Source: a virus | Lineage: Duplodnaviria > Caudoviricetes | DNA: 60,351 nt | Virus record (IMG/VR): IMGVR_UViG_3300034121_000953 | Location: 1 to 60,351 of that record | Reading direction: 5' to 3' (one strand) | In this document: one piece after another, positions 1 to 60,351 of the stretch | Layout: each line of letters begins with the position of its first letter | Numbering within the stretch: the stretch's first letter is position 1 | The notes under the pieces: generated by a model | Told to the model about the DNA's origin: nothing | What the model saw: only the letters and a program-made list of their open reading frames with translations | Database searches by the model: none | Program-made: the position numbers and the translations under genes

Positions 1-2323
1 CTGCAAAAGCACTTGCACCCACCGCAGTGTTGTTGGCTTGAGCACCAGCACCAAGGCCCACGGTGAGTCCTTGGATGGTTGCGCCAAGAGTGCTACTCAG
101 CGTCCCGGTGACTGCTAGGCCGGTGGAGGTAAAGTTTGCTACTGTGATGCTGTCAGTGGAAGACCGCACAGATAAACCGCCAGCAGTGCCAATTGGGCTG
201 CCCGTGGCATTAGAAGCAAGTGTCCATATCTTCCCTCCCGCAGCACCGCTAGAATCTGCTTGCAAAAGGGCATAAGCGTTACTCCCATTGAGGTTAGCTT
301 TTATAGCGCCTGTTGAAGTAATGTCCCCCGTAGCACTCAGCGTCCCGGTGACTGCTAGGCCTGTGGAGGAAAGAATAGTGACATTGCTATTGTTTACTCT
401 GCTGTATATGCTACCGCCAGTAGGAACATTAATTAGCAAATCGCTACTACCGCCACCTCCCCACATACCAGCAAGCGTAGTTGCTGCAAACGCACCATTA
501 AACGATAGCAATCCATACGTTGGGTCGGTACTTACCTGACCAAGACTTATGGCGGAAGTCTGCCCCGACATAGTTACGCCTGACCGCCCCGTTGCACTCA
601 GCGTCCCGGTGACTGCTAGGCCGGTGGAGGAGAAAGAAGCGACATCAGAAGGCCCGAAAACAACACTATTGCCAGCATCAACATACAGTATGTTTACATC
701 TGCGTTATTTGCCGCATTACGCCCATAAATACGCTTTTGATTTGGTATACCTATAACGCCAATTGAAACGCCAGCAGGATTTGTTCCAAACTGTGCGGTT
801 AGGCTTGTTAAATTGCCCGTAGCACTCAGCGTCCCAGTGACTGCGGCTCCGTACCCCATCGTCACTAGTCCAGTGATATAGGCTATTTTTAGAGCCTCTG
901 ATTTTAAGTAAGACTCAATAATAAAATCATGGGAAGTGTTGGAACGCATACCTATGTAATCGCCACTACTTATCAGCATAAACCCGTTTTGATTTGCAGT
1001 GCCAGTCAAAGCGGTATCTGTCGTTCCAGCAGCACGGATAGATGTGCTAAACGTACTCAGCCCACTCGCACTCAGCGTAGTAAAAGCTCCCGTCGTAGGC
1101 GTTGTAGCCCCGACAGTGCCGTTGATGTTGATGGAGGCTGTGCCGGTCAGGTTTGTCACTGTGCCGCTGCTGGGTGTGCCGAGTGCGGGGGTGACTAGGG
1201 TGGGGCTGGTAGCAAATACGGCAGAGCCAGAACCCGTCTCATCAGTCAAAGCGCCAGCAAGATTGGCAGAACTAAACGAACCCAGCAGCGTGGCGTTGCC
1301 TGTGGATGTAATGGCACCGGTTAGGTTGGCGTTTGTAACTACAGTAGCTGCATTTCCAACTGATGTAACCATTCCAGTTAAATTAGCATTTGTAATGACG
1401 TTGCCAGCAGTCAAATCAGCAGCAGTGCCGGTAACGTTGGTCATTATTCCTGAGACAGGAGTTCCAAGTGCAGGCGCTGTAAGTGTTTTGTTTGAAAGAG
1501 TTTGAGTATCAGTAGTGCCTACAACCGTCCCGGCAGGTATTGTTTTGGAAGCCCACGTAGTAAGATTAGCATTGTACGCCTGAACATCAGTACCAATAAC
1601 AACACCCAAATTAGTTCTGGCTGTAGCAGCAAGAGTAGCCCCGGTACCTCCATTAGCAATAGCTACAATGCCTGTAATGTTATCAGCAGTACCCAAAGTG
1701 TTTTGATTAAAGGTGGGCCATGTAAATGTACCTGAACTAAAGTTACCTGAAGCAGGAGTGCCAAGAACAGGTGCCACAAAAGTTTTGTTTGTCAAACTTT
1801 GGGTGTCAGTAGTACCAACAACTATACCTGCGGGTATAGCTTTAGCAGCCCATCCAGCAAGACCAGCAGCATATGCCTGAACATCAACTCCAATAGCTAC
1901 ACCCAAATTAGTTCTTGCTGTGATTGCACTGGCAACATCTGACAAATTATTTGCTGCAAGCAATGCGCCTGCGCTGACTAATTGTTGCCAAGCAGTGCCT
2001 GAGTACACCCACATAATAGTGTTAACACTGTTAAAATACAAGGCACCTGCTGTAAGAGCATTACCATCGTTATCCACAGATGGTGCCGAAGTTTTTGAGC
2101 CAAGGTACCTGTCATCAAAAGCATCATAGCTTGCTGCAGCTGCTGTGGCAGAAGCAGTAGCAGAAGTGGCAGAAGCGGCAGCAGCCGTTGCGCTTACACT
2201 TGCTTCCGCTGCTTTAGTTGCAGCAATATTTGGGTAAATAGAAGAGCTGGTAGTGCCGGGATTATCGTACTCACCGCCAGCGGAGGTGCTGCCGGTTGAT
2301 CCCGGTTTTAATTCATATGCCAT
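1..2323 (-). CDS. Tail fibre, N-terminal part (runs off the window start)
   Basis: ATG at 2323 after an AAGGAG RBS; frame open to position 1 ([11 protein letters not shown]...[12 protein letters not shown]...GALYFNS; duplicated [15 protein letters not shown]; repeated [12 protein letters not shown]). Absent from the ORF track because it has no stop in the window. Confidence 0.85.
95..844. repeat. Near-identical ~35-bp repeats (ACTCAGCGTCCCGGTGACTGCTAGGCCGGTGGAGG) inside the tail fibre gene
   Basis: Copies at 95-129, 335-369, 596-630, partial at 824-844; spacings of 240, 261 and 228 nt are all in frame. Confidence 0.9.
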
Positions 2324-2333
2324 TTAGTTCTCC

Positions 2334-3245
2334 TTAAAGCAAACCATTCGTATTAAAGTTAATTTGCACGTTACCACCAGAGGCTCTGCGAAACTTTTCT
2401 TCTTTGTTGACCGAGGCTAAATTATCTATAAACTTAGCTTGGTATCGTTGTTCCATCTTATCATCAAAAAGGTATGCACCAAGATTAAATAAAGCACCCC
2501 AAACAAGCATACGCTCATTTTGATCTCTCAGCCAATTAGGTACTTCTTTTCCTGTGTACATTTTAGTTGTAACAGTTGCATTGTATGCAGCTGCTTCTGC
2601 ATTTGTGGCAAAAGCTTTTTGTATTGAATTAGCTGTAGAAAAATAAAGACTGGTACCTGCAGAAGCAACATAAGTTAAATATGGCTGGTATGCATCAGCA
2701 AGGCCTATTGAATAGTTAACAGGTACAACATCATAAATAGCATCAAGCGCAGGTAATCTTTTGTAGTAGTGGATTTCAAGAATAGCACCAACGGCTAGTT
2801 GGGGGTGAACAAATATTTTATCTCCTTGCCACATCCAGTTATACACCGAGTATTTTTCACTATACAAGTCAAAGAATGTTCGCTTGTCAACAACTTCATT
2901 AAACACTTTACTCACATTAGAAGGAAAGGCTGAATATGAAGTGCCAAGGTTTTCTTGTGCAATAGTTCTCAGGTATATAAATTGAGTAAGGTCTTCAGGA
3001 ATAGAAAATGAAGTATACGCGTTACCAAAAGGTAATCCTAAACTTTCTTCACCTTCATTATCGTCAGAAGTTACCGTGTAACGTACTGTCTCTTCCAGCG
3101 GGGGGATTCTCAGGGTTCTGTAGCATTCATCAGCAGAATACCGTAGGCAATCCGCAATGACGCTATCAGGAATAGTATTCGTTTCGGGCTTGTTAGACCA
3201 ATCCCTCACCTTTGCTAATGTAGCATCATATAGTGGTGTTGCCAT
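2334..3245 (-). CDS. Probable head-tail adaptor / tail tubular protein
   Basis: 303 aa between the capsid cluster and tail fibre; adaptor-like N-terminus (VRDWSNK...IPDSVIADCLRYSADECYRTLRIP) and C-terminal LVWGAL...AYLFD segment. Confidence 0.5.
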   Translation of the reverse strand: MATPLYDATLAKVRDWSNKPETNTIPDSVIADCLRYSADECYRTLRIPPLEETVRYTVTSDDNEGEESLGLPFGNAYTSFSIPEDLTQFIYLRTIAQENLGTSYSAFPSNVSKVFNEVVDKRTFFDLYSEKYSVYNWMWQGDKIFVHPQLAVGAILEIHYYKRLPALDAIYDVVPVNYSIGLADAYQPYLTYVASAGTSLYFSTANSIQKAFATNAEAAAYNATVTTKMYTGKEVPNWLRDQNERMLVWGALFNLGAYLFDDKMEQRYQAKFIDNLASVNKEEKFRRASGGNVQINFNTNGLL

Positions 3246-3256
3246 GTGTAATCTCC

Positions 3257-3580
3257 TTATACTCTTTTAATATTACTTGTTTGAAGTAACGGGTAATCTG
3301 TTATGATAATATGCTTTAATTTTCTTAGATTAGCAGGATTATCCATAAAATCTTGAGCATGAATATCCAAGCCATATTTAGTCAAGATATCAATAGCTAC
3401 AATATCAGGTAGAATAGCAAAAGATCTGTATGACCTGCCACTATGCGAAATTGTATCAAGCTCTCTTTGTGCAGCAGCATATTCTTTGTATGCACCTACA
3501 TCTTGGTCTAATTTAAAATTCTTCTCATCAGTGCTTACATTAAAGCTTCCCTGATTTCCATCTTGTGATTTGAATCCCAT
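3257..3580 (-). CDS. Hypothetical protein, capsid cluster
   Basis: 107-aa ORF co-oriented with the structural genes. Confidence 0.6.
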   Translation of the reverse strand: MGFKSQDGNQGSFNVSTDEKNFKLDQDVGAYKEYAAAQRELDTISHSGRSYRSFAILPDIVAIDILTKYGLDIHAQDFMDNPANLRKLKHIIITDYPLLQTSNIKRV

Positions 3581-3594
3581 TGTGTCTTTCTTTA

Positions 3595-3882
3595 TTAATT
3601 GCTCATTGCAGCACTAAACGTACCGTCAAGGGTTTTGCAACCATATTCATACCGAATATTAGCACCATTATATGCAGGGATAGCTGCGACAGTTACCCAT
3701 GAAAAGGTTGTACCAGTAACTATAGCATAGCTTACTTCAGTAATACGGCCCCGAATAACTTTAGGTGCGCTGTAATCAGAGCCTGCATCTAGCGTATCAG
3801 CTGCTGTATGAACATGCACAACGTAATTATCAGGTATATAAGTTGAGGTACCATTTGTAGCCGTAACTTTTAGAAATTCCAT
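3595..3882 (-). CDS. Hypothetical virion protein
   Basis: 95-aa ORF with AAGGA RBS directly after the capsid gene. Confidence 0.6.
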   Translation of the reverse strand: MEFLKVTATNGTSTYIPDNYVVHVHTAADTLDAGSDYSAPKVIRGRITEVSYAIVTGTTFSWVTVAAIPAYNGANIRYEYGCKTLDGTFSAAMSN

Positions 3883-3895
3883 TTTATTTCCTTTT

Positions 3896-3931
3896 AAAAA
3901 TAAAGGGAGAAAGATTTCTCCTTCTCCCTTT
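3896..3931 (-). terminator. Rho-independent terminator after the major capsid gene
   Basis: AAAGGGAGAA...TTCTCCCTTT inverted repeat followed by a T-run on the minus strand. Confidence 0.7.
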
Positions 3932-3939
3932 AAGTTATC

Positions 3940-5055
3940 TTACGCGCCTGACAGCCCGAAGATGAGACCAGCACCTTTAGGATTGCGGCATTCAAGAGTA
4001 CACTCTTCAACAATTTGACCGATGATAGAATCACCAAGCTGACCAAGGTCAACTTCTTGCAGAGGACGCAGGGAAGCCATGCTGAACCACATTGGGTCGT
4101 ACACAAATGCCGAAAAGTTTGCAGCCTCAGACAGACCAGAAATGGAGGTATTAGAGATGCCCATAACGTAGTTAGGAACAACCATGATATCACCAAAGTC
4201 AGACATGTAGACTTCAACAGATTGACGGAGCTTACCGTCAGCGTCAATGTTACGACGAACGTTACCATCACCAGCATTGCTGGAACTTGAACCTGCCGAC
4301 TGAGCCTTGGCAGAAAACACGCGACGGTTAGCGGGAGACAGCATTAGCTTGGTAGCTTTACCACCGTTTTCATAGATGGCTTGCATCACAGTATCAATGT
4401 GGCTCAGGGTCAAACTGACTTTGTCAGCAGAAGTAACAGTAGTAAATGTACCGCAAGTGCCGCCACCTGGATTAGTTGGTGCAGTGTACTCGTTAGAAGT
4501 AGCCAGCACGTTCAATGCGGTAGCAGGGGTAGTGGTAGCAGCAGTAAAGTTAACCCATGCTTGATAACCACCAAACTTGCGAGTGCCTGAACCATTAGAG
4601 CTGTTCCAGCTGTTGGTCAGATCAAACTCAACGTCACGGCGCAGCTCAGTACCGCGCTTTTTCAGTTGATAAGCATACTCGTCGGCAACACCTGCTTGAT
4701 CAACAGCACGTTTAGTGCCGGTAACAGTAACAGTTTTGCTGTTAATTTGGGTGTAATTGCCCAGACGGGTACGGAAAGGTTCAGCACCTTGAGCACTGTT
4801 TTGAGTGGCGTAAGAAACACCTTCAGCAACTGCTTGCGAAGAAGGAGCCGACAGTTCGTCGGTTTGCCATTCATGAAAAACAGCGGTAGCTTTAGTCTTA
4901 CCGATAGAGCTCATGAAGGGGGTTTCATCACGCGAAATCATAGAGATGAAGTTGGCGAGGTCTTCGCGTTCACCTGCATTAACCGCGTTACCGGTAGCGG
5001 AAGAGGAGCGAGCAGCAGCCTTAGGGCCACCTGTCGCGAAATTATTTGCAGCCAT
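3940..5055 (-). CDS. Major capsid protein (DUF5309-like)
   Basis: 371 aa; REDLANFISMISRDETPFMSSIG, HEWQTDEL, NYTQINSK, EYAYQLKKRGTELRRDVE, ECTLECRNPKG; follows the scaffold gene. Confidence 0.9.
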   Translation of the reverse strand: MAANNFATGGPKAAARSSSATGNAVNAGEREDLANFISMISRDETPFMSSIGKTKATAVFHEWQTDELSAPSSQAVAEGVSYATQNSAQGAEPFRTRLGNYTQINSKTVTVTGTKRAVDQAGVADEYAYQLKKRGTELRRDVEFDLTNSWNSSNGSGTRKFGGYQAWVNFTAATTTPATALNVLATSNEYTAPTNPGGGTCGTFTTVTSADKVSLTLSHIDTVMQAIYENGGKATKLMLSPANRRVFSAKAQSAGSSSSNAGDGNVRRNIDADGKLRQSVEVYMSDFGDIMVVPNYVMGISNTSISGLSEAANFSAFVYDPMWFSMASLRPLQEVDLGQLGDSIIGQIVEECTLECRNPKGAGLIFGLSGA

Positions 5056-5085
5056 GTTATATAGCCTTTCTTTAAGAGTTTTATT

Positions 5086-6222
5086 TTACAATTTTTTACT
5101 CACTGAAGAAATACGTTTCAGAAAATCTAATTCGTCTTGTTTGGATCCTTGACCCGAAAGAACTTTACCTCGGTTGGCGTTATCCGCTTCCTTAACACGT
5201 TGTGACTGTGGTTGCCCTGCTTTTGAGGGAATTGATTTCACACTTGTTACGGCTTTACGTTTAACTTCACCGGTCTCCTTAGCTGTCTTTAACTTGCGAT
5301 AGTCATTGATAAATTTAACTACAGTAGGGTCATATATAGACTCTAGTAGCGCCTCAGGAATGCCTTCCTTGATGGCAAATTCACGAACACTTTTGGCAAC
5401 TTTGTCTGAGTAATCGGGGATCAGTTTAGTGATATTTTCCCCATACACTTTCAGTAACGCTTGTTGCTGTTCCGCTTGTTGTTCTTGCAGCTTACCTACA
5501 ATAGCTTTGGTTTTTGCTTCACGGCTATTTCTGGCCTTCCAATAACTTTCTTGTACTTGCTCTCGTTGTTCTTTTAGTTCACGAGCAGTGTAGGTGTCCC
5601 CTTCCTCACGAGCCTTTTCGATATCAGCTGTAAGTTTGTGGTATTGAGATCCAAAAGATGTTTCAACGGCAGTCAGTTCTTCATGAACTACTGACCCCAT
5701 TTCAACTAACTCTTTTAGTTTTTCACTTCTTTCTTGTTCGATCTGTTTCTTCAGTTCGCCAAGTTCCCGACCTTTGTTTGATAGATGCTGGTCAGTAGAG
5801 TAACCCTTGCGGATTTCTTCCAGGGTAACATGCTCTGTCTTGCCATTAATGGTGACAGGAACTTTGTATTCCCAATCAATATCTTCTTCAGCGGGTAGTT
5901 CAGAATCAGGGGTAGACGTATCATCCTTGTTCTTACTATCTTCTGAATCATCTGTTGATTCTTCCTCATCTGTCTTGTTGTCATCAGAGTTGTCGGGAAC
6001 GTCATCGTCCGACTCTGACTCTTGAACTGGGACATCCTCATCCTCTTTTGGTAGAGACCCTTTAAGACCCAACAGTTTTGCAACTGGAGAGTTTTGCATG
6101 ATATCATCTAGGCTGGCTGCTTCGTTCTTTGCACTATACGCACCGTCATCGTTAAAATCAGCACTCGAAATTTCCGAGGCTGGTGTATTGGTAGAGAGTT
6201 GCGCGATATGTGGTAAATCCAT
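5086..6222 (-). CDS. Capsid scaffolding protein
   Basis: Acidic N-terminus, KVPVTINGKTEHVTLEEIRKGYS motif, coiled coil; immediately upstream of the capsid gene. Confidence 0.8.
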   Translation of the reverse strand: MDLPHIAQLSTNTPASEISSADFNDDGAYSAKNEAASLDDIMQNSPVAKLLGLKGSLPKEDEDVPVQESESDDDVPDNSDDNKTDEEESTDDSEDSKNKDDTSTPDSELPAEEDIDWEYKVPVTINGKTEHVTLEEIRKGYSTDQHLSNKGRELGELKKQIEQERSEKLKELVEMGSVVHEELTAVETSFGSQYHKLTADIEKAREEGDTYTARELKEQREQVQESYWKARNSREAKTKAIVGKLQEQQAEQQQALLKVYGENITKLIPDYSDKVAKSVREFAIKEGIPEALLESIYDPTVVKFINDYRKLKTAKETGEVKRKAVTSVKSIPSKAGQPQSQRVKEADNANRGKVLSGQGSKQDELDFLKRISSVSKKL

Positions 6223-6244
6223 TTAATTCTTGTCCTTGTGTCTA

Positions 6245-6472
6245 TTATTGTGCAACAGTTTTAGCTGCGCGTACTGCTGCCATACGATCTACTTTTGGTG
6301 TATCAACATCCATACGATCAATAGCGTCAATAGCACCCTGCAGATTAACAAGCTGCGGGGCATAGGAACCTGCTCGGCCTGTGCCTCCATTTTGTCCGCA
6401 TACAGCTAGTTCACGCAGAACTTCGTCACGGGCTTTAATCAGCACACTACGTGCTTCTGTATATTTATTCAT
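6245..6472 (-). CDS. Hypothetical protein
   Basis: Likely start MNKYTEA at 6472, overlapping the stop of the upstream ORF. Confidence 0.55.
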   Translation of the reverse strand: MNKYTEARSVLIKARDEVLRELAVCGQNGGTGRAGSYAPQLVNLQGAIDAIDRMDVDTPKVDRMAAVRAAKTVAQ

Positions 6473-6821
6473 TTGATTCCTGTTCGGCTTCTTCCGATTT
6501 TTGTTGGATAAATTTTGCATTGTTACCATAAGTCTCAATGCGAACTAATTTTTCTTTTACTGAACCAAGAGCCATAGCAGTGCTATATAGATACTCTCGT
6601 TCTTTGGTTGCGTGAGGTTCTGATTTAAGCCAAGCAACAAATAAATCGCTTAAAATTTCACCATAGGCTTCACTGAAAAATACTTCTCTGTCTCGTTGTA
6701 CAAAATGTGCCTTGGCTAATGCAACCTGTGCATCCCTAAAGGGTTCTACTTTGTAGGAACCATCCTCGTGGTTCTGGCGGGGTTTAACCTTACTTCTAAA
6801 GGCCTCGCGGTATTGATCCAT
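6465..6821 (-). CDS. Hypothetical protein between portal and scaffold
   Basis: Likely ATG start at 6821 (MDQYREAF). Confidence 0.6.
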   Translation of the reverse strand: MDQYREAFRSKVKPRQNHEDGSYKVEPFRDAQVALAKAHFVQRDREVFFSEAYGEILSDLFVAWLKSEPHATKEREYLYSTAMALGSVKEKLVRIETYGNNAKFIQQKSEEAEQESNE

Positions 6822-6870
6822 TATTTCTTTCAAATAATTCCCACGTACACATGCAGAGGTGGGAACCGTG

Positions 6871-9120
6871 TTACATTAATTGTTCCGGGGCCATTGCTGG
6901 GCCGGGTTGATTTGGAGGTGGTGTACTCCCTCTTGGTGCTGAAGCATCGCTGATATCAGAAGAAATGACTGCCCGGGCAATACCAAGCAACTCTTCAACT
7001 GATTTATGAGGGGGAAGCTCAACGCCTTCTTTGGCAGCAGCTATATATAGCTTTGCCCATTCTTGTTGTGATTTATCCAAAGAAACCATAAGTTGTTTGG
7101 CGTTATCCTGCATAGCATTCTTAGCCTGAATGTTGGTCAAATCAAGGGTTGCTTGTTTCTGAGTTATATCAAGCATTAATTTTTGTTCTTCCAACTTTTG
7201 TTTCTTTTCTTGGGCTTCAGCTTCGGCTTGCCTGGACTGTTCAGCCTTCTGTTTAAAGTCCTCGGCAGTATAGTCAACCATGTAGTCAAGAGGATCAAGA
7301 TCCATAGCTTCAAGGGTTTTACAGGCGATAGTTACTGCAGCTGCAGGGTTAACTGCTCCTCCAGCACCTGCCTGTTGCAGCGCGGGAATAAGTTTTTCAC
7401 CGACCATCTGCATTTTCTTGATGATGTTACTGTTGCTATTTTCACCTACATCGGCGTCAATATACATAAGCATATTGTCAGGTAGTGTTGATGGATCAAC
7501 AGATTTAAACAAGTTGTTTTGATCATAATACTTTACCGTTTTACCTTTAAGCTTTGTTCTTAAAGTCTTGTAGACTCCGTTAACCAACCGTGTAAATCCT
7601 GTTTCAGAAAATCTACGGGCCATGTATTGAATACGAACTTGAGCAGCTGACTGTGCTCGTGCCATTTTTTCATCGGAGTTACCGGATACATATAAGGTGT
7701 CATTCAAGCCTTGGGCTGCTTTTGACAGGCCTGTGGCTTGCTCTTTGTGTTGCTGTAGCAATTCTAAAAGAGGAACAGTACCTTGACTGATAGTATCAGG
7801 TGTTAATGCAGCAACAGCACCCGTTGGATTACCGTTAGTTGCAATAATCTGCTTGGGCTTCATGTTTTGAAGGGCAGAAAAATCAACTACATTGGGATCA
7901 GCCAACTTAGGAGAATAGTTTGTCAGGTATACATTTTCAACAAAACCACGCATAATAGCCGTAGTAGCCATTGTAGCAGGCCTGATCATATCAGCAACTG
8001 ACAATCCAAAGAATTCGTGTGGAACTTCAAATGGGCAGAGGGTTGCTAGCGGAATGTACTCGCAGTCTTCTTCAAGCAGAATGGTGGAACCAGCGATAAT
8101 AAAGTGTTTAAGTTCAGCGATACCATCGCCGTCCCTATCGACGCGAAGCCAGCATTCAATAACCGTAATCTGACGGTTCGCTTCAGATGGAAATAGCTCA
8201 CGGCTGTTACCTCCGAGCCAATACTCTTCGCCGACCAAGCGTTTTCTGGCTGCTTGTTCTTCTGTATACTTGGTTGCCCAATCATAACTGCCATCTCCAA
8301 TTTGATCCCAATCAATATCTGCTGCAATATCGGGAAAGAATTTACGAACCTCAGATCGGGTCATATCAATCTGAATACCTACAAATGCTGCATCATCTAG
8401 TGAGTGAGCATCCCGTGTAATACGGAAGCATTCAGGGTGTACATTCTTGATGAGAATACGGGTCTTGTTGTGCTTACGTTTTAGACGCACATCCTTGTAG
8501 ACCGTTGCATACTCAGCATTACCTGTTTCTTGATTGGTTGTCAGTTCTTGTTCGTATTTAAGTTTACCAATTACTTCAATCTCATCATCTGAGAGTAAAA
8601 GATCAAGGTTTTCCTGTGAAATTGAGTCATATTCTTCAAAAGAATAATCAAAATCTTCAATAAATTCCCATCTAACAATACTGTTTTTCCACAGTAGAGC
8701 TGATTTTACCCACGTATTTAGGATCTCCCATCCATTATTCTGTTTAAAAATAGTATAGTTTACCAGATCAGAAGCTACTTTAGCATTGTGAAAATCAGAT
8801 GGTGCTGTACCTACGGGTACAAATCTGGCCAGTTTATTGTTGTTAAACATCAGTTCAGCAATAATGGCAAGGTAACCCTCAATAGCCTCTACTGTATCTG
8901 ATGAAACAATCTGAGAAACCCCTTGAGGTGTCAGATGAAACTGCGGAATCATACCGTATTCGTAGGTAGCCTTCTGCCTTTCTCGTGCAAGGTCAGAACT
9001 ATTTAAGAAATCACCAACAGAGTTCATTACACCCTGTTCAATCATGGCAAGGAGCTCTTCGTCTCCTACTACTTCTTTAAACCTGTCAGTAAATCTGACT
9101 ACATTATTAGTTGTTCCCAT
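6871..9120 (-). CDS. Portal protein
   Basis: ~750 aa; SQIVSSDTVEAIE, DLVNY, WVKSALL, ECWLRVDRDGDGIAE, PHEFFGLSVAD; downstream of terminase. ATG at 9120 has an AAAGG RBS. Confidence 0.9.
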   Translation of the reverse strand: MGTTNNVVRFTDRFKEVVGDEELLAMIEQGVMNSVGDFLNSSDLARERQKATYEYGMIPQFHLTPQGVSQIVSSDTVEAIEGYLAIIAELMFNNNKLARFVPVGTAPSDFHNAKVASDLVNYTIFKQNNGWEILNTWVKSALLWKNSIVRWEFIEDFDYSFEEYDSISQENLDLLLSDDEIEVIGKLKYEQELTTNQETGNAEYATVYKDVRLKRKHNKTRILIKNVHPECFRITRDAHSLDDAAFVGIQIDMTRSEVRKFFPDIAADIDWDQIGDGSYDWATKYTEEQAARKRLVGEEYWLGGNSRELFPSEANRQITVIECWLRVDRDGDGIAELKHFIIAGSTILLEEDCEYIPLATLCPFEVPHEFFGLSVADMIRPATMATTAIMRGFVENVYLTNYSPKLADPNVVDFSALQNMKPKQIIATNGNPTGAVAALTPDTISQGTVPLLELLQQHKEQATGLSKAAQGLNDTLYVSGNSDEKMARAQSAAQVRIQYMARRFSETGFTRLVNGVYKTLRTKLKGKTVKYYDQNNLFKSVDPSTLPDNMLMYIDADVGENSNSNIIKKMQMVGEKLIPALQQAGAGGAVNPAAAVTIACKTLEAMDLDPLDYMVDYTAEDFKQKAEQSRQAEAEAQEKKQKLEEQKLMLDITQKQATLDLTNIQAKNAMQDNAKQLMVSLDKSQQEWAKLYIAAAKEGVELPPHKSVEELLGIARAVISSDISDASAPRGSTPPPNQPGPAMAPEQLM

Positions 9121-9224
9121 TGTTAGCCTTTCTTTCAATCAATCAAGCCAACAATGGCTATATATTAGTGTAACTACTTCTTCCACCATGAGTTACCAAC
9201 AGTTGACACAAGGGAAATTTATTT

Positions 9225-9241
9225 CTATTAGGTACCGACTA
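9225..9241 (-). promoter_or_regulatory. Putative phage RNAP promoter TAGTCGGTACCTAATAG, upstream of portal
   Basis: Copy of a 17-bp motif seen 8 times, always at gene boundaries. Confidence 0.7.
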
Positions 9242-9259
9242 AAATAGAAGGAACTCCGA

Positions 9260-9415
9260 CTAAAATAACTTAGTTTGTTCACCACGAATAGGGAAATTTT
9301 TGGGAATTTTCTCACCAATCTTTTCTTGTGGGTTAACTAGTTTATTTTCTGGTCGGGTTTTGACCAAACCTTGAAGTTGTTTCCGTTCTTCGGGGGTCAT
9401 TTTTGTATTAATCAT
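9260..9415 (-). CDS. Small hypothetical protein (51 aa)
   Basis: MINTKMTPEERKQLQ...TKLF*, read manually; below the ORF-track cutoff. Confidence 0.5.
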   Translation of the reverse strand: MINTKMTPEERKQLQGLVKTRPENKLVNPQEKIGEKIPKNFPIRGEQTKLF

Positions 9416-9422
9416 TTATTTC

Positions 9423-9683
9423 TTACCATTTAACTTTGTTAGCCCAATAAGCAGCTGACAACGGCCCCCGGGCAATGTCGTCTGCCATTCGAGCTTTAAA
9501 AGCGTCACTTCGTTTTGAACCATCAGGGCTACCTTCAGTTCCTTGTTGACCAAATCTGATAGTCTTAATAGTATCACCACTTTTAGCAACAACAATATGA
9601 CTCTTGGTGGGATGGTCGGGTGTCTTTTTAGGTTTATTAAACCCGGATACACCAGCTCTCTCTAGTCTTGAATCTTTTTCCAT
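9423..9683 (-). CDS. Small basic phage protein
   Basis: KPKKTPDHPTKSHIVVAK...IRFGQQG...SAAYWANKVKW, a motif set common near phage packaging genes. Confidence 0.7.
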   Translation of the reverse strand: MEKDSRLERAGVSGFNKPKKTPDHPTKSHIVVAKSGDTIKTIRFGQQGTEGSPDGSKRSDAFKARMADDIARGPLSAAYWANKVKW

Positions 9684-9832
9684 TATTTTTTCGCAGTCTT
9701 AGCAGAATCTTTGAAGGCTTTGTCAGTGGGTGCGCCTTTAGTACCCGGTTTTCTCATTTTTTCTTTGGAACCTTCTTCAATACGTTTTTTCTTGGCATGA
9801 ATGTTATCATACAACCCCGGTTTATTAGCCAT
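9683..9832 (-). CDS. Small basic protein (49 aa)
   Basis: MANKPGLYDNIHAKKKRIEEGSKEKMRKPGTKGAPTDKAFKDSAKTAKK*; AAGGA RBS, coupled to the next gene. Confidence 0.65.
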   Translation of the reverse strand: MANKPGLYDNIHAKKKRIEEGSKEKMRKPGTKGAPTDKAFKDSAKTAKK

Positions 9833-9842
9833 AGTATTTCCT

Positions 9843-11480
9843 TTACAACCACTTTGTTTCTATTTGTTGAAATGAACCCATCTTTTGTGAGAAAGGTACA
9901 CTGTTTGTTGTTAATCTGTCGCCATGTGTCCTGATAACTTCAAGAACAATGGCTAGAGCTATCACTGTATCATCATTATACCCGGAAGAAGCATTAGTTT
10001 TACCATTATCCGTGGATACATAGTTCATAAGCTCACCAATAATTGTCCGAGAAGGAATCAGGATCTCTTCCTGCTCAATAGCATTCTTTAAAAATCCAAT
10101 AATAGCCGGTTTACTTGAGGAGGTAGTCCTCCACCCAATACGGTTACCCTCTTCCTTGGATACATTAGCCATCTTTGTCTGATAATACATGTTGACATAG
10201 TTCATCTGGGTAAGTCTGTTGAGAGTAGCAATTCCCATTGAGTTCGATTCCACAGCAAGTAATGCGTTATTGTAGTAACGACCCAAATAAAACAGAAGAT
10301 CGCCAAACTGACTGGGATCAATAGTGTTATTCCTGTAAACAGCACATACCTCCTTCTTTGCATTCATAACCACACATGATGAGTAGTCTTTGCTGACACC
10401 AAGGGATACATCAGCTCCTATGGCAAATGAATCTTCAAAAGTAGGATACTTAAATATTTCAATTGAACCTTGTCGGGCATCTTCCATCATACGAGATGTA
10501 AAGTTAAACTCTCTGTGGGCAAGAATAGGTTGTGGAATCAATTGAGATAACTTCTCAAGATTAAATACATTAGATCCTGAAACAAGAAAAGCTTCTTCCC
10601 ATGTGGAAGGGTACTCTTGTCTGAACTTATCAACACCACTCTCTGCAATCTTAAGCCTTCTCCAGTACAATTGGTCATCATTTAATAAGTGTCTGGTGAC
10701 AAGTATTTCTTCTTCAGATGTTCTTTCAAAACCATCAGGTGAGCTTCGACTGTACTCAGGCATAAGAAACCACGGAACAAAAATAGGTATATAATCATTC
10801 TCCCCGGCAATAGCGCCTAGCCACAGCCTGTGAAATTCATTACCAATGCCATTAGCCGTGGACTCAAGAATAACTTCTGTGCCGGGAGCTTCGGAGATAC
10901 CCTGAAATAATCCTGAGAGAATCTTGGTGTCATGACCCCAGAATGCTACCTCTGAAAGGTGACAAATAGTGGGAGTCTGTCCTCGACCTGCTTCTGGAGC
11001 GCCTGCTGTAAAGAGCCTGTACCCGGAATCATTGTGCAGGAATTGAATCTCTTTTGCATTAGACTTTTTGAACTCTGGCCTGAAGGCTGGATCCATGTAG
11101 TCAATAATGTTACGGGACATTGTGAATAGTGCATCAGAAGTGGCTGCATCATGTGCCATGACAACTGACTTGTGAAATGGGTTAAGGTATGCTTTCCAGT
11201 AGACTCTGGATGTGGTGAATGTGGAAAGGCCCATCTGTCGTGCTTTGAGAATGATAGCTCTGACTTTACCCTGTTCCTTTAATTGTTTCTCAATAGCTGT
11301 ATTTACAATATGTTGTGCTGCATTGAAGTTAAAAGGTAGGAACCCCTTGGAAGAATCCTTGGGGAGAATTTTGATCTGTTCTTTGGCAAATAGCTCGAAG
11401 TCGTTTCGATATTCATCAAGCTTGGCTCTTTTCTTCAGTTCTCTGAGTGCCTTTAGCTTTGTACCATTGTCTATGGTCAT
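9843..11480 (-). CDS. terL: Terminase large subunit
   Basis: ILKARQMGLST Walker A, HLSEVAFW Walker B, ESTANG motif, IGADVS and DDTVIALAI nuclease motifs. Confidence 0.95.
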   Translation of the reverse strand: MTIDNGTKLKALRELKKRAKLDEYRNDFELFAKEQIKILPKDSSKGFLPFNFNAAQHIVNTAIEKQLKEQGKVRAIILKARQMGLSTFTTSRVYWKAYLNPFHKSVVMAHDAATSDALFTMSRNIIDYMDPAFRPEFKKSNAKEIQFLHNDSGYRLFTAGAPEAGRGQTPTICHLSEVAFWGHDTKILSGLFQGISEAPGTEVILESTANGIGNEFHRLWLGAIAGENDYIPIFVPWFLMPEYSRSSPDGFERTSEEEILVTRHLLNDDQLYWRRLKIAESGVDKFRQEYPSTWEEAFLVSGSNVFNLEKLSQLIPQPILAHREFNFTSRMMEDARQGSIEIFKYPTFEDSFAIGADVSLGVSKDYSSCVVMNAKKEVCAVYRNNTIDPSQFGDLLFYLGRYYNNALLAVESNSMGIATLNRLTQMNYVNMYYQTKMANVSKEEGNRIGWRTTSSSKPAIIGFLKNAIEQEEILIPSRTIIGELMNYVSTDNGKTNASSGYNDDTVIALAIVLEVIRTHGDRLTTNSVPFSQKMGSFQQIETKWL

Positions 11481-11595
11481 GAGTTGTTTGTCCTTGTGTC
11501 CTTATTGGTTATCTATTTACCTGATAACATTGATCGGGCTATATCTGCTGCGAACGCTGTGAAGGGGGGGTCTATCATGTATGTCCCTTCGTAAT

Positions 11596-12093
11596 TTATT
11601 TGTGTAATTTTTTACTTTCAGCTATTTCTCTTGGAACAAAAAATTCTTTATCTTGACGTCTTGAAAATTCCTTTGCCGGGTGTCCTTCAGGTAATTTTGA
11701 TATACGCATTTGTTCTGCTTCTTTTGAGGGAATTTTAACTTTATAAAGGCTTCCCCCTTTTTGAACATCATCAAGATACCATTTAGCCTCTGCTAAGTCA
11801 TCAGTAAACCATCGACCTGTGGCGTCTACTGTAGCTTTATATTCTGGAGTGCTGCGCATCCACTCAGATACTTTTGGATTAGCAATACTTGGAGCTTCTG
11901 CTCTGTATAGCGTAGTCATTGGTTGTGTAGCTGCTTTTACTAATCCTATTGCTGGACGTGCAAGAGGGGCTAAGACAGCTTCAGGGTAAGAACCTTCAAG
12001 AGCTTGACGTTGTTCTAAATATTTACGGTAATCAGGATTATTCATGTCGGATTGCCTCTGTAATACGCTGGTAAATGCTTTTTCTCCGGACAT
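11596..12093 (-). CDS. Hypothetical protein, possible ADP-ribosyltransferase-like fold
   Basis: 165 aa with AAGGAG RBS; TLYRAE...GRWFTDDLAEAKWY...LYKVKI...EFFVP pattern. Fold call is tentative. Confidence 0.55.
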   Translation of the reverse strand: MSGEKAFTSVLQRQSDMNNPDYRKYLEQRQALEGSYPEAVLAPLARPAIGLVKAATQPMTTLYRAEAPSIANPKVSEWMRSTPEYKATVDATGRWFTDDLAEAKWYLDDVQKGGSLYKVKIPSKEAEQMRISKLPEGHPAKEFSRRQDKEFFVPREIAESKKLHK

Positions 12094-12191
12094 GATGCTC
12101 CTTAGTTTTATAAAAAATTATAATAAATTTTCTGGGAGGAAAACTTGTTGTAATTTTCTTAGGGTGGCCCTGCCTGTGTGAGAAAGAATCA

Positions 12192-12813
12192 GGTGTTGTT
12201 GTTGGCTTCCCCTGTTTTCCTTGCGTGGCCCCCTTGTTTCCCTTGGGCGGTCTGCTGGTGCGGTGGTCGCTGTTCCTTCCTTGCGTCTCTCCTTTGGGTC
12301 TGCTCGCGTTTGGGTTGGTTCTTCCTTGTTCTCGTTGGGCGTCTTGCCCGGTCTTTGCGGTTCGTCCGCTTGTGAGGTGTCTTGTGGTTTCTTCTTCTGT
12401 TCTCTCTGGCGTTGCTGCGTCCTTGGTTCGCTCTTTCGCTGTTCCTGGCGCTGCTGCCGCTGCGGTTGCTGGGCCGGTTGCCTTTGCCTGTCCTCTGGTT
12501 TCGGGTTCTGGTGTTCCTGCTTTGCTTCGTGTTGGTTCTCGCGTTGTCCCGTCTTCTTCGTTCCTGCCTGTTTGTTCTGGCGTGGTTTCGTCGCTGTCGT
12601 GGGACGCTCGTCGCTTGGCTGTTGTGGCTGTGGTTGGTGGGCGCTCGTTGGTGTGCTTGGCTTCGGGGCTTGGCGGTGTTGGGTCTCCTGCTGCTGTGGC
12701 GCTGGTTGCTGCCCTTCGTGTTGCCCGTGCCTCCGGTGCGGTGGTTGACGTCTGGGGTGCTCCTGGTTCTTCCGGTCGTGTGTGCCCTGGCTACTTCTGT
12801 GGCGTGTCGTTGT
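12192..12813 (+). other. Adenine-depleted tract (4 A in 622 nt on the + strand)
   Basis: Direct count: A only at 12375, 12604, 12748 and 12793. Confidence 0.97.
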
Positions 12814-12815
12814 AA
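12384..12815 (+). CDS. A-free early gene (143 aa), probable paralog of 13799-14128
   Basis: GAGGTG Shine-Dalgarno at 12374-12379, GTG start at 12384, TAA stop; the three internal A's are the middle bases of Asp, Asp and Tyr codons in this frame. Confidence 0.75.
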   Translation: MVSSSVLSGVAASLVRSFAVPGAAAAAVAGPVAFACPLVSGSGVPALLRVGSRVVPSSSFLPVCSGVVSSLSWDARRLAVVAVVGGRSLVCLASGLGGVGSPAAVALVAALRVARASGAVVDVWGAPGSSGRVCPGYFCGVSL

Positions 12816-12885
12816 GGTCTTTCCCGGTTGGCTCTTTTGCTGGTGCCTCCCGAGAGCGTCTTTGCGTTCTACCTTCTCGGTTATG

Positions 12886-12915
12886 AGAGACCATTGCAAG
12901 GGGTATGTTCCTTGC
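12886..12915 (+). promoter_or_regulatory. Early hairpin motif, copy 1
   Basis: AGAGACC ATT GCAAGG GGTATGTT CCTTGC, just upstream of the ATG at 12927. Confidence 0.6.
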
Positions 12916-12926
12916 TGGAGACTGTT

Positions 12927-13427
12927 ATGGCTAAACGCTACAACCGCATTTGTACCCTCACCAGCCGCCGTACTAACGGTAACGCTGGCCCTTGGGGCAT
13001 TCAGATTGGCCACCCTTGTGGGTTCTTGGCTACGTCCCGGCACCTTTGTTCTCGTCCTGCCTTGTCTAAGGCTGTTGGAGATTTCCTTTTCTCCGATGCC
13101 TCTATGTCCGGTGACTTCGAGGATATGCTGATGATGATGACCGTGTATAAGCTCAAGGTGAGTAAGCGTGTTAAACTTCACCTCAAACAATGGGTGAAGG
13201 CTGGTTGCCCTACATGGAAGAAGAACAGTGCTTTAAGCGCTGGTTTGGTTAAGCTTTACACAGGTAAGTTTGATCGTGAAGTCTCCACATACTACGATGT
13301 GCGTGATGTGAGTAGCAAGTTCTGGAATGCGGCTGACGGTGAATTACCGGTTGATTGTGATGGTGAACCCGTTATCAACTTTGATGAGACCGGTGCTCTG
13401 ATTACTGTGGAGGTGAACAATGTCTAA
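12927..13427 (+). CDS. Early hypothetical protein
   Basis: GGAG RBS and ATG at 12927 (MAKRYNRIC...), in frame with track ORF 12828-13427. Confidence 0.7.
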   Translation: MAKRYNRICTLTSRRTNGNAGPWGIQIGHPCGFLATSRHLCSRPALSKAVGDFLFSDASMSGDFEDMLMMMTVYKLKVSKRVKLHLKQWVKAGCPTWKKNSALSAGLVKLYTGKFDREVSTYYDVRDVSSKFWNAADGELPVDCDGEPVINFDETGALITVEVNNV

Positions 13428-13605
13428 GCTGTTCCACGTTGCCATCGGGATTGTATGGTTCTACATGGCAATGTCCTTGCTAGAGCTGTTCGAGCAGGGC
13501 AACTTTGGCCTGTTCCATGTAGCAGCGATGTTTTTGTGTGGGGGTGTAGCCTTCACACAGGTGAAGATACTGCTGGAAGAAGCAGCAGATACAATGAGGT
13601 ATTAA
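13420..13605 (+). CDS. Small membrane protein (two hydrophobic segments)
   Basis: GGAGGTG RBS; 61 aa, hydrophobic. Confidence 0.65.
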   Translation: MSKLFHVAIGIVWFYMAMSLLELFEQGNFGLFHVAAMFLCGGVAFTQVKILLEEAADTMRY

Positions 13606-13606
13606 T

Positions 13607-13714
13607 ATGTACTACGTATACAATCGCTTGACCGATAAGCTAGTCCTTAAAACTACAGAGATATGGCTGCTCAAGCTATACTCTCCATTGCTCTACGAAG
13701 TGGTGATTCTTTAA
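13607..13714 (+). CDS. Small hypothetical protein (35 aa)
   Basis: GAGGT RBS; MYYVYNRLTDKLVLK...VVIL*. Confidence 0.45.
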   Translation: MYYVYNRLTDKLVLKTTEIWLLKLYSPLLYEVVIL

Positions 13715-13739
13715 ATCCACCTGAGCTCTGCTCATTAAC

Positions 13740-13768
13740 AGAGACCTGCCACGGGTATGTACATGGCA
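13740..13768 (+). promoter_or_regulatory. Early hairpin motif, copy 2
   Basis: AGAGACC TGCCACG GGTATGTA CATGGCA, upstream of the ATG at 13799. Confidence 0.6.
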
Positions 13769-13798
13769 CCTTGTTCCCTAACTTAATGGAGTCCTATC

Positions 13799-14128
13799 AT
13801 GGCTACAGCAAACAAACCTTTCGTTCCTTCCTTCAAAGTATCTGCTAAAATGGAAGTACCATTTATCACCAATAATCCTAATATGGGTGATCGTGTCAGT
13901 CAACCAACTAAGATCACTGATCTTTCTTTTAATGAGGTGACAAGGTCTATTGAGGTGACCTGCGATGATCGTCGTAAGCGTCAGTGCCGTATTGATCGTC
14001 TGTCTAATGACAAGATGGTCAAGGATCTTCAGAAAGCTCTGCAAGAAGCGTATGACAAGAAAGTATCCGTGCAGTTTGTAGCTGCAGGTGGTGCTGATGC
14101 CAACGTGTGGTTCTACCGGGTGATGTAA
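13799..14128 (+). CDS. Early hypothetical protein (109 aa), normal-composition paralog of the A-free gene
   Basis: GGAG RBS; aligns by eye with the 12384-12815 product. Confidence 0.75.
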   Translation: MATANKPFVPSFKVSAKMEVPFITNNPNMGDRVSQPTKITDLSFNEVTRSIEVTCDDRRKRQCRIDRLSNDKMVKDLQKALQEAYDKKVSVQFVAAGGADANVWFYRVM

Positions 14129-14156
14129 TCAATTGCTCTTCTCGGGCATACAACGG

Positions 14157-14187
14157 AGAGACCATGACAGAGGGTAAGTACTCTGTC
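14157..14187 (+). promoter_or_regulatory. Early hairpin motif, copy 3
   Basis: AGAGACC AT GACAGAG GGTAAGTA CTCTGTC, upstream of the ATG at 14222. Confidence 0.6.
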
Positions 14188-14221
14188 GGCCCTTCAATTC
14201 AAATCAAAAGAGAAACCAATC

Positions 14222-14470
14222 ATGAAACAATATCTTTTATTAATGCCTCTTAAAGCATCAGACCTTAGCATAGAAAAAGAAGAGTTTGCTGAAGCAGCAG
14301 CTGAATGGGGAGCCAAACTGGTGGTATCAAAAACCATAACAGGAGCTACAACTAGATTCCTGATTACTCAAACACTTGAAGCGATGGCTCAACTGTGTTC
14401 TAACTGTGACCTTGAAGGGACAGTTGTAGAGGTAACAGGGATATACGATCAGGAGATTGAAGAAGAGTAA
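14222..14470 (+). CDS. Early hypothetical protein
   Basis: 82-aa ORF with an acidic C-terminus. Confidence 0.65.
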   Translation: MKQYLLLMPLKASDLSIEKEEFAEAAAEWGAKLVVSKTITGATTRFLITQTLEAMAQLCSNCDLEGTVVEVTGIYDQEIEEE

Positions 14471-15152
14471 CTAAGTATATTATATAATATACCTCATGAA
14501 TCACTCTTTAAGGTTATCTTTATTTGTTTATTCTTTTAAAGATAAATAAATAAAAGAATTAACTTTAAAGGGTAACTACCAAGTATTACTCAGAGCCCAC
14601 TAACTAAGCCCACTCATGAATACATTATATAATTATATATAGGAGTGGGGACTGGAAGATACCATCTAGACATGTTTTCCGGATTAAACCGAGTTGTAGT
14701 CCCCACTACTACAACAACATCATCTAGACTGTGCTACACTGAGCACTGGTCAAACTGTCACCTGCAAATTACCTCTCTATTAGGTACCGACTAGAATAGG
14801 AGGAACCCCGACTAAATAGTCTCCTATTAGGTACCGACTAGAATTACTAGAAAGGATTACACTAAGCATCACTTCTCTATTAGGTACCGGCTAGAATTAC
14901 TGGTCAATTGTCATCCAAATGATGTTTGGGCGACAATTAGGCGGTAACTGTCACAAAAAATGACAGTTGGTAGTCGCTTTTTGTGTGTGCTTGTCGTGAA
15001 TGAGCAATTACCAGTCGCAACTACACCAAGCACCACTCCAAGCTACACCAAGCACCACTCACAATGTCACATCTAAGCAATTAAAGGTCACAACTACACT
15101 AAATGAAAATTACACCAAAACTAACCCAATAAATCAAACATAACCAAATCAT
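14471..15152. other. Non-coding control region, candidate replication origin
   Basis: No ORF; AT-rich imperfect inverted repeat at ~14505-14570, GTGGGGACT/AGTCCCCAC inverted repeat at 14646-14706, three promoter motifs, tandem CTACACCAAGCACCACTC at ~15021-15060. Confidence 0.55.
14777..14893 (-). promoter_or_regulatory. Cluster of three putative phage RNAP promoters
   Basis: Motif copies at 14777-14793, 14824-14840 and 14877-14893, all pointing left. Confidence 0.7.
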
Positions 15153-15371
15153 ATGAAATACTTATTCCAAGACAAAAACACCCAAGTACTGTCGCCAATA
15201 GCTGGCAGTGTATTTCTGCCTAACCATGCTGAAATTGAATACTCATTCTCACCATCAAGAATATATACCACACTAAATATCGATGGCTGCTGCTTCTCAA
15301 ATGCTGATATCGATGATCTAAAAGAATTACTGACTGCCCTTCAAACACAACTAGTAACAGAACATCCATGA
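15153..15371 (+). CDS. Hypothetical protein
   Basis: First ORF of a tightly packed small-gene array. Confidence 0.6.
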   Translation: MKYLFQDKNTQVLSPIAGSVFLPNHAEIEYSFSPSRIYTTLNIDGCCFSNADIDDLKELLTALQTQLVTEHP

Positions 15372-15679
15372 AATCATCTGAAATACTAACAGCAGTAAAA
15401 CCACTATTATGGGATGGTAAACAACCTAATCGCGAAATAGAAAAAAGATTTATATGCTATGCCGTAAAAACAGTATGCTATGATAACCCTCTGCTATATG
15501 AAAAACAACAAATCATATTAGAACACATCACAACATTACTAGAAGGACACTACGTATTTGAACAATGGTTACGATCAAAAGGAATTAAAAAACCAGATAA
15601 CAGCCCAAAAAAACTGATGAAAACAAGACAAATGTGGGTCAATAATATGATCAAATATTTCAAATCAAAAGGTGACTAA
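15368..15679 (+). CDS. Hypothetical protein
   Basis: ATGA overlap with the previous ORF; 103 aa. Confidence 0.65.
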   Translation: MKSSEILTAVKPLLWDGKQPNREIEKRFICYAVKTVCYDNPLLYEKQQIILEHITTLLEGHYVFEQWLRSKGIKKPDNSPKKLMKTRQMWVNNMIKYFKSKGD

Positions 15680-15680
15680 T

Positions 15681-15857
15681 ATGTTATACACACTGGTACT
15701 CTACATGATTCTTCAACTAGGCCCAAACGCAGCAATAATGACAACAGCCTACATTCCTGATATTCCCTCAGAAGAATACTGTGAATACCTTGGTACGCTA
15801 TTCGAGTCAGAACATCTCTGCGTACCTTCAAAAAGTCTCAACCTAAACAACATCTAA
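15681..15857 (+). CDS. Small hypothetical protein with hydrophobic N-terminus
   Basis: AAGGTG RBS, ATG at 15681. Confidence 0.5.
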   Translation: MLYTLVLYMILQLGPNAAIMTTAYIPDIPSEEYCEYLGTLFESEHLCVPSKSLNLNNI

Positions 15858-15858
15858 T

Positions 15859-16182
15859 ATGTCCAAAATAATCATATCAACACAAATATATGAAAACTAT
15901 GCAGCACATGACTGGGATGGTGTCAACCCAGAAGTATGCCCTGAATACTGGAAATCAAAAGGAGGTAATGACTACGCACTACTCAACTTCAAAGGTAATG
16001 AAGATGATGCCACCAAACAAGTAATGGCTGTCAGAGAACAAATAGAAACAGACAACTATGCCTACCGTGAGCACATCATCAACTACCAAACCGTAGATGA
16101 TGACTACATAACAGAATACGAAACATATCAAATGAAATATGACGGTTCTATCAAATACCCAACCAAAGTAATCTCACTATGA
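15859..16182 (+). CDS. Hypothetical phage protein
   Basis: IISTQIYENYAAHDWDG...YWKSKGG; 107 aa. Confidence 0.7.
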   Translation: MSKIIISTQIYENYAAHDWDGVNPEVCPEYWKSKGGNDYALLNFKGNEDDATKQVMAVREQIETDNYAYREHIINYQTVDDDYITEYETYQMKYDGSIKYPTKVISL

Positions 16183-16502
16183 ACACTATCACAATTCAAA
16201 TTGATTCAGTTGACTTCGAAAAACAAGACATCTCGCTCACATCAGACCAAGTACTCGGCCTGTACCAACTGAAAAAAGAACAATCAACACGTATCATTGA
16301 ACTTGAAAAAGAAATCAAACAAAAAGAAACTAACCTCAAATACAAAGACGATAATCTGACAGAAGTCAAAAATGAACTACAACAAGGTCATGCTCTGTTG
16401 TCAGCTCTGGGAGTAAAAGAAAAAACAGAAGAAGAGGAAGTATACTACCGTAAACCACTGTCTATCACCACACGCTTAGCCATCTATCTGGCAACAAAAT
16501 AA
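16179..16502 (+). CDS. Hypothetical coiled-coil protein
   Basis: ATGA overlap; 107 aa. Confidence 0.65.
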   Translation: MNTITIQIDSVDFEKQDISLTSDQVLGLYQLKKEQSTRIIELEKEIKQKETNLKYKDDNLTEVKNELQQGHALLSALGVKEKTEEEEVYYRKPLSITTRLAIYLATK

Positions 16503-16511
16503 AGAAATAAA

Positions 16512-16760
16512 ATGGAACTATACCGTACATCTGAATCATACTACCACCTAAAACTAACCCAAGAAGAAGCTCAAGTTCTATTTGATATAACCCACTATAT
16601 AGGAGGTATAGCCAAAAACACAGACGGAACAACAGCACCACGAGGACATATACAAAAAATAAAAGAAGAATTCAAATCACAATTTAATTTTGAAACTAAA
16701 CACGAGTTATCAGGCTCAATATACTTCAAAGTCAATATACTTCAAAGATTAACCATATGA
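16512..16760 (+). CDS. Hypothetical protein
   Basis: 82 aa in the packed array. Confidence 0.6.
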   Translation: MELYRTSESYYHLKLTQEEAQVLFDITHYIGGIAKNTDGTTAPRGHIQKIKEEFKSQFNFETKHELSGSIYFKVNILQRLTI

Positions 16761-16948
16761 AAATGATCAAGTCACATGAAGCAGTTCTCACCCACCAAAC
16801 CCGATACAACCTGCAACTAACACCCGCAGAACTTTTCGATCTCAGGTTAATGCTGATCAGCTTACGTGACAGCAACTGTAGCAATATAAAAATGTACTAT
16901 AGTAATATCATCTCAAACATAATCATAGCAACTGATACAAATGAATGA
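16757..16948 (+). CDS. Hypothetical protein
   Basis: ATGA overlap; 63 aa. Confidence 0.5.
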   Translation: MKMIKSHEAVLTHQTRYNLQLTPAELFDLRLMLISLRDSNCSNIKMYYSNIISNIIIATDTNE

Positions 16949-17138
16949 ACAACCAGAAGCCCTGCGGCTGGCTGATCGACTTGACCTATATGCAGCCGGT
17001 GATAAGCACCAGCGAGACACAGAAGAAGCCGCCGCTGAACTGCGCCGACTCCATGAAGAAAACGCTAAACTGTTTAAAATATTAAAAGAAAAAATAGAAA
17101 AAGAAACTATCGCATACTGGCAAAGACAACATGGATAA
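16941..17138 (+). CDS. Hypothetical protein (EQPEALRLAD...AAAELRRLH type)
   Basis: Motif typical of small accessory phage proteins. Confidence 0.6.
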   Translation: MNEQPEALRLADRLDLYAAGDKHQRDTEEAAAELRRLHEENAKLFKILKEKIEKETIAYWQRQHG

Positions 17139-17237
17139 TAATGATCTATTTGAATACAGCTGGCTTGATTGCTACCTTGCAATTATCCTGACACTGTGTA
17201 CTGCAATAGCGTTAATATCTGTTCTAAAATATATGCT

Positions 17238-17468
17238 ATGAAACTACCTGAACCAAATTTAATCAACAAGTACCCGACACCGGGGCACTACACCACCGAA
17301 CAAATGTTGGCATGGGGCAAAGCCTGTGCCGAGGCAGAACGCGAGGAATGCGCGAAAGTGTGCGAAACGCCAATAGACGAAATACAGATTACAGACGATT
17401 GCGCGGAAACCGTTTATATGGGAGCAACTGAATGCGCCGCCGCCATCAGAGCAAGGGGAAACACATGA
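17238..17468 (+). CDS. Accessory protein ending AEREECAKVCE...AAAIRARGNT
   Basis: Likely ATG at 17238; C-terminus shared with the next gene. Confidence 0.6.
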   Translation: MKLPEPNLINKYPTPGHYTTEQMLAWGKACAEAEREECAKVCETPIDEIQITDDCAETVYMGATECAAAIRARGNT

Positions 17469-17716
17469 CTAAAGATGACATCATCGACATGGCGCAAGAG
17501 GCGGGGTTTGTTGAATACGAGCTTGATGACGGGACTACTAACGCTTTTGATATACGTTATCAACGCTTTGCCAACCTTGTTGCCGAGCATGAGCGAGAGG
17601 CTTGCGAGATGGCGGTAGAAGACATTGCGCGGAAGTACCAACAAGCACATGAAGTAAGCGCAGAAAATGTTGCAGATGCTTGTGCTTACGCTATCAGAGC
17701 AAGGGGAAACACATGA
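17465..17716 (+). CDS. Accessory protein MTKDDIIDMAQEAG...AIRARGNT
   Basis: AAGGGG RBS and ATGA coupling within a 25-bp repeat. Confidence 0.65.
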   Translation: MTKDDIIDMAQEAGFVEYELDDGTTNAFDIRYQRFANLVAEHEREACEMAVEDIARKYQQAHEVSAENVADACAYAIRARGNT

Positions 17717-17997
17717 CAGGATTTAAATCAAAGCGCCAAGCAGCGCAGGTGCGGGTGGTGGTTGATGATGCACAAGGCTACATCGCAGACTACGAAGCGG
17801 CTCTGAAGATTGCATACGAGATCGGTTTTGAAAACGGCAAGAAAGCACAGCGCAAGCCGCTGACATTAAATGCAATGACCGCGCTCGAAGAAAAAGTTTA
17901 TATGCAAACAACACACAAGGGCAAACCTTCATTTGAGTACGCACAATCGCTTATTCGCGCCGTTGAAGCCGCCCACAACATCAAGGAAAAGACATGA
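17713..17997 (+). CDS. Accessory protein MTGFKSKRQAAQ...IRAVEAAHNIKEKT
   Basis: Same junction repeat with ATGA coupling. Confidence 0.65.
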   Translation: MTGFKSKRQAAQVRVVVDDAQGYIADYEAALKIAYEIGFENGKKAQRKPLTLNAMTALEEKVYMQTTHKGKPSFEYAQSLIRAVEAAHNIKEKT

Positions 17998-18368
17998 CTG
18001 ACTTAAGACAAGCCGCAACTCTGGCGCTGGATGCGTTGAGAGGTGCTGATGCCATTGACACCGATATGCAAGATGCAATATATACCTTATACGAAGCACT
18101 GGAGCAGCCAGAGCAGGAGCCGGTGGGTTCACTGTCTGTGTGGTATCACCTAGGAAGTAAGTCAATGACAAACGTTGACTTTGATTACAACGGCGATTTA
18201 CCAGAAGGAGACTATGAACTCTACACCACCCCACCCGCAGCACAGCGCACATGGGTAGAGCTGACAGATGAAGACTTAGAATTTTGGACGGAAGAGTTAG
18301 GCCAAGGCGAATTAGGCAAAGGCGTTATTCGGGCAGTAGCCAATCATTTGAAGGAGCGCAACACATGA
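17994..18368 (+). CDS. Accessory protein (ALEQPEQEPV...WVELTDE...LKERNT)
   Basis: AAGGA RBS, ATGA coupling. Confidence 0.65.
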   Translation: MTDLRQAATLALDALRGADAIDTDMQDAIYTLYEALEQPEQEPVGSLSVWYHLGSKSMTNVDFDYNGDLPEGDYELYTTPPAAQRTWVELTDEDLEFWTEELGQGELGKGVIRAVANHLKERNT

Positions 18369-18526
18369 CCGCAAAAGAAATATACGAAGGCCTAGTCAAA
18401 AGATGTAAAGCACATGTCAAATCAGTAACATCTACTGTATTTGATCCATCAACAGGTATACTTAAAACGTTCGTAGCAGGTAAACTTGTACATACCAAAC
18501 AAATTAACACTCCTAAAAACCCATGA
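18365..18526 (+). CDS. Small hypothetical protein
   Basis: AAGGAG RBS, ATG at 18365. Confidence 0.55.
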   Translation: MTAKEIYEGLVKRCKAHVKSVTSTVFDPSTGILKTFVAGKLVHTKQINTPKNP

Positions 18527-18858
18527 CAAAAGTTTACAGAGTTGAATACAACAAAAACACACTCAGAGGTGTACACGATTCTATGATGAGACATTTAAAC
18601 CACTGGCAAAAACTAGACGCGCCGGGATACCGTATGCTCAATAGCCATGTATGTGGTGTGACCTCCCTAAAAAAACTGAAGCTATGGTTCCCCGGCAAAA
18701 TACAAAGACGCATACATAGCAATCATCAACTGAGAATCGTAATTCTTGATGTACCCAAAATAGTCTACAAAGATGAAAACCAAGTAACGTTCAATCGCAA
18801 ACAAGCCAAAATCATAGGTAAACTAATGCCTGACGGTAAACCTAAATATAAAAAATGA
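18523..18858 (+). CDS. Hypothetical basic protein
   Basis: ATGA overlap; 111 aa. Confidence 0.6.
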   Translation: MTKVYRVEYNKNTLRGVHDSMMRHLNHWQKLDAPGYRMLNSHVCGVTSLKKLKLWFPGKIQRRIHSNHQLRIVILDVPKIVYKDENQVTFNRKQAKIIGKLMPDGKPKYKK

Positions 18859-19046
18859 ACAATAATCCAATTTACTTCTGTGGTGATGACAACGTAGGTG
18901 CATTAGGTAACTCAATCGAAGAAGCCTTTGCCATGTACAAACAACACCTGGACTATGATACATCAGTAACAATCGAAGACATGGTATTCTTCCGTGTAGA
19001 TCCTAAATCATTCTACTGTTCAACCAAAATCATAATCAACGAATGA
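18855..19046 (+). CDS. Hypothetical protein
   Basis: ATGA overlap; 63 aa. Confidence 0.55.
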   Translation: MNNNPIYFCGDDNVGALGNSIEEAFAMYKQHLDYDTSVTIEDMVFFRVDPKSFYCSTKIIINE

Positions 19047-19234
19047 CAGCTGAAATCATCCCCTTCAAAGTTCCCGGTAAGCCCAAACGAACATGCTCAT
19101 TCTGCAAACAAGCAGAATCCTCTGCAAAGAAAATGTTCAGCAATGAAATGGAAGGAGAAAATCTGAGATGTATCTGTGATAAGTGTATAGTAGAATGCTC
19201 TAAGAGAATAAATAACGATGAAACAAATAACTGA
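19043..19234 (+). CDS. Stand-alone ClpX-type C4 zinc-binding domain protein
   Basis: CSFCKQAESSAKKMF...CICDKCIVECSKRI matches the ClpX N-domain pattern CSFC-x-ICxxCVxxC. Confidence 0.7.
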   Translation: MTAEIIPFKVPGKPKRTCSFCKQAESSAKKMFSNEMEGENLRCICDKCIVECSKRINNDETNN

Positions 19235-19418
19235 AATAACAACCACACCCTACCTATGGTCTCTCCGAAGATCATGGGTAAACTACCCTTCTGGGTTCTT
19301 CCTTACGCTAGATAACAATATGTTGTTCCTGCTGGAAGAAAACCAAGTAGCCCTAATAGGCTACGTCCCCAACTCTTATTTCAAAAACACCAACCAATCA
19401 GAAATGCAATTCCAATGA
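19218..19418 (+). CDS. Hypothetical protein
   Basis: 66 aa in the array. Confidence 0.5.
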   Translation: MKQITEITTTPYLWSLRRSWVNYPSGFFLTLDNNMLFLLEENQVALIGYVPNSYFKNTNQSEMQFQ

Positions 19419-19606
19419 ACGTACAATCCCTTGAAATCGTAAAAGTAGCAAATGGTTACACAATTGAATTTTGGCATGACAGCCAAATGCATGTGTATGT
19501 CGCTCAAACCCTGTCAGGTTACGGCTCTGAATCAGTCATCGACATCCTGAAAAAAGTCTTTGAAAGCAAACCAGTAAAACTAGCCGATGGCTGGCCTACA
19601 GAATAA
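19415..19606 (+). CDS. Hypothetical protein
   Basis: ATGA overlap; LEIVKVANGYTI motif. Confidence 0.6.
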   Translation: MNVQSLEIVKVANGYTIEFWHDSQMHVYVAQTLSGYGSESVIDILKKVFESKPVKLADGWPTE

Positions 19607-19608
19607 GC

Positions 19609-19625
19609 TAGCCGGTACCTAATAG
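19609..19625 (+). promoter_or_regulatory. Putative phage RNAP promoter
   Basis: TAGCCGGTACCTAATAG. Confidence 0.7.
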
Positions 19626-19631
19626 AGAGGG

Positions 19632-20054
19632 CTACAAGCCTTCAGCCTCAACAATAGCTTTGAGTTCCTCATCAGTAAGATTCTCAGTTCTTGTTGTAAC
19701 AGTAGACTCAATACGAGCAAGCTTAGGTGCTTCAAACTCTGCCAACATACCGGCATAGCGAGCAGCATCTTCAAAATTATCCTTAGCAAGAGCTGTGTGA
19801 ACAGCCATTCTAAGTACATCCAAAGAACTCAACTGAGGTAAATCTCCCATGATCTTCTGAAATGCTTTTGCATTCAACTTAAATTCCTCCTGAATCGCAA
19901 GATTCAAGAGTCGTGATTGCACACCTTTAAACTGATTCGCTCTGGCAGTTTCAGACGTAATCAACTTGAGGTTTGCAATAGTGTTAGGATGTTTACCACG
20001 TTTAGTGGTACCGTCTCCAACAGGACGTGCTCCGTCACCGGCAGCATATGACAT
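19632..20054 (-). CDS. Probable terminase small subunit
   Basis: 140 aa; HPNTIANLK N-terminus, EFEAPKLARIE and ENLTDEELKAI C-terminus; own promoter motif and AAGGA RBS; inverted relative to its neighbours. Confidence 0.55.
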   Translation of the reverse strand: MSYAAGDGARPVGDGTTKRGKHPNTIANLKLITSETARANQFKGVQSRLLNLAIQEEFKLNAKAFQKIMGDLPQLSSLDVLRMAVHTALAKDNFEDAARYAGMLAEFEAPKLARIESTVTTRTENLTDEELKAIVEAEGL

Positions 20055-20099
20055 AATAATTCCTTAATTTTAAATTTAAAGTCACAACAAAAGTAACTC

Positions 20100-20116
20100 C
20101 TATTAGGTACCGACTA
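20100..20116 (-). promoter_or_regulatory. Putative phage RNAP promoter for 19632-20054
   Basis: Reverse complement of TAGTCGGTACCTAATAG, about 45 nt upstream of the ATG. Confidence 0.7.
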
Positions 20117-20162
20117 GTTTCTCGTAAACTGGTACCACAACAAACCTATCCTAAAGCATAAT

Positions 20163-20669
20163 ATGACACAAACCACAAACCAATCAAACACCATCATCCT
20201 CAAAAACGTTGAACTAAACTGGATTAAACTCTCAGAACCTGTTGACAACTACACAGGTGACAAAAAGATCTATGAAGTCCAAGTATCTGTCCCTGAGGCT
20301 CGTGAAAGTGAACTCTCTGAAATCCGTAAAACACGCATCAAAGATGGTAAAGCAATCATCAACCTCAGCAAGAATGCTTTCCTGAAGTCAGGCGAAGATG
20401 CAGCCAAAGTTCGTGTAGTAGACTCCAACAAACTACCCCTTGATCCTAAAATCATCGGCAATGGATCACTCGGCAACGTAATGATCATGCAGTCCCCATA
20501 TGAGATCAAGCATCCAAAAACAGGTAAAGTTACCAAGTCCGGTATCTCGTCTATGCTTGTTGCCGTTCAAGTGACCAAGCTGCTCAAGTACGAACCAAAA
20601 CCAAAAGTTGACTTTGACTCTGCTGATACCTCTGATGTCCACACTGACCACGAAGATTCACAATTCTAA
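20163..20669 (+). CDS. Single-stranded DNA-binding protein (T7 gp2.5-like)
   Basis: IGNGSLGNV and LVAVQVTKLLKYE motifs; acidic tail ending in Phe (DHEDSQF). Confidence 0.75.
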   Translation: MTQTTNQSNTIILKNVELNWIKLSEPVDNYTGDKKIYEVQVSVPEARESELSEIRKTRIKDGKAIINLSKNAFLKSGEDAAKVRVVDSNKLPLDPKIIGNGSLGNVMIMQSPYEIKHPKTGKVTKSGISSMLVAVQVTKLLKYEPKPKVDFDSADTSDVHTDHEDSQF

Positions 20670-20719
20670 ATAAGGAAACAACCCATGATAGCACCCGCTA
20701 TTGTGGGTTTAAAATTCAC

Positions 20720-20983
20720 ATGACAAAACCAATTGTTCACTTTCTCCCTCCTGCTCACTTCTACACATGGAATAACGAATTCACAGAAAAAACATATGAC
20801 CTTGCCAGAGTGTATGCGCTTGATCATCCTCGTCTAGGTCAAGGCGACATACGCACATCAATCATCCTAAAACATAATGAAGATGGCTCATTCGAAACTC
20901 TCAACACACACTATGTCCCAGCAAAAATTGAATCAAGCGATCAAGAACATCACATTAAAGTCGCTGAGAAAACACCTGCATGA
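20720..20983 (+). CDS. Hypothetical phage protein
   Basis: DHPRLGQGDIRTS...FETLNTHY; 87 aa. Confidence 0.65.
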   Translation: MTKPIVHFLPPAHFYTWNNEFTEKTYDLARVYALDHPRLGQGDIRTSIILKHNEDGSFETLNTHYVPAKIESSDQEHHIKVAEKTPA

Positions 20984-21170
20984 GTGTGAGCGTGACTACG
21001 TAATCGCCAAAGCTCTGCGTCAGTACTACTGGAACAAAGCTGATGCTTCAAAACCAGTAACAACTGAAATATATTTCAATACCCTCAATAAAAACAACAG
21101 AGCATGCAAAGAAATGCTGGTTCATCTAAGAAAACTACGATCAGCCATCAAAGCTGTCAAAGGAATGTAA
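20913..21170 (+). CDS. Hypothetical protein
   Basis: ORF whose TAA overlaps the RNA ligase ATG. Confidence 0.5.
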   Translation: MSQQKLNQAIKNITLKSLRKHLHECERDYVIAKALRQYYWNKADASKPVTTEIYFNTLNKNNRACKEMLVHLRKLRSAIKAVKGM

Positions 21171-22159
21171 TGACCCGTAAACTTGCGACAATACGCTATA
21201 TATCATCACTACAACCAATTGAAGGTGCTGATTTTATTGAAGAGGCCCAAATTGATGGTTGGCATGTTGTAGTCAAAAAAGGTGAATTCAAAGTTAATGA
21301 TCAAGTTGTATACCTAGAAATAGACTCATGGGTTCCCACAGAACTTGCTCCATTCCTCTCCAAAGGCAAAACGCCTCGTACCTTCAACAATGTACCCGGT
21401 GAAAGACTAAGAACTATCCGTCTCAAAGGATACATCAGCCAAGGCCTTGCTCTACCATACAAAGACGAATACCTTGAACATGCAGAAAAAATGGATGAAT
21501 ATCTTGGCATCCAACTATACGAAAAACCTGTACCAGCACAACTAGCTGGTATGCCCCGTGGTAACTTCCCGTCGTTCATCCCCAAAACAGACCAAGAGCG
21601 TATCCAAAACATTCCTGATCATGTATTTGAAGAATGGAAAAACAATATCTGGGAAATAACTGAAAAGCTTGATGGTTCCTCAATGACCATCTATCTAAAC
21701 AATGGTGAATTCGGTATCTGCAGTCGTAACCTTGAGCTCAAGCTAGACCAAACAGGTAACACCTTTGTTGACATGGGAAAACAATATGAAAGTGCAATGC
21801 GTGAATTGGGGCTTAACATCGCCATACAAGGAGAACTAATTGGGCCGGGTATCCAAGGAAACCAATACGGCCTGCCAAAACATGAATACCGTGTATTTGA
21901 CATCTTTGATATCAACAACCAAAAGTACTACACACCAGCAGCCAGACACAAAATGTCACTACTGCTAGACCTATTCCATGCACCTATCATCAAAAAAGAC
22001 GTATCATTCAAAACAGAAACAAAAGAAAGTCTGCTTGCAGTAGCAGAAGGTGACTCCCGTCTAAACACAACAGAGCGTGAGGGTCTGGTATTCAAAAATA
22101 ATGACAATAACAACTCCTTCAAAGTAATCTCAAATAAATGGCTCCTAAATGAACAATAA
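21170..22159 (+). CDS. RNA ligase (Rnl2 / DRB0094-like)
   Basis: RKLATIR...IEGADFIE N-domain, FIPKTDQERIQN, TEKLDGSS motif I, QGELIGPGIQ, REGLVFK, SFKVISNKWL. Confidence 0.9.
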   Translation: MTRKLATIRYISSLQPIEGADFIEEAQIDGWHVVVKKGEFKVNDQVVYLEIDSWVPTELAPFLSKGKTPRTFNNVPGERLRTIRLKGYISQGLALPYKDEYLEHAEKMDEYLGIQLYEKPVPAQLAGMPRGNFPSFIPKTDQERIQNIPDHVFEEWKNNIWEITEKLDGSSMTIYLNNGEFGICSRNLELKLDQTGNTFVDMGKQYESAMRELGLNIAIQGELIGPGIQGNQYGLPKHEYRVFDIFDINNQKYYTPAARHKMSLLLDLFHAPIIKKDVSFKTETKESLLAVAEGDSRLNTTEREGLVFKNNDNNNSFKVISNKWLLNEQ

Positions 22160-22376
22160 AAACGTAAAACAAAGTAAAACTTTCACAATATGGATTGAAC
22201 TAGATGGCAGCTACGTCTACTTCGAGCATAATGAAGTCGGTGATGACTACGCAGGAGGTATGTGGTTCAAAAACAAAGAACTGATTGACTACGACGGTGT
22301 ATTTGAACTACACTCAGAACTCATAGAGCTGATGGAAAAAGAAGGATTCAACATGGAATACGCAAAAGATGAGTGA
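22149..22376 (+). CDS. Hypothetical protein
   Basis: 75 aa; FEHNEVGDDYAGGMWF...LIDYDGVFEL. Confidence 0.65.
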   Translation: MNNKNVKQSKTFTIWIELDGSYVYFEHNEVGDDYAGGMWFKNKELIDYDGVFELHSELIELMEKEGFNMEYAKDE

Positions 22377-22506
22377 CGTAGAAAAATATTGGGATGCTAT
22401 ACGAGCTAAATGGCCCACACCACAACCCTCTTGGCATGAACTTGATCCTCAAAAACAAATAATGATTATACAATCTCTTAACATGCTGATAGCAGTAATG
22501 CAATGA
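22369..22506 (+). CDS. Small hypothetical protein (45 aa)
   Basis: Read manually; fills the gap with overlapping start and stop. Confidence 0.5.
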   Translation: MSDVEKYWDAIRAKWPTPQPSWHELDPQKQIMIIQSLNMLIAVMQ

Positions 22507-22739
22507 TAACAACCGTATGGCTAGATCCCGAAACACAGTATGAATTTGTATGTAGATACGAATGGGAAACAGAAGAGTATAATAACCCCGGCTTCAAACC
22601 GTATGTTATTTTATACGAAGTATATCTAACAGAAATAAATAACCAAGCACGACACCCAGACATCTACCACTTGCTCTCTGCTGAAACTATCCAACAAATA
22701 GAAATAGATATCACAAATGAAGCTTTACAACCTGCCTAG
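22503..22739 (+). CDS. Hypothetical protein
   Basis: ATGA overlap; 78 aa. Confidence 0.6.
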   Translation: MITTVWLDPETQYEFVCRYEWETEEYNNPGFKPYVILYEVYLTEINNQARHPDIYHLLSAETIQQIEIDITNEALQPA

Positions 22740-22881
22740 AAAGTCTTTCTTTACCTTGCCAGAACAACCAGAAGAACAATATTTCTTCGACCATATAGAC
22801 GGTATGTACTCATACTGCCTGAACAAAGAAAAAGAAGTAATACACTTCGGAGCCTCAACAGAAGTAGAACCAGTACAATGA
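22717..22881 (+). CDS. Small hypothetical protein (54 aa)
   Basis: MKLYNLPRKS...FDHIDGMYSYC; read manually. Confidence 0.55.
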   Translation: MKLYNLPRKSFFTLPEQPEEQYFFDHIDGMYSYCLNKEKEVIHFGASTEVEPVQ

Positions 22882-23180
22882 TCGGCTACAAACTATTCCG
22901 TCAACGCAAAGATGGCTCTCTTGGGCCACTGTTCATCAACCGAAAACAACGTCTAAACCTAAACAAAATATACGAAGCAGAAGAACACCCAACAAAAGGT
23001 TACGCATTCCGCCCGGGCTGGCATATCTGCAAAGATAAATCAGCACCACACCTGTCAAAGAAAAATAGAGTGTGGGCAATGGTATGGTTTGACAAATACA
23101 CCTCCCACTTACGCCCTGAGTCACAAGGAGGACTGTGGTACACAGCCAAACAAATGGAAATCCTATGCCTTACAAAGTAA
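22878..23180 (+). CDS. Hypothetical phage protein
   Basis: GYKLFRQRKDGSLGPLFIN...AFRPGWH...SQGGLWY. Confidence 0.7.
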   Translation: MIGYKLFRQRKDGSLGPLFINRKQRLNLNKIYEAEEHPTKGYAFRPGWHICKDKSAPHLSKKNRVWAMVWFDKYTSHLRPESQGGLWYTAKQMEILCLTK

Positions 23181-23458
23181 ACTTTGAGTTCAGCAGTGAA
23201 GAAGCAGAAGTCGGACTTGACTCTCTCCTTTCTGTCACAGAAACAGGTAGCTTAATTATCTATGGATCAACATCTGTAGGACTAAACACGCAATTCAAAG
23301 GTAAAGCACTGTCAAATGCAAAACTAGATGAATGGTACGAATGGTGTGTTCTGAACTACCAAGAATGTGTCGCCATAAGTTATGACGGTAAACAAGGACT
23401 TATGATCGGCCCCAGAGCAGATGAATGGCTATTTAACCCGGAGTATTTTGTATTATGA
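23165..23458 (+). CDS. Hypothetical protein
   Basis: Likely ATG at 23165. Confidence 0.55.
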   Translation: MPYKVNFEFSSEEAEVGLDSLLSVTETGSLIIYGSTSVGLNTQFKGKALSNAKLDEWYEWCVLNYQECVAISYDGKQGLMIGPRADEWLFNPEYFVL

Positions 23459-23661
23459 ATAAACTAGGTCATCACAAAGACGGTTCAGGAATTCAAAACC
23501 ACAGTGCAGGTGGTTTGTATCCTTGCATTCAATTCAAACAGGAAACACCTGACGGTATGAAATGGGGTCTTATCACCCCCAAAGACCAAAAAGGAACTCT
23601 CTACGAAAGCTATGAAGAAACCATTGATGCAGCAAATACATACAACAAAGGCAAGCTATGA
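23455..23661 (+). CDS. Hypothetical protein
   Basis: ATGA overlap. Confidence 0.55.
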   Translation: MNKLGHHKDGSGIQNHSAGGLYPCIQFKQETPDGMKWGLITPKDQKGTLYESYEETIDAANTYNKGKL

Positions 23662-23882
23662 TGTTTAAACAAGCAAATACGTACATTGAAGGGGGTTATG
23701 CCCGGTGTACTGGATTCGGCACCCGTATCTACGCAATCCTCAAAATCAATACCGACGGTACAATGATCATGAAGCGAGTAGGTGACACTAATCGCGGCAC
23801 ATTCAAATTCCACAAAACAAAGAAAACATTCCTGTTCACAAGCAAAAACCACTTCTGGTACCAACCCGTAGCTCCTGTATGA
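23658..23882 (+). CDS. Hypothetical protein
   Basis: ATGA overlap. Confidence 0.55.
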   Translation: MMFKQANTYIEGGYARCTGFGTRIYAILKINTDGTMIMKRVGDTNRGTFKFHKTKKTFLFTSKNHFWYQPVAPV

Positions 23883-24310
23883 AACACTTCCCACACAACC
23901 AACATGTATACCTCGCAGGAGGTATTGAAGGTCTCACCTATGAACAAGCAACAAGCTGGCGTCTAGAAGCAGAAACTGAACTCAACTCCTTCGATATCGA
24001 TTGCCTTAATCCATGCCGCAGAGTGTCATTTGTAAGCAGCAAATCAAGGCATGCTGATGCTCGTATCTGGAAAGCTGACCTGCAAGACATTGCCTACTCC
24101 TCAGTCATCCTTGCCAACCTAAGCGAACACCTGCCCGGTAAAAAATGGGGTACTGTAGCAGAAGTAGCTCATGCTCACACCAAAAACAAAATCATTATTG
24201 TGCTGATGGATGAACACCAATTCCACCATCCATTCATCACCCAATATGCCACAGAAATTCATTACACAATTGATGATGCTGTAGAAGCAGTAAAAGAATA
24301 TTTCCTGTGA
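23879..24310 (+). CDS. Nucleoside 2-deoxyribosyltransferase-like protein
   Basis: VYLAGGI...SWR...LNP...DLQDI..S.VILANL...GTVAEVAHA pattern. Confidence 0.75.
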   Translation: MKHFPHNQHVYLAGGIEGLTYEQATSWRLEAETELNSFDIDCLNPCRRVSFVSSKSRHADARIWKADLQDIAYSSVILANLSEHLPGKKWGTVAEVAHAHTKNKIIIVLMDEHQFHHPFITQYATEIHYTIDDAVEAVKEYFL

Positions 24311-24545
24311 TAACCTTTATAGCTATGTGTGCTGCAGTTGTGTTAATACTCTGGCACTACCACAATGATGACGATGATGATTCAGGGTATCAAGGATGAC
24401 ACCTGTAGCAAGCATCATAGCCGTTTATATTCTCTGGTATTACATCTCATTCAAATGATCATAAAAATCTGGACTGGTATCCTTATATTCGGTGCAGTAT
24501 GCATCACAGCTCAACTATTCAAACGTAAAAAAATACACATCTAAA

Positions 24546-24833
24546 ATGCCCTATATCAACATCGAAAAACGTATTAACATGGCAGAAGGAATCCTGCCAA
24601 TAAATGCAGGAGAACTCAACTACTGTATCACTCTAACATTAATAGAGTATGTGGCTCTGAAAAAACTGAGCTACCAAACTATAAATGATATCATGGGTGC
24701 TCTTGAAGGAGCAAAAGCAGAATTCTACCGCCGAGTAGCTGCTCCTTACGAAGACAATAAAATCACAGAAAATGGAGATGTATATTGTGACCGATTTTTA
24801 CGACCAACAATTCCTGAAAAAATTCTTCCCTGA
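24546..24833 (+). CDS. Hypothetical phage protein
   Basis: MPYI...AGELNYCIT...GALEGAKAEFYRRVAAPYEDNKITENGDVY. Confidence 0.7.
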   Translation: MPYINIEKRINMAEGILPINAGELNYCITLTLIEYVALKKLSYQTINDIMGALEGAKAEFYRRVAAPYEDNKITENGDVYCDRFLRPTIPEKILP

Positions 24834-24843
24834 CAAACCACGG

Positions 24844-25302
24844 ATGTCAACTGAAATGAATAAGCAAATGGAGCGAGATATCAAAACTGAAATTGATCAA
24901 TACCTTGAAATGCAAGAAATGAATGATGGTATAAGCAAAACCTTAGTAGACACAAACCTAAAGACATTTGCAGCAGCAAATAAACCACGCCTGTCTGATA
25001 TCCCTCCCGTAGCATTACTGGCTTTAGGTGCTGCAATGTCTGACGGTGAGAAAAAATATGGCAGGTTCAACTGGCGTGAAACAGGAAGTACCTCCAGCGT
25101 ATTCTACGATGCAATGATGCGTCACCTGCTTGATTGGTTCAACGGTGAAGACTTCGCTCATGACAGCAAAGTACACCACCTAGCTCACGTTATGGCATCC
25201 TGCGCTATTCTACTTGACAGTGAACTGCACACCTGTCTCAAAGATGATCGAGGAGACTACGGTACTGTTGTCCGTAAACCCGAAACATGGAAAGAAGTAT
25301 GA
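24844..25302 (+). CDS. dATP/dGTP diphosphohydrolase-domain protein (DUF5664-like)
   Basis: KPRLSDIP...GEKKYGRFNWR...AMMRHL..W..GED...SKVHHLAH. Start position uncertain. Confidence 0.75.
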   Translation: MSTEMNKQMERDIKTEIDQYLEMQEMNDGISKTLVDTNLKTFAAANKPRLSDIPPVALLALGAAMSDGEKKYGRFNWRETGSTSSVFYDAMMRHLLDWFNGEDFAHDSKVHHLAHVMASCAILLDSELHTCLKDDRGDYGTVVRKPETWKEV

Positions 25303-26180
25303 AACCAATGCTGCTTCCCCGAGAACTCCCTGACCTTGACAACCTAAAGTATCCGGTGATCGTATCACCTAAACTTGACGGTATCAGGTGTCTGATGAAA
25401 GACGGTGTAGCACTCAGTCGTACTCTCAAACCTATCCCCAACAAGCATATCCAAGCATGGGCTCTTGCCAATGCAAATGAACTACACGGGTTTGATGGTG
25501 AGCTAATTGTAGGTGATCCTACCTCAAGCACAGTATACCGAGATACCAATTCCTTTGTCATGTCGCATGATAAAGTAGGTGACTTCGACTACTATGTGTT
25601 TGATATGTGGGATCAATACAACACACAGTACGATCTAAGATTGTCAAATATACACACACATGCCCCAGAACTAACTAACTTTGTAATGCTGGGCTTCAAA
25701 ATATGCAATGATAAATATGACATTCTTGCATTTGAAGAAAAAATACTTGAGCTAGGTTATGAAGGCCTAATCATCCGCAATCCAGGAAGCGAATACAAAT
25801 ATGGTAGATGCACAATCAAAGAAGCTAATGCTTTCAAACTAAAACGCTTTGAAGATGCAGAGGCAATCATAATTGGTTTTGAAGAGGAAATGTACAATGG
25901 AAACAATGCAGAAACTAATGAACTCGGCAGAACTAAACGCTCAACTGCTAAGGCTGGCTTATCTGGCAAAAACACTCTCGGAGCGTTCATCTGCAAGACC
26001 CCTGACGGTATCGAATTTAAAATTGGTTCGGGATTTGACCAAGCAGATCGAGAGAGTTTCTGGAACAATCAACCAAATTTGCTTGGAGGAATTGTTAAAT
26101 ACAAACACTTCCCTATAGGGGTAAAAGATAAACCACGACATCCTATCTTCTTAGGTTTCCGTGATAAAATAGATATGTAA
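25299..26180 (+). CDS. ATP-dependent DNA ligase
   Basis: KPML, SPKLDGIRC, FDGEL, YEGLIIR, FKLKRFEDAEA, IGSGF, PRHPIFLGFR. Confidence 0.92.
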   Translation: MKPMLLPRELPDLDNLKYPVIVSPKLDGIRCLMKDGVALSRTLKPIPNKHIQAWALANANELHGFDGELIVGDPTSSTVYRDTNSFVMSHDKVGDFDYYVFDMWDQYNTQYDLRLSNIHTHAPELTNFVMLGFKICNDKYDILAFEEKILELGYEGLIIRNPGSEYKYGRCTIKEANAFKLKRFEDAEAIIIGFEEEMYNGNNAETNELGRTKRSTAKAGLSGKNTLGAFICKTPDGIEFKIGSGFDQADRESFWNNQPNLLGGIVKYKHFPIGVKDKPRHPIFLGFRDKIDM

Positions 26181-26788
26181 TGGAATTACTCAAAACTGTA
26201 AAGAAAAATATTACCGGATCAGACAAACTATTTGACATCTACAAATGTACTGTTGATGAAGTTGATACGTTTGAATCTGCATCCGGCAAACAAATGATAA
26301 CAGCCAAAACAGAAGGACAAACATTCAAAGGTCTGTACAACAAATGGGTCTATGATTACCTCTGTGAAAATGAAGGAGAAGAATCATTCATCGTGCTGTG
26401 GAGAGCACCTAAAGGAGACTCAATGCTGGCATATGTAAGGAGTATCTGGGAAGAACACCTGCAAAACATATACAACGTAGAAGTACCCTTCACAGACAAA
26501 GCATATGAAACTCAAAGTACTGATGCTTTCGTCTATATGTGGGTTAATACAGTCACCGACAAAAAATATATAGGCAAACATAAAGGAACCATAGCTGATG
26601 GCTATATTTGCAGCTCTCAAGACATGCTGGCAGAATACGCTGCTAATCCGAGTCATTTCCTCAGAACAGTACTAGCCTATGGCTCTGATCAGGAAATGCT
26701 GGAGCTAGAAACAATACTACTCCTGCAACTAAGGACAAGTCAATCACCTTTTTACTACAACATGTCCAACAACCTGCGTCTAAACTAG
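26180..26788 (+). CDS. Two-domain protein with a C-terminal GIY-YIG-like domain
   Basis: AFVYMWVNTVTDKKYIGKHKG...GYICSS...YYN. Confidence 0.6.
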   Translation: MELLKTVKKNITGSDKLFDIYKCTVDEVDTFESASGKQMITAKTEGQTFKGLYNKWVYDYLCENEGEESFIVLWRAPKGDSMLAYVRSIWEEHLQNIYNVEVPFTDKAYETQSTDAFVYMWVNTVTDKKYIGKHKGTIADGYICSSQDMLAEYAANPSHFLRTVLAYGSDQEMLELETILLLQLRTSQSPFYYNMSNNLRLN

Positions 26789-26802
26789 TCGGTACCTAAT
26801 AG
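26786..26802 (+). promoter_or_regulatory. Putative phage RNAP promoter upstream of the replication genes
   Basis: TAGTCGGTACCTAATAG; its TAG is the stop codon of 26180-26788. Confidence 0.7.
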
Positions 26803-26809
26803 GATCTCC

Positions 26810-26983
26810 ATGCAAAAAGCAACCAAAACAATGATCACCTTAGTTATTGAACTTAACTATTGTCCGGAAGAAGATACACTAAAATTCTTCATTGATGATG
26901 CGTTCGATAAACTACTGCATAAGAATGAATCAGTGCAAATCGTATCAATAGACCACCTATATGAGGAACTCCCCTTAAAATGA
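26810..26983 (+). CDS. Small hypothetical protein (57 aa)
   Basis: MQKATKTMITLVIELNY...; AGGA RBS; ATGA overlap with the deaminase gene. Confidence 0.55.
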   Translation: MQKATKTMITLVIELNYCPEEDTLKFFIDDAFDKLLHKNESVQIVSIDHLYEELPLK

Positions 26984-27444
26984 AAACACAGGCAGACTGG
27001 GATACATTCTATATGAGAATGGCCGATCTAATATCCCAACAAAGCTATGCACAAGACAGAAAAGTAGGTGCCCTCATCGTAAAGAACGGTAACATCATTT
27101 CGTTCTCTTATAACGGTACTCTACCCGGACAACAAAATTGTACGGTAAATGCCTCAGGCAGAACGCTTGACAGCGTCTTACATGCAGAAACACAGGCTAT
27201 TGCCAAGGTAGCTCGATCAACTCAGAGTACTGAAGGGGCAACCCTCTACAGCACCCTAAGCCCCTGTATCGAGTGTGCCAAGCTGATAGCACAAACAGGC
27301 ATATACCGAGTTGTGTACCGAGACGTTTACAAATACACAGAAGGAATTGATTTCCTGAAAAAAGCTGATGTCCTTGTAAATGAACCGGATAACCATAACC
27401 GGCTAATATCCCCGGAAACATTAAGAAGTACAGGACTCCTCTGA
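26980..27444 (+). CDS. dCMP deaminase
   Basis: KVGALIV, YNG, HAE and SPCIECAK zinc motifs. Confidence 0.9.
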   Translation: MKTQADWDTFYMRMADLISQQSYAQDRKVGALIVKNGNIISFSYNGTLPGQQNCTVNASGRTLDSVLHAETQAIAKVARSTQSTEGATLYSTLSPCIECAKLIAQTGIYRVVYRDVYKYTEGIDFLKKADVLVNEPDNHNRLISPETLRSTGLL

Positions 27445-27908
27445 TGACAATTAAAGTTAGAGTTGCAAGCCTCCATGACTGCGAAAAAGAAATCAAAAAG
27501 ATGTTTCACAACATCTTGGCAGATTACTGTGAACGGTTTGGAGTAACCGTAACAAATACAAAAGTAAAAGAAATTATCTTTTGCCTAGTTCATTATGATG
27601 ATGCAGCAATGTCTGCTGGCCTAACCTGCTATGCCGATGATGGTGCAAAAATTCTAATTCAACTTCGAGATCCCTTTCTAAGCGATTGGGAAGGTAACCC
27701 GTATACCATGACAAAGTTTGTAGGAATTCTGGCACATGAAATAGTCCATGCTTGTCAGCATCTAACAGGTCGTAAAGGTATAAAAATAAATAATTTAAAA
27801 TATGACAAAACTAAAACTGAAGAAGCATATTTCTTTTCTCCTGACGAAATCGAAGCAAGAATCTTTGAAGATCCATATGCTTCGCTATACGGTCAAGACC
27901 TACTATGA
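27444..27908 (+). CDS. HExxH metallopeptidase-like protein
   Basis: ILAHEIVHACQ...PDEIEAR. Confidence 0.6.
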   Translation: MTIKVRVASLHDCEKEIKKMFHNILADYCERFGVTVTNTKVKEIIFCLVHYDDAAMSAGLTCYADDGAKILIQLRDPFLSDWEGNPYTMTKFVGILAHEIVHACQHLTGRKGIKINNLKYDKTKTEEAYFFSPDEIEARIFEDPYASLYGQDLL

Positions 27909-29749
27909 GTAAGCTGAGGCTAGGCTACGATCTTGAAACTAACGGGCTGATGCCTATGGTTGACACTATCTGGTGCTTAGTTGTTGTTAATGCTGATACC
28001 AATGAAGTCAGATCTTACTCAGACCACGATGAAGACCTCCCCTCACTAGATGAAGGCTTAGCATACCTGCACACAGCAGACATTATCTTCGGCCACAACG
28101 TTATTGGATATGATAATGTTGTCCTCCAAAAGCTAAAGAACTGGTATCCATTACCTACCCAAAAAGTTATTGATACATGGATTCTTTCTTTGCTGGTGCA
28201 ATACCAACGCAAACACAAGCATGGACTCGAAGGTTGGGGTACCAAACTAGGCTTCCCTAAAATTGATTGGGATGAATGGGATAAGTACACAAAGGATATG
28301 CTCAATTACTGCATCCGAGATGTAGAACTTAATGTCAAAGTGTACAAACACTTGGCAGAAGAGGCAACCAAGATCATCAAGAAACATCCTAGCTTTACTA
28401 AGGGTATGGACGTTGAAATGGAATTTGCCAAAATAGAATCTGACATCCAACATAAAGGATGGATGTTTGATATGGAAGCTGCGTGTAAACTCCTTGAAGA
28501 TCTTGAAATAAAGATGCATGCTATTGAGCATACACTTGAACCTCTCATTGGAATGAGATGCATCAAAACAGACGGACTTGAAACTAAATCTCCGGCATGG
28601 CGTAAAGATGGTTGCTATACTATTGCCACTGTAAAACACTTTGGGTATTCTCAAGAGTCAGGCAAAGAAGAACGTCCTATTGAAGGGCCATACTCTCGAA
28701 TCTCTTTTGAGCAAGGCAAAGTAGGGCAAATCGAAGTAGTAAAAGACTACCTATACAGCATTGGATGGGTACCTGATGAATGGAACTTTGAAAAGATCAA
28801 TGGAAAGTTTGTTAAAAAATCTCCCAAGATAACAGAAAGTTCCCTTGAAAAATTAGGGGGATCAGCCATCACAATCAGCGAGTACTACACACTACGCTCC
28901 AGACAAGGAGTATTAAAAGGATGGATAGAAAGTGTACAATCATCAGCAGATAAACGATTACATGGTAAAATGTGGACTATCGGGACTCCTACTTTCAGAT
29001 GTCGTCATGAGGTGGTTGCAAACATCCCTTCAATTGACTCGATCTATGGAAAAGAAATGCGATCATTACTTGTCTGCGAACAAGGAACGTCAATAGTAGG
29101 AGCTGACTCTTCAGGCAATCAGATGAGAGGCCTGTGTCACTATATCGGTAATGATACATTTACAAATGAGGTAATCAATGGAGACGTTCATCAGCGCAAC
29201 GCAGATGCTCTTGGTGTCAGTCGAAAGCTTGCCAAGCCCTTCCTTTATGCTTTTCTGTTTGGCGGCGGGGCTGGTAAACTTGGTTCTATTCTTACTGGCA
29301 ATACTGATGCTAAAGTCGGTGCCAAAGCAAAGGAGAAGTTCCAAGACTCGATTCCTGGAATGAAACAACTGACTGATAAATTAGAAGATGAATTCAAACG
29401 AACAGAAGAAATCTTCGGCAAAGAAAACGGATTTATCCGTGGCCTAGATGGTCGTATTGTATTTGTCAAGTCCAAACATCAAGTCTTAAACTACCTGCTG
29501 CAGACAGCTGAAGGTGTTACCTGCAAAGCTGCTGTAGTATATGCCAAACGTGAGCTACTCAAAAGAAAGATCCCACACTACATTGTACTACACTACCATG
29601 ATGAATTTGCTATTGTAACTCCAGATCAATACACAGAAGAAGTTGCAGAGCTTGCAGTAGAAGCCTTCACAGAAGCACCTAAATGGTTCGGCATTGAATG
29701 TATGAATGGTGCCGCACATATTGGAAAGAAATATTCAGATGTCCACTGA
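27905..29749 (+). CDS. Family A DNA polymerase (T7 gp5-like) with 3'-5' exonuclease
   Basis: YDLETNGL, GHNVIGYD, YCIRDV; GADSSGNQMR motif A, RKLAKPFLYAFLFG motif B, LNYLLQ, YHDEF motif C. Confidence 0.95.
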   Translation: MSKLRLGYDLETNGLMPMVDTIWCLVVVNADTNEVRSYSDHDEDLPSLDEGLAYLHTADIIFGHNVIGYDNVVLQKLKNWYPLPTQKVIDTWILSLLVQYQRKHKHGLEGWGTKLGFPKIDWDEWDKYTKDMLNYCIRDVELNVKVYKHLAEEATKIIKKHPSFTKGMDVEMEFAKIESDIQHKGWMFDMEAACKLLEDLEIKMHAIEHTLEPLIGMRCIKTDGLETKSPAWRKDGCYTIATVKHFGYSQESGKEERPIEGPYSRISFEQGKVGQIEVVKDYLYSIGWVPDEWNFEKINGKFVKKSPKITESSLEKLGGSAITISEYYTLRSRQGVLKGWIESVQSSADKRLHGKMWTIGTPTFRCRHEVVANIPSIDSIYGKEMRSLLVCEQGTSIVGADSSGNQMRGLCHYIGNDTFTNEVINGDVHQRNADALGVSRKLAKPFLYAFLFGGGAGKLGSILTGNTDAKVGAKAKEKFQDSIPGMKQLTDKLEDEFKRTEEIFGKENGFIRGLDGRIVFVKSKHQVLNYLLQTAEGVTCKAAVVYAKRELLKRKIPHYIVLHYHDEFAIVTPDQYTEEVAELAVEAFTEAPKWFGIECMNGAAHIGKKYSDVH

Positions 29750-30596
29750 CAATATAGAACAAGAGCACTTTGATGTAGCCATCATTGATGCTGATAGTAT
29801 CATCTATCAAATTGCATATACCCAAAAATCTCCTGCTCTTTGCCAGAAAGAAATGGATTCCAAGATTGATTCAATCATGGGCCAAACTAATGCAAGGTCA
29901 GGTGTTATTTTTATTAAAGGTAAAGGTAATTTTAGATTTAAAGTTGATCCAGAATATAAATCTCATCGTGTAGATAAAATTGAGCCTGACGTCAAAGAAC
30001 GTATTGACAGTCTATATGAATATACCCGGACTTTTGCTATGGAAGCAGTTGATGGTGAAGCAGATGACTACTGTGCTATCACAGCAAGAATGGCTGTCAC
30101 AGAAGGAAAAAGTTATATCATCTCTCACATAGACAAAGATCTTAACTGTATTCCCGGATGGCATCACAACTTTCGAACAGGTACTTTATACCAAAGCAAC
30201 AGAGCTGAATGCTATGCATGGGTTATGCAACAAATCTTGACAGGTGATTCCACAGATAACATCAAAGGTCTGGTTAAGGTTGGCCCAGTAACAGCCAAAA
30301 AGATCTTGGATGGGGTAGCCCATAGCAACATGCTTGCGCTTGTCCTAGATACATGGCAGAGCAGACAGGGTAATGAATGGGAAGAGAACTTTATCAAGTG
30401 TGCTAACAACATTTACCTCAGGGAATACTCAGATGACCTTCGCCCGTTAAACCTAAAAGAATTAAAAGAAAGATTGGCATGGAAGACTACGGACATTGGA
30501 TTGCTCTATCAGACCGACCAGAAGGAGCCTTTGGATTCATCTACTTTGTTTTCGGCCCAACAGGAAGACAATACGTCGGAAGAAAGCAACTCATAA
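29739..30596 (+). CDS. 5'-3' exonuclease (T7 gp6-like)
   Basis: IDADSI, NFR...YK, EADD, IDKDL, GDSTDNIKGLVKVGPVTA. Confidence 0.88.
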   Translation: MSTDNIEQEHFDVAIIDADSIIYQIAYTQKSPALCQKEMDSKIDSIMGQTNARSGVIFIKGKGNFRFKVDPEYKSHRVDKIEPDVKERIDSLYEYTRTFAMEAVDGEADDYCAITARMAVTEGKSYIISHIDKDLNCIPGWHHNFRTGTLYQSNRAECYAWVMQQILTGDSTDNIKGLVKVGPVTAKKILDGVAHSNMLALVLDTWQSRQGNEWEENFIKCANNIYLREYSDDLRPLNLKELKERLAWKTTDIGLLYQTDQKEPLDSSTLFSAQQEDNTSEESNS

Positions 30597-30892
30597 GTGT
30601 TACAAAGAAACTCAAACCTGGATCTAAGCGACGAATCGTTACTCGCACAGAAAGTGGATGGAGATCATATATGTCCTCCTGCCGGGAACTCCTTGATGAT
30701 ATTGAGCTGTACGGATCTGGAACATTTACTTTTGTTATATACAAATGGTGTAACGGCCCCGGAGATCTTACATATAGCGAGGTCCAAGAGCAATGGGCAG
30801 GTGAGGTCTTATCTAGAGATGAGACACCTTTCGGGGAGCGTCTTTGGTATAACGGGAACATCGGAGCCGTTAAATTTTTGAAACCAAAATGA
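30479..30892 (+). CDS. GIY-YIG-like endonuclease
   Basis: FGFIYFV...QYVGRKQ...WRSYMSS...WYNGNI; overlaps the exonuclease 3' end. Confidence 0.65.
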   Translation: MEDYGHWIALSDRPEGAFGFIYFVFGPTGRQYVGRKQLISVTKKLKPGSKRRIVTRTESGWRSYMSSCRELLDDIELYGSGTFTFVIYKWCNGPGDLTYSEVQEQWAGEVLSRDETPFGERLWYNGNIGAVKFLKPK

Positions 30893-31053
30893 ATAAAAGA
30901 AAAGAAAAACCACAAGAAAAACAAGAAGAATCCTATATTGAATTGAAATCAAACAATCGAGATGCGTTTCAAGCTAAGAAGGAAACAAAAGAACGAGCAC
31001 ACAACCGACGAAAACAATTAAGAGAGCTGCGAGAAGACCACGACTGGAATTAA
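30889..31053 (+). CDS. Small charged protein (54 aa)
   Basis: Read manually; ATGA overlap, stops 1 nt before the primase ATG. Confidence 0.5.
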   Translation: MNKRKEKPQEKQEESYIELKSNNRDAFQAKKETKERAHNRRKQLRELREDHDWN

Positions 31054-31054
31054 C

Positions 31055-32656
31055 ATGTCACAATGGATACAAACAGGCTGTTCTAAATGTGACAGCCATG
31101 ATGCATTTTCCTACAAAGAAGGCGATGAATGGGGTTACTGCTTCAGCTGTACCCGCTCATCACCGGTAGACCCTGATGCTGTAACAAGCTATACAACCAA
31201 GCAAGACTATAACATGCACTATGTAGATGAAATTGTGAGCTACACCTCACGAGGTTTTAAAGAACGCGGTATCACCAAAGTGGTAGCCGAACATTACGGA
31301 GTTAAAGTAAGCTATGATGAAGACGGTGAGATCATTAGCCATTTCTATCCTTATACTAAGGACAATGAAGTTGTGGCATATAAAGAACGTAAACTACCCA
31401 AGTCATTTGTTATCCACGGTGACTTTAAAAATGTTCAACTCTTTGGGCAAAATGTCTCACAAGGTGGGCGCAGGATTATTATTACTGAAGGCGAACTTGA
31501 TGCGCTGGCGGTAGCCCAAGCTCAGTATGATAAGTATAAACGGTTTTACCCGGCAGTAGCCCTGCCAAGTGCAGCAGCCACCAAGCTAATCCTAGATCAG
31601 CGAGAGTGGCTGCGTTCGTTTGAGGAAGTAATCCTGATGTTCGATCAAGATGAACCCGGAAAGAAAGCAACAGATATTGCTGCCAAAATTATTGGCTATG
31701 ATAAGGTTAAGATTGCAGTCTTACCCGAGAAAGATCCCTGTGATGTGCTGGTCAAGCATGGTAGTGATGCTCTGATGAAAGCTATCTTTGATGCCAAAGC
31801 ATTCAGCCCTGCTGGTGTAGTCAAGGGTGAAGACATCTGGAACCAATACAAGGAAATGCAGAATGATGTTTCTATCCCTTATCCTCAGTGCCTTGGTAGT
31901 CTTAATGACAAGCTGGGTGGTATGCGCCAAGGGGAGATTGCTCTGTTCGCCTCAGGCACAGGCTCCGGTAAGAGCACAGTAATCAAGGAGATCGTACTTG
32001 AAATCATGGACACCACAAGTGACATGGTTGGCATGGTATCCCTTGAAGAGTCTATTGGAGACACAGCCGAAAAGTTTATCAACATGGCTATGAAAAAAAC
32101 ATCGTCAGACCCATCCACAGAAGAAGAACAACGAGCTGCCTTCTTAAAAGTCTTTGCTGATGAACGTCTTGTACTGCTTGACCACCAAGGTTCTGTAAGT
32201 GATGACTCACTAATTGATAAGATTGAACACCTTGCTGTGATGGGTTGCAAGTACATCATCCTAGACCACATCACTATTGCTGTATCTGAAGGAGTCAAGG
32301 GTAAGACCGGCAATGAAGCTGTTGATGCCTTCATGTCTGACCTGCTTAAGATTGTCAAGAAGCATAACATCTGGTTAGGTGTTATCTCTCACCTGCGTAA
32401 AGGAGAAAAGCCTTTTGAAGAAGGCCACATGCCCTCTATTGATGACATCAAGGGGTCGGGCTCAATCAAACAGATTAGCTTTGACATCTTAGCTTTCTGC
32501 CGTAACATGGTTGCAGCAGATGAGGTGACTAGGAACACTATCAAGCTGAGGGTACTTAAGTGCCGTAAGACAGGCCGTACCGGTGACTGTGGTAGTGTGC
32601 GTTATAATACTACTACTGGAAGACTCCAGAAGACTGAGATGGTTGATTTCGCTTAA
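31055..32656 (+). CDS. Primase-helicase (T7 gp4-like)
   Basis: CSKC/CFSC zinc finger, TEGELDA and FDQDEPG Toprim motifs, SGTGSGKST Walker A, ILDH, IKGSGSIKQ. Confidence 0.95.
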   Translation: MSQWIQTGCSKCDSHDAFSYKEGDEWGYCFSCTRSSPVDPDAVTSYTTKQDYNMHYVDEIVSYTSRGFKERGITKVVAEHYGVKVSYDEDGEIISHFYPYTKDNEVVAYKERKLPKSFVIHGDFKNVQLFGQNVSQGGRRIIITEGELDALAVAQAQYDKYKRFYPAVALPSAAATKLILDQREWLRSFEEVILMFDQDEPGKKATDIAAKIIGYDKVKIAVLPEKDPCDVLVKHGSDALMKAIFDAKAFSPAGVVKGEDIWNQYKEMQNDVSIPYPQCLGSLNDKLGGMRQGEIALFASGTGSGKSTVIKEIVLEIMDTTSDMVGMVSLEESIGDTAEKFINMAMKKTSSDPSTEEEQRAAFLKVFADERLVLLDHQGSVSDDSLIDKIEHLAVMGCKYIILDHITIAVSEGVKGKTGNEAVDAFMSDLLKIVKKHNIWLGVISHLRKGEKPFEEGHMPSIDDIKGSGSIKQISFDILAFCRNMVAADEVTRNTIKLRVLKCRKTGRTGDCGSVRYNTTTGRLQKTEMVDFA

Positions 32657-32669
32657 CATAGGAACTTGA

Positions 32670-34880
32670 ATGAACCCCGTAGAATATTTAACTGAACGAG
32701 TAGGTGCTATTGTGCTAGACTCAGCTAAGATCTACAATCATGGATGCTTACTTATAGCCCATCACCCCGGGTGGGTGAATGATCTGGAAATGTTTGTAAG
32801 TGAAGCTTGGGATGTGCTGGCCAGATACTGCATCAGAAACAAGAATGAAACACATAGCGCCTCTGTCAAGCTAACCTTTGCCAGTAACCTTATCGGCAAA
32901 AGATTGACCAAACACCTGAGTATTGATGACAGCAATATCAAATCAACCCTGGCTCTTGGTGACCTTATGCTTGAATCATTCCTGCAAGAAGATCTTATTG
33001 ATATCTTTCGGGAGTATGACGGGTTTAAAGCACCATACATGGTCAAGATTAGATGGCATGTTAACGGCATTAAGCCAGCATTAATCGGTACTACCTTTGA
33101 GAAGCCCTTGCCTATCAAAGGTTTAATTTCCACCATAACCAAAGAACCGTACATCAAAGGATGGAACAGCAATGAAAGGTTTATTCAATACCTTGACTCA
33201 CGGTTTATTAAAGCCCTCGAAGTCTTACGCCAACAACCTTGGTGCCTTAATGAGGAAGTACTGGAAGCTGCTCGACATAACCCTCCGCAAAGTACAATTG
33301 AACTTGTGGATCCTGATGGTGAGATTATCACCCATAGCATCCACTCTGGCGTAAAGCTACCTAAAGGCACTACCCATATTGACGGTGCCAAATACCTTGG
33401 TAAGCGTGACCCCAAGCTACAACGTTTAATCTCCAAATATTATGAGTACAATCAGATCATTCGCAAAGCTGACATCATCAAACAAACAGGCTACCCTTTC
33501 TACCAAGAAATTTCCTGTGACTACCGAGGTCGTATGTACTACGCAGAATCATTCCTTGAGTTTCAGGGTAGTGATTTTGCCAGAAGCCTGTTTATGTTTG
33601 AAAATAAAAAGGTTGTCACTGAAGAAGGCTATGAATGGATGTGTATCCATGCAGCCAACTGCTACAACCAGTCTTACACTATTGATCAGCTAAACAGTAT
33701 TACTTGGCTGACAACTGACTATGCAACACATCTGGAGTCAGAAGGTCTGGATACAATATCTCTGGATAAGATGACCCTCAAAGACAGGGCAGCATGGACT
33801 TACAATAATATGGAGCTTATCACCTCCTATTCGCTGCATGGTACTATTGACAGGCAAGCTGAAAAACCCTACAGTTTTCTGGCAGTATGTAATGAAATCA
33901 TAAGCTATATCCAAGCAGAATTCAATGATCTACCTTATGAATCCGGGCTACCTATCCCAATTGATGGCAGCAATAACGGCTGGCAACATCTGGCAGCTAT
34001 GTCTAAGGACAAACATGCAGGTGAGCTGGTGTCGCTGGTACCTACCCCTATCCAAAAGGACTTCTATGTGGCTGTAGCCAAAGAACTTATCACACTGATG
34101 CCTGACTGGTTTGCCGAGAAACAAATGCCTATGAAGGCTATCCGCAAAGGTATTGCCAAACGTGGTTCAATGACCCGCGCGTATTCAGCAGGCAAACAAC
34201 GTATTGCCAAGAACATGTATGATGATTGCCATGTAGAAGGGTATACCACCAAGTACAGCATCGACGAAGATCAATGCACTCTACTTGCAGGTAACCTGAT
34301 TACAGCTATCAATACAGTATGTGATGGCCCGTTAAAGACCAGCAAGTACCTCCAAAAGATTGCAGAGCATGAGCTTAACAATGACCGTACAGTACTTGAA
34401 TGGACTACACCAAGTGGTTTCCCGGTGATATACAAGGCATACCTGCAGCATGAATTTAAACAACGAGGTACAATCAAAGGCATCAAAGGAAATAAAGATG
34501 GTAGAGTAACTCATGTTGTTAGGATTGACATTACCAATAAAGAAACTGGAGGTAAAGTTGCCTGCCGCAGATCCTTTGCCTCCGGTATAAGCCCTAACGT
34601 AGTTCACAGTTATGATGCTGCTCATATGGCAAATACAATTGTTGCTTTCAACGGTAGTTTTGCGGCTGTACATGATAGTTTCAGCTGCCATGCCTCAGAT
34701 GTACCATTCCTACAAGACACAACCAAGATAACCTTCCAAGCTCAATATGATGTGCCAAACTTCTTTGACATCCTCCAAGACAATTTAATGCAACACAAGG
34801 ATACATTCACACTACCCCAACCCAAGCTGGGCTCACTTGATCTGGCTGACTTAACCAACTCCAAATACTTTTTCTGCTAA
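32670..34880 (+). CDS. Single-subunit (T7-type) RNA polymerase
   Basis: DYRGRMY, IDGSNNGWQH (A), RKGIAKRGSMTRAY (B), WTTPSGFPV, SPNVVHSYDAAH, VHDSF (C). Confidence 0.93.
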   Translation: MNPVEYLTERVGAIVLDSAKIYNHGCLLIAHHPGWVNDLEMFVSEAWDVLARYCIRNKNETHSASVKLTFASNLIGKRLTKHLSIDDSNIKSTLALGDLMLESFLQEDLIDIFREYDGFKAPYMVKIRWHVNGIKPALIGTTFEKPLPIKGLISTITKEPYIKGWNSNERFIQYLDSRFIKALEVLRQQPWCLNEEVLEAARHNPPQSTIELVDPDGEIITHSIHSGVKLPKGTTHIDGAKYLGKRDPKLQRLISKYYEYNQIIRKADIIKQTGYPFYQEISCDYRGRMYYAESFLEFQGSDFARSLFMFENKKVVTEEGYEWMCIHAANCYNQSYTIDQLNSITWLTTDYATHLESEGLDTISLDKMTLKDRAAWTYNNMELITSYSLHGTIDRQAEKPYSFLAVCNEIISYIQAEFNDLPYESGLPIPIDGSNNGWQHLAAMSKDKHAGELVSLVPTPIQKDFYVAVAKELITLMPDWFAEKQMPMKAIRKGIAKRGSMTRAYSAGKQRIAKNMYDDCHVEGYTTKYSIDEDQCTLLAGNLITAINTVCDGPLKTSKYLQKIAEHELNNDRTVLEWTTPSGFPVIYKAYLQHEFKQRGTIKGIKGNKDGRVTHVVRIDITNKETGGKVACRRSFASGISPNVVHSYDAAHMANTIVAFNGSFAAVHDSFSCHASDVPFLQDTTKITFQAQYDVPNFFDILQDNLMQHKDTFTLPQPKLGSLDLADLTNSKYFFC

Positions 34881-34895
34881 CAAGGACAATAATAA

Positions 34896-36758
34896 ATGAA
34901 TTCATACCAAGAACTAATCGCCAAATCACGCTACGCACGGTATATCCCTGAGCTATCACGCCGGGAAAACTGGGATGAGACTGCTGATCGTTGGATTACT
35001 TTCTTTAAAGACCATTATAAAGGTAAAATTAATGATCAATGGGAAGGGTGGAATGACCTCTCTTACAGCATTAAAAACTTAAAGTCACTGCCCTCAATGC
35101 GCTCTATCATGACTGCAGGTGAGGCACTCAGGCGTACTAACGTGGCAGCATACAACTGCAGTTACCTGCCTGTAGACCACCCAAGGGCTTTTGATGAGGC
35201 TATGTACATCCTGCTATGCGGAACAGGGGTAGGCTTTTCTTGCGAAGCAGCATACGTCAATAAGCTACCTGTTGTGCCAGAGCTAGTTGGAGTGGGCAGC
35301 ACTATCCTAGTTGCAGACAGTAAGGAAGGCTGGTGTAAAGCATTCAAAGAGCTTATTATGGGATTGTATCATGGCAATATCCTATCATGGGATGTGTCGC
35401 AGGTACGTCCTGCAGGAGCACCCCTCAAAACCTTTGGTGGTCGTGCATCCGGGCCTGCACCTTTAGTTTCTTTGTTTGAGTACACAGTAGCTAAGTTTAA
35501 AGGTGCTCAAAACCGAATGCTAAAACCTATTGAAGTTCATGACATCATGTGTAAGATCGGTGAGGTAGTTGTTGTAGGTGGTGTGCGTCGATCTGCTATG
35601 ATTAGCCTCGGAGATCTAGGTGACTATGAACATGCAACAGCCAAGACAGGAGCATGGTGGGAACAGCATGGTGAACGAGCACTGTCTAACAATTCAGCCG
35701 TGTACAACTCCAAACCCTCTATTGGTGTGTTTATGAAAGAATGGAATGATATCTACAACAGTCACTCAGGTGAACGTGGTATTTTCAATCGTGAAGCATC
35801 TCAGAATCAAGCTGCCAAGTGGGGCAGACGTAGTGCTGATGTAGACTATGGTACTAACCCATGTGCTGAGATCATTCTCAAGCCATACCAGTTCTGTAAC
35901 TTGTCTACTGTGGTTGTTGAACCTGATGATACTCTGGAATCTCTGAAAAAGAAAGTGTGTATTGCTACCATCATGGGTACTATGCAATCAGACCTGACTT
36001 ACTTCCCTTACCTGCGAAACATATGGACTAAGAACACAGAAGCTGAACGATTGCTGGGTGTGTCGCTAACTGGTATCTTTGATAACAGGCTTCTTCGCCA
36101 TGAACGTGGACTGCCTGCGGTGTTAGCAGAACTTCGAGATACTGCCCGGGATACAAACAGAGTAATGGCAGAGATGCTGGGTATCAGCTGCTCAGTAGCT
36201 ATCACTGCAATCAAACCAGAAGGTACTGTATCTCAGTTGACACAGACTTCCAGTGGCATTCATGCAGGCCATGCACCATACTACATCCGTCGTATCCGTC
36301 AAGACAAGAAAGACCCATTGACTCAATTCCTCATTGATCAAGGTGTTCCCCATGAAAATTGTGTAATGAAGCCTAAAGATACTGTGGTGTTCTCTTTCCC
36401 GCAGCACTCACCGGGATTTACCCGCAAAGATATTACTGCTATTGAGCACTTAGATATCTGGCTGGCATACCAACGGCACTACTGCGAGCACAAGCCCTCA
36501 GTCACTATCTCTGTCAAGGATCATGAGTGGATGGAGGTAGGTGCATGGGTGTACAAACACTTTGATGAATGTACAGGCATCAGCTTCCTGCCTGACGATG
36601 GAGGCACATACCAACAGGCACCCTATGAAGAGTGTACCAAGGAACAATATGAGGCTATGCAGATGCCAGCTATTGATTGGTCTCTGTTCATCGAAGAACA
36701 AGACAACGTTGAAGGTGCTCAGACCCTTGCTTGTTCAGCTAATGGTTGCGAGATCTGA
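34896..36758 (+). CDS. nrdJ: Class II (B12-dependent) ribonucleotide reductase
   Basis: PSMR, YNCSY, GTGVGFS, GGVRRSA, GTNPCAEI, QFCNL, IKPEGTVSQL, C-terminal ACSANGCEI; no beta-subunit gene. Confidence 0.9.
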   Translation: MNSYQELIAKSRYARYIPELSRRENWDETADRWITFFKDHYKGKINDQWEGWNDLSYSIKNLKSLPSMRSIMTAGEALRRTNVAAYNCSYLPVDHPRAFDEAMYILLCGTGVGFSCEAAYVNKLPVVPELVGVGSTILVADSKEGWCKAFKELIMGLYHGNILSWDVSQVRPAGAPLKTFGGRASGPAPLVSLFEYTVAKFKGAQNRMLKPIEVHDIMCKIGEVVVVGGVRRSAMISLGDLGDYEHATAKTGAWWEQHGERALSNNSAVYNSKPSIGVFMKEWNDIYNSHSGERGIFNREASQNQAAKWGRRSADVDYGTNPCAEIILKPYQFCNLSTVVVEPDDTLESLKKKVCIATIMGTMQSDLTYFPYLRNIWTKNTEAERLLGVSLTGIFDNRLLRHERGLPAVLAELRDTARDTNRVMAEMLGISCSVAITAIKPEGTVSQLTQTSSGIHAGHAPYYIRRIRQDKKDPLTQFLIDQGVPHENCVMKPKDTVVFSFPQHSPGFTRKDITAIEHLDIWLAYQRHYCEHKPSVTISVKDHEWMEVGAWVYKHFDECTGISFLPDDGGTYQQAPYEECTKEQYEAMQMPAIDWSLFIEEQDNVEGAQTLACSANGCEI

Positions 36759-36759
36759 T

Positions 36760-37032
36760 ATGACAACAGTTAAAATGTTTACCACTACTACATGCGCTCC
36801 CTGCAAACAAATGAAAGCAATTATGGCTGATATTGATCACACCGGAATACACCTTGAATATCTTGACGCAAGGGACGAAACAGCAGCTGTCATAAAATAT
36901 GGCATTAAGGGTGTACCTTACTTTGTTATGGAGCAAGATGATGAAGTTGTAAGTAAACATTCAGGGTCAATGTCTGCAGACGAATACATGGACTGGATGA
37001 GCGATGGTGTCAGCTGCTTATCCCTCCGGTGA
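36760..37032 (+). CDS. Thioredoxin/glutaredoxin-like protein
   Basis: ATG at 36760; CAPC active site, YGIKGVP; directly follows the RNR gene. Confidence 0.85.
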   Translation: MTTVKMFTTTTCAPCKQMKAIMADIDHTGIHLEYLDARDETAAVIKYGIKGVPYFVMEQDDEVVSKHSGSMSADEYMDWMSDGVSCLSLR

Positions 37033-37034
37033 GC

Positions 37035-37051
37035 TAGCCGGTACCTAATAG
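37035..37051 (+). promoter_or_regulatory. Putative phage RNAP promoter for the tRNA/Dps unit
   Basis: TAGCCGGTACCTAATAG ending 4 nt before the tRNA. Confidence 0.72.
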
Positions 37052-37055
37052 GAAC

Positions 37056-37132
37056 ATGACTTTAGCTCATCTGGATAGAGCAACAGACTTCTAAGCTGTG
37101 GGTAGCTGGTTCGAATCCAGCAAGTCATACCA
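37056..37132 (+). tRNA. tRNA-Arg(UCU)
   Basis: Acceptor ATGACTT/AAGTCAT plus ACCA, D arm GCTC/GAGC, anticodon loop CTTCTAA, T arm GCTGG-TTCGAAT-CCAGC. Confidence 0.93.
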
Positions 37133-37156
37133 ACAAACAACTAAAGGAAATAAACA

Positions 37157-37609
37157 ATGACAAAACCACAACCCTTGGTTTTCCCCCTTCGTAACTTGTT
37201 TGCAGATAACTTTGTTGTCTACTACAAGACTCATGGCTATCACTTCAATGTGCAAGGCCCAACCTTCGCTCAAGATCATGAACTACTAAACGAAATCTAT
37301 GACTACCTATGGGAGCAACATGACGCTCTGGGAGAACAACTAAGGCAAATGGATAAGCCTGCACCAAGCTCTTTAAAAGCTATCCTCGACATCTCTGAGG
37401 TTACTGAATGCCTGAAGCTGGGGGAGATCAGCTCAGTTATGTTTGCTGAGTTGTCAGATGACTTTGAAACACTGATAACTAATGCTCAGTGGTTGTTTGC
37501 AAACTCAGAGGAATGTGGTGGGTTGAATACCTTCATCGGAGACTACATAAAGGGCTTGAGCAAGCTACATTGGAAAGTTAAAGCAACATTGAATAGGAGT
37601 ATGAAGTAA
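37157..37609 (+). CDS. dps: Dps / ferritin-like protein
   Basis: KTHGYHFNVQGPTFAQDHELLNEIY...HDALGEQLR matches the Dps signature. Confidence 0.85.
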   Translation: MTKPQPLVFPLRNLFADNFVVYYKTHGYHFNVQGPTFAQDHELLNEIYDYLWEQHDALGEQLRQMDKPAPSSLKAILDISEVTECLKLGEISSVMFAELSDDFETLITNAQWLFANSEECGGLNTFIGDYIKGLSKLHWKVKATLNRSMK

Positions 37610-37866
37610 TGGCTGAATATAAAAACTATAACCTCTTTGCATTGCAAGGAGATACTGAAACCACAGATATTGAGGTGTGCAGTAATCTAGGACTTAATCC
37701 ATTGCTGGCAGGCACCCCTGAAATTAATGAAGCTGCTATTAAAAAAATGCACAAAGAAAATTATGATACGTATGTTAAACGCGGTTACACTGAAGAAGAC
37801 GCAAGCCGTTTGTCAGATGCAGCTGCAAATAAAACCCGCAAAAAAATTAGAGCATTAATGCCCTAA
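37609..37866 (+). CDS. Hypothetical protein
   Basis: 85 aa; last gene of the plus-strand arm. Confidence 0.65.
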   Translation: MAEYKNYNLFALQGDTETTDIEVCSNLGLNPLLAGTPEINEAAIKKMHKENYDTYVKRGYTEEDASRLSDAAANKTRKKIRALMP

Positions 37867-37905
37867 AAAATAACCCCTTAAGGATTACTCCTTAGGGGGT
37901 TTTTA
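37865..37905. terminator. Bidirectional rho-independent terminator between the convergent arms
   Basis: A-run, AACCCCTTAAGGA-TTAC-TCCTTAGGGGGTT hairpin, T-run. Confidence 0.85.
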
Positions 37906-37906
37906 T

Positions 37907-40900
37907 TTATTCTTCGCTTGAAAACGCTTTATTGTAATTGCTGACATATTTTTCATCAGCTGTTTCAACATTAATTCCAGGGGTAAAATGCCCTGTTGCA
38001 ATACCAGAGCCAGCATAACTCATTTGGGCAATACCATGTTTCTTAACATCAGTGTGCTGCCTAAGGGTATCGTAGTTTCCTTGAACACTACTTGGAAAAT
38101 CATTAACCCAAGAAGCAAGTTCATTTTTAGGCCCATTTAATTTTAAATGATTTTCAGCTAATTTAAATAGCTCTTTAAAGTTATTACCTTTAACGGCTAA
38201 ATTAGCTACGCCATTAACCCAACCAGATTTAGTTGCTGAACTTAATACTGCCGTATCTTTTGCTACTTTCTTTTCCCAACCAGCAAGCCCCCCATACCTG
38301 TCAATATACCGTGCTTTGTATACCGGATCTTTAAGCTTGTTGTCAATTTCATCAAAGAACGCACCCATAGATGCATATTCTCCATTAGATCCAATACCTA
38401 CAATTTGATCTTCAACACTGTCAAATACTCTTTGTCGTGCATCCTCATATGATTTGTTTAGCCTGCTTGCAAACTTAGCAATTTCTGGAACAGCTCTTGG
38501 AATAGCAACATTGTTGTATGCATTGCGATAAATATGCATTGTATCCATAGTTGTAATTAATGAATCATGAACAGTTGCAACTGGCAACGGAATTTTTTGA
38601 TCAGCATTAACATACAACGTCATAATCTTAAGCAAGTCACCATCAGTTGATTGAATAGGCATAACACCCATTAGCCTTGACAAAGAAGATCCTAAAGGAT
38701 TTTCAAAGGTATCAAACTCTTTGGTACGTCTGTTCCAAAAGAACTGTGTTCCTTTAGTTGCAGAAGGATTATTCTGCCTAACTGCTTTGTTAACGCTTGC
38801 TTCTCGGGTATTGGGTAGGCCATAAGTAGTTGACTCATAATTTCTGGCTTGAGTTAAATATTCAGTGCCTGAATCAGTCAGGTTAGTTATTGCTTCTTCT
38901 TTGGGTTTGTTAGCGTTAGGTACAAAACCTACATCAGTAGATGAATAGTACCATGTATCGCCTGTTAAACCTTTGTGCGCAGGTGTTTCATTTAATATAG
39001 CAAAACCGCGACCAATATTTTTAAGCATTCTGATAAGGGTAGGATCAATTACTTTAGATAATGTATGCTCCATAGCAAAAGAAAGATTGTTAGCTGCTTC
39101 TGCAGGAGTTGCATACAACGTAGAACCAATCAAATGTTTATCCACAAAACCCGAATACTTATCATCCTCTAGCATATCAAGTATATGTTCAAAAAACATA
39201 GACCCGTGTTTGCCGTAAGAGTGCTGCATCAATGGTGCTTTAAATAAATCAGAAGCCATTTTGTCAGGGTTAGCATCATATGCTTCATCAAAAAATTGAG
39301 ACCAAGCCTCATATGCCTCTATATCTTCTCCTAAAATCTCTTTAAGAGAGCTAGTAATCTGATTCATAGCAAAGCCACGCATATCTTTTAAATTAGGATT
39401 GAATGTTCCTAATCGAGATAATGGATCAGCGCCAGCAGCTTGAGCAGCAGCATACAATGCTTGCAAAAAGATACCATTCTGATTACCGTCATCATAATTT
39501 AGTGATGTTAACCTTACTGCTTTTTGATTTTGTTTATTATCAAACGCATTTTGCAATTGAAACATATCATCCCACAGGCTCATGTGGCCCTGAGCTTCAC
39601 CCCTAGGCATTCTACTTAGCAATTGAGCAATACTAGAATTAGAGTCTTCAGGGTTTTCTAGCCAAGCATTATACTCTTTACCAAGCATAGCTAAATGTTT
39701 GGCTATTGCAGGGGTATAAGCATTAATAGCATCAAGCTCAGATACCTTAGCCATACCTGGTTTTGTTACATTAGGATCACCGGAAAAAGTGTGATACTCT
39801 CTTACAGCAGATTCCATAAGGCCTAACGCCGCCCTAATAGTAGGAGATAGCGCCATAAGAGCTTTATGCCTGTCTTCGCCTTTAAGCTTAAATATTCTCC
39901 TAGCTATTTCTTTAATAGGGTTAATATTGGCCTCACCACCAAACAAATCAATTCCTTTAGCATGAGATTTAATCCCAAAACCAAGCATTTGTCGGATGCC
40001 ATTTTTAGAAGCAAGAATATCAGTGCCTGCATTTAACCTAAACATTCGTTGATTTGCTGTTGAATGGGAATAAGCAGTATACCTTAATCCTCCTTGAGCT
40101 TTTGCATTATCAATGTCATATTGAATAAGAGATAACTGATTGTCAATTTCATCTCTTGCATGAGCTTCTTTGCGATCTTCAAATTTTTGTTGTTCTTCTT
40201 GATTTTTAGGATTAAAATTTCTGTCAGGAGAAACATTCCTTTTTAGTTTATTAAAACTAGCTCGATCTACCTTATGATTAGCCGCAAAAATACTTGTAGA
40301 ATATCCATTCTCTTTATTAAAGTTTTTAATAATATCAGCTACTTCTAATTCTCTTTGCAAAATAGCTTTAGGTTCAAATTGTTCCGCAATTGACCCCATA
40401 ATATCTTTAGTTGCTTCAGCAGCAGGATAAGTTGCACCTCTAATTGGAATAGATTTGGTAGTTAATTGAGAACCCGGTTTAGATAACATACCCCCTGCAA
40501 TTTGTGGTGTAGTTGAAGAAAGCATTCGTTTATTATCACCGGACAAAGCACCAATTACTCTACTTAAATTTCTTGCAGTAGCTTTTGTTTCAGGTGTTGC
40601 GGCGTATACCCATTTACCTTCTTTATTCTTATAAGGTCTGTAACTATCACCTTTATCAATCTCAGCAAGGATAGTTGCTTCAGATAATTTGCGAGTAGCT
40701 TCGGGATCAATTGCTACACCCATTCTTTCAAATGCATTGTTCATTGAATGCATCATTGAATTAACTAAATTTTCTTTAGACATAGTACCAGCAATAGTAT
40801 TACCTGAATAATCTTGGGGATCTTTGTCTTGATTGTTTCTGTTTTGAAAAGTATTAGCCTGCTCTACAGCACCTGCATTGGCAATGCCAACAATTAATGG

Positions 40901-41650
40901 TAAAGAAGCCATAATATTATCAGGGATGTTATACTTATCTGCAATAGCTAATCCAGCGGCAACCCCCATATAATCAGGATCCATTGACGTAACATACGCA
41001 CTATCCGGGTCAAATAAATTAGCAATAGACCGTGAAGCCACGTTAGCTAATGAAGTAGCCGCTTCGTCACTCCACTTAGAAATTTGTTTTTCAGGAATGT
41101 TACCTTGTAAATAGTCTTTTTTAGGGCCAGCGGGTAGCTCAGCGGACACCTCGTTTCGAATGCCCATAATCCTGTTAGCTTGGTCAACATAACTTTCTTC
41201 CTGCATAACAGGTGCCATGTTTGCTTTAGTCTCAAGTTCTGCTTGCTGTTGCTCAGCGTACTGCTGCATAGGAATAGGTTCAGCGTCATATTGCTCGGTT
41301 TGAGGATTCCAAATAGCATTACCTTCTTCATCTAGAGATGGCTGAAACCTCTGCCTTGCGCCTAATGCCGACCGAGAAGATGCTGCTAGTTCTTCTGGCG
41401 TTGTCTCTGCAGTAATAGGGGGGCTGTTAACTACACCAATTAAGCCCTTACCTTCTGGAGAAGGAATAGGTGTATCTAATTGCGGAACATAGCTTGATAA
41501 ATTAGTAGTAACGCCTTGAGAAGCAGGCATAGGTACTGCAGGCAACGGAGATGCTTCCCCAAAAATTGATCCTCGTTGTCGTGCTCTTTCAGCATTTGTC
41601 AAAACACCTTCAGTATTAACTTGAATACTTGGCTTAATTGGTAATGGCAT
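37907..41650 (-). CDS. Putative virion-encapsidated single-subunit RNA polymerase (1247 aa)
   Basis: YDDGNQNG (A), FKAPLMQHSYG (B), PIQSTDG, TVHDSL (C) in the correct order; no Cys seen; last gene of the ejection-protein block. Confidence 0.8.
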   Translation of the reverse strand: MPLPIKPSIQVNTEGVLTNAERARQRGSIFGEASPLPAVPMPASQGVTTNLSSYVPQLDTPIPSPEGKGLIGVVNSPPITAETTPEELAASSRSALGARQRFQPSLDEEGNAIWNPQTEQYDAEPIPMQQYAEQQQAELETKANMAPVMQEESYVDQANRIMGIRNEVSAELPAGPKKDYLQGNIPEKQISKWSDEAATSLANVASRSIANLFDPDSAYVTSMDPDYMGVAAGLAIADKYNIPDNIMASLPLIVGIANAGAVEQANTFQNRNNQDKDPQDYSGNTIAGTMSKENLVNSMMHSMNNAFERMGVAIDPEATRKLSEATILAEIDKGDSYRPYKNKEGKWVYAATPETKATARNLSRVIGALSGDNKRMLSSTTPQIAGGMLSKPGSQLTTKSIPIRGATYPAAEATKDIMGSIAEQFEPKAILQRELEVADIIKNFNKENGYSTSIFAANHKVDRASFNKLKRNVSPDRNFNPKNQEEQQKFEDRKEAHARDEIDNQLSLIQYDIDNAKAQGGLRYTAYSHSTANQRMFRLNAGTDILASKNGIRQMLGFGIKSHAKGIDLFGGEANINPIKEIARRIFKLKGEDRHKALMALSPTIRAALGLMESAVREYHTFSGDPNVTKPGMAKVSELDAINAYTPAIAKHLAMLGKEYNAWLENPEDSNSSIAQLLSRMPRGEAQGHMSLWDDMFQLQNAFDNKQNQKAVRLTSLNYDDGNQNGIFLQALYAAAQAAGADPLSRLGTFNPNLKDMRGFAMNQITSSLKEILGEDIEAYEAWSQFFDEAYDANPDKMASDLFKAPLMQHSYGKHGSMFFEHILDMLEDDKYSGFVDKHLIGSTLYATPAEAANNLSFAMEHTLSKVIDPTLIRMLKNIGRGFAILNETPAHKGLTGDTWYYSSTDVGFVPNANKPKEEAITNLTDSGTEYLTQARNYESTTYGLPNTREASVNKAVRQNNPSATKGTQFFWNRRTKEFDTFENPLGSSLSRLMGVMPIQSTDGDLLKIMTLYVNADQKIPLPVATVHDSLITTMDTMHIYRNAYNNVAIPRAVPEIAKFASRLNKSYEDARQRVFDSVEDQIVGIGSNGEYASMGAFFDEIDNKLKDPVYKARYIDRYGGLAGWEKKVAKDTAVLSSATKSGWVNGVANLAVKGNNFKELFKLAENHLKLNGPKNELASWVNDFPSSVQGNYDTLRQHTDVKKHGIAQMSYAGSGIATGHFTPGINVETADEKYVSNYNKAFSSEE

Positions 41651-41658
41651 AATTTTCC

Positions 41659-44600
41659 TTATTTAAAATATTTAGCTACCTCACTGGCAACTATAGGGAA
41701 GCTACCAGCTAGAGGAGCAGCCCTGACTAATGATTTAACACCTTTGGCGGTATCGCCCATTGAAACATCAACAGCACCACCAATTGCTTTCTTGGCCCAT
41801 GCTGCTTGCGGTGATATACCTGTTGCTTTAGACACGCCCCAAGCAAGTGGATCTGTAGTAATGTTTGGGCCTTTACTTGTTGGGTACAGCGGAGATAAGG
41901 TATCTACTACTTTTTCAAATTGACCCAGCAAACCAGACGCATTTAACGTGCGTTGGGCTTGTTTTACTTTTGTTTTAATGTAAGGATTATCTTCGCCATA
42001 TGCCAGCATATCTTTAAGCATATTCATCAAATGACCTGTAATTAAAGTTGAAACAATAACACTAAAAGCTTGATACCTCATACCAGCATTGCCATTAAGT
42101 ATGTAATCCCGGTACAGGCGAGGTAAAATAATTGCATGTGCTGCTGCCATAAATCTACCCATTGAAGTAACTAACCTTAGCCTGGGATCATGAAAATATT
42201 TAGGTAAATTATGAGCTTGGGGGTTAACTACTTTAGAATCTACAAAATTAGATAAAGAAGTTTTTATATTCTCATTAAGATATTGAATTCTTTCATCTAA
42301 ATAATTAGGCCCTTCAATAAAATCTCGGCTTAATGGATTTAAATCAGGTGCTATATCAAGTATATCTAATACAGCATTAATATTCATTCCATACTTTTGA
42401 AGCTCAGTAACTGCTTGTTGCTGCTCCTTAGTCAACCCATTCCCCGTTGCAAATGCAACATCTCTCTCAGCTGGATTTATGCCTTTTAAAAGGCTCAAGT
42501 GAGTAAGCATAACATCAGCGCCTACAGACAAAGCTGCAAGCCTTAACGCATCTGTTTGCGCTTCTAAACCAATTACCCTGACAAACAAACTCATTGCTTT
42601 TCGTTGGTTAACATCATCATGCTCAAATTTACTTTGAGCGTTATAGCCAGCTTCTTTAAACCCTAATTCATGAAACAAATTTCTGTTAAACTGACGCTGA
42701 TATAGCTCTTCAATTTTATTTTGAATATTTTGAATGTCTTGTGGGCTGTTATTTTCTTTGTAAAGATCCTCATTTAAACGATCTAATTCTTTTTGTATTG
42801 TTAATTTAGGAATTGACCTAAGAGCATTAATGCCTACCAAAGAAGCAGTAAAGCTGCTAAAAGAAGTTACTTCGCTTTTAATTTCTGATGCAAGTTCTTT
42901 TACATAAGTTGAAACTTGTTTGTTTATATGTTCTGCTTGGGTTCCAAGAACGGACATAGCAACTTCTGTTTGAGAAGACAATGCTGCTTTCCCTAATGAA
43001 GAAAGCATTGCAAGAACGGTAGTCCACCCCATAATTTTCTTATAAATTGGGTAATCATCTAATGAATGAAAATTACCATTTTGAATATCTACCCATGCCT
43101 TTACCTCTGTTGCTGCCTTATTAAAAGACTGCCTAGTACTTGGTTCTTTTGGATCTCCAAATTCACCGTTATCAAAAGCTTTAACTAACAATTTACCTAT
43201 AACTGAACCCCCATCTCCAATATATTTCTTCCTCATAATAGCGCTAGCCATGTGGTCTTTAATAGAATCAATATTAGCAAATGTATTATTTTGAAACAAA
43301 TGAGCTAAAGCAGGGTTAGTAAATGCGCCTTGTTTTGCCATAAAATCTCGAGCAACAGAGGCTTTAGATTTATTACCTGACAAAATACCATCAACTGCGT
43401 CGTTTGCTTCTAATGCCGTGGCTCCTGCACGAATAAGTTCACGAACTACTAGGGGTCTATTTGCTTGAAATTCTTTAGGATTAATTAATGACGCCTCAAA
43501 TAAAGCATTGGTGTTAGACACAATGTTCATAGGAACACCACTGACAGAAGCATCACGCATTATTTCCATACGTGTATCATCAGTAGTATCTTTCCAATTC
43601 TGCAATATTTTATTTTGCAAAGTATCTTCTGGTAATTTTTCGTTTTTTGACCAATGAGAAGCCCATGCACTTTGTACTAAAGTGTTAACTGTTTCTTTGT
43701 TAACGCCTAATTTACCTGATAGCACATCAGGGCCATCATACATACTTGTCCATTTACCAACAAGATTTTGAGAAAATTTAAAAGCAGAAGCTCCAGGTAA
43801 TACTTCTCCTCCCATAATAGCTTTGGCGTAACCAAGGTATTTATTTACCGTGCCATTTTTACTGATAACATCTGGAATAGCACTATATTGTAGTTGGCGC
43901 AACAACAAACCAGGATCTTTAATAAGTCCTTTTGTTCGTTCCCAAAAAGAAACGTTAGATGGGGCTAAATCATTTATATTGTTGCTTTTAAAATTAGGGC
44001 TATCATAAGCTGAGCTTCCTTCTTGGTCAACCATATTACTAATATCTAGATAGCCACCTTGGTTATTCCTCAATTTATCATAGTTGTCTGCCTGAAATTG
44101 CTGCACTTGACTGGCATTACCTTCAAACATTTTTTTACCATCAACTAGAGAGTGCCATTGTGCTGCATCTTTTACCATGCTAGGTGCATGTAGTACCCCT
44201 GCCAAACCAAAGCCTCCTGCAGCAGCATTTAGCAATTGATCATAATATCCTTTTTCATATTTATAATTAGAGTTTATATCACCTGATTTAGCAACAATTT
44301 CAAGCCATGTTTGTGTAGTTTCGGTTCCTGCTTCTGTAAGACCTTTAGCTGTTAAAACACCAGCTCCTCTTGCCATAGCTGAGGCAGAGGCGTATTGAGA
44401 TCTGGCAAATTTTTCTCCAAATTCAGCAAGAGCCATTACTTCTCGTTTAGTTGCAGAAGCTAGTAATTCTTTAGCAGCTGCTAATGGAATACTTTTTGCT
44501 GTGGCAACTCTTGTTGCAAGCTCTTTAAAACCTGTAGTAGTAAAAGCGTTTATCCCACGACCTAACGATACGTGCAAACCTATTTTGTCAAGCGCCGAGG

Positions 44601-45855
44601 CAATTACCCCGGCTCCATAAGCAAGAGAAGAATTCTTTTTGTCTTTGGGTTGATCATGGTAATAAGCTCCAGCGTTAATAAGCCCCATTGGGATTACTGA
44701 AAGAACTGCAGCTGGTGCACCAACACCAACTAAACTTACAGCAGCAATACCTGAAGCAGTAACACCTGCAACATAAGGGAGCATACTACCAAGATTATTA
44801 AAAACCCATTGGCTGGTGTCTTTTACAGTGTTCCAAGCACCTTGTTCTGTGCTGATGTCTGTAAAATTAGAAAGAGTAGAAGGTAAATCACTGGCCGCTA
44901 AGTTAAAATAAGTAGCTGCATTTTTACCCCTATTTTTTAAAAAATCCCACTTAAGATCGTCTCCTACTTGCTCAATATAACCACCCATACCTTTCATAAT
45001 AGAGCCATACCAAGTGTTAACCATAGCATCAGTAAACTGATTATTAGACTGATTCATAATATTACGATCAGAAGGTTGGAAATTAACTCCTGCTACATAG
45101 TCCGGGGTTGTTGCAGCGTAAAACAATTCTTCACGCGCAGTATTCAATCTTTTTGTCAGCAAAGCTCGAGCTGACTCAGGTAAATTAGGTTGGTTTAATT
45201 GTTCTTCAACTTCTTTAATTTCTTTGGCAGCAGCATTGCTTCCTACATTCCCAATAGATTTTTTAAAGGCTTCATATTGGTCAGGAGATTGGAGATTCAT
45301 CCTTGCCCTGTATTGAGGGGTGTTAGTTGCAATAGACTGCTCAAGTTCTTTTCTTCGGTATTGATTAACTAGTGCTAATGTTGGGTCTTGAGCAGCTAGC
45401 TCAGGAAACAATCTGGAGTAAGAAGAAGTAAGCAACCGAGCATTAATATCTGTTTGCGGAGTAAATTGATTTACATCAGCTAAACCCGTTTTTACTGCAA
45501 AAGTACTTGCCTTTTCACCTTGAGGTGTTTCAAGTTCAACAGATGTTCTATTATACCGAGCGCTACCTTGTGGTTTAACAACATTAAAACCTTGCGCTGA
45601 AAGAACACGAGGTATTTCTTGAGCTACGCCTTGATACCCCGGAGGAGTAAATATTCCTTTTTCATTGTGGGCAATTTCAGGTGCGTTGTATAGTGTACGA
45701 CCTGTAAAATTTCCTACCGTAAATGTATCAGGATCTTTCCATTTAATAGGGCTGTCACTAATTTGGCCATACATGTTTACAGCAGTGTTTTTTGGTTTTA
45801 AACGTTCACGTTCTGCCATTACCTGCTGGTATGCAGCCTCAAAAGTATCATCCAT
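41659..45855 (-). CDS. Large internal virion/ejection protein (1398 aa) with an N-terminal thermonuclease-like segment
   Basis: No Cys seen; Gly/Ala hydrophobic stretches; podovirus ejection-block position; DPDTF...NAPE...RYNR...TGLA. Confidence 0.7.
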   Translation of the reverse strand: MDDTFEAAYQQVMAERERLKPKNTAVNMYGQISDSPIKWKDPDTFTVGNFTGRTLYNAPEIAHNEKGIFTPPGYQGVAQEIPRVLSAQGFNVVKPQGSARYNRTSVELETPQGEKASTFAVKTGLADVNQFTPQTDINARLLTSSYSRLFPELAAQDPTLALVNQYRRKELEQSIATNTPQYRARMNLQSPDQYEAFKKSIGNVGSNAAAKEIKEVEEQLNQPNLPESARALLTKRLNTAREELFYAATTPDYVAGVNFQPSDRNIMNQSNNQFTDAMVNTWYGSIMKGMGGYIEQVGDDLKWDFLKNRGKNAATYFNLAASDLPSTLSNFTDISTEQGAWNTVKDTSQWVFNNLGSMLPYVAGVTASGIAAVSLVGVGAPAAVLSVIPMGLINAGAYYHDQPKDKKNSSLAYGAGVIASALDKIGLHVSLGRGINAFTTTGFKELATRVATAKSIPLAAAKELLASATKREVMALAEFGEKFARSQYASASAMARGAGVLTAKGLTEAGTETTQTWLEIVAKSGDINSNYKYEKGYYDQLLNAAAGGFGLAGVLHAPSMVKDAAQWHSLVDGKKMFEGNASQVQQFQADNYDKLRNNQGGYLDISNMVDQEGSSAYDSPNFKSNNINDLAPSNVSFWERTKGLIKDPGLLLRQLQYSAIPDVISKNGTVNKYLGYAKAIMGGEVLPGASAFKFSQNLVGKWTSMYDGPDVLSGKLGVNKETVNTLVQSAWASHWSKNEKLPEDTLQNKILQNWKDTTDDTRMEIMRDASVSGVPMNIVSNTNALFEASLINPKEFQANRPLVVRELIRAGATALEANDAVDGILSGNKSKASVARDFMAKQGAFTNPALAHLFQNNTFANIDSIKDHMASAIMRKKYIGDGGSVIGKLLVKAFDNGEFGDPKEPSTRQSFNKAATEVKAWVDIQNGNFHSLDDYPIYKKIMGWTTVLAMLSSLGKAALSSQTEVAMSVLGTQAEHINKQVSTYVKELASEIKSEVTSFSSFTASLVGINALRSIPKLTIQKELDRLNEDLYKENNSPQDIQNIQNKIEELYQRQFNRNLFHELGFKEAGYNAQSKFEHDDVNQRKAMSLFVRVIGLEAQTDALRLAALSVGADVMLTHLSLLKGINPAERDVAFATGNGLTKEQQQAVTELQKYGMNINAVLDILDIAPDLNPLSRDFIEGPNYLDERIQYLNENIKTSLSNFVDSKVVNPQAHNLPKYFHDPRLRLVTSMGRFMAAAHAIILPRLYRDYILNGNAGMRYQAFSVIVSTLITGHLMNMLKDMLAYGEDNPYIKTKVKQAQRTLNASGLLGQFEKVVDTLSPLYPTSKGPNITTDPLAWGVSKATGISPQAAWAKKAIGGAVDVSMGDTAKGVKSLVRAAPLAGSFPIVASEVAKYFK

Positions 45856-45864
45856 ATATTTCCT

Positions 45865-48687
45865 TTATTTTGATTTACCCCGACTTGGATCAATAACAAA
45901 TTGCATAAAAGGTGATCGACCCTCAACAGTAAAATTAGTTATCCTTTGAACAAGCTCAGGATTATTTTTCTGGAGTTCATCCCATTCAGCTTTCTTTGTT
46001 GCATAAGCAATATCTACAGGTAGTGTTTTATCTTCTCTTTTAATATTTTTAATAAAATCAGAAAACTTACCTATCTCTTCTCCTTTTAATACACCTGGTT
46101 TATTTGCACCTAGCAAAGTTCGTGTAGGAACAGCTGTAAAATATTTTGATGTATCAGAAGGGTGAGTTGCAACAATAGCGTTGCCAAGAAATATTTTGCG
46201 TCTACCGTCTGGATTAACTTTTATATCATCACCCATTTTTTCAATCATTGATTCCGTGTTTTGAACAGCCAACCCCATATCATATGGGTTATTAATTAAT
46301 CCTGGAATTTCGTAAATCAAAGGAATATAATGAGAAGCAATGTATTCTCTATCAATAGCTTTACCGTCTACTGTTTTAGATGAAACCATTTTAGTAATAG
46401 TATCAATTGCAGTATTAATTCGCTGACTGTGAACCTCGGTAGGTTCAAGGCGAGTAGCATCAATATCTTCTGATTTACCACCAGGTTTGAGAATTCGAAT
46501 TGTATTATTAGGAGAGAATTCGCCCATATACGTTTTACCAGTATTAGGATCTGTAAAAGATTTTTGAACACCCTTTTGGTCACCAAATTGTCCTAGTGGA
46601 AGGCTTAATTTTACCAGCGCAGGTTTACCGTCTTTATCCTTACCTACATCATTCCAATGAGCATTGCCTTGTGGATCAATGCCTGCAAGAATAGTCCGAG
46701 TACTGCCATCAGATTCTGTTACAGTAATTTCTTTTAATGTTCTTTTCTCTGCTGCTATTGTCGCTGCTCTAATTGTTGCCCCTGCAGCCCGTCTACCTGC
46801 ATCAGAAGGATCTAACGCGTACATATTACCTAGCAACTGAGCTTGCTTGTAATTGTTTCTCATTTCTAAACGTTGTTCGTCTGGTGTTTTACCCACAAGA
46901 GGTTTAGTAATAAGTTTATATATTTCTGGTCGATACCTAGGTTCCATGTTTTTCAAGGTAGCTTGAGCTGCGTCATGATCTTTTTCAAGTTGAGCTTGAT
47001 CTTCTCTGGTTAAAGCTCTAGATGCCTTTAGATCATCTATTTTTTCTTTAAACCTTTGAGCATCCAACGTTTGCTGATGCCTAAAATCAAGGTTAGCTTC
47101 TTGTGAACTAAGTCTACGATCAAGTGCAGCTTCTTGCGCGGCAATTGTTTTGTCTTGCCTTTCATTTTGAGCATCAATTATTTTGTCTTGCCGTTTATCC
47201 AAGGCTGCTTGAGCATTACGACGATCTGCATTAGCAATAACATCTTTAGCTGCATATTTTAAAGACCCCCCAACTGTAGAACCAGTAAGCATCCCCCCTG
47301 CTGCAAGAACAGCAAATCGCGTTAAATCTTGTTGAGAAAATAAACCTGTTTCTCCAAACAAAGAAGCTAATGATTTTTCAAGAAAGTTTTTAGGTTCTTT
47401 TTGAACAGATGCTTCTTTAATTAAACCATTAATACGATCTTGATTTGTCTGGGAAAATGAAGATACTGCTTTTTCTAAAGCGGCACCAGACAAACCACTT
47501 GCCCCCGAACCAATACGTAGATCAGAAGAATTAGCAGGAATTAATTCGTATTTATTAGGTACAGCAGGGGTATCAACTACCGGTACAGAAGGAACTGGAA
47601 CAGAAGCTGCTACCGGAGCTGGGGCGGGAACAGCTACCGGTACAGAAGGAACAGGAGCCGCTACAGGGGTAGGAAGAACTGGAGCAGTATTATCATTACC
47701 AGCTACTATGGGGGGAGGAGCTATCTCATTACTAATATTAAATACTGGTAAACTTTTAAGATCCGCAGCAGGAGGCACTTCTGTAGCAGGCACTACTGCT
47801 GACACCGCTTCATCAGGCACCGCTGCTGGTACTACTGCTGACACCTCTTTAGCAGGCACCGCTGCTGGTACATTTGCAACTGTAGAAACGGGCGGTGCAT
47901 TTACAGCATTAATAAGTGAATTAAGATATTCCTCATTATTTTCACCCTGTAAAATTCCAGCATTCCAAGCATTTCTGCCTTCTGCAGTACCCATTTTTAA
48001 TTTTTGAGTAGGAGCATCACTCGGATGCCATTGGCTTAATACTTGATTAACCTTAACTTGTTGAGCAGGAGTCAATGCTTCATACCTAAGATCCGATTCT
48101 ACATTTAACGGGGTAAATACAGATGCTCTTCTGCCTTCTGAGCTTAACATGTCTGAAGGTTCAACTGCTAGCTGGTTAGCAGAAAGAGGAACCGTGTCTA
48201 TTCCATCTGCATACCCCGGAATATCACTTCTGCCACGATTAAAATCAGGCATACCCTTAGCACCTTGCTCATAGCTTATTGCAGGTACATCAACTGTCCC
48301 ATGTGAGTACCCTCTTCCTTCAGCCACCATCCTCCTGATAGCTTCTTTATTCTTTGGATCTTGTGCAGCTGACTGAGGAATCACTGCTTCACCGGGGGTC
48401 AACATAGCAGGTACTGTATCTGTTGGGCTGGGTTGAGGAATAGCTTGCTGTTTAGGCTGCTGAGTACGGCTGGCTAATGGTGACTTCAAATCTTGGAGTT
48501 TAGCTTGGTGTAGCTGTTCTTTGTGACCCAGCTTTTGATTGGCACCACCAGCTGCTTCTTGAAGTTTGATCTCATGTAGCTCTTGTTTGCGAGATTCTTC
48601 TCTCTCCATCTTAGCACTCTCGCGAGCTTCCTGAGCTTGTAGCTTCAAAAATTCGCGATGTTGTTTTCCACTGAGTGGTGCATTCAT
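45865..48687 (-). CDS. Internal virion/ejection protein (940 aa)
   Basis: TDTVPAMLTPGEAVIP motif, Pro/Ala/Val linker, coiled coil; no Cys seen. Confidence 0.65.
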   Translation of the reverse strand: MNAPLSGKQHREFLKLQAQEARESAKMEREESRKQELHEIKLQEAAGGANQKLGHKEQLHQAKLQDLKSPLASRTQQPKQQAIPQPSPTDTVPAMLTPGEAVIPQSAAQDPKNKEAIRRMVAEGRGYSHGTVDVPAISYEQGAKGMPDFNRGRSDIPGYADGIDTVPLSANQLAVEPSDMLSSEGRRASVFTPLNVESDLRYEALTPAQQVKVNQVLSQWHPSDAPTQKLKMGTAEGRNAWNAGILQGENNEEYLNSLINAVNAPPVSTVANVPAAVPAKEVSAVVPAAVPDEAVSAVVPATEVPPAADLKSLPVFNISNEIAPPPIVAGNDNTAPVLPTPVAAPVPSVPVAVPAPAPVAASVPVPSVPVVDTPAVPNKYELIPANSSDLRIGSGASGLSGAALEKAVSSFSQTNQDRINGLIKEASVQKEPKNFLEKSLASLFGETGLFSQQDLTRFAVLAAGGMLTGSTVGGSLKYAAKDVIANADRRNAQAALDKRQDKIIDAQNERQDKTIAAQEAALDRRLSSQEANLDFRHQQTLDAQRFKEKIDDLKASRALTREDQAQLEKDHDAAQATLKNMEPRYRPEIYKLITKPLVGKTPDEQRLEMRNNYKQAQLLGNMYALDPSDAGRRAAGATIRAATIAAEKRTLKEITVTESDGSTRTILAGIDPQGNAHWNDVGKDKDGKPALVKLSLPLGQFGDQKGVQKSFTDPNTGKTYMGEFSPNNTIRILKPGGKSEDIDATRLEPTEVHSQRINTAIDTITKMVSSKTVDGKAIDREYIASHYIPLIYEIPGLINNPYDMGLAVQNTESMIEKMGDDIKVNPDGRRKIFLGNAIVATHPSDTSKYFTAVPTRTLLGANKPGVLKGEEIGKFSDFIKNIKREDKTLPVDIAYATKKAEWDELQKNNPELVQRITNFTVEGRSPFMQFVIDPSRGKSK

Positions 48688-48688
48688 C

Positions 48689-49186
48689 TTATTTTCCTTT
48701 CACAATTTTACTTGCTGCAAACAATCCAAGAGGGATTAATGCGGCTGGCCCAAGTGCTGCCATAGCTGCAGGGGCTGCGGCACTCATACCTGCTCCCATG
48801 CCACCTGCTACTGCTGGCGCTGCTGCCATCATGCCGCCTGTCACAGCCGCTTCTGTACCGGCAATAGCGGCTCCTGTTGCAGCTGCTGGTGCGACTGCAA
48901 GAGGTGGTGCTGCTAATGCTGCCATAGTAGTTGTTGCCCCTTCCATAGGAATAGCACTGGCAGCAAGAGGTGCAGAGGGTGTTACTGCGTTAATATACGC
49001 AGCCTTACCTGCATCCCACATAGCAGGAGCTTTATTTATTACTGCACTCTGAGCCATGCCCAACATAGGATCTGGAACACTACGGGCTGGAGGTGGAGCT
49101 TGCTCTTGTGAAGGTTGAATACTTGCTGCTAATGGTGCGGTAGGGGTAGGGTTAGTCCATGCCCACGGATCGTCTTGTTGTGCCAT
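48689..49186 (-). CDS. Ala/Gly-rich virion protein
   Basis: 165 aa with a hydrophobic C-terminus; AAGGA RBS. Confidence 0.6.
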   Translation of the reverse strand: MAQQDDPWAWTNPTPTAPLAASIQPSQEQAPPPARSVPDPMLGMAQSAVINKAPAMWDAGKAAYINAVTPSAPLAASAIPMEGATTTMAALAAPPLAVAPAAATGAAIAGTEAAVTGGMMAAAPAVAGGMGAGMSAAAPAAMAALGPAALIPLGLFAASKIVKGK

Positions 49187-49209
49187 ATATTTCCTTATTG
49201 TTGCTTATG

Positions 49210-49587
49210 TTATTGGTATCCACTACCACTACCAATATTACCACTACTTTCACTACCCATACTCTCTACGCCTTCGCCCCCATAACCTCCTCCAGCTTCA
49301 TATGAAACATTAGCTAAAGGTGATACTATTGGTGTAGCAATTGCAGGCTTTATAGGAATGTTAGGAGGAACAAATGAAGTCATAGGAGATGCCATGTCAG
49401 AACCTCCTTTACCACCAACAGCAGGAGTTGCCGATGTGTCTTTACCAGCAAACATATTTGAGTAGGTATTTGATCCGGTACTTTCAGGAGCGCTACTCAA
49501 TGGGCTGGTGCTGGCTGTTCCTTTACTGCCTCCAGAAGTATCTCCGGGCATTGCAGAAATAGCACTTGTTGCTTGTTGTCCTGCCAT
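49210..49587 (-). CDS. Ser/Gly-rich low-complexity virion protein
   Basis: 125-aa ORF in the block. Confidence 0.55.
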   Translation of the reverse strand: MAGQQATSAISAMPGDTSGGSKGTASTSPLSSAPESTGSNTYSNMFAGKDTSATPAVGGKGGSDMASPMTSFVPPNIPIKPAIATPIVSPLANVSYEAGGGYGGEGVESMGSESSGNIGSGSGYQ

Positions 49588-49589
49588 AA

Positions 49590-50282
49590 TTACTTACCAC
49601 CCGATGTTTGCTGCTGTCGTGCGGGATTACCATAGATAGTAGACGCATAACGTTGCAATGCCTGCCAAGGAGCATCAGCCTGTTGTTGATTAATAGTACG
49701 CTCCTCAGAGCCAAGTTTAGCCAAAGAACTGGCAGCATTAGTTGCAAGGCTCGCACCGGCACCTACGCTGGAGCCAAGACCAGACTCTGCAGTCATTCTA
49801 TTAGTAAATCCTTGTTGAGCTGCATCACGATCAAGTGTGGCAAACTGTGCTGAGGTAGCTGCGTTTTGAGCGCCTTGAGCTACAGCCTGACGAGCAGAGC
49901 CAAGGGTACCTCCAGCACCGTATTGGGTGCCAAGAACAGAAGTCTTCCCTTCAGCTTCAAGGATAGCTTTATCTTTGAGAGCAGTAGTGTCATACCCGCC
50001 TGATGTAGCTGCAGCAGTTAGTCTCTTCTGTTGATCAGCTAAGGTATCCATACCTGCACCAGTGCTTGTGGCAATAGCGTTAGCGCCAGCACCAAAAGCT
50101 TTATTCTGGTTGGCAGTTGCACCAGCTACTTTGCTGAGTTGACCGCTGCCATATAAAGCTTGAGCTTGATCCCCAACATTTTCCAGGTAGGGTCTGGCCC
50201 ACTCAGGAATAGTAGGGGTTGCTGTTTGTTGCCCTCCGCCACCGCCGTAATGCTTGGTGACCTTTAGTTTTTTAATTCTCAT
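49590..50282 (-). CDS. DNA ejection/pilot protein
   Basis: GGGGGQQT.TPTIPEWARPYL, GGTLGSARQAVAQG, PWQALQRYAS...GGK; typical of podovirus ejection proteins. Confidence 0.65.
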   Translation of the reverse strand: MRIKKLKVTKHYGGGGGQQTATPTIPEWARPYLENVGDQAQALYGSGQLSKVAGATANQNKAFGAGANAIATSTGAGMDTLADQQKRLTAAATSGGYDTTALKDKAILEAEGKTSVLGTQYGAGGTLGSARQAVAQGAQNAATSAQFATLDRDAAQQGFTNRMTAESGLGSSVGAGASLATNAASSLAKLGSEERTINQQQADAPWQALQRYASTIYGNPARQQQTSGGK

Positions 50283-50292
50283 ATATTTCTTT

Positions 50293-50706
50293 CTATAGAT
50301 CCTTACGCATTACTACATAAGCTTGTTTAAATCCGGGTACATATTTAGGAAGTACCTTTGCCCATCCCTCGCGGCCCCATTGCTCGATGCTGATACATCC
50401 CTGTTGTTTGGCAAATTCTTCTACCACAGGAAACATCTTAGATTGTTCTTCAAAGTTACTACCTGCAAACAGAATAATATGGAGGGTTTTATGTTGGAGA
50501 TAGTTGAGTATCTCGGTTAATCCTGCACCAGTAATTTTATCATCCTCAATAATAACCCAACACTGAGCAACCCGTGTAAGGATCTTAGTCATGTAGTCTG
50601 TCATTGAAGACTCGCCTTGACCTGTCTCTCTTGCTTTTGAAAACAATGGGGCAAGAATAGGCCAGTGTTGAAGAGCCTCTTCAGGGGTTGCTAAGTGCAT
50701 TTTCAT
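50293..50706 (-). CDS. Virion assembly protein (GNAT-like)
   Basis: LHIILFAG...VEEFAKQQGC..IEQWGREGWAKVL. Confidence 0.6.
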   Translation of the reverse strand: MKMHLATPEEALQHWPILAPLFSKARETGQGESSMTDYMTKILTRVAQCWVIIEDDKITGAGLTEILNYLQHKTLHIILFAGSNFEEQSKMFPVVEEFAKQQGCISIEQWGREGWAKVLPKYVPGFKQAYVVMRKDL

Positions 50707-51152
50707 GGGGATGTGGGCCAGATTATGTTGAAGGGATCAGGTTGAATTGGTATGTCTCTGAGTTGTTGACGGTAGTCAGCCCATGCTGCTTTAGTTGTAA
50801 TAGATACGTCTGGCATTTGAGTCCAATCTGAATCAGCAAGGAGTCGATTACGTTTTAACTTTACAATAATCCATTGTTCAACATTTTTAGTTTCATTGCT
50901 ACGTTGATCAACCCAAGAAAAAGATTCATTGCTCCACTGCATGTAGTTAGGTTGCCTTGTTGATTTAAGCAATGATTGTTCTTCTGTATAATAAACAATT
51001 TTATTATTTTTTATAAAACAAGTTAAAGATGTACCAATACCTTCAATAAGGTTATCGCTGTTTGTTTGTTGAAGAGCAAGATCTTCGTCCTTGCAACATC
51101 CATAGCGCGTAACTTCGCCAGTCAATTCATTATAAATTAAATAATTTTTCAT
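50703..51152 (-). CDS. Tail fibre assembly chaperone
   Basis: RNRLLADSDWTQMPD...WADYRQQLRDIPIQPDPFNIIWP. Confidence 0.8.
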   Translation of the reverse strand: MKNYLIYNELTGEVTRYGCCKDEDLALQQTNSDNLIEGIGTSLTCFIKNNKIVYYTEEQSLLKSTRQPNYMQWSNESFSWVDQRSNETKNVEQWIIVKLKRNRLLADSDWTQMPDVSITTKAAWADYRQQLRDIPIQPDPFNIIWPTSP

Positions 51153-54100
51153 ATGTTTGCTTGATATGTAGAGGTTGTGCCACTATACGCAGGTGAAAAT
51201 GCAGTATGGCTGCTGCCTGACGAGTTATAAACGTATGGCCCGGATGTAGCTGCTATTGAAATAGAATAGCTTCCAACAGGAAAATTTAATGGTACTGCAA
51301 AAGATAATGGAATTTCTGTGCCGGGGCGATCAGTTGCTCCAATAATTACCATTGGATTATATATCTCTATAGTTCTGCTAAAAAGTGTAGCTCCTGTTCC
51401 AGAATTTTTTACATAAAAAGTAAGTTGAACAAGATAAGAAGCTGACCCGTAAGCTGAACCATTATTATAAAAAAATCCAGAAGACATTGCAATTATTCTG
51501 CTGGCTTTTGATACAGAAAAAGTTAATAATGTTGTTTCAGATGAGATATCTGATTGATTTGAAGAAGACAAACTGGAGTTAGCAAAACCGTTTAAGGAAA
51601 CATTAGTTCCATCAAATACCATATTTGTAGTTGAATTACCAAAAGCAAAATTACCGGAGCTATATAAGTGACTACCTGTTCCAGTCATAGTAGTTCCACT
51701 TAAAGCAGGGGAAGAACCAACACTCAAATCACCGGATGTAATTGTACCTAAATTAGCACTAATTGCAGATAAATTAACTGCATTAATCTTATCAGCATTA
51801 ACATATTTTATATATGCGTTATCTATATACACGCCGGGAGGTACTGTTACATTACCAATTGTTTCAGTAGTTGTGTTAACAATAAATGGAATTACCGGAG
51901 TAATCCCCGGCCCACTTGGGCTGGCAATAGAAAATTGATCTGCTCTGACAATAAACGAACTAAACGGAGTTGCATTATTAGCTGTAGAAGCCAGACCAAA
52001 TCCTGATACGTATCCGTTAGTATCAATCTTAACTGAATATTTAGAAAATAAATTACCTGTTTCAGTTGCTCGGGTTGAAGCTTCGGTAGCTATAGCTGTA
52101 GTATTAGTTCCTACTGTGCTGGACAGAGTGGTAACGGTAGAGCTAATTGCAGAGTCATTTGTTGCTCTGGTAGTAGCTTCAGAAACAATAGCTGCTGTAT
52201 TAGCTGCGATACGACTGTCATCAGTAGCTACCCAAGCAGTGCCTGAGTAGCGGTATGCTTTGTTGTTATCATCAGTATCAAACCACAAGTCACCTGTAAG
52301 CATGCCCGTATTTGGTTCTGTTGTTTGGCTATAATTTTTATTTTTACCTGCAACAGTAGACGTCAGGGCACTTACAGTAGAGCTTATTGCTGTATCGGCT
52401 GAAGAACGAGTAGTAGCCTCCGAAGTAACTAACGCTCTAACAGCAGTATCATTAGTATTTATTGTGGATGTAAGGGTAGTAACTGTGTTACTCAAAGCAG
52501 TATCTGCATTAGCTCTTGTGGTGGCTTCAGTTGTAATTAAAGCTTGTACAGAGGTGTCATTACTTGTTACTGTTGAAGTAAGCGCAGAAATAGAACTTGC
52601 TAATGCAGTATCTGCTGTACCTCTTGTTGTTGCTTCATTAACTATTAACCCACGCACGGTTGTATCATTTGAGTTAACAGTTGATGTTAACGCAGTAACC
52701 GTGTTACTTATAGCAGTATCAGCCGTAGAACGAGTAGTGGCTTCCGTTGAAATTAAAGAATTTACAGCAGTGTCATTGTTAGTTACTGTTGAAGTAAGTG
52801 TAGCAATAGAGGTACTCAACGCAGTATCTGCAGTGGCCCTTGTAGTAGCTTCTGAGGTAACAGCAGCTGCAGCGTTAGTTCTGTCTGTGTTAACTGTAGA
52901 AGTTAATGCTGTAACAGAAGTGCTCAGGGCAGTATCTGCAGTGGCCCTTGTAGTAGCTTCGGCAACAATTGCTGCATTAGTATTGGTAAGATTAGTATTT
53001 ACCGTTGATTGCAAGGTAGTAACTGTAGTGCTTATAGCAGTATCAGCATTAGCTCTTGTAGTGGCCTCAGAAGAAATAGCCGCAGAGTTAGTTGCAAAAT
53101 TGCTGTTAAGCGTAGTTATTTGGCTTGCAATAGCAGCGTCTTCGCTGACTCTGGCAGATGTTTCAGTTGTGATAGCTGCTGCATTAGTTGCAATACGTGT
53201 GTCGTCTGTTGCAACCCAAGCTGAACCTGAATATCGGTATGCCTTGTTATTGTCATCTGTGTCAAACCACAAGTCACCTGTAACTAAATCTGCTGAAGGA
53301 GCACTAGTCTGACTATAACTTTTATTTTTAGCATTTGCAATAGCAGCTACAGTTGTAATATTATTAGCATTAGCAGTATCAGCTGTAGCTCTGGTTGATG
53401 CCTCGCTTGATATAGCAGCAGTAAGTGTACTGTTGTTAGTAGATACTGTTGATGCTAAAGTCGTTCTGGAGGTAACCTCTGCAGCTAATCCACCTTCTGT
53501 AGTTGTTACACGAGTATCAAGGCTTGTAATTTGAGCAGCTTGAGCAGCTACTGCTTCACCAAGAGAAGCGTAATCACCAATCTTTTGCCAGTAAGTTGTA
53601 TTAGTTGGTAAATTACCTGTTGTTGTAGACAATGCTCTGTACAAACCACCACTATATTTTACAATAGCGCTGGCAGCATACGTTGTTGCATTGTTGTAAT
53701 CAGGTGTACCCGACAATGTTGCAACATCTGCTTGTATAGTTGAAATTTGAGCATCAATAGTAGCTACATTAGCAAGCCTTGCATTAGTTTCAGTAAGAAT
53801 ATCTGTTTGGCGAGTATTTGCTTCAGCAGCAACTGCAGCGGCTCTGGCTGCAGCTTCTTGTGCAACCTTATAAGAAACACTTCCTACTACCGCACCATCC
53901 GCATCAATCAAATTAATTCTTGTACCTAAATCTGCATACAATTGAGACTGAGTAATAGAACCTGTCAAGGCAGCAAGCATAGCTGCTACTCCTGTAACAG
54001 CAGAGTCACCATTATTAATAACACTAATAGGTACAATCAAAACATCTAAATCAATTGCTGTACCCGGATCTATAGCCCAAGTACCTCCTGCTGGTTTTAC

Positions 54101-54475
54101 TTCTCCTGTGTAAAATTTAATTAATCTGCCGCCAAGGTTTGAATAAAACAAAAACTTAGTAGTAGAAAATCCAGTTGTAGCATACCAAGTATAATCAGCG
54201 GGATTTACACTTTCAGTAGTTGAAGCTGAATTGTATATTCCCCAGTAAATTTTATTAGTTGGTACATTTGATAACCCAGTTCCAACGTTATCTGTTGCAT
54301 ACTTAATGTGTATATACCTGTTAACGTATGGTATACCTACTATTGGGTCAGTAGATACATTAGTTGAACTTGTAGAGGTAGCTGTTGATGACGAAGTTGC
54401 TTCTGCGTTGCCTAAATAAATTTGATAAAGAAAATAGTCTAACGCTTCATTACCCGTAATTGGTGGGTTAATCAT
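51149..54475 (-). CDS. Long tail fibre / host-recognition protein (1108 aa)
   Basis: 36-aa EATTRATADTAL repeats, two GDLWFDTDDNNKAYRYSG domains, YSVKIDTNGYVSGFGL...FIVRADQF (DUF1983-like), CBM-like YNNATTY...YWQKIG. Confidence 0.8.
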   Translation of the reverse strand: MINPPITGNEALDYFLYQIYLGNAEATSSSTATSTSSTNVSTDPIVGIPYVNRYIHIKYATDNVGTGLSNVPTNKIYWGIYNSASTTESVNPADYTWYATTGFSTTKFLFYSNLGGRLIKFYTGEVKPAGGTWAIDPGTAIDLDVLIVPISVINNGDSAVTGVAAMLAALTGSITQSQLYADLGTRINLIDADGAVVGSVSYKVAQEAAARAAAVAAEANTRQTDILTETNARLANVATIDAQISTIQADVATLSGTPDYNNATTYAASAIVKYSGGLYRALSTTTGNLPTNTTYWQKIGDYASLGEAVAAQAAQITSLDTRVTTTEGGLAAEVTSRTTLASTVSTNNSTLTAAISSEASTRATADTANANNITTVAAIANAKNKSYSQTSAPSADLVTGDLWFDTDDNNKAYRYSGSAWVATDDTRIATNAAAITTETSARVSEDAAIASQITTLNSNFATNSAAISSEATTRANADTAISTTVTTLQSTVNTNLTNTNAAIVAEATTRATADTALSTSVTALTSTVNTDRTNAAAAVTSEATTRATADTALSTSIATLTSTVTNNDTAVNSLISTEATTRSTADTAISNTVTALTSTVNSNDTTVRGLIVNEATTRGTADTALASSISALTSTVTSNDTSVQALITTEATTRANADTALSNTVTTLTSTINTNDTAVRALVTSEATTRSSADTAISSTVSALTSTVAGKNKNYSQTTEPNTGMLTGDLWFDTDDNNKAYRYSGTAWVATDDSRIAANTAAIVSEATTRATNDSAISSTVTTLSSTVGTNTTAIATEASTRATETGNLFSKYSVKIDTNGYVSGFGLASTANNATPFSSFIVRADQFSIASPSGPGITPVIPFIVNTTTETIGNVTVPPGVYIDNAYIKYVNADKINAVNLSAISANLGTITSGDLSVGSSPALSGTTMTGTGSHLYSSGNFAFGNSTTNMVFDGTNVSLNGFANSSLSSSNQSDISSETTLLTFSVSKASRIIAMSSGFFYNNGSAYGSASYLVQLTFYVKNSGTGATLFSRTIEIYNPMVIIGATDRPGTEIPLSFAVPLNFPVGSYSISIAATSGPYVYNSSGSSHTAFSPAYSGTTSTYQANI

Positions 54476-54476
54476 T

Positions 54477-56018
54477 TTACCTCCTGTCTGCTGGTCTGGC
54501 GTCTATTGCAAATGTTGCAAGTCTCCAATAATCAGTTGCTGTTATTCGGTAATTCATTACCCTACCATTAACTCGTGGATCTACTTTGTAGCCCTGTGAT
54601 TTTTGATTGTTAGGTAGAAATGTAAATGTGTCTTTAAGATCAGGATCATCAACTGATAAATCAACGTTATCAACATAATTATTTTGCCCGACTACCCTAA
54701 TAATTATATTAGAGTCCCCTGGTACTTGATCAAAGATAGGGTAAATTGCAGTAATAATTGAGCTGCCAGTAACGTCACCTGTATTCAATTTTTTCTTTTC
54801 AAGGTAGGAAGAATAGGCAGCAAGTGCAGTACCATTCCACATAAGATAATTACTATCTGTTACCAGCGTTTGCGTGGTAGTAGTTGTCATATACAAAACT
54901 TCTTTGGCATACTGAAACGTTGAACCAACATTTTTAGGGCCAAGGAAAGCGTAAGTATTGTTTACCAGTGATCGTTTAGACCATGTATTATTTTTGTATT
55001 GATAAATAAGTGCTTCAGTACATACTGTTGCGCTACCTTTAGGGTAGCAGATCCAAATTTCTTTGTTGTAAATATTCTTGACAACATACACCTTATCTAG
55101 ATAACTCTTATTAAGGTTATCAAAGAAATAACTTTTAATTCTAAACTCAGCAAGTGATTGAATACTGCCTGAACCATTATGGGCGTAGATGTCATTCTTA
55201 TCAACAACAAAATGGAACCCATCAAATTCACATACACAGTCTGTGTTTAAAATACCATAAGACTTGGAATAGTTTATTACCCGAGTAGCAACCCCAATAG
55301 ATAAAATACTGATACTGTCTGACGAATAAACAAACATGTTGCCTTTAAGATCCAGCATATCTAGAATAGGGCTTGTTGAGCTGATTTCAAATTCATCTGC
55401 TGTGTCGGTAGTTAATCCGGGAAGCCATACATTAGGAATAGCACCTGTCCCTGCCTGTACCGATATTCGGATAGTACCCGGAGCACTGGTTACGGTTGAC
55501 CCTTCTGTAATAGACAGATTAGCTGCTACCAATGAGTAATTAAGAGACTTAACAACTTTAGCAGTTACAGTCAGGCCTTCTGTATAGTTCCACCCGGGTA
55601 ATGGCTGGAAGGTTGTTCCTGCTACCGGATCACCATACAAACAATATAACGGTGTTGATTTACCATTATTAATGACAACGCTGTATCCGCCATTAAATAG
55701 TGTAGCCTGCCAATCACTGCTTGAGTACTGATCAGCTGCAGAGTTAAGCATAACAGATGAATTACCCGCTGCATCTACTCTGACTGCGTTACCATTTCGA
55801 ATAAAAATGTTATACCCTTGGTCAGGCCGCTTCCAATGAATACCAAAGTCAGGAGCTACTGTAACCGTACGGCCCAATGCTTCTCCTGTAATTGTTTCTG
55901 CTGCATTGTTATTGAACCGCACATTCAAGCAGTCGGTGAATGTGTTCATAGGGACTAACATAGCAGGGAGGTCTGTGTTCAAACCCCCTTGCCCTAAATC
56001 TTTTATTTGCTCTGCCAT
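54477..56018 (-). CDS. Tail nozzle / DNA stabilisation protein
   Basis: 513 aa, beta-rich; GGLNTDLP N-terminus, EIWICYP...ALIYQYKNNTWS. Confidence 0.65.
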   Translation of the reverse strand: MAEQIKDLGQGGLNTDLPAMLVPMNTFTDCLNVRFNNNAAETITGEALGRTVTVAPDFGIHWKRPDQGYNIFIRNGNAVRVDAAGNSSVMLNSAADQYSSSDWQATLFNGGYSVVINNGKSTPLYCLYGDPVAGTTFQPLPGWNYTEGLTVTAKVVKSLNYSLVAANLSITEGSTVTSAPGTIRISVQAGTGAIPNVWLPGLTTDTADEFEISSTSPILDMLDLKGNMFVYSSDSISILSIGVATRVINYSKSYGILNTDCVCEFDGFHFVVDKNDIYAHNGSGSIQSLAEFRIKSYFFDNLNKSYLDKVYVVKNIYNKEIWICYPKGSATVCTEALIYQYKNNTWSKRSLVNNTYAFLGPKNVGSTFQYAKEVLYMTTTTTQTLVTDSNYLMWNGTALAAYSSYLEKKKLNTGDVTGSSIITAIYPIFDQVPGDSNIIIRVVGQNNYVDNVDLSVDDPDLKDTFTFLPNNQKSQGYKVDPRVNGRVMNYRITATDYWRLATFAIDARPADRR

Positions 56019-56034
56019 GTTACTCCTTTAATAT

Positions 56035-56715
56035 TTAAATACCTTCCCTGTAGAACATCTTAACAAGATCACCACAGATGTCTGACCGGACAACATCATC
56101 CAGCCCAAATTCAACAACAGGGATATCAATGCTATTCCTGTTACACATTTCTACAAAGCGCATAATAGCGCTGCCACTACCAACGTCTGACTGGGAGGCA
56201 TCACCCGAAAGAACCATTTTACTATTTTCGCCCATGCGAGTTGTAATTGCTTTCAGTTCTTCCATTGTAAAGTTCTGTACTTCTTCTACCAGCACTAACG
56301 ATCGTTCAAATGATCTACCCCTGATAACTTCAAGGGGAACCATCTGAATAGCTTTCTTAGAAAACAAGTAGTCATACTTAGGTACCCCCAACTGTCTGTT
56401 CAGAACACTTGTCACGGGCATAAGCCAAGGTGCAAGCTTCTCTTCAACAGTACCGGGAAACATGCCCAATGAAGTACCAACACCTACATTAGCTCTGCTC
56501 AGGATAATGTAATCATATTTCCCTGACAAGAATAATTGCGCTACCTTTGAAGCACTGATAAACGTTTTACCAGTACCTGCAGGGCCAATAGCAATTGTAA
56601 TAGGGAATTTATGAATTGCATCAAGCAGTAATTGTTGTGTTTTGTTTTTTGGATTGATATGAAATGAACGGTCTTGAGAAATTCGTTCTTGTTGTTGTTT
56701 TTGATTTCTTTTCAA
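56035..56715 (-). CDS. phoH: PhoH-family protein
   Basis: GPAGTGKT, LGMFPGTVEEK, IRGRSF, EEVQN, TRMGENSK, GDASQSD, DVVRS. Confidence 0.92.
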   Translation of the reverse strand: MKRNQKQQQERISQDRSFHINPKNKTQQLLLDAIHKFPITIAIGPAGTGKTFISASKVAQLFLSGKYDYIILSRANVGVGTSLGMFPGTVEEKLAPWLMPVTSVLNRQLGVPKYDYLFSKKAIQMVPLEVIRGRSFERSLVLVEEVQNFTMEELKAITTRMGENSKMVLSGDASQSDVGSGSAIMRFVEMCNRNSIDIPVVEFGLDDVVRSDICGDLVKMFYREGI

Positions 56716-56724
56716 AATGATCCC

Positions 56725-57165
56725 TTAAAATAATAAACATTCTGCTTGTCTGCGCAGCTCAAGCCCTTTCAGAACTTTACCACCACCTCGTGTCCAGAGC
56801 ATTAATTGTTCTTTACTTCCTTCCCAATCTTGGGAATTTATTTTACGCCTAAGGGTAGACGATTTTAACCTACCAACACCAAGGTTGTAAGTGAAGTCAA
56901 CAATAGCATTAAGTTTATCTTCTGATTCAATTAAACGGGGGCATAGACTTAGTACGCCCGGTAAATAGGTATATTGTAGCTCATGCATCAATAACTCTTT
57001 TGCTTGCACAACAGAGATAGGTAAGTCTTTTAAAGTTACCTTTAAACCATTGCTGTAATAGGTACTGCCATAGCCAATAGTAGGTACTCCTGCAGGACAC
57101 AAGTAAGGGTTACTCTTAAACCCTTCAAATGTTTTGCACAGTAAAAAAGCTTTGTTTAGGTTCAT
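56725..57165 (-). CDS. Lysozyme / endolysin (GH24)
   Basis: FEG...YLCPAGVPTIGYGST, FTYNLG, STLRRKIN, GLELRRQAE; ATG at 57165. Confidence 0.92.
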   Translation of the reverse strand: MNLNKAFLLCKTFEGFKSNPYLCPAGVPTIGYGSTYYSNGLKVTLKDLPISVVQAKELLMHELQYTYLPGVLSLCPRLIESEDKLNAIVDFTYNLGVGRLKSSTLRRKINSQDWEGSKEQLMLWTRGGGKVLKGLELRRQAECLLF

Positions 57166-57167
57166 TT

Positions 57168-57184
57168 CTATTAGGTACCGGCTA
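57168..57184 (-). promoter_or_regulatory. Putative phage RNAP promoter abutting the endolysin start
   Basis: TAGCCGGTACCTAATAG-AA-ATG on the minus strand. Confidence 0.7.
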
Positions 57185-57424
57185 AACGTTGACCCCATGA
57201 CCTCTTAGAAAGTCAAGAAGAACATACCCGGCACCAATAAAGAATGCCCATACCAAGCCAATTAAAGTTTTCTCTATGATTGCTTTACGTAGCTCAATTG
57301 ACTGAGCTTCTTTTTGTATAGCCATCTTGACCCATCGCTCTTCGTCTTCAGATAGTGTAGAATTTCTTTTGGTAAGTGCTTCAACAATACCGGCTATAAG
57401 TTCTTTGCGTTCTTCTGATTGCAT
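57182..57424 (-). CDS. Small membrane protein (lysis-associated?)
   Basis: 80 aa with a C-terminal hydrophobic helix; adjacent to the endolysin. Confidence 0.55.
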   Translation of the reverse strand: MQSEERKELIAGIVEALTKRNSTLSEDEERWVKMAIQKEAQSIELRKAIIEKTLIGLVWAFFIGAGYVLLDFLRGHGVNV

Positions 57425-57891
57425 TATTTACCCCTTTTAAATAGGGCGCGGTCAGCAAGATAAATACCGAGAGCTGCACTACATAACATCCAACCATTAT
57501 CGTCTAGTATCCAACCCATATTGGCAAAGTTAATAGTGATCATTACAATGGCCCATGTTGCAACCAGAGGCCTGATAACCCCATTCCATGCATCAATAAA
57601 CCAAATACCTACTGTCTTGGTAGTGCCTTTAACTGCTTCAAGCCAAGCATCTGTTTCAATAACTGCTACATCTGCATTACTCTGCTCCTTTACTACTTGA
57701 ATATTAAGACTTGCCTGAGTTTTCATAGACTCAAGATTACGCGCATGTGCTTCTGCGTCTAGTGTTCCATGAACTTTGAGTAGTTCAAGCTCATGGATAT
57801 TATCTTGTCGTTTGTTAATAAAAGAAGATATTTCCCCCCATAACATTCGGAAGAGTGACCCTCCTAAAAACGATATTAGTGCTGATATCAT
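57424..57891 (-). CDS. Membrane protein, holin candidate
   Basis: N-terminal and two C-terminal hydrophobic segments; WNGVIRP...YLADRALFK. Confidence 0.55.
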   Translation of the reverse strand: MISALISFLGGSLFRMLWGEISSFINKRQDNIHELELLKVHGTLDAEAHARNLESMKTQASLNIQVVKEQSNADVAVIETDAWLEAVKGTTKTVGIWFIDAWNGVIRPLVATWAIVMITINFANMGWILDDNGWMLCSAALGIYLADRALFKRGK

Positions 57892-58046
57892 TAATCCCTC
57901 CCTTTTTTGTTGAAGAGCTCAAACAGTGTTCTAATTTTTTCTTCCATAACTGCTACTCTCAAGTCAAGCTTAGACAGGACTATAATCAGAGTAATTAATG
58001 CCAAAAGAATAGGCCAACCTTTAGTTAACAAATCAAATAACTCCAT
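57891..58046 (-). CDS. Small membrane protein (51 aa)
   Basis: MELFDLLTKGWPILLALITLIIVLSKLDLRVAVMEEKIRTLFELFNKKGGD*; read manually. Confidence 0.6.
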   Translation of the reverse strand: MELFDLLTKGWPILLALITLIIVLSKLDLRVAVMEEKIRTLFELFNKKGRD

Positions 58047-58047
58047 A

Positions 58048-58308
58048 TTAATATCCTGCCTTTGCTCTTGCTTCTATTTCATAAGGGCTGTTGATGTATC
58101 CATAGCGCATCAAGTAATAGAAAATTTTTATTGTCCATACAAAGGCTCCGTCCCGTTCAATTTGGCTTACATGAACAGATTCGTGAGCCCACAAAGGGTA
58201 ATTCGCCTCTTCACCGGGGCGGCAATACACCGTTTTCCACGGAGTTGTTACTGCCAGCGCACCGGCAAGTTTTAAAAACCACAACGCAAGAAGAGGCGCG
58301 GTTTTCAT
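58048..58308 (-). CDS. Small HExxH protein
   Basis: AHESVHVSQ...YGYINSPYEIEAR. Confidence 0.6.
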   Translation of the reverse strand: MKTAPLLALWFLKLAGALAVTTPWKTVYCRPGEEANYPLWAHESVHVSQIERDGAFVWTIKIFYYLMRYGYINSPYEIEARAKAGY

Positions 58309-58532
58309 ACCTCTTCTGCTTTGACTTTGTCGGTAGTTGCCAAAGACTCTTTAAGCAGTTTAAGGAAAGAATCCTTACCTACTTCAAGTTGTTGCAATTG
58401 AAATTGTGTTGAGCCAATCTTGCGATCAAGATCTATGCAATGATTAAAGAACAATACTTGTTGTTCGGTGAAAGTGGAGGCATCGTGTTCAATGCCATCA
58501 ATAGTTACAATTTGGGATTTTTTGTTTTCCAT
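58305..58532 (-). CDS. Hypothetical protein (tail-fibre associated)
   Basis: 75 aa, AAGGA RBS, coiled coil. Confidence 0.65.
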   Translation of the reverse strand: MENKKSQIVTIDGIEHDASTFTEQQVLFFNHCIDLDRKIGSTQFQLQQLEVGKDSFLKLLKESLATTDKVKAEEV

Positions 58533-58581
58533 TTTGTTTTCCTTTAAAATATGCTGCCAAGAACAAGTGGCAGCGTCTTGT

Positions 58582-58896
58582 TTAGTTAGACCAAGGCAGA
58601 GATGTAATCTCTGGGCTGACGGGTGGGGTAATCATTGAGTCAATCTGGCCCTGCACACATTGCTGTGCGCTGGTGATGGCAGACTCTGGAATCCAGCCGA
58701 TGACCACTGCTTCGGTCAGTTGGTCGTAGGGGATGAACGGTGTGGCTTGCTGGGAATCAAACTGCGTGTTGCCGCCGATGGATGCGGTGTACTCGCCGTC
58801 TACACCTGTGACCTGCCAGATTGCGTTGACCACATAGTTTGGGTCAGGCTGCTGAAGCGTGTACATAGCGGTGATGGTTGTGCTGAAGGTTGTCAT
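58582..58896 (-). CDS. Tail-fibre-associated protein
   Basis: FIPYDQLTEAVVIGW...LPW; ATGA-coupled to the fibre gene. Confidence 0.65.
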   Translation of the reverse strand: MTTFSTTITAMYTLQQPDPNYVVNAIWQVTGVDGEYTASIGGNTQFDSQQATPFIPYDQLTEAVVIGWIPESAITSAQQCVQGQIDSMITPPVSPEITSLPWSN

Positions 58897-60351
58897 AGTT
58901 TGCTTTCAAGTTGTGCCACACGGGCGCGGAGGGATTGGAGTTCTGCCCACATCACAGGGATAAGGGCAGCGGCATCCATCTGTTGATACACAGGTTTGCC
59001 GTCTTTGTCTACTGCGTCTTTCTCGCCAGTGTGTGCGTAGGCAGGGACTTCGTGAGCGATAAACATTGGACGCTCTTGTGTAGCCCATTTCATCTTACCC
59101 ATGTAAACAGGTATAGAGTCAATCAATGCACCGCTGTTAGTTACAGGGCCGTTGATGTCTTTGGCTCGGTAGTCAGAGGTTGTGCCATAAACAATTAAGC
59201 CACCTGTACGGTTGTATGTAATGCTTCCCCTCGATGTATAACTTGTTTCTGTTGCAAAATTAACCCATACATTGTCACCAGTAGTTCCAGAATTCCATGC
59301 TCTTATAGGAAAAGCATTTGTGCTATCTGAAGTTTTAAATATACATACATCACCAGCACCAGCATCGACAGCAATACGGCTAGGAAAACCAGCACCAGCG
59401 CCTGCCGTCGTAGTCCCGACCAGCAAGTTACCGCTGGAGTCGATACGGGCGCGTTCTGTGTTGTTAGTTCCGAAAACTAACGGGCCATCTACTTGGTTAA
59501 CAAGCTCCAGACGACCTGTTCCATCCCTGTAATACCGAAGCCTGCCACGGGTAACGCCGCCTTCTTGAATCAGATAACCAAACACATTGGTTGCGTTGAT
59601 GTTGGTGTTGGTGTTGTTAAAAATAACAGACTCACCTTCAACGCCGGTTACAACATGCAGCTTTGCAGTAGGCGAAGTCGTCCCAATACCCACGTTGCCG
59701 TCCGGGCCAACACGCATACGCTCAGTTAGACCACCTGCCGTAGGAGCAGTGGCAAACGCTATTCCTGTATTATTATTACCGCCGTCAGTTTCTAAGAATC
59801 TAATTTCAGATACAGAGTTTCCACCATTACTTTGAGACCTTATAGTTTTATAAACTCCGTCTGTCTGAGCACCTGTAACATTGTCATTGAGTAAAAGTGC
59901 AACAGCGTTAGTAGAAGATGTACGAGAAACATAGACTTCAAGTTTTGCCCCCGGCGAAGTCGTCCCAACACCCAAGTTACCGCTGCCATCAAACACACCC
60001 CGTGGATTCCCATCCCCATCAGACAGCACGATGTAGTTGCTTGCTGTGCGAATGTCTAGGCCGCCTTGGTTGCCTGAGTAAGAGCCAAGGATGGTGTTTT
60101 TAGCGCCAGTGGTAATAGCATTACCAGAACCATAACCAACAGCCGTGTTGTATGAAGCGGTGGTGGTGGAATTAAGGGCTGTTTGGCCAAATGCTGTGTT
60201 ATATGATCCAGTAGTGTTAGAACTTAAAGCAGACTGGCCCACGGCACTGTTGTTACCACCCGTTGTATTGGCATATAAAGCGGCTCGTCCAACCGCAACA
60301 ACGCCTGAACCACTGGTATTAGAGTACCCAGAAATGGTTCCTACAAAGACG
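58893..60351 (-). CDS. Tail fibre, C-terminal part with intramolecular chaperone (peptidase S74-like); 5' end outside the window
   Basis: Frame open from 60350; NTTG.NTAVG repeats, GNVGIGTTSP repeats, SDYRAK...FIAHEV...LQSLRARVAQLE. Confidence 0.85.
   Translation of the reverse strand, partial: VFVGTISGYSNTSGSGVVAVGRAALYANTTGGNNSAVGQSALSSNTTGSYNTAFGQTALNSTTTASYNTAVGYGSGNAITTGAKNTILGSYSGNQGGLDIRTASNYIVLSDGDGNPRGVFDGSGNLGVGTTSPGAKLEVYVSRTSSTNAVALLLNDNVTGAQTDGVYKTIRSQSNGGNSVSEIRFLETDGGNNNTGIAFATAPTAGGLTERMRVGPDGNVGIGTTSPTAKLHVVTGVEGESVIFNNTNTNINATNVFGYLIQEGGVTRGRLRYYRDGTGRLELVNQVDGPLVFGTNNTERARIDSSGNLLVGTTTAGAGAGFPSRIAVDAGAGDVCIFKTSDSTNAFPIRAWNSGTTGDNVWVNFATETSYTSRGSITYNRTGGLIVYGTTSDYRAKDINGPVTNSGALIDSIPVYMGKMKWATQERPMFIAHEVPAYAHTGEKDAVDKDGKPVYQQMDAAALIPVMWAELQSLRARVAQLESKL

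Follow-up and report, generated by a model that had tools for sequence, protein, structure and literature searches.

A group of aquatic phages, one of which is cultured, has a leader and first gene or genes of the early region that are nearly free of adenine on the coding strand. In the window, that is, the whole 60,351-nt stretch of phage DNA that was analysed, the plus strand between 12192 and 12813 carries only four adenines in 622 nt, and a recount of this AT-rich genome placed them at 12375, 12604, 12748 and 12793, the same positions as in the initial annotation. Scanning the 60,351 nt in 600-nt windows gave a mean of 178 adenines and a first percentile of 62, with the genome-wide minimum of 3 falling on the tract (at 12192); the corresponding minima for C, G and T were 92, 72 and 105. 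The tract is composed of A-free runs of 183 nt (12192-12374), 228 nt (12376-12603), 143 nt and 44 nt, with a further 37-nt run past the stop codon (12816-12852), and the longest A-free run elsewhere in the window is 31 nt. At a genomic A content of 29.7%, the chance of a 228-nt A-free run is about 0.703^228, or roughly 1e-35. T, G and C make up 39%, 34% and 26% of the tract compared with 29%, 20% and 21% of the genome.

Coverage of the phage in metagenomes was judged from Logan contigs (24 runs), and contigs of three other lake-metagenome runs reproduce the tract with 0, 1 and 1 differences. These covering contigs (X3, 11000-13204; X4, 11000-13439; X8, 12092-13929) come from independent lake-metagenome assemblies, by which an assembly artefact is ruled out as the source of the tract. 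The tract is not a tandem repeat and has short internal direct repeats only. Both a hyper-structured and a structure-free RNA were rejected, since the MFE of the tract (-0.30 to -0.32 per nt) is that of random sequence of equal composition (-0.29 per nt); a sequence of normal composition at the same GC content gives -0.36 per nt. No DNA match to the tract or to positions 9000-16000 was present in the 'phages' collection.

The tract holds a protein-coding gene of 143 aa on the plus strand (12384-12815), with a GTG start, a TAA stop and three adenines in 429 coding nt. Its ribosome-binding site is a GAGG at 12374-12377, followed after a 6-nt spacing by the GTG at 12384, and the relatives have GGAGG or GGGG and then ATG or GTG at the aligned place. 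As had been noticed earlier, the adenine at 12375 belongs to this Shine-Dalgarno sequence, and the other three are the middle bases of GAC (12604, D74), GAC (12748, D122) and TAC (12793, Y137) codons in a single frame, so that the protein is written in F, L, S, C, W, P, R, V, A and G plus two Asp and one Tyr. The further claim that every remaining A is obligatory went too far: D74, D122 and Y137 all lie outside the invariant or at least 90%-conserved columns of the family alignment, in which homologues have S, Q, E, V, W or R at the position of D122, and four of them have F at that of Y137.

There is very little doubt that the 143-aa ORF is a real gene in the frame originally proposed. Compared with the relative L002, 14 of the 19 nucleotide differences fall at codon position 3 (p=4e-4), the changed codons comprise 12 synonymous and 4 non-synonymous ones, and the only indel within the ORF is of 3 nt; third positions also account for 64 of 133 differences from L028 (p=3e-4) and 86 of 201 from L046. 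A search of metagenomic data yielded 25 homologues at E<=1e-3, whose family alignment has 20 invariant columns. AlphaFold2 predicted a disordered N-terminus and a confident fold (pLDDT above 90) across most of residues 40-143, modelled as a beta-barrel plus helix with an OB-fold-like look. The best Foldseek matches in PDB and BFVD were OB-fold B subunits (E 0.014, target-normalised TM 0.66-0.72), with none at E<=0.001 and none below E 0.1 in BFVD, and the OB-fold likeness of the model probably reflects only a generic fold resemblance. Neither the protein nor its leader-extended ORF matched any Pfam or PHROG family, and a search of the protein atlas returned scores of about 0.8 only, which is chance level.

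It is extremely improbable that the tract is instead a non-coding compositional element, or that minus-strand ORFs are the real genes there, as annotated for gp72 of the cultured Roseobacter phage CRP-7. All six frames are indeed open, trivially because of the missing base, and the GenBank record of CRP-7 places a minus-strand CDS across the tract of that phage. The two minus-strand ORFs of the window, of 258 aa (12118-12894) and 333 aa (12189-13190, overlapping the real plus-strand gene at 12927-13427), are artefacts, because a strand without T cannot hold TAA, TAG or TGA. Sites that vary between the window and L002 occupy second codon positions of the 258-aa frame and first positions of the 333-aa frame, whereas the third-position bias and the synonymous excess are seen in the plus frame only. 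Indels of 56 nt and 1 nt shift the minus-strand frames, breaking that of the 258-aa ORF, and neither ORF has a family match in Pfam or PHROG, whereas the plus-strand product has the conserved homologues and confident fold described above. In addition, the G.U pairs of a hairpin in the leader would be A-C mismatches in the opposite sense.

Upstream of the tract, the divergent intergenic region (12094-12191, given on the plus strand) holds a conserved promoter-like motif, CTGTGTGAGAAAGAATCA, at 12174-12191 of the window, and depletion of A sets in 0-3 nt past it. The motif, TGTGTG(N)AAA(A)GAATCA, precedes the tract in the window and its relatives; its pattern matched in 38 of 81 sequences (a few of them off-target), and 32 matches were followed by no more than 8 adenines in the next 120 nt. 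The mean number of adenines per 20 nt is 7.3 in the motif and then 1.0, 0.5 and 0.1, and the ~100-200 nt upstream of the motif have an ordinary A content, with A/T palindromes present. Because a simple sigma-70 scan detected no plus-strand promoter before the tract, we only infer that the motif acts as a promoter. A 20-nt motif, TATTAGGTACCGRCTAGAAT, was set aside as an early promoter because its nine copies point both ways relative to the genes.

The 5' leader extends from 12192 to 12383 (plus strand), with its single A at 12375, and its description as A-free was borne out over 183 nt. It is non-coding, since the indels that distinguish it from the leaders of L002 and L003 (the 56 nt and 1 nt mentioned above, both confined to the leader) are not multiples of 3. 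Leaders of the relatives are ~150-225 nt long and their avoidance of A is near-absolute, with relaxed examples containing several adenines in L043, L006, L008, L024 and L038. They have sequence blocks in common and a 6+5-bp hairpin with many G.U pairs, in which 89.7% of cells are paired compared with 32-66% when the hairpin is slid, and covariation is 0.54 compared with 0.25 in shuffles (0 of 500 as high); as the hairpin was proposed from single-sequence folds and then counted, in an alignment of the leaders of relatives that leaves out the divergent variant of the window itself, these statistics lean toward their source sequences. With RNAalifold, the conserved 5' block of the leader had no consensus fold and the 3' block had only an invariant GGCGC/GCGCT stem, and Rfam cmscan (E<=1, 11900-13100) returned one chance-level match, outside the leader.

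Relatives were collected with TerL as anchor (144 in viral_contigs, 80 kept), and A-poor tracts at the same position were found in 35 of the 37 loci at TerL identities of at least 74%, in six of eight at 70-71% and in none of 14 at 66-68%. Among 30 non-redundant loci, the mean number of adenines per 50 nt is successively 2, 0, 2, 3, 4, 6, 7, 8, 7, 9 and 10, and it returns to ~16-17 after ~1 kb. Relatives carry different first genes, all of which are A-poor, and within one first-gene family the number of adenines is higher farther from the motif (19 in L046 vs 3 in the window). The avoidance of A is thus, with good confidence, tied to position and not to the gene. Such a positional gradient, common to unrelated first genes across the clade including CRP-7, lay beyond the view of the initial annotation.

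Downstream of the gene, the 3' flank and intergenic spacer (12816-12926, plus strand) begins with the 37-nt A-free run and contains a conserved block, GAGAGCGTCTTTGC (12852-12865, plus strand), which is kept in L002 and L003 and is repeated before early genes of L002. The second early gene (166 aa from ATG; 12927-13427, plus strand) is still A-poor and part of the gradient: the counts per 50 nt following the tract are 7, 11, 11, 5, 5 and 10, with ~16-17 further on. It is ~80% identical in nucleotides to its counterpart in L002, many of the changes being apparently silent, and neither this gene nor the neighbouring small genes matched Pfam or PHROG. An RNA library gave a 187-nt contig at 12871-13057, which lies beside the 143-aa gene and is no proof of transcription.

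Substitutions within the tract nearly all stay A-free, as expected from the earlier claim that selection keeps it so: A is involved in 0 of 19 differences from L002 and 3 of 133 from L028, and for the family B first gene in 0 of 12, 0 of 27 and 1 of 86. These comparisons point to a lasting constraint at the nucleic-acid level, under which the sequence itself is free to diverge among T, G and C. The constraint is not translational, because the non-coding leader and the 3' flank are its strictest parts. The restricted protein alphabet would fit a proposal in which the first proteins lack Lys, Glu, Gln, Asn, Thr, Ile, His and Met, which would allow their synthesis after attack by anticodon nucleases or depletion of those tRNAs, and many known anticodon nucleases do hit tRNAs reading NAN codons. 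Such independence of tRNAs, which had been suggested at the outset, is nevertheless highly implausible as the main cause: untranslated sequence is the most strictly purged (leaders of 183 nt in the window and 224 nt in CRP-7, and 37 nt of 3' flank), third positions are A-free too, though in four-fold boxes the tRNA family would be unchanged, and the Asp and Tyr codons that are retained are among known nuclease targets.

The adenines that remain belong to ATG, Asp, Glu and Tyr codons and to stop codons, and GTG replaces the ATG start in several relatives. This pattern could also be left by a strand-specific, promoter-anchored and adenine-directed hypermutation, by a deaminase that attacks the exposed non-template strand or by self-retrohoming like that of a diversity-generating retroelement (DGR), that erases all adenines unheld by purifying selection; the gradient from the promoter recalls transcription-linked hypermutation, and the enriched residues V, A, G, R, C and S are the expected products of A-to-G changes. 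However, A has been replaced by T and C as well as by G, and purging nearly all residues with A-containing codons from a conserved fold needs a mutation rate comparable to selection coefficients. A DGR was rejected, there being no reverse transcriptase (PF00078 had no match at E<=1 in the 60-kb genome and matched 4 of 14 control genomes) and no template repeat (with the tract as query, a permissive blastn of the remaining genome gave at best 26 nt at E 0.3), and the sole deaminase found is an ordinary dCMP deaminase. The trait moreover persists across hosts as far apart as marine Roseobacter and bacteria of lakes, and such a mutational origin has little chance of being right.

The tract had been placed where two transcription arms diverge, and the gene order on both strands agrees. 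The minus-strand arm comprises a 165-aa ORF, the terminase large subunit (TerL), portal, scaffold and major capsid protein, and the plus-strand arm lies opposite, with the phage RNA polymerase gene (32670-34880) ~25 kb down it. TerL (9843-11480, minus strand) was recognized by PHROG 2 (E 2e-27) and by weak matches to Pfam Terminase_6N and 6C, and the portal is of SU10 type (PF23899, E 2e-128); the three giant proteins of the late arm had no PHROG or Pfam match, virion RNA polymerase families included. The 165-aa ORF (11596-12093, minus strand), the first late-arm gene here, has AAGGAG before its ATG and no Pfam or PHROG match; it is accessory and is missing from L002 and L003, in which TerL directly adjoins the intergenic region. 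The depth of X8 changes twofold at 12092, at the boundary between presence and absence of this gene, and the step is read as strain mixing rather than a terminal repeat; contigs bridge the junction region, and relatives flagged with terminal repeats are cut at differing positions. The genome also encodes proteins of nucleotide metabolism, namely a dCMP deaminase, a deoxyribosyltransferase-like protein and a MazZ-like N-terminal domain (24772-25302).

The closest cultured relative is CRP-7 (MK613349), which likewise has two arms, with three giant proteins ending the late one, and an RNA polymerase 32% identical to that of the window. Its A-free tract, at 57384-58069, consists of a leader of 224 nt that has no A at all and, after it, an A-poor ORF whose 128-aa product resembles the family of the 143-aa protein (family A) with an hhalign probability of 83% (E 8.6e-6). 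The 5' leader block TTTGGGTT.G.CCC...CCCCCC is shared as well, whereas the upstream motif differs. In the GenBank record, the minus-strand ORF gp72 spans the tract and the plus-strand ORF is left unannotated. In the portion of the CRP-7 paper covered here (PMC6918029), adenine, skew, promoter and terminal repeat are not mentioned, and no description of the feature was found by a literature search that included this paper and was confined to openly accessible article texts.

CRP-7 was isolated from surface seawater (PMC6918029), and the window and its covering contigs come from lake metagenomes. A surface-water origin, together with the strand specificity of the feature and the genes of nucleotide metabolism, would accord with a benefit at the template strand: a template without T for the first transcript would offer no thymine photoproducts and no modified or ADP-ribosylated T to block the polymerase. 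This explanation is very unlikely, although the avoidance of thymine dimers had been among the original suggestions. The context Y-A-Y, in which the template T is unable to dimerise, is not enriched among residual adenines of the first 400 nt (0.34 observed vs 0.43 expected), GG (template CC) is abundant, and the strand exposed in the transcription bubble is the T-rich one. Shielding ~1% of the genome would also help little unless the first gene is needed before repair. There was no PurZ and, among the scanned proteins, a set that leaves out many small ORFs, no recognised T-hypermodification gene; a Z (2-aminoadenine) genome was rejected on the PurZ search (PF00709, 0 matches here and matches in 14 of 14 control genomes), the MazZ-like N-terminal domain alone being present.

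We favour evasion of adenine-dependent host nucleases in the first moments of infection as the explanation of the tract, with a probability of about 0.5. The tract would be the head of an early transcription unit, composed of the promoter-like motif, a ~190-nt leader and the 143-aa gene, whose sense strand is nearly A-free. The first DNA or transcript exposed in the cell might then be an unusable substrate for host enzymes dependent on adenine in this strand or in both. At the DNA level these could be Type I and Type III restriction enzymes of the m6A type and those with A/T-containing palindromic Type II sites, and at the RNA level A-dependent endoribonucleases or toxins. The protection would last until the first proteins, probably anti-defence ones, are made; the variable gene content of the first position may be compatible with an anti-defence hotspot. 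In a broader form, to which we give somewhat less than even odds, the clade would be one of aquatic podoviruses in which a three-letter (T, G, C) first kilobase acts as a generic, sequence-independent shield against m6A-type restriction, A/T palindromes and A-dependent RNases, and in which entire protein families have adapted to fold with an alphabet of about eleven amino acids.

DNA as the target within the nuclease-evasion reading is possible but doubtful. An A-free strand abolishes every A/T-containing palindrome, and in 14 strict tracts the densities of 6-mer and 4-mer palindromes are 1.37 and 15.7 per kb compared with 13.3 and 55.6 per kb in the rest of the genome. Palindromes made of G and C are also scarce, with 46 occurrences of GGCC, CCGG and CGCG in these tracts vs 87.8 +/- 8.6 in dinucleotide shuffles (0 of 500 as low), whereas elsewhere in the genome the three are not depleted (O/E 0.85-1.19). 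The palindrome O/E climbs with distance (0.76, 0.74, 0.82, 0.82, 0.89 and 0.94), and the upstream late-arm control is already at 0.86; GCGC is over-represented (O/E 1.5). Restriction avoidance, one of the causes first put forward, thus stays viable and draws slight support from palindrome depletion, although that of GC palindromes shrinks when leader and coding parts are split (small counts). The ~100-200 nt upstream of the motif would be unprotected, should that DNA enter first, and the avoidance of sites alone may not make each A costly enough for a folded protein to forgo K, E, N, T, I, Q, H and M.

The sharp onset at the motif suits a transcript-linked cause at least as well as one linked to a DNA end. 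The early suggestion of an mRNA that resists RNases remains viable because the tract starts sharply at the promoter motif, and nothing was found in favour of its companion, a message that can be made at low ATP. RNase E-type cleavage needs no A, and RNA as the target of evasion is an unlikely variant of the favoured reading. Transcription itself might also be what is served: an A-free non-template strand paired with a T-free one could hold no -10-like element, and the first kilobase would be spared sigma-dependent promoter-proximal pauses as well as internal promoters, whether sense or antisense, giving a fast, unbroken first transcription that may also pull the genome into the cell. The strand specificity, the start at the motif and the independence of gene identity are consistent with this, as is a decay over hundreds of nt to ~1 kb, which sigma retention would be expected to give, and the plus arm, with its ~25 kb to the phage RNA polymerase gene, needs processive early transcription. 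However, isolated adenines should be harmless under this explanation, because known sigma-dependent pauses need a good -10 match, yet they have been removed even at a cost to protein composition. Ordinary strong promoters show no such purge either, and the motif is not a canonical sigma-70 promoter, so the polymerase that reads it may be other than that of the host; we take the architecture of the window to resemble that of N4-type phages, which inject a polymerase. An effect on transcription as the cause is decidedly unlikely.

Several implications hold whichever mechanism is right. These phages possess natural and conserved proteins, predicted to fold confidently, that are encoded by essentially three nucleotides and draw on about ten amino acids, with Asp, Glu and Tyr as rare additions. 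The purge of one base is positional, anchored at a promoter-like motif, and holds over the deep divergence that separates lake phages from a marine Roseobacter phage, which suggests a strong cost for each single adenine at the very start of infection; we know of no defence or gene-expression model that predicts such a cost. The tract is also an annotation trap, as gene callers put long false ORFs on the T-free strand, extend N-termini upstream into the leader and overlook the real gene, as has happened in the GenBank entry of CRP-7. Since CRP-7 and its host are in culture, the feature is open to experiment. If evasion of nucleases is the true cause, the tract would represent a generic anti-restriction or anti-RNase design that could be copied in synthetic biology and phage engineering; if not, an unknown adenine-directed process would be acting on early phage DNA or RNA.

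Among known systems, the genome layout resembles that of N4-type and phiEco32/SU10-type phages, with an SU10-type portal and, as in the gene order of N4, opposed early and late arms with the giant virion proteins last. The avoidance of A was rejected as a property in common with N4 or phiEco32, the left ends of which are of normal composition (9-22 and 10-25 A per 50 nt, respectively). ALREX elements are reportedly adenine-poor signal-sequence coding regions in eukaryotic mRNAs, with tracts of tens of nt. They resemble the tract as adenine-depleted 5' coding regions that act at the nucleic-acid level and bias the protein to hydrophobic residues, but belong to nuclear export in eukaryotes and are linked to the tract neither by evolution nor by mechanism. 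In DGRs, adenines are likewise the only bases affected, on the RNA-sense strand, whereas here there is no reverse transcriptase or template/variable repeat pair, and A is lost rather than diversified. As means of protecting their leading DNA from restriction, T7 has gene 0.3/Ocr and transcription-coupled entry, and T5 has first-step-transfer DNA without EcoRI sites. As in these two phages, the start of the early region is composed in a way that rids it of restriction sites and is occupied by small, variable early genes, and the palindrome deficit is strongest near the start; in contrast to them, a whole base, and not particular sites, is gone from one strand over 0.15-1 kb, codons included, and the DNA just upstream of the motif is unpurged. 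In T7, all EcoP15I sites are also in one orientation, as a defence against Type III enzymes. Strand asymmetry makes DNA refractory there, and an A-free strand similarly allows A-containing asymmetric sites one way only; the asymmetry of T7 concerns a single recognition sequence throughout the genome, whereas that of the phages described here is generic and local.

The plus strand between 12192 and 12813 holds only four adenines (12375, 12604, 12748 and 12793), as the initial annotation had described and the base count confirms. They divide the tract into A-free runs of 183, 228, 143 and 44 nt, with a further 37 nt past the stop codon, whereas the longest A-free run elsewhere in the 60,351-nt record is 31 nt. 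A sliding count over the whole record gave a minimum of 3 A per 600-nt window against a mean of 178, far beyond chance; the corresponding minima for C, G and T were 92, 72 and 105. The viral contig is rated 98% complete in IMG/VR, and the tract was reproduced in contigs of three further lake-metagenome runs with 0, 1 and 1 differences. These counts and these independent contigs rule out both chance and faulty assembly as the origin of the tract.

The tract was said to lie where two transcription arms diverge, and the gene layout agrees exactly. On its left, the minus strand carries a 165-aa ORF and the genes for the large terminase subunit (TerL), an SU10-type portal, scaffold and major capsid protein, and this late arm, continued across both ends of the contig, also encodes tail proteins and three giant proteins (940, 1398 and 1247 aa). 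On its right, small early ORFs on the plus strand are followed by RNA ligase, and the same arm encodes a Gp2.5-like single-strand-binding protein, DNA ligase, dCMP deaminase (26980-27444), a family A DNA polymerase and exonuclease, primase-helicase, a 736-aa T7-type RNA polymerase and ribonucleotide reductase.

Several other features of the genome were recorded. The 165-aa ORF (11596-12093, minus strand), which is the first late-arm gene in the window and has a good ribosome-binding site, is missing from L002 and L003, two relatives with 96% identical TerL; in one sequencing run (X8), contigs end precisely where it begins and the depth shifts twofold at that point, which we read as strain mixing. 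The minus-strand ORFs at 2-2323 and 58893-60350 are apparently one ORF of ~1,260 aa split by the contig ends, which makes it probable that the record is a circle with an arbitrary opening point. In two relatives flagged with direct terminal repeats, the cuts lie 29 kb and 5.8 kb away from TerL. Amid the late and structural genes is one for a PhoH-like ATPase (56035-56715, minus strand; PF02562, E 1e-53). The plus-strand gene at 24772-25302 has a MazZ-like dATP/dGTP diphosphohydrolase N-terminal domain (PF18909, E 2.7e-25), and a weak deoxyribosyltransferase-like match was found at 23879-24310; there is no PurZ in the genome, and a Z genome is excluded as far as PurZ goes. The 20-nt motif TATTAGGTACCGRCTAGAAT has nine copies in the window with at most three mismatches (0.01 expected by chance), at 9226, 14778, 14825, 14878, 19605, 20101, 26782, 37031 and 57169; three are in tandem (14778-14897) and the rest are intergenic, in both orientations. 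Its core is partly palindromic (GGTACC), so that it could serve as an operator or as a promoter for a phage polymerase; no A-depletion was seen downstream of any of the nine copies. A 187-nt contig from a lake metatranscriptome run (X24) matches 12871-13057 without differences and covers the start of the second early gene, DNA carry-over being possible.

As an A-free strand and its T-free complement both lack stop codons, all six frames are open, and ORF length is therefore no proof of a gene. Relatives were collected through their terminase (144 matches, 80 kept). Compared with L002 and L003, indels of 56 nt and 1 nt are confined to the leader and the sole indel within the ORF is 3 nt; 14 of the 19 ORF differences fall at third positions of the frame opened by GTG at 12384 (p = 4e-4), with 12 synonymous and 4 non-synonymous codons. 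Another relative, L028, shares 64% amino-acid identity over 107 residues, and third positions hold 64 of its 133 differences (p = 3e-4). Minus-strand ORFs of 258 and 333 aa were rejected as artefacts because the varying sites fall on their second or first codon positions. The 143-aa product has 25 unnamed metagenomic homologues, and the family alignment contains 20 invariant columns; N-termini of homologues have been called into the leader and promoter motif (e.g., CVKES). Third-position bias, synonymous excess, indel placement and homologues all bear out the gene in the frame first proposed, and it is extremely improbable that the tract is not a plus-strand gene. AlphaFold2 with the family alignment predicts a beta-barrel and one long helix (pLDDT >90 over most of residues 40-143) behind a disordered N-terminus; OB-fold domains were the nearest in Foldseek at only E 0.014, a likeness of the model that we take as generic and as implying no function.

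All close relatives have the motif TGTGTG(N)AAA(A)GAATCA in plus-arm orientation (12174-12191 in the window). The A-free run starts 0-3 nt past it, and a leader of 150-225 nt with conserved blocks leads to a box (GGAGG or GGGG) and then to the start codon, either ATG or GTG. The gene that follows varies: it belongs to the family of the 143-aa product (family A) in the window, L002/L003, L028 and L046, and to an unrelated family B in L005, L011, L014, L015, L023 and L053; it has normal composition in L007, and encodes small hydrophobic peptides in L029, L031 and L034, while L052 has two A-poor genes after a duplicated leader. Family B is a real gene too, judging from its third-position bias (p 0.004 down to 1.5e-5 in closer pairs). 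Anchored at the motif, 30 non-redundant loci have mean A counts per successive 50 nt of 2, 0, 2, 3, 4, 6, 7, 8, 7, 9, 10, 10, 10, 11, 12, 13 and so on, and the normal 16-17 is regained only past ~1 kb; ahead of the motif the A content is unremarkable (3-5.5 per 20 nt), and after the motif it falls abruptly. Family A genes further from the motif have more A's (19 in L046 versus 3 in the window and 5 in L028), although L005, with family B, is a counter-example. A-avoidance depends on position and is anchored at the promoter-like motif: the sense strand goes without adenine at the start of the early region, throughout a structured leader and the first gene, whatever its identity. What the initial annotation had presented as a single A-free gene is indeed a gene, but the phenomenon is a clade-wide, promoter-anchored rule; related phages carry A-free tracts at the same position, and substitutions there are almost never to A.

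In comparisons within families A and B, divergence is free among T, G and C and almost never goes to A (family B differences involving an A: 0/12, 0/27 and 1/86), and the extra 56 nt of the window's leader are also A-free. An unknown adenine-directed mutator or other mutational cause is very unlikely. Only a DGR-like sink could strip a conserved fold of nearly all its A-codon residues, yet the genome has no reverse transcriptase, no template repeat was found, and the sole deaminase found is the ordinary dCMP deaminase; moreover, the composition of the tract (T 39%, G 34%, C 26%) differs from that expected of an A-to-G sink alone. Given the lack of reverse transcriptase and template repeat and this composition, we attribute the pattern to selection acting on every single A.

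With a probability of about 0.5, this selection would act through evasion of adenine-dependent host nucleases by the first DNA or RNA of infection. In the DNA version, which is tentative, an A-free strand removes each palindrome containing A/T and all sites needing adenine on both strands, leaving asymmetric A-sites in one orientation only. The restriction avoidance proposed initially finds weak backing in palindrome depletion: 6-mer palindromes occur at 1.37 per kb in 14 strict tracts (6,550 nt) versus 13.3 per kb elsewhere in the genome, the palindrome observed/expected ratio (O/E) increases with distance from the motif, and the strongest depletion among the 16 GC tetramers in the tracts is that of GGCC, CCGG and CGCG (46 observed versus 87.8 +/- 8.6 expected), none of which is depleted genome-wide. 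Against it, O/E is already 0.86 in the late-arm control, the GC-palindrome depletion weakens once leader and coding parts are split (GCGC being enriched), and no purge is seen in the DNA immediately before the motif. In the RNA version, itself unlikely, A-dependent RNases or toxins would cut the first mRNA; the sharp start at the motif fits a transcript-linked cause at least as well as an attack on DNA. The abrupt drop also suits a quite improbable cause in transcription, whereby -10-like elements on the non-template strand would pause the polymerase. A template-strand cause has little probability; within the first 400 nt, the Y-A-Y context is not over-represented among the remaining A's (0.34 versus 0.43 expected), which disfavours the earlier suggestion of thymine-dimer avoidance. 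Similarly, tRNA-independent translation, another early proposal, is not the main cause because A-avoidance is strictest in non-coding parts, and a translation-level explanation is highly improbable.

The leader appears to act as plus-sense RNA, as comparison of the relatives suggests. A 6+5-bp hairpin lies 30-65 nt ahead of their start codons; in 15 sequences, 89.7% of cells are paired versus 32-66% with the partner slid by 1-3 columns, and the covariation score is 0.54 versus 0.25 shuffled (0/500 shuffles as high), with derivation from single-sequence folds favouring the hairpin somewhat. This part of the leader is divergent in the window and L002, neither of which was in the alignment. The pairs are often G.U; read in the other sense, these would turn into A-C mismatches. 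The folding energy of the tract is the value given by its composition.

Other leader elements recur. The 5' block TGTTTGGGTTCGCCCC, with CCCCCCT ~20 nt on, is kept in 30 loci from lake phages (window 12192-12260) to the marine phage CRP-7 (27402-27491 of our excerpt L083), and RNAalifold gave no consensus structure for it. In L002 and L003, a ~50-nt element with a short hairpin, ending in GAGCGTCTTTGC, recurs ahead of several early genes (at about 5100-6400 of L002, reverse complement); the window has one exact copy of this 12-mer directly past the tract (12852-12865). In addition, sequences of the form GCTGGTG then G or C recur on the plus strand of leaders in the conserved hairpin region (12255-12262 in the window); they are similar to the E. 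coli Chi octamer, from which the hosts' Chi may differ.

The distribution was surveyed in loci with at least 600 nt upstream of TerL, counting any 100-nt window with <=5 T in TerL orientation. Such windows occur in 35 of 37 loci at TerL identity >=74% (exceptions L006 and L043; 27 of 37 at <=2 T), in 6 of 8 at 70-71% and in 0 of 14 at 66-68%. Relaxed leaders with several A's are found in L008, L024, L038 and L043; L024 also has a 106-nt G-free run (5344-5449) on the TerL strand upstream of TerL.

Full-text searches of freely accessible articles, and of passages in the paper on CRP-7, turned up no description of the feature. An A-free tract of this kind is absent from N4 and phiEco32. Roseobacter phage CRP-7 (MK613349), whose RNA polymerase (32% identity) makes it the closest phage in culture, has the same architecture as the window and an A-free tract at 57384-58069 (plus strand), in which 224 nt without A precede an ATG and a ~128-aa ORF whose A's are in the start codon, Asp/Glu/Lys codons and stop. 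This ORF (L083 27608-27995) is unannotated in GenBank, where the minus-strand CDS gp72 is annotated across the T-free strand of the tract (L083 27271-27966, record 57271-57966); the plus-strand ORF matches family A at an hhalign probability of 83% (E 8.6e-6), a score that compositional bias may inflate. CRP-7 and the lake phages also have in common the 5' leader block TTTGGGTT.G.CCC and, after it, a run of C5-7.

Follow-up and report, generated by a model that had tools for sequence, protein, structure and literature searches.

How is the first block of genes in this phage set in motion, and is the small folded element repeated ahead of those genes read as DNA or as RNA? The window analysed here (the whole stretch of DNA, 60,351 bases) comes from a large and widespread group of water phages known almost wholly from metagenomes, for which more than 100 related contigs were found and of which the marine roseophage CRP-7 is the sole cultured relative; we know of nothing that has been established about the start of infection in this group. 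The element, termed E1, is about 45 bases long, consists of two hairpins (H1 and H2) with an almost invariant 8-base loop in the second, and stands about 30 bases before the first early genes. The features of the early region are as follows.

about 12175-12193: single-copy boundary motif 5' of the A-free tract, present in 28 loci
12192-12815, plus strand: A-free tract between the late operon and the early cassettes, nearly devoid of A on the early-gene strand, AT skew -0.61
12853-12870, plus strand: E2-type hairpin AGAGCG-TCTTTG-CGTTCT, directly 5' of E1 copy 1, with a G.T wobble on this strand
12874-12915, plus strand: E1 copy 1, ATG at 12927 (covariance model 43.7 bits, E 9e-13)
12927-13427, plus strand: first early gene, 166 aa, without a family match, led by E2 and E1 copy 1
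13726-13768, plus strand: E1 copy 2, ATG at 13799 (covariance model 36.6 bits, E 3e-10)
13799-14128, plus strand: gene for a conserved 109-aa early protein, behind E1 copy 2
14139-14187, plus strand: E1 copy 3, ATG at 14222 (covariance model 57.9 bits, E 1e-17)
14222-14470, plus strand: 82-aa early gene, behind E1 copy 3

In copy 1, H1 is formed by TTCTC (12874-12878) pairing with GAGAG (12885-12889) around a loop at 12879-12884; a box at 12886-12892, including ACC at 12890-12892, is followed by a linker ATT and then by H2, whose stem GCAAGG (12896-12901, paired with 12910-12915) carries the loop GGTATGTT (12902-12909). Copy 2 forms H1 in a shifted register, CTCTG (13726-13730) pairing with CAGAG (13739-13743), and has its box at 13740-13746 (ACC at 13744-13746) and an H2 stem (13747-13753 with 13762-13768) that contains a single C.A mismatch below the loop GGTATGTA (13754-13761); the same element is present in two close relatives (L084 and L085). 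Copy 3 repeats the TTCTC (14139-14143) and GAGAG (14156-14160) pairing of copy 1, with the box at 14157-14163 (ACC at 14161-14163), a linker AT, and H2 at 14166-14172 and 14181-14187 around the loop GGTAAGTA (14173-14180). Thus the three elements can be read directly where a first-pass annotation of the sequence had placed them, and its estimate that they lie 11 to 35 nt before start codons agrees with the measured distances from the end of the H2 stem, which are 11 nt (to 12927), 30 nt (to 13799) and 34 nt (to 14222).

In the 60,351-base record a composite pattern of box, stem and loop is matched exactly three times, always on the plus strand, and it was recovered in 0 of 100 shuffles. The loop octamer by itself is unremarkable, with 12 matches against 8.1 expected; the non-random feature is the combination of box, stem and loop. 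With filters turned off, a covariance model returned the three copies at E values from 1e-17 to 3e-10 and its next match at E=0.74, and therefore the annotation's statement that the motif occurs nowhere else in the record stands. The folding energies of single sequences are only modestly better than those of shuffles (z from -1.7 to +0.4, for long fragments); support for the structure comes from comparison between genomes and not from thermodynamics. Folded as RNA, the pair of hairpins gains -10 to -14 kcal/mol, against -4 to -7 as DNA; four folds from two relatives (L096 and L119), in which the 3' arm was cut short, are excluded from these values.

That comparison drew on a scan of viral collections that yielded at least 119 stretches and is not a census. 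Across the related contigs the covariance model gave 34 strong matches in 24 of 81 sources, every one of the 34 on the early-gene strand; two hairpin-positive loci in which the H1 context was missing (L170 and L225) had been dropped as chance-like before the unique elements described below were counted. Both hairpins covary: 93% of the cells are paired, as against 23-55% when the alignment is slid, and no shuffle of 500 did as well, which bears out the earlier observation that the stems differ and still pair around a conserved loop. The upstream hairpin that the annotation had proposed is predicted by RNAalifold unprompted, and a compensatory change in H1 from T-A to A-T occurs in 11 of 32 rows; in H2, double compensatory changes are found at five of the six pairs. 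H1 has 5 bp and a loop of 5-12 nt, and the stem of H2, among the 39 unique elements listed, ranges from 4 to 8 bp (mode 5) and takes at least 11 different sequences. The motif itself needed widening. Box and loop are indeed conserved, but the box is G[A/T]GAGACC rather than AGAGACC, and the loop, in the same 39 elements, is GGTA[A/T/G]GT[A/T] rather than GGTAWGTW.

In all, E1 carries 14 conserved bases, and the distance from box to loop ranges from 4 to 14 nt. Position-specific counts place an A/T-rich TAAMR, and then an almost invariant G (37 of 39), ahead of the purine-rich box. A Shine-Dalgarno sequence and an ATG follow all 39 unique elements listed, at 28-38 nt in 33 of them (a regex estimate), and the leader 3' of E1 is poor in G, which is rare from +6 to +27. 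No conserved start nucleotide was found 3' of H2, where no position past the stem exceeds 0.6 bits. Pairing within H2 is almost purely Watson-Crick, with no internal G.U among the 39 elements listed, and since there is no internal wobble of either kind, the asymmetry of G.T versus A.C that might tell one strand from the other is uninformative inside H2. A genome carries one to three copies, confined to the first 3 kb or so past the terminase and the A-free tract; in one relative two tandem copies lie 38 nt apart with no gene between them. E1 has so far been found in one phage clade alone. The covariance model detected none in CRP-7, L089 or L133-L163, whose loci have other hairpins, and the suggested comparison with Rfam produced nothing, the Rfam 15 models having no match at E<=1 on either strand of 12000-14600. 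Two covarying helices that frame an unpaired and invariant box and loop indicate that the element is read in a folded, single-stranded form.

Sequence comparison further indicates that two-hairpin cassettes of at least three types (E1, E2 and E4) can stand in for one another before homologous early genes. E2 is an alternative leader cassette in relatives: one of them (L119) has E2 in place of the window's E1 copy 2, before the 109-aa gene, and another (L084) has E2 or a different hairpin in place of copies 1 and 3, while three (L089, L110 and L106) carry E4. Where a source has both E2 and E1, E2 comes before E1 (14 of 14). In E2, as matched with a tight regex (a permissive one gave mostly noise), two independent variants keep their pairing solely by a sense-strand G.T, the template-strand equivalent of which would be A.C. 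Hints as to the strand conflict, the mismatch in H2 of copy 2 favouring the template strand and the wobbles of E2 the sense strand. Upstream of the cassettes, an A-free tract of at least 100 nt is found in 30 of 41 sources. In a scan for sigma-70 promoters and terminators, sites were no more frequent than in shuffled sequence, and none on the plus strand preceded the three genes; searches with the three early proteins (Pfam and PHROGs) and with the DNA of 12000-15000 (isolated phages) gave no match. Metatranscriptome contigs, which carry no information on ends, strand or level, span only small parts of 12100-15100, and nothing can be concluded from the stretches that they leave bare. One (12871-13057, 100% identical) spans E1 copy 1 and starts one base after the E2 hairpin, and a second bridges E1 copy 3 from gene to gene; because carry-over of DNA is possible, these contigs lend weak support to a reading in RNA.

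Two genes further along the window bear on the identity of the reader.

32670-34880, plus strand: 736-aa T7-like RNA polymerase (Pfam RNA_pol, E 7e-52)
37907-41650, minus strand: g1247, 1247 aa, last gene of the late (virion) block, adjoining giant genes of 1398 aa and 940 aa

The 736-aa enzyme is conserved at 60-99% identity, and its likely promoter is a different motif, E3, rather than E1. E3 is an 18-nt motif of duplex type with nine copies in the window, in middle and late intergenic gaps; at RNAP-anchored loci of relatives (51 matches listed) it lies directly 3' of the polymerase gene in one consistent orientation, which was resolved through those relatives, the flanks in the window having given none. 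In its conserved 18-nt duplex, its several copies, its consistent orientation and its place directly after the polymerase gene, E3 resembles the duplex promoters of the T7 group. Such promoters have a fixed spacing over some 20 bp and no need of pairing, whereas E1 varies in spacing and keeps its pairing, and so E1 is not of that type.

The 1247-aa protein, which the annotation had taken for an RNA polymerase, is indeed a divergent single-subunit enzyme of the T7 fold, on the strength of a structural model and of residues invariant in 21 orthologues. The AlphaFold model (pLDDT 84, pTM 0.84) has as its top PDB matches mitochondrial and T7 RNA polymerases (E 6e-10 to 1e-6, over 600-800 columns), and its matches in BFVD are T7-like and N4-type virion polymerases. 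The residues tested (the aspartates of motifs A and C, the tyrosine of motif B and the arginine of T/DxxGR) are all present, with R535, D721, Y812 and D1029 invariant across the 21 orthologues. At the level of sequence, g1247 gave no match to N4 enzymes; when it and the 1398-aa protein were compared with phages by tblastn, neither found a match, nor did Pfam and PHROGs for the three giant proteins. Against PDB sequences, phmmer and a profile hmmsearch with g1247 returned noise only, as did the 1398-aa protein. Pfam applied to the 21 orthologues gave a weak DNA_pol_A match in 5 (best E 0.002), and hhalign of the g1247 family with the T7-like family aligned motif A on motif A at a probability of 0.14%, which is not significant. 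The orthologues share 17-45% identity and differ in the class of motif A, classes I, II and III being less than 20% identical, and among five whole records the presence of E1 does not track the class, two class II records (G001 and G002) also carrying it. The gene stands 8-9 nt from its giant neighbours; a polymerase made late would serve early genes only if it were packaged. It is a candidate for packaging in the virion, and one of the candidates for reading the early cassettes.

What we tentatively prefer, at a confidence somewhat short of even, is that E1 acts in cis as RNA, a sense-strand leader module within an early transcript that is polycistronic. Transcription would begin further upstream, in the region of the boundary motif (about 12175-12193), and cross the A-free tract, and the RNA before each early cistron would then fold into a two-hairpin cassette. 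In E1, H1 (5 bp) and H2 (4-8 bp, of any sequence) would display the invariant ACC linker and the 8-nt loop GGUA[A/U/G]GU[A/U], and the linker may pair with the GGU of the loop (ACC:GGU) in a small pseudoknot. A conserved factor would read this folded surface, or the RNA would act on itself, so that the cassette sets off the downstream cistron and defines or protects an RNA end, leaving before the Shine-Dalgarno sequence a G-poor, unstructured leader of about 30 nt. E2 and E4 would be alternative cassettes for the same job. The strand that folds would thus be RNA from an upstream start, and the output would be processing, stabilisation or translational insulation.

Several results argue for this leader. 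The Shine-Dalgarno sequence and ATG after every element, together with the G-poor stretch, fit a function in a 5' untranslated region, and the exchange of cassettes before homologous genes, the sense-strand G.T pairing of E2 and the stronger fold as RNA than as DNA count in the same direction. The 14 conserved bases remain unchanged despite the divergence of g1247, which points to a better conserved reader or to an intrinsic function of the RNA; the lack of a conserved base 3' of H2 counts against a fixed start site there; and the boundary motif and A-free tract, lying 5' of all the cassettes, offer a separate site for the primary early promoter. Other results count against it. The nearly pure Watson-Crick pairing of H2 is more typical of an inverted repeat in DNA, and the C.A mismatch in copy 2 would be G.T on the template strand. 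The tandem pair, in which no gene intervenes, is as in the early promoters of LUZ7, so far as the available text on that phage describes them. An ‘orphan’ polymerase must have promoters in the early region, where the cassettes are the sole repeated motifs. No Rfam family corresponds to E1, its stems are far too short for RNase III, and the leader needs a reader or nuclease that is so far putative.

Known leader elements offer partial parallels. Phage T7 has RNase III processing hairpins, long and irregular, before each of its early genes, an early site of this type comprising RNA that is paired over most of roughly two turns of helix and is interrupted by an internal loop. The proposed function of the cassette would be akin to that of these hairpins: E1 is likewise a structured cassette in the gaps of a polycistronic early region, past a promoter cluster and a long leader, that marks off each cistron. 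E1 differs in having separate stems of 4-8 bp and a sequence-specific loop, which would require another reader or self-processing, unlike in T7. In the nut site of lambda (boxA and boxB) a conserved linear box precedes a small hairpin whose loop is also conserved, and the put site of HK022 consists of two adjacent stem-loops that act in cis on the transcribing polymerase, both in early leaders. E1 shares the arrangement of a box with a small hairpin, or of two stem-loops, in early leaders, but has no sequence similarity to either, stands ahead of several genes in a row where those sites occur once in an operon, and lies in a window with no evident terminators (by scan) and no identified N-like protein. 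Both RNAs are named in the introduction of an N4 review, in the portion of its text available.

A more radical form of the RNA leader would make E1, E2 and E4 three unrelated classes of new self-cleaving ribozymes that cut the early transcript before each cistron, which is a long shot. It would explain the swapping of structurally different cassettes in a way that needs no set of several protein readers, the invariant unpaired bases amid drifting stems, the constancy of E1 beside a fast-evolving polymerase, and the RNA-library contig that starts one base after the E2 hairpin. Small ribozymes (hammerhead, twister, pistol, hatchet) are alike in their 40-60 nt, covarying stems and few invariant unpaired bases, in a possible pseudoknot between loop and linker, and in the occurrence of unrelated classes at equivalent genomic positions; E1 differs in matching no Rfam ribozyme at E<=1 and in being found so far in one phage clade.

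The sense-strand RNA leader is slightly favoured over a hairpin promoter in the style of N4, which is the strongest of the rivals but rather unlikely in itself. Here the repeat would be extruded from the injected DNA, or held open by a single-strand-binding protein, and g1247, delivered with the virion, would read the loop and box and start a few bases past H2. According to the available portions of the N4 and LUZ7 literature, the early promoters of those phages are hairpins whose variable stem bases need only pair, and the leading end holds more than one of them, in some cases as tandem repeats; an N4-type promoter has a stem of 5-7 bp, a loop of 3 nt inside a conserved GC-rich heptamer whose centre is at -11, and a conserved start nucleotide 11-14 nt from the centre of the hairpin, which forms on the template strand, needs supercoiling and SSB, and is read by an RNA polymerase packaged in the virion. 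As far as those portions go, E1 is alike in its pairing-only stems, its conserved unpaired bases, its repetition ahead of early genes near the leading end and its tandem case, and the window is alike in having two single-subunit RNA polymerases with one in the virion module. The gene order mirrors that of N4, with g1247, a T7-fold enzyme, closing the late block. All three giant genes recur in CRP-7, the closest isolate, where gp33 is the orthologue of g1247. The near-perfect Watson-Crick repeats of H2 also fit, as do the absence of a sigma-70-like site ahead of the three genes, the possession by the T7-like enzyme of its own motif, E3, and, weakly, the OB-like fold, one that often binds single strands, of the protein behind copy 2. 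Against such a promoter, E1 is unchanged across the three highly divergent classes of g1247; its loop has 8 nt rather than 3, with no GC-rich heptamer and no conserved +1 base (by the same portions of text); it includes a second, upstream hairpin and a linear box; and hairpins in DNA are worth only a few kcal/mol. The N4 enzyme, moreover, is a single protein of 3500 aa, whereas g1247, at 1247 aa, is encoded separately beside two other giant genes, and its packaging is putative. E2 precedes E1, so that E1 would not be first on the entering DNA, and the pairing of E2, a cassette able to take the place of E1, involves G.T on the sense strand; an RNA-library contig also spans E1 copy 1. Of the annotation's proposal of a promoter for the 1247-aa polymerase, then, the polymerase is upheld and the promoter encounters these difficulties, and its alternative (a structured leader RNA, or a protein-binding or processing site) is at least as likely. 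Binding by a pair of paralogs had also been suggested; no such pair was found, two sets of adjacent, equal-sized open reading frames (15859-16182 and 16179-16502; 26980-27444 and 27444-27908) being unrelated.

The remaining rivals are improbable to differing degrees. A promoter role could be reconciled with H2 in RNA if the promoter were the H1 region, with RNA starting at the G of G[A/T]GAGACC past the A/T-rich end of the H1 loop and H2 forming a stem-loop at the 5' end of the mRNA. The order of TAAMR, almost invariant G and purine-rich box is what suggests this, for in promoters of the T7 group the stretch that melts and the first bases to be transcribed look similar. However, the start at the box G is putative, the distance from the conserved 5' arm (TCTTC[T/A]C) to the box varies by 7 nt, which a rigid duplex promoter would not tolerate, and the RNA-library contig includes the 5' arm of H1 as well; the combination appears improbable. 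Another kind of DNA-level signal (a hairpin used by a primase or at an origin of replication, a site where the DNA is nicked or packaged, or an operator bound by a protein) ranks lower again. A conserved inverted repeat with purely Watson-Crick stems near the probable leading end would suit it, but dimeric operators keep their arms and not the spacer, whereas the arms of E1 vary around a fixed spacer, and each of the one to three copies precedes a gene, is swappable for other cassettes, and is tied to the downstream start codon by a narrow distance and by gene orientation (all 34 strong matches). Least probable of all is that E1 is the promoter of the 736-aa polymerase. Such a well-conserved enzyme would fit an invariant cis element, and the GGTA...TACC of E1 recalls the GGTACC core of E3; yet E3 is a separate motif in the middle and late gaps and directly after the polymerase gene in relatives, while E1 occurs solely ahead of the first early genes, which lie 20 kb upstream of the polymerase gene, and has a variable internal spacing.

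The group thus carries a second, very divergent polymerase of the T7 fold in its virion gene block, an early region in which an A-free tract is followed by interchangeable two-hairpin cassettes, and a classic T7-like promoter motif, E3, that would serve the rest of the genome. A second polymerase of this type is not annotated in the available text of the CRP-7 paper, and no description of one was found in the literature searched. Should E1 be a promoter, hairpin promoters with a loop geometry not seen before have arisen in, or spread to, a lineage beyond the N4-like phages. Should it be an RNA module, phage leader RNAs include a family so far undescribed, which has its own specific reader and may be catalytic. 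In both cases E1 provides a 45-nt target, complete with natural compensatory variants, for studying the programme of a polymerase that may be delivered by the virion.

As for the 109-aa protein behind copy 2, its model (pLDDT 86) is an OB-like beta-barrel plus a helix. Nothing in the PDB matched the fold at E<=0.001. Closest were the OB-fold B subunits of AB5 toxins (E 3e-3 to 4e-2, TM 0.47-0.58); no relationship to toxins is read into these weak matches, and the protein is taken solely to have an OB-like barrel.

Read directly in the sequence, the two-hairpin element E1 (a first hairpin, H1; a box; and a second hairpin, H2, with an 8-nt loop) lies where the first-pass annotation had placed it, at 12874-12915, 13726-13768 and 14139-14187 (+), and the ATGs at 12927, 13799 and 14222 lie 11, 30 and 34 nt past the ends of the respective stems. 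In the 60,351-base record the combination of box, stem and 8-nt loop has just three matches, each on the + strand, and this composite pattern arose in none of 100 dinucleotide-preserving shuffles; by itself the loop octamer shows no enrichment in the window (12 found versus 8.1 expected). The further claim that no copy exists elsewhere was upheld by a covariance model run on the window with filters off, which gave three hits (E 1e-17 to 3e-10, the next at E=0.74) in what is a whole viral record of 98% estimated completeness. Single-sequence folding recovers the hairpins, at energies only modestly better than those of shuffles.

Relatives were gathered by way of the T7-like RNA polymerase (RNAP; 80 loci) and the large terminase (80 loci), and in many of these loci a regular-expression and hairpin-aware scan located E1, with widely differing stems, on the strand opposite the terminase and upstream of it. 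From these, 32 unique instances were aligned (alignment A2). Unguided RNAalifold predicted H1 (TTCTC/GAGAG) together with four loop-proximal H2 pairs, with compensatory double changes in five of the nine predicted pairs; in 11 of 32 rows a T-A pair of H1 is replaced by A-T, so that the upstream first hairpin proposed earlier is substantiated. When the two-helix structure was specified, 93.2% of 352 cells were paired, versus 22.9-54.7% with the 3' partners slid by 1-3 columns, although such cell counts overstate the number of independent events because related genomes supply many of the 39 elements known. Changes on both sides affect five of six H2 pairs and one of five H1 pairs, and the covariation score (0.409, versus 0.120 +/- 0.018 in shuffles) was reached by 0 of 500 shuffles, which bears out the original observation of varied stems that still pair around a constant loop.

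Conservation in relatives was likewise confirmed: a covariance model built from A2 returned 34 strong hits in 24 of 81 terminase-anchored or CRP-7 sources (CRP-7 being a cultured marine roseophage), all 34 on the early-gene strand, and found no E1 in CRP-7, in locus L089 or in the more distant L133-L163. Searches of five whole records of relatives gave hits in four, that in G005 being weak only (E 3e-4), and none in G003 (completeness estimate 57%). The pattern, in a 14-base form, was also used to scan a viral collection, yielding at least 119 stretches; of 107 instances in the contigs newly retrieved, 99 had no more than three of five Watson-Crick pairs beside the loop and eight had four or five, so the pattern brings no hairpin along by chance. 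Two of those eight (L170 and L225) were left out for want of an H1 context. At L219 1434-1510 (+), and also in L283, two complete elements form a tandem pair 38 nt apart, uninterrupted by any gene.

Across 39 unique elements, H1 is 5 bp long with a loop of 5-12 nt that is A/T-rich at its end. The box reads G[A/T]GAGACC; the search itself fixes its last six bases as invariant, and the G that stands two bases ahead of them occurs in 37 of 39. A linker, mostly of 1 nt (22/39), leads to H2, which has 4-8 bp (mode 5) and at least 11 different stems, with no internal G.T or A.C in any of the 39; its loop-closing G-C pair is kept in 31 of 32 rows of A2. The loop is GGTAAGTA in 27, GGTATGTA in eight, GGTAGGTA in two, and GGTAAGTT and GGTATGTT in one each. 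The leader 3' of H2 is G-poor and has no conserved position (all below 0.6 bits), and a Shine-Dalgarno sequence with ATG follows 28-38 nt past the stem in 33 of 39 (a regular-expression estimate). The ACC of the box and the GGT of the loop could pair as a small H-type pseudoknot, which, because both triplets are invariant, can only be inferred.

E1 belongs to a modular early region. Away from the terminase, the window and its relatives share one order: a boundary motif, an A-free tract, 0-4 copies of a second cassette (E2), then 1-3 of E1. The features concerned, including a third cassette (E4), are as follows.

~12175-12193 (+): boundary motif TGTGTG..AAAGAATCA, single-copy and conserved, exactly where the A-free tract begins
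12192-12815 (+): A-free tract, AT skew -0.61, separating the late operon from the early cassettes
12853-12870 (+): sole window copy of E2, directly ahead of E1 copy 1
L084 (four copies), L119, L124, L128: E2 in relatives
L089 ~1784-1850; L110 ~2136-2205; L106 ~702-760 and ~1121-1170 (early strand, offsets from terminase start): E4

The exact 12-mer of the boundary motif recurs in 28 loci, and the motif is a candidate for the primary early start site or for a genome end; in some relatives it sits within a hairpin (TTCTTTG/CAAAGAA). The tract behind it, nearly without A on the early-gene strand, spans 100-700 nt, with 30 of 41 sources having 100 nt or more (it is also seen in L084, L091, L110, L128 and others). 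Its composition is conserved and its sequence is not, and it excludes a stop codon, an ATG, a TATAAT-like element and any A/T-containing palindromic site. Two ideas for it are a silent, restriction-poor leading end and an A-less (leftward, U-less) leader RNA.

E2 consists of a variable-stem hairpin followed by a conserved one, AGAGCG-TCTTTG-CG[C/T]TCT, with compensatory inner pairs and G.T wobble on the sense strand. In each of the 14 sources containing both cassettes, it stands closer to the terminase than E1 does. E4 opens with a variable-stem hairpin whose 10-nt loop is conserved (TTCTTCGGAG-like), continues with TGG and a second variable hairpin, and has an ATG 27-28 nt downstream. The three cassettes are interchangeable: L084, whose terminase is 96% identical, has only the middle E1, with E2 or another hairpin at the sites of window copies 1 and 3; in L119 the homologue of the window gene at 13799-14128 is led by E2; and L089, L110 and L106 lack E1 and carry E4.

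Rightward genes from 12927 to ~37600 are early and replication genes, including a family A DNA polymerase and the 736-aa T7-like RNAP, and leftward genes are late.

6871-9138 (leftward): portal, late gene
9843-11480 (leftward): terminase, late gene
51149-54475 (leftward): tail fibre, late gene
48687-37907 (leftward): three giant genes of 940, 1398 and 1247 aa, late block
45865-48687 (-): 940-aa giant protein, upstream of the polymerase gene and beside the 1398-aa gene
41659-45855 (-): 1398-aa giant protein, directly upstream of the polymerase gene
37907-41650 (-): g1247, the 1247-aa polymerase gene

The g1247 product had been called an RNA polymerase from sequence alone, and that assignment now has structural backing. 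It has no match in Pfam, PHROG, phage-database or PDB sequence searches, and a profile-profile comparison of its family with the T7-like family of the phage itself gave no significant result. Polymerase motifs stand in the right order by eye, orthologues occur in relatives at 17-45% identity (CRP-7 gp33 matches around motif C), and residues including R535, D721, Y812 and D1029 are invariant over 21 orthologues, with H1028 and G813 kept in at least 90%. A model of the C-terminal 808 residues (pLDDT 84.4, pTM 0.84) has 73 PDB matches at E<=1e-3, the best all single-subunit RNAPs (yeast mitochondrial RNAP, E 6e-10; T7 RNAP, E 1e-8), and among viral models it comes closest to T7-like RNAPs and to parts of N4-type virion RNAPs (phi50-12, E 2e-8, for instance). 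The gene ends the late block, with 8-9 nt spacing among its giant neighbours; a late-made polymerase would presumably be useful for early genes only if packaged, and this one is a candidate virion-packaged enzyme. The portion of the CRP-7 paper available annotates the T7-like enzyme only.

Family, phage-database and PDB sequence searches with the 1398-aa and 940-aa proteins gave no match; they are possible ejection proteins. The three giants sum to 3585 aa, which comes close to the length of N4's single virion RNAP, and the same trio is gp33-35 in CRP-7. In L006 the T7-like RNAP is 87% identical and the g1247 orthologue just 18% (motif A TDASQSNA versus DDGNQNGIF); by comparison with L084/L085, and in the family alignment A3, the evolution of g1247 greatly outpaces that of the remaining genome, which suggests module exchange or strong diversifying selection.

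Our leading, if tentative, reading of E1 is an RNA leader or processing module. An N4-like hairpin promoter read by g1247 is slightly less favoured. On its side, an orphan polymerase in need of early promoters is at hand, no sigma-70-like site was found ahead of the three genes, the H2 stems are exclusively Watson-Crick, and the tandem pair recalls N4 and LUZ7, whose hairpin promoters have variable stems conserved in pairing only, recur in several copies, can stand as tandem pairs at a distance of 33 nt and share their genome with a second class of hairpin promoter. E1 shares two other defining features of N4-type promoters but lacks their 3-nt loop and conserved start base. It is unchanged alongside g1247 classes I, II and III (a test for co-variation with polymerase class, on few whole records, failed), it reaches only -4 to -7 kcal/mol as DNA versus -10 to -14 as RNA, and it is a second-tier cassette exchangeable for E2 and E4, with the boundary motif as a candidate separate site for a primary early promoter. 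In two independent E2 variants, moreover, pairing relies on a G.T that only the sense strand provides. Weaker evidence comes from RNA-library contigs whose ends are not readable and whose origin may be DNA: one spans all of E1 copy 1 from 12871, one base past the E2 hairpin, and another bridges copy 3.

A hybrid, in which transcription starts at the box and H2 becomes a 5' stem-loop, is improbable, another kind of DNA signal a little more so, and a promoter of the T7-like enzyme highly improbable. E1 does not have the rigid build of a duplex promoter. RNase III sites are a poor parallel, E1 being too short. The Rfam scan proposed with the original observation matched E1 to no family, and by analogy the element would resemble in function an N4-type hairpin promoter or else a T7-type processing cassette between cistrons, while belonging to neither family; a literature search, covering listings and passages of papers, found nothing on virion-module RNAPs or leader hairpins in CRP-7-type phages. 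The conserved 109-aa protein behind E1 copy 2, whose model (pLDDT 86, with weak PDB matches) shows an OB-like barrel and a helix, is compatible with single-strand binding and favours neither the leader nor the promoter.

Probably the promoter of the 736-aa enzyme (32670-34880, +) is a separate motif, E3 (CTATTAGGTACCG[A/G]CTAG), an 18-nt quasi-palindrome around GGTACC that we take to resemble a T7-group duplex promoter, with nine window copies, all outside the cassette zone.

9224-9241, 14776-14793, 14823-14840, 14876-14893, 19609-19626, 20099-20116, 26785-26804, 37035-37053, 57167-57184: E3 copies, three of them in tandem at 14776-14893

In relatives E3 follows the T7-like RNAP gene, 5-20 nt past its stop codon, in the same orientation in every match listed for RNAP-anchored loci (51 counted). 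With orientation fixed from relatives, the three tandem copies and that at 20099 point leftward and so face the terminase operon and the A-free tract; they would oppose the E1-led early genes and would send late transcription antisense through them. Elsewhere, an 11-mer family (ACTCAGCGTCC / GCACTCAGCGT) occurs four times at ~230-260 nt intervals at 95-1080 (+), inside the left-end 774-aa minus-strand ORF, and probably reflects a repeated protein domain.
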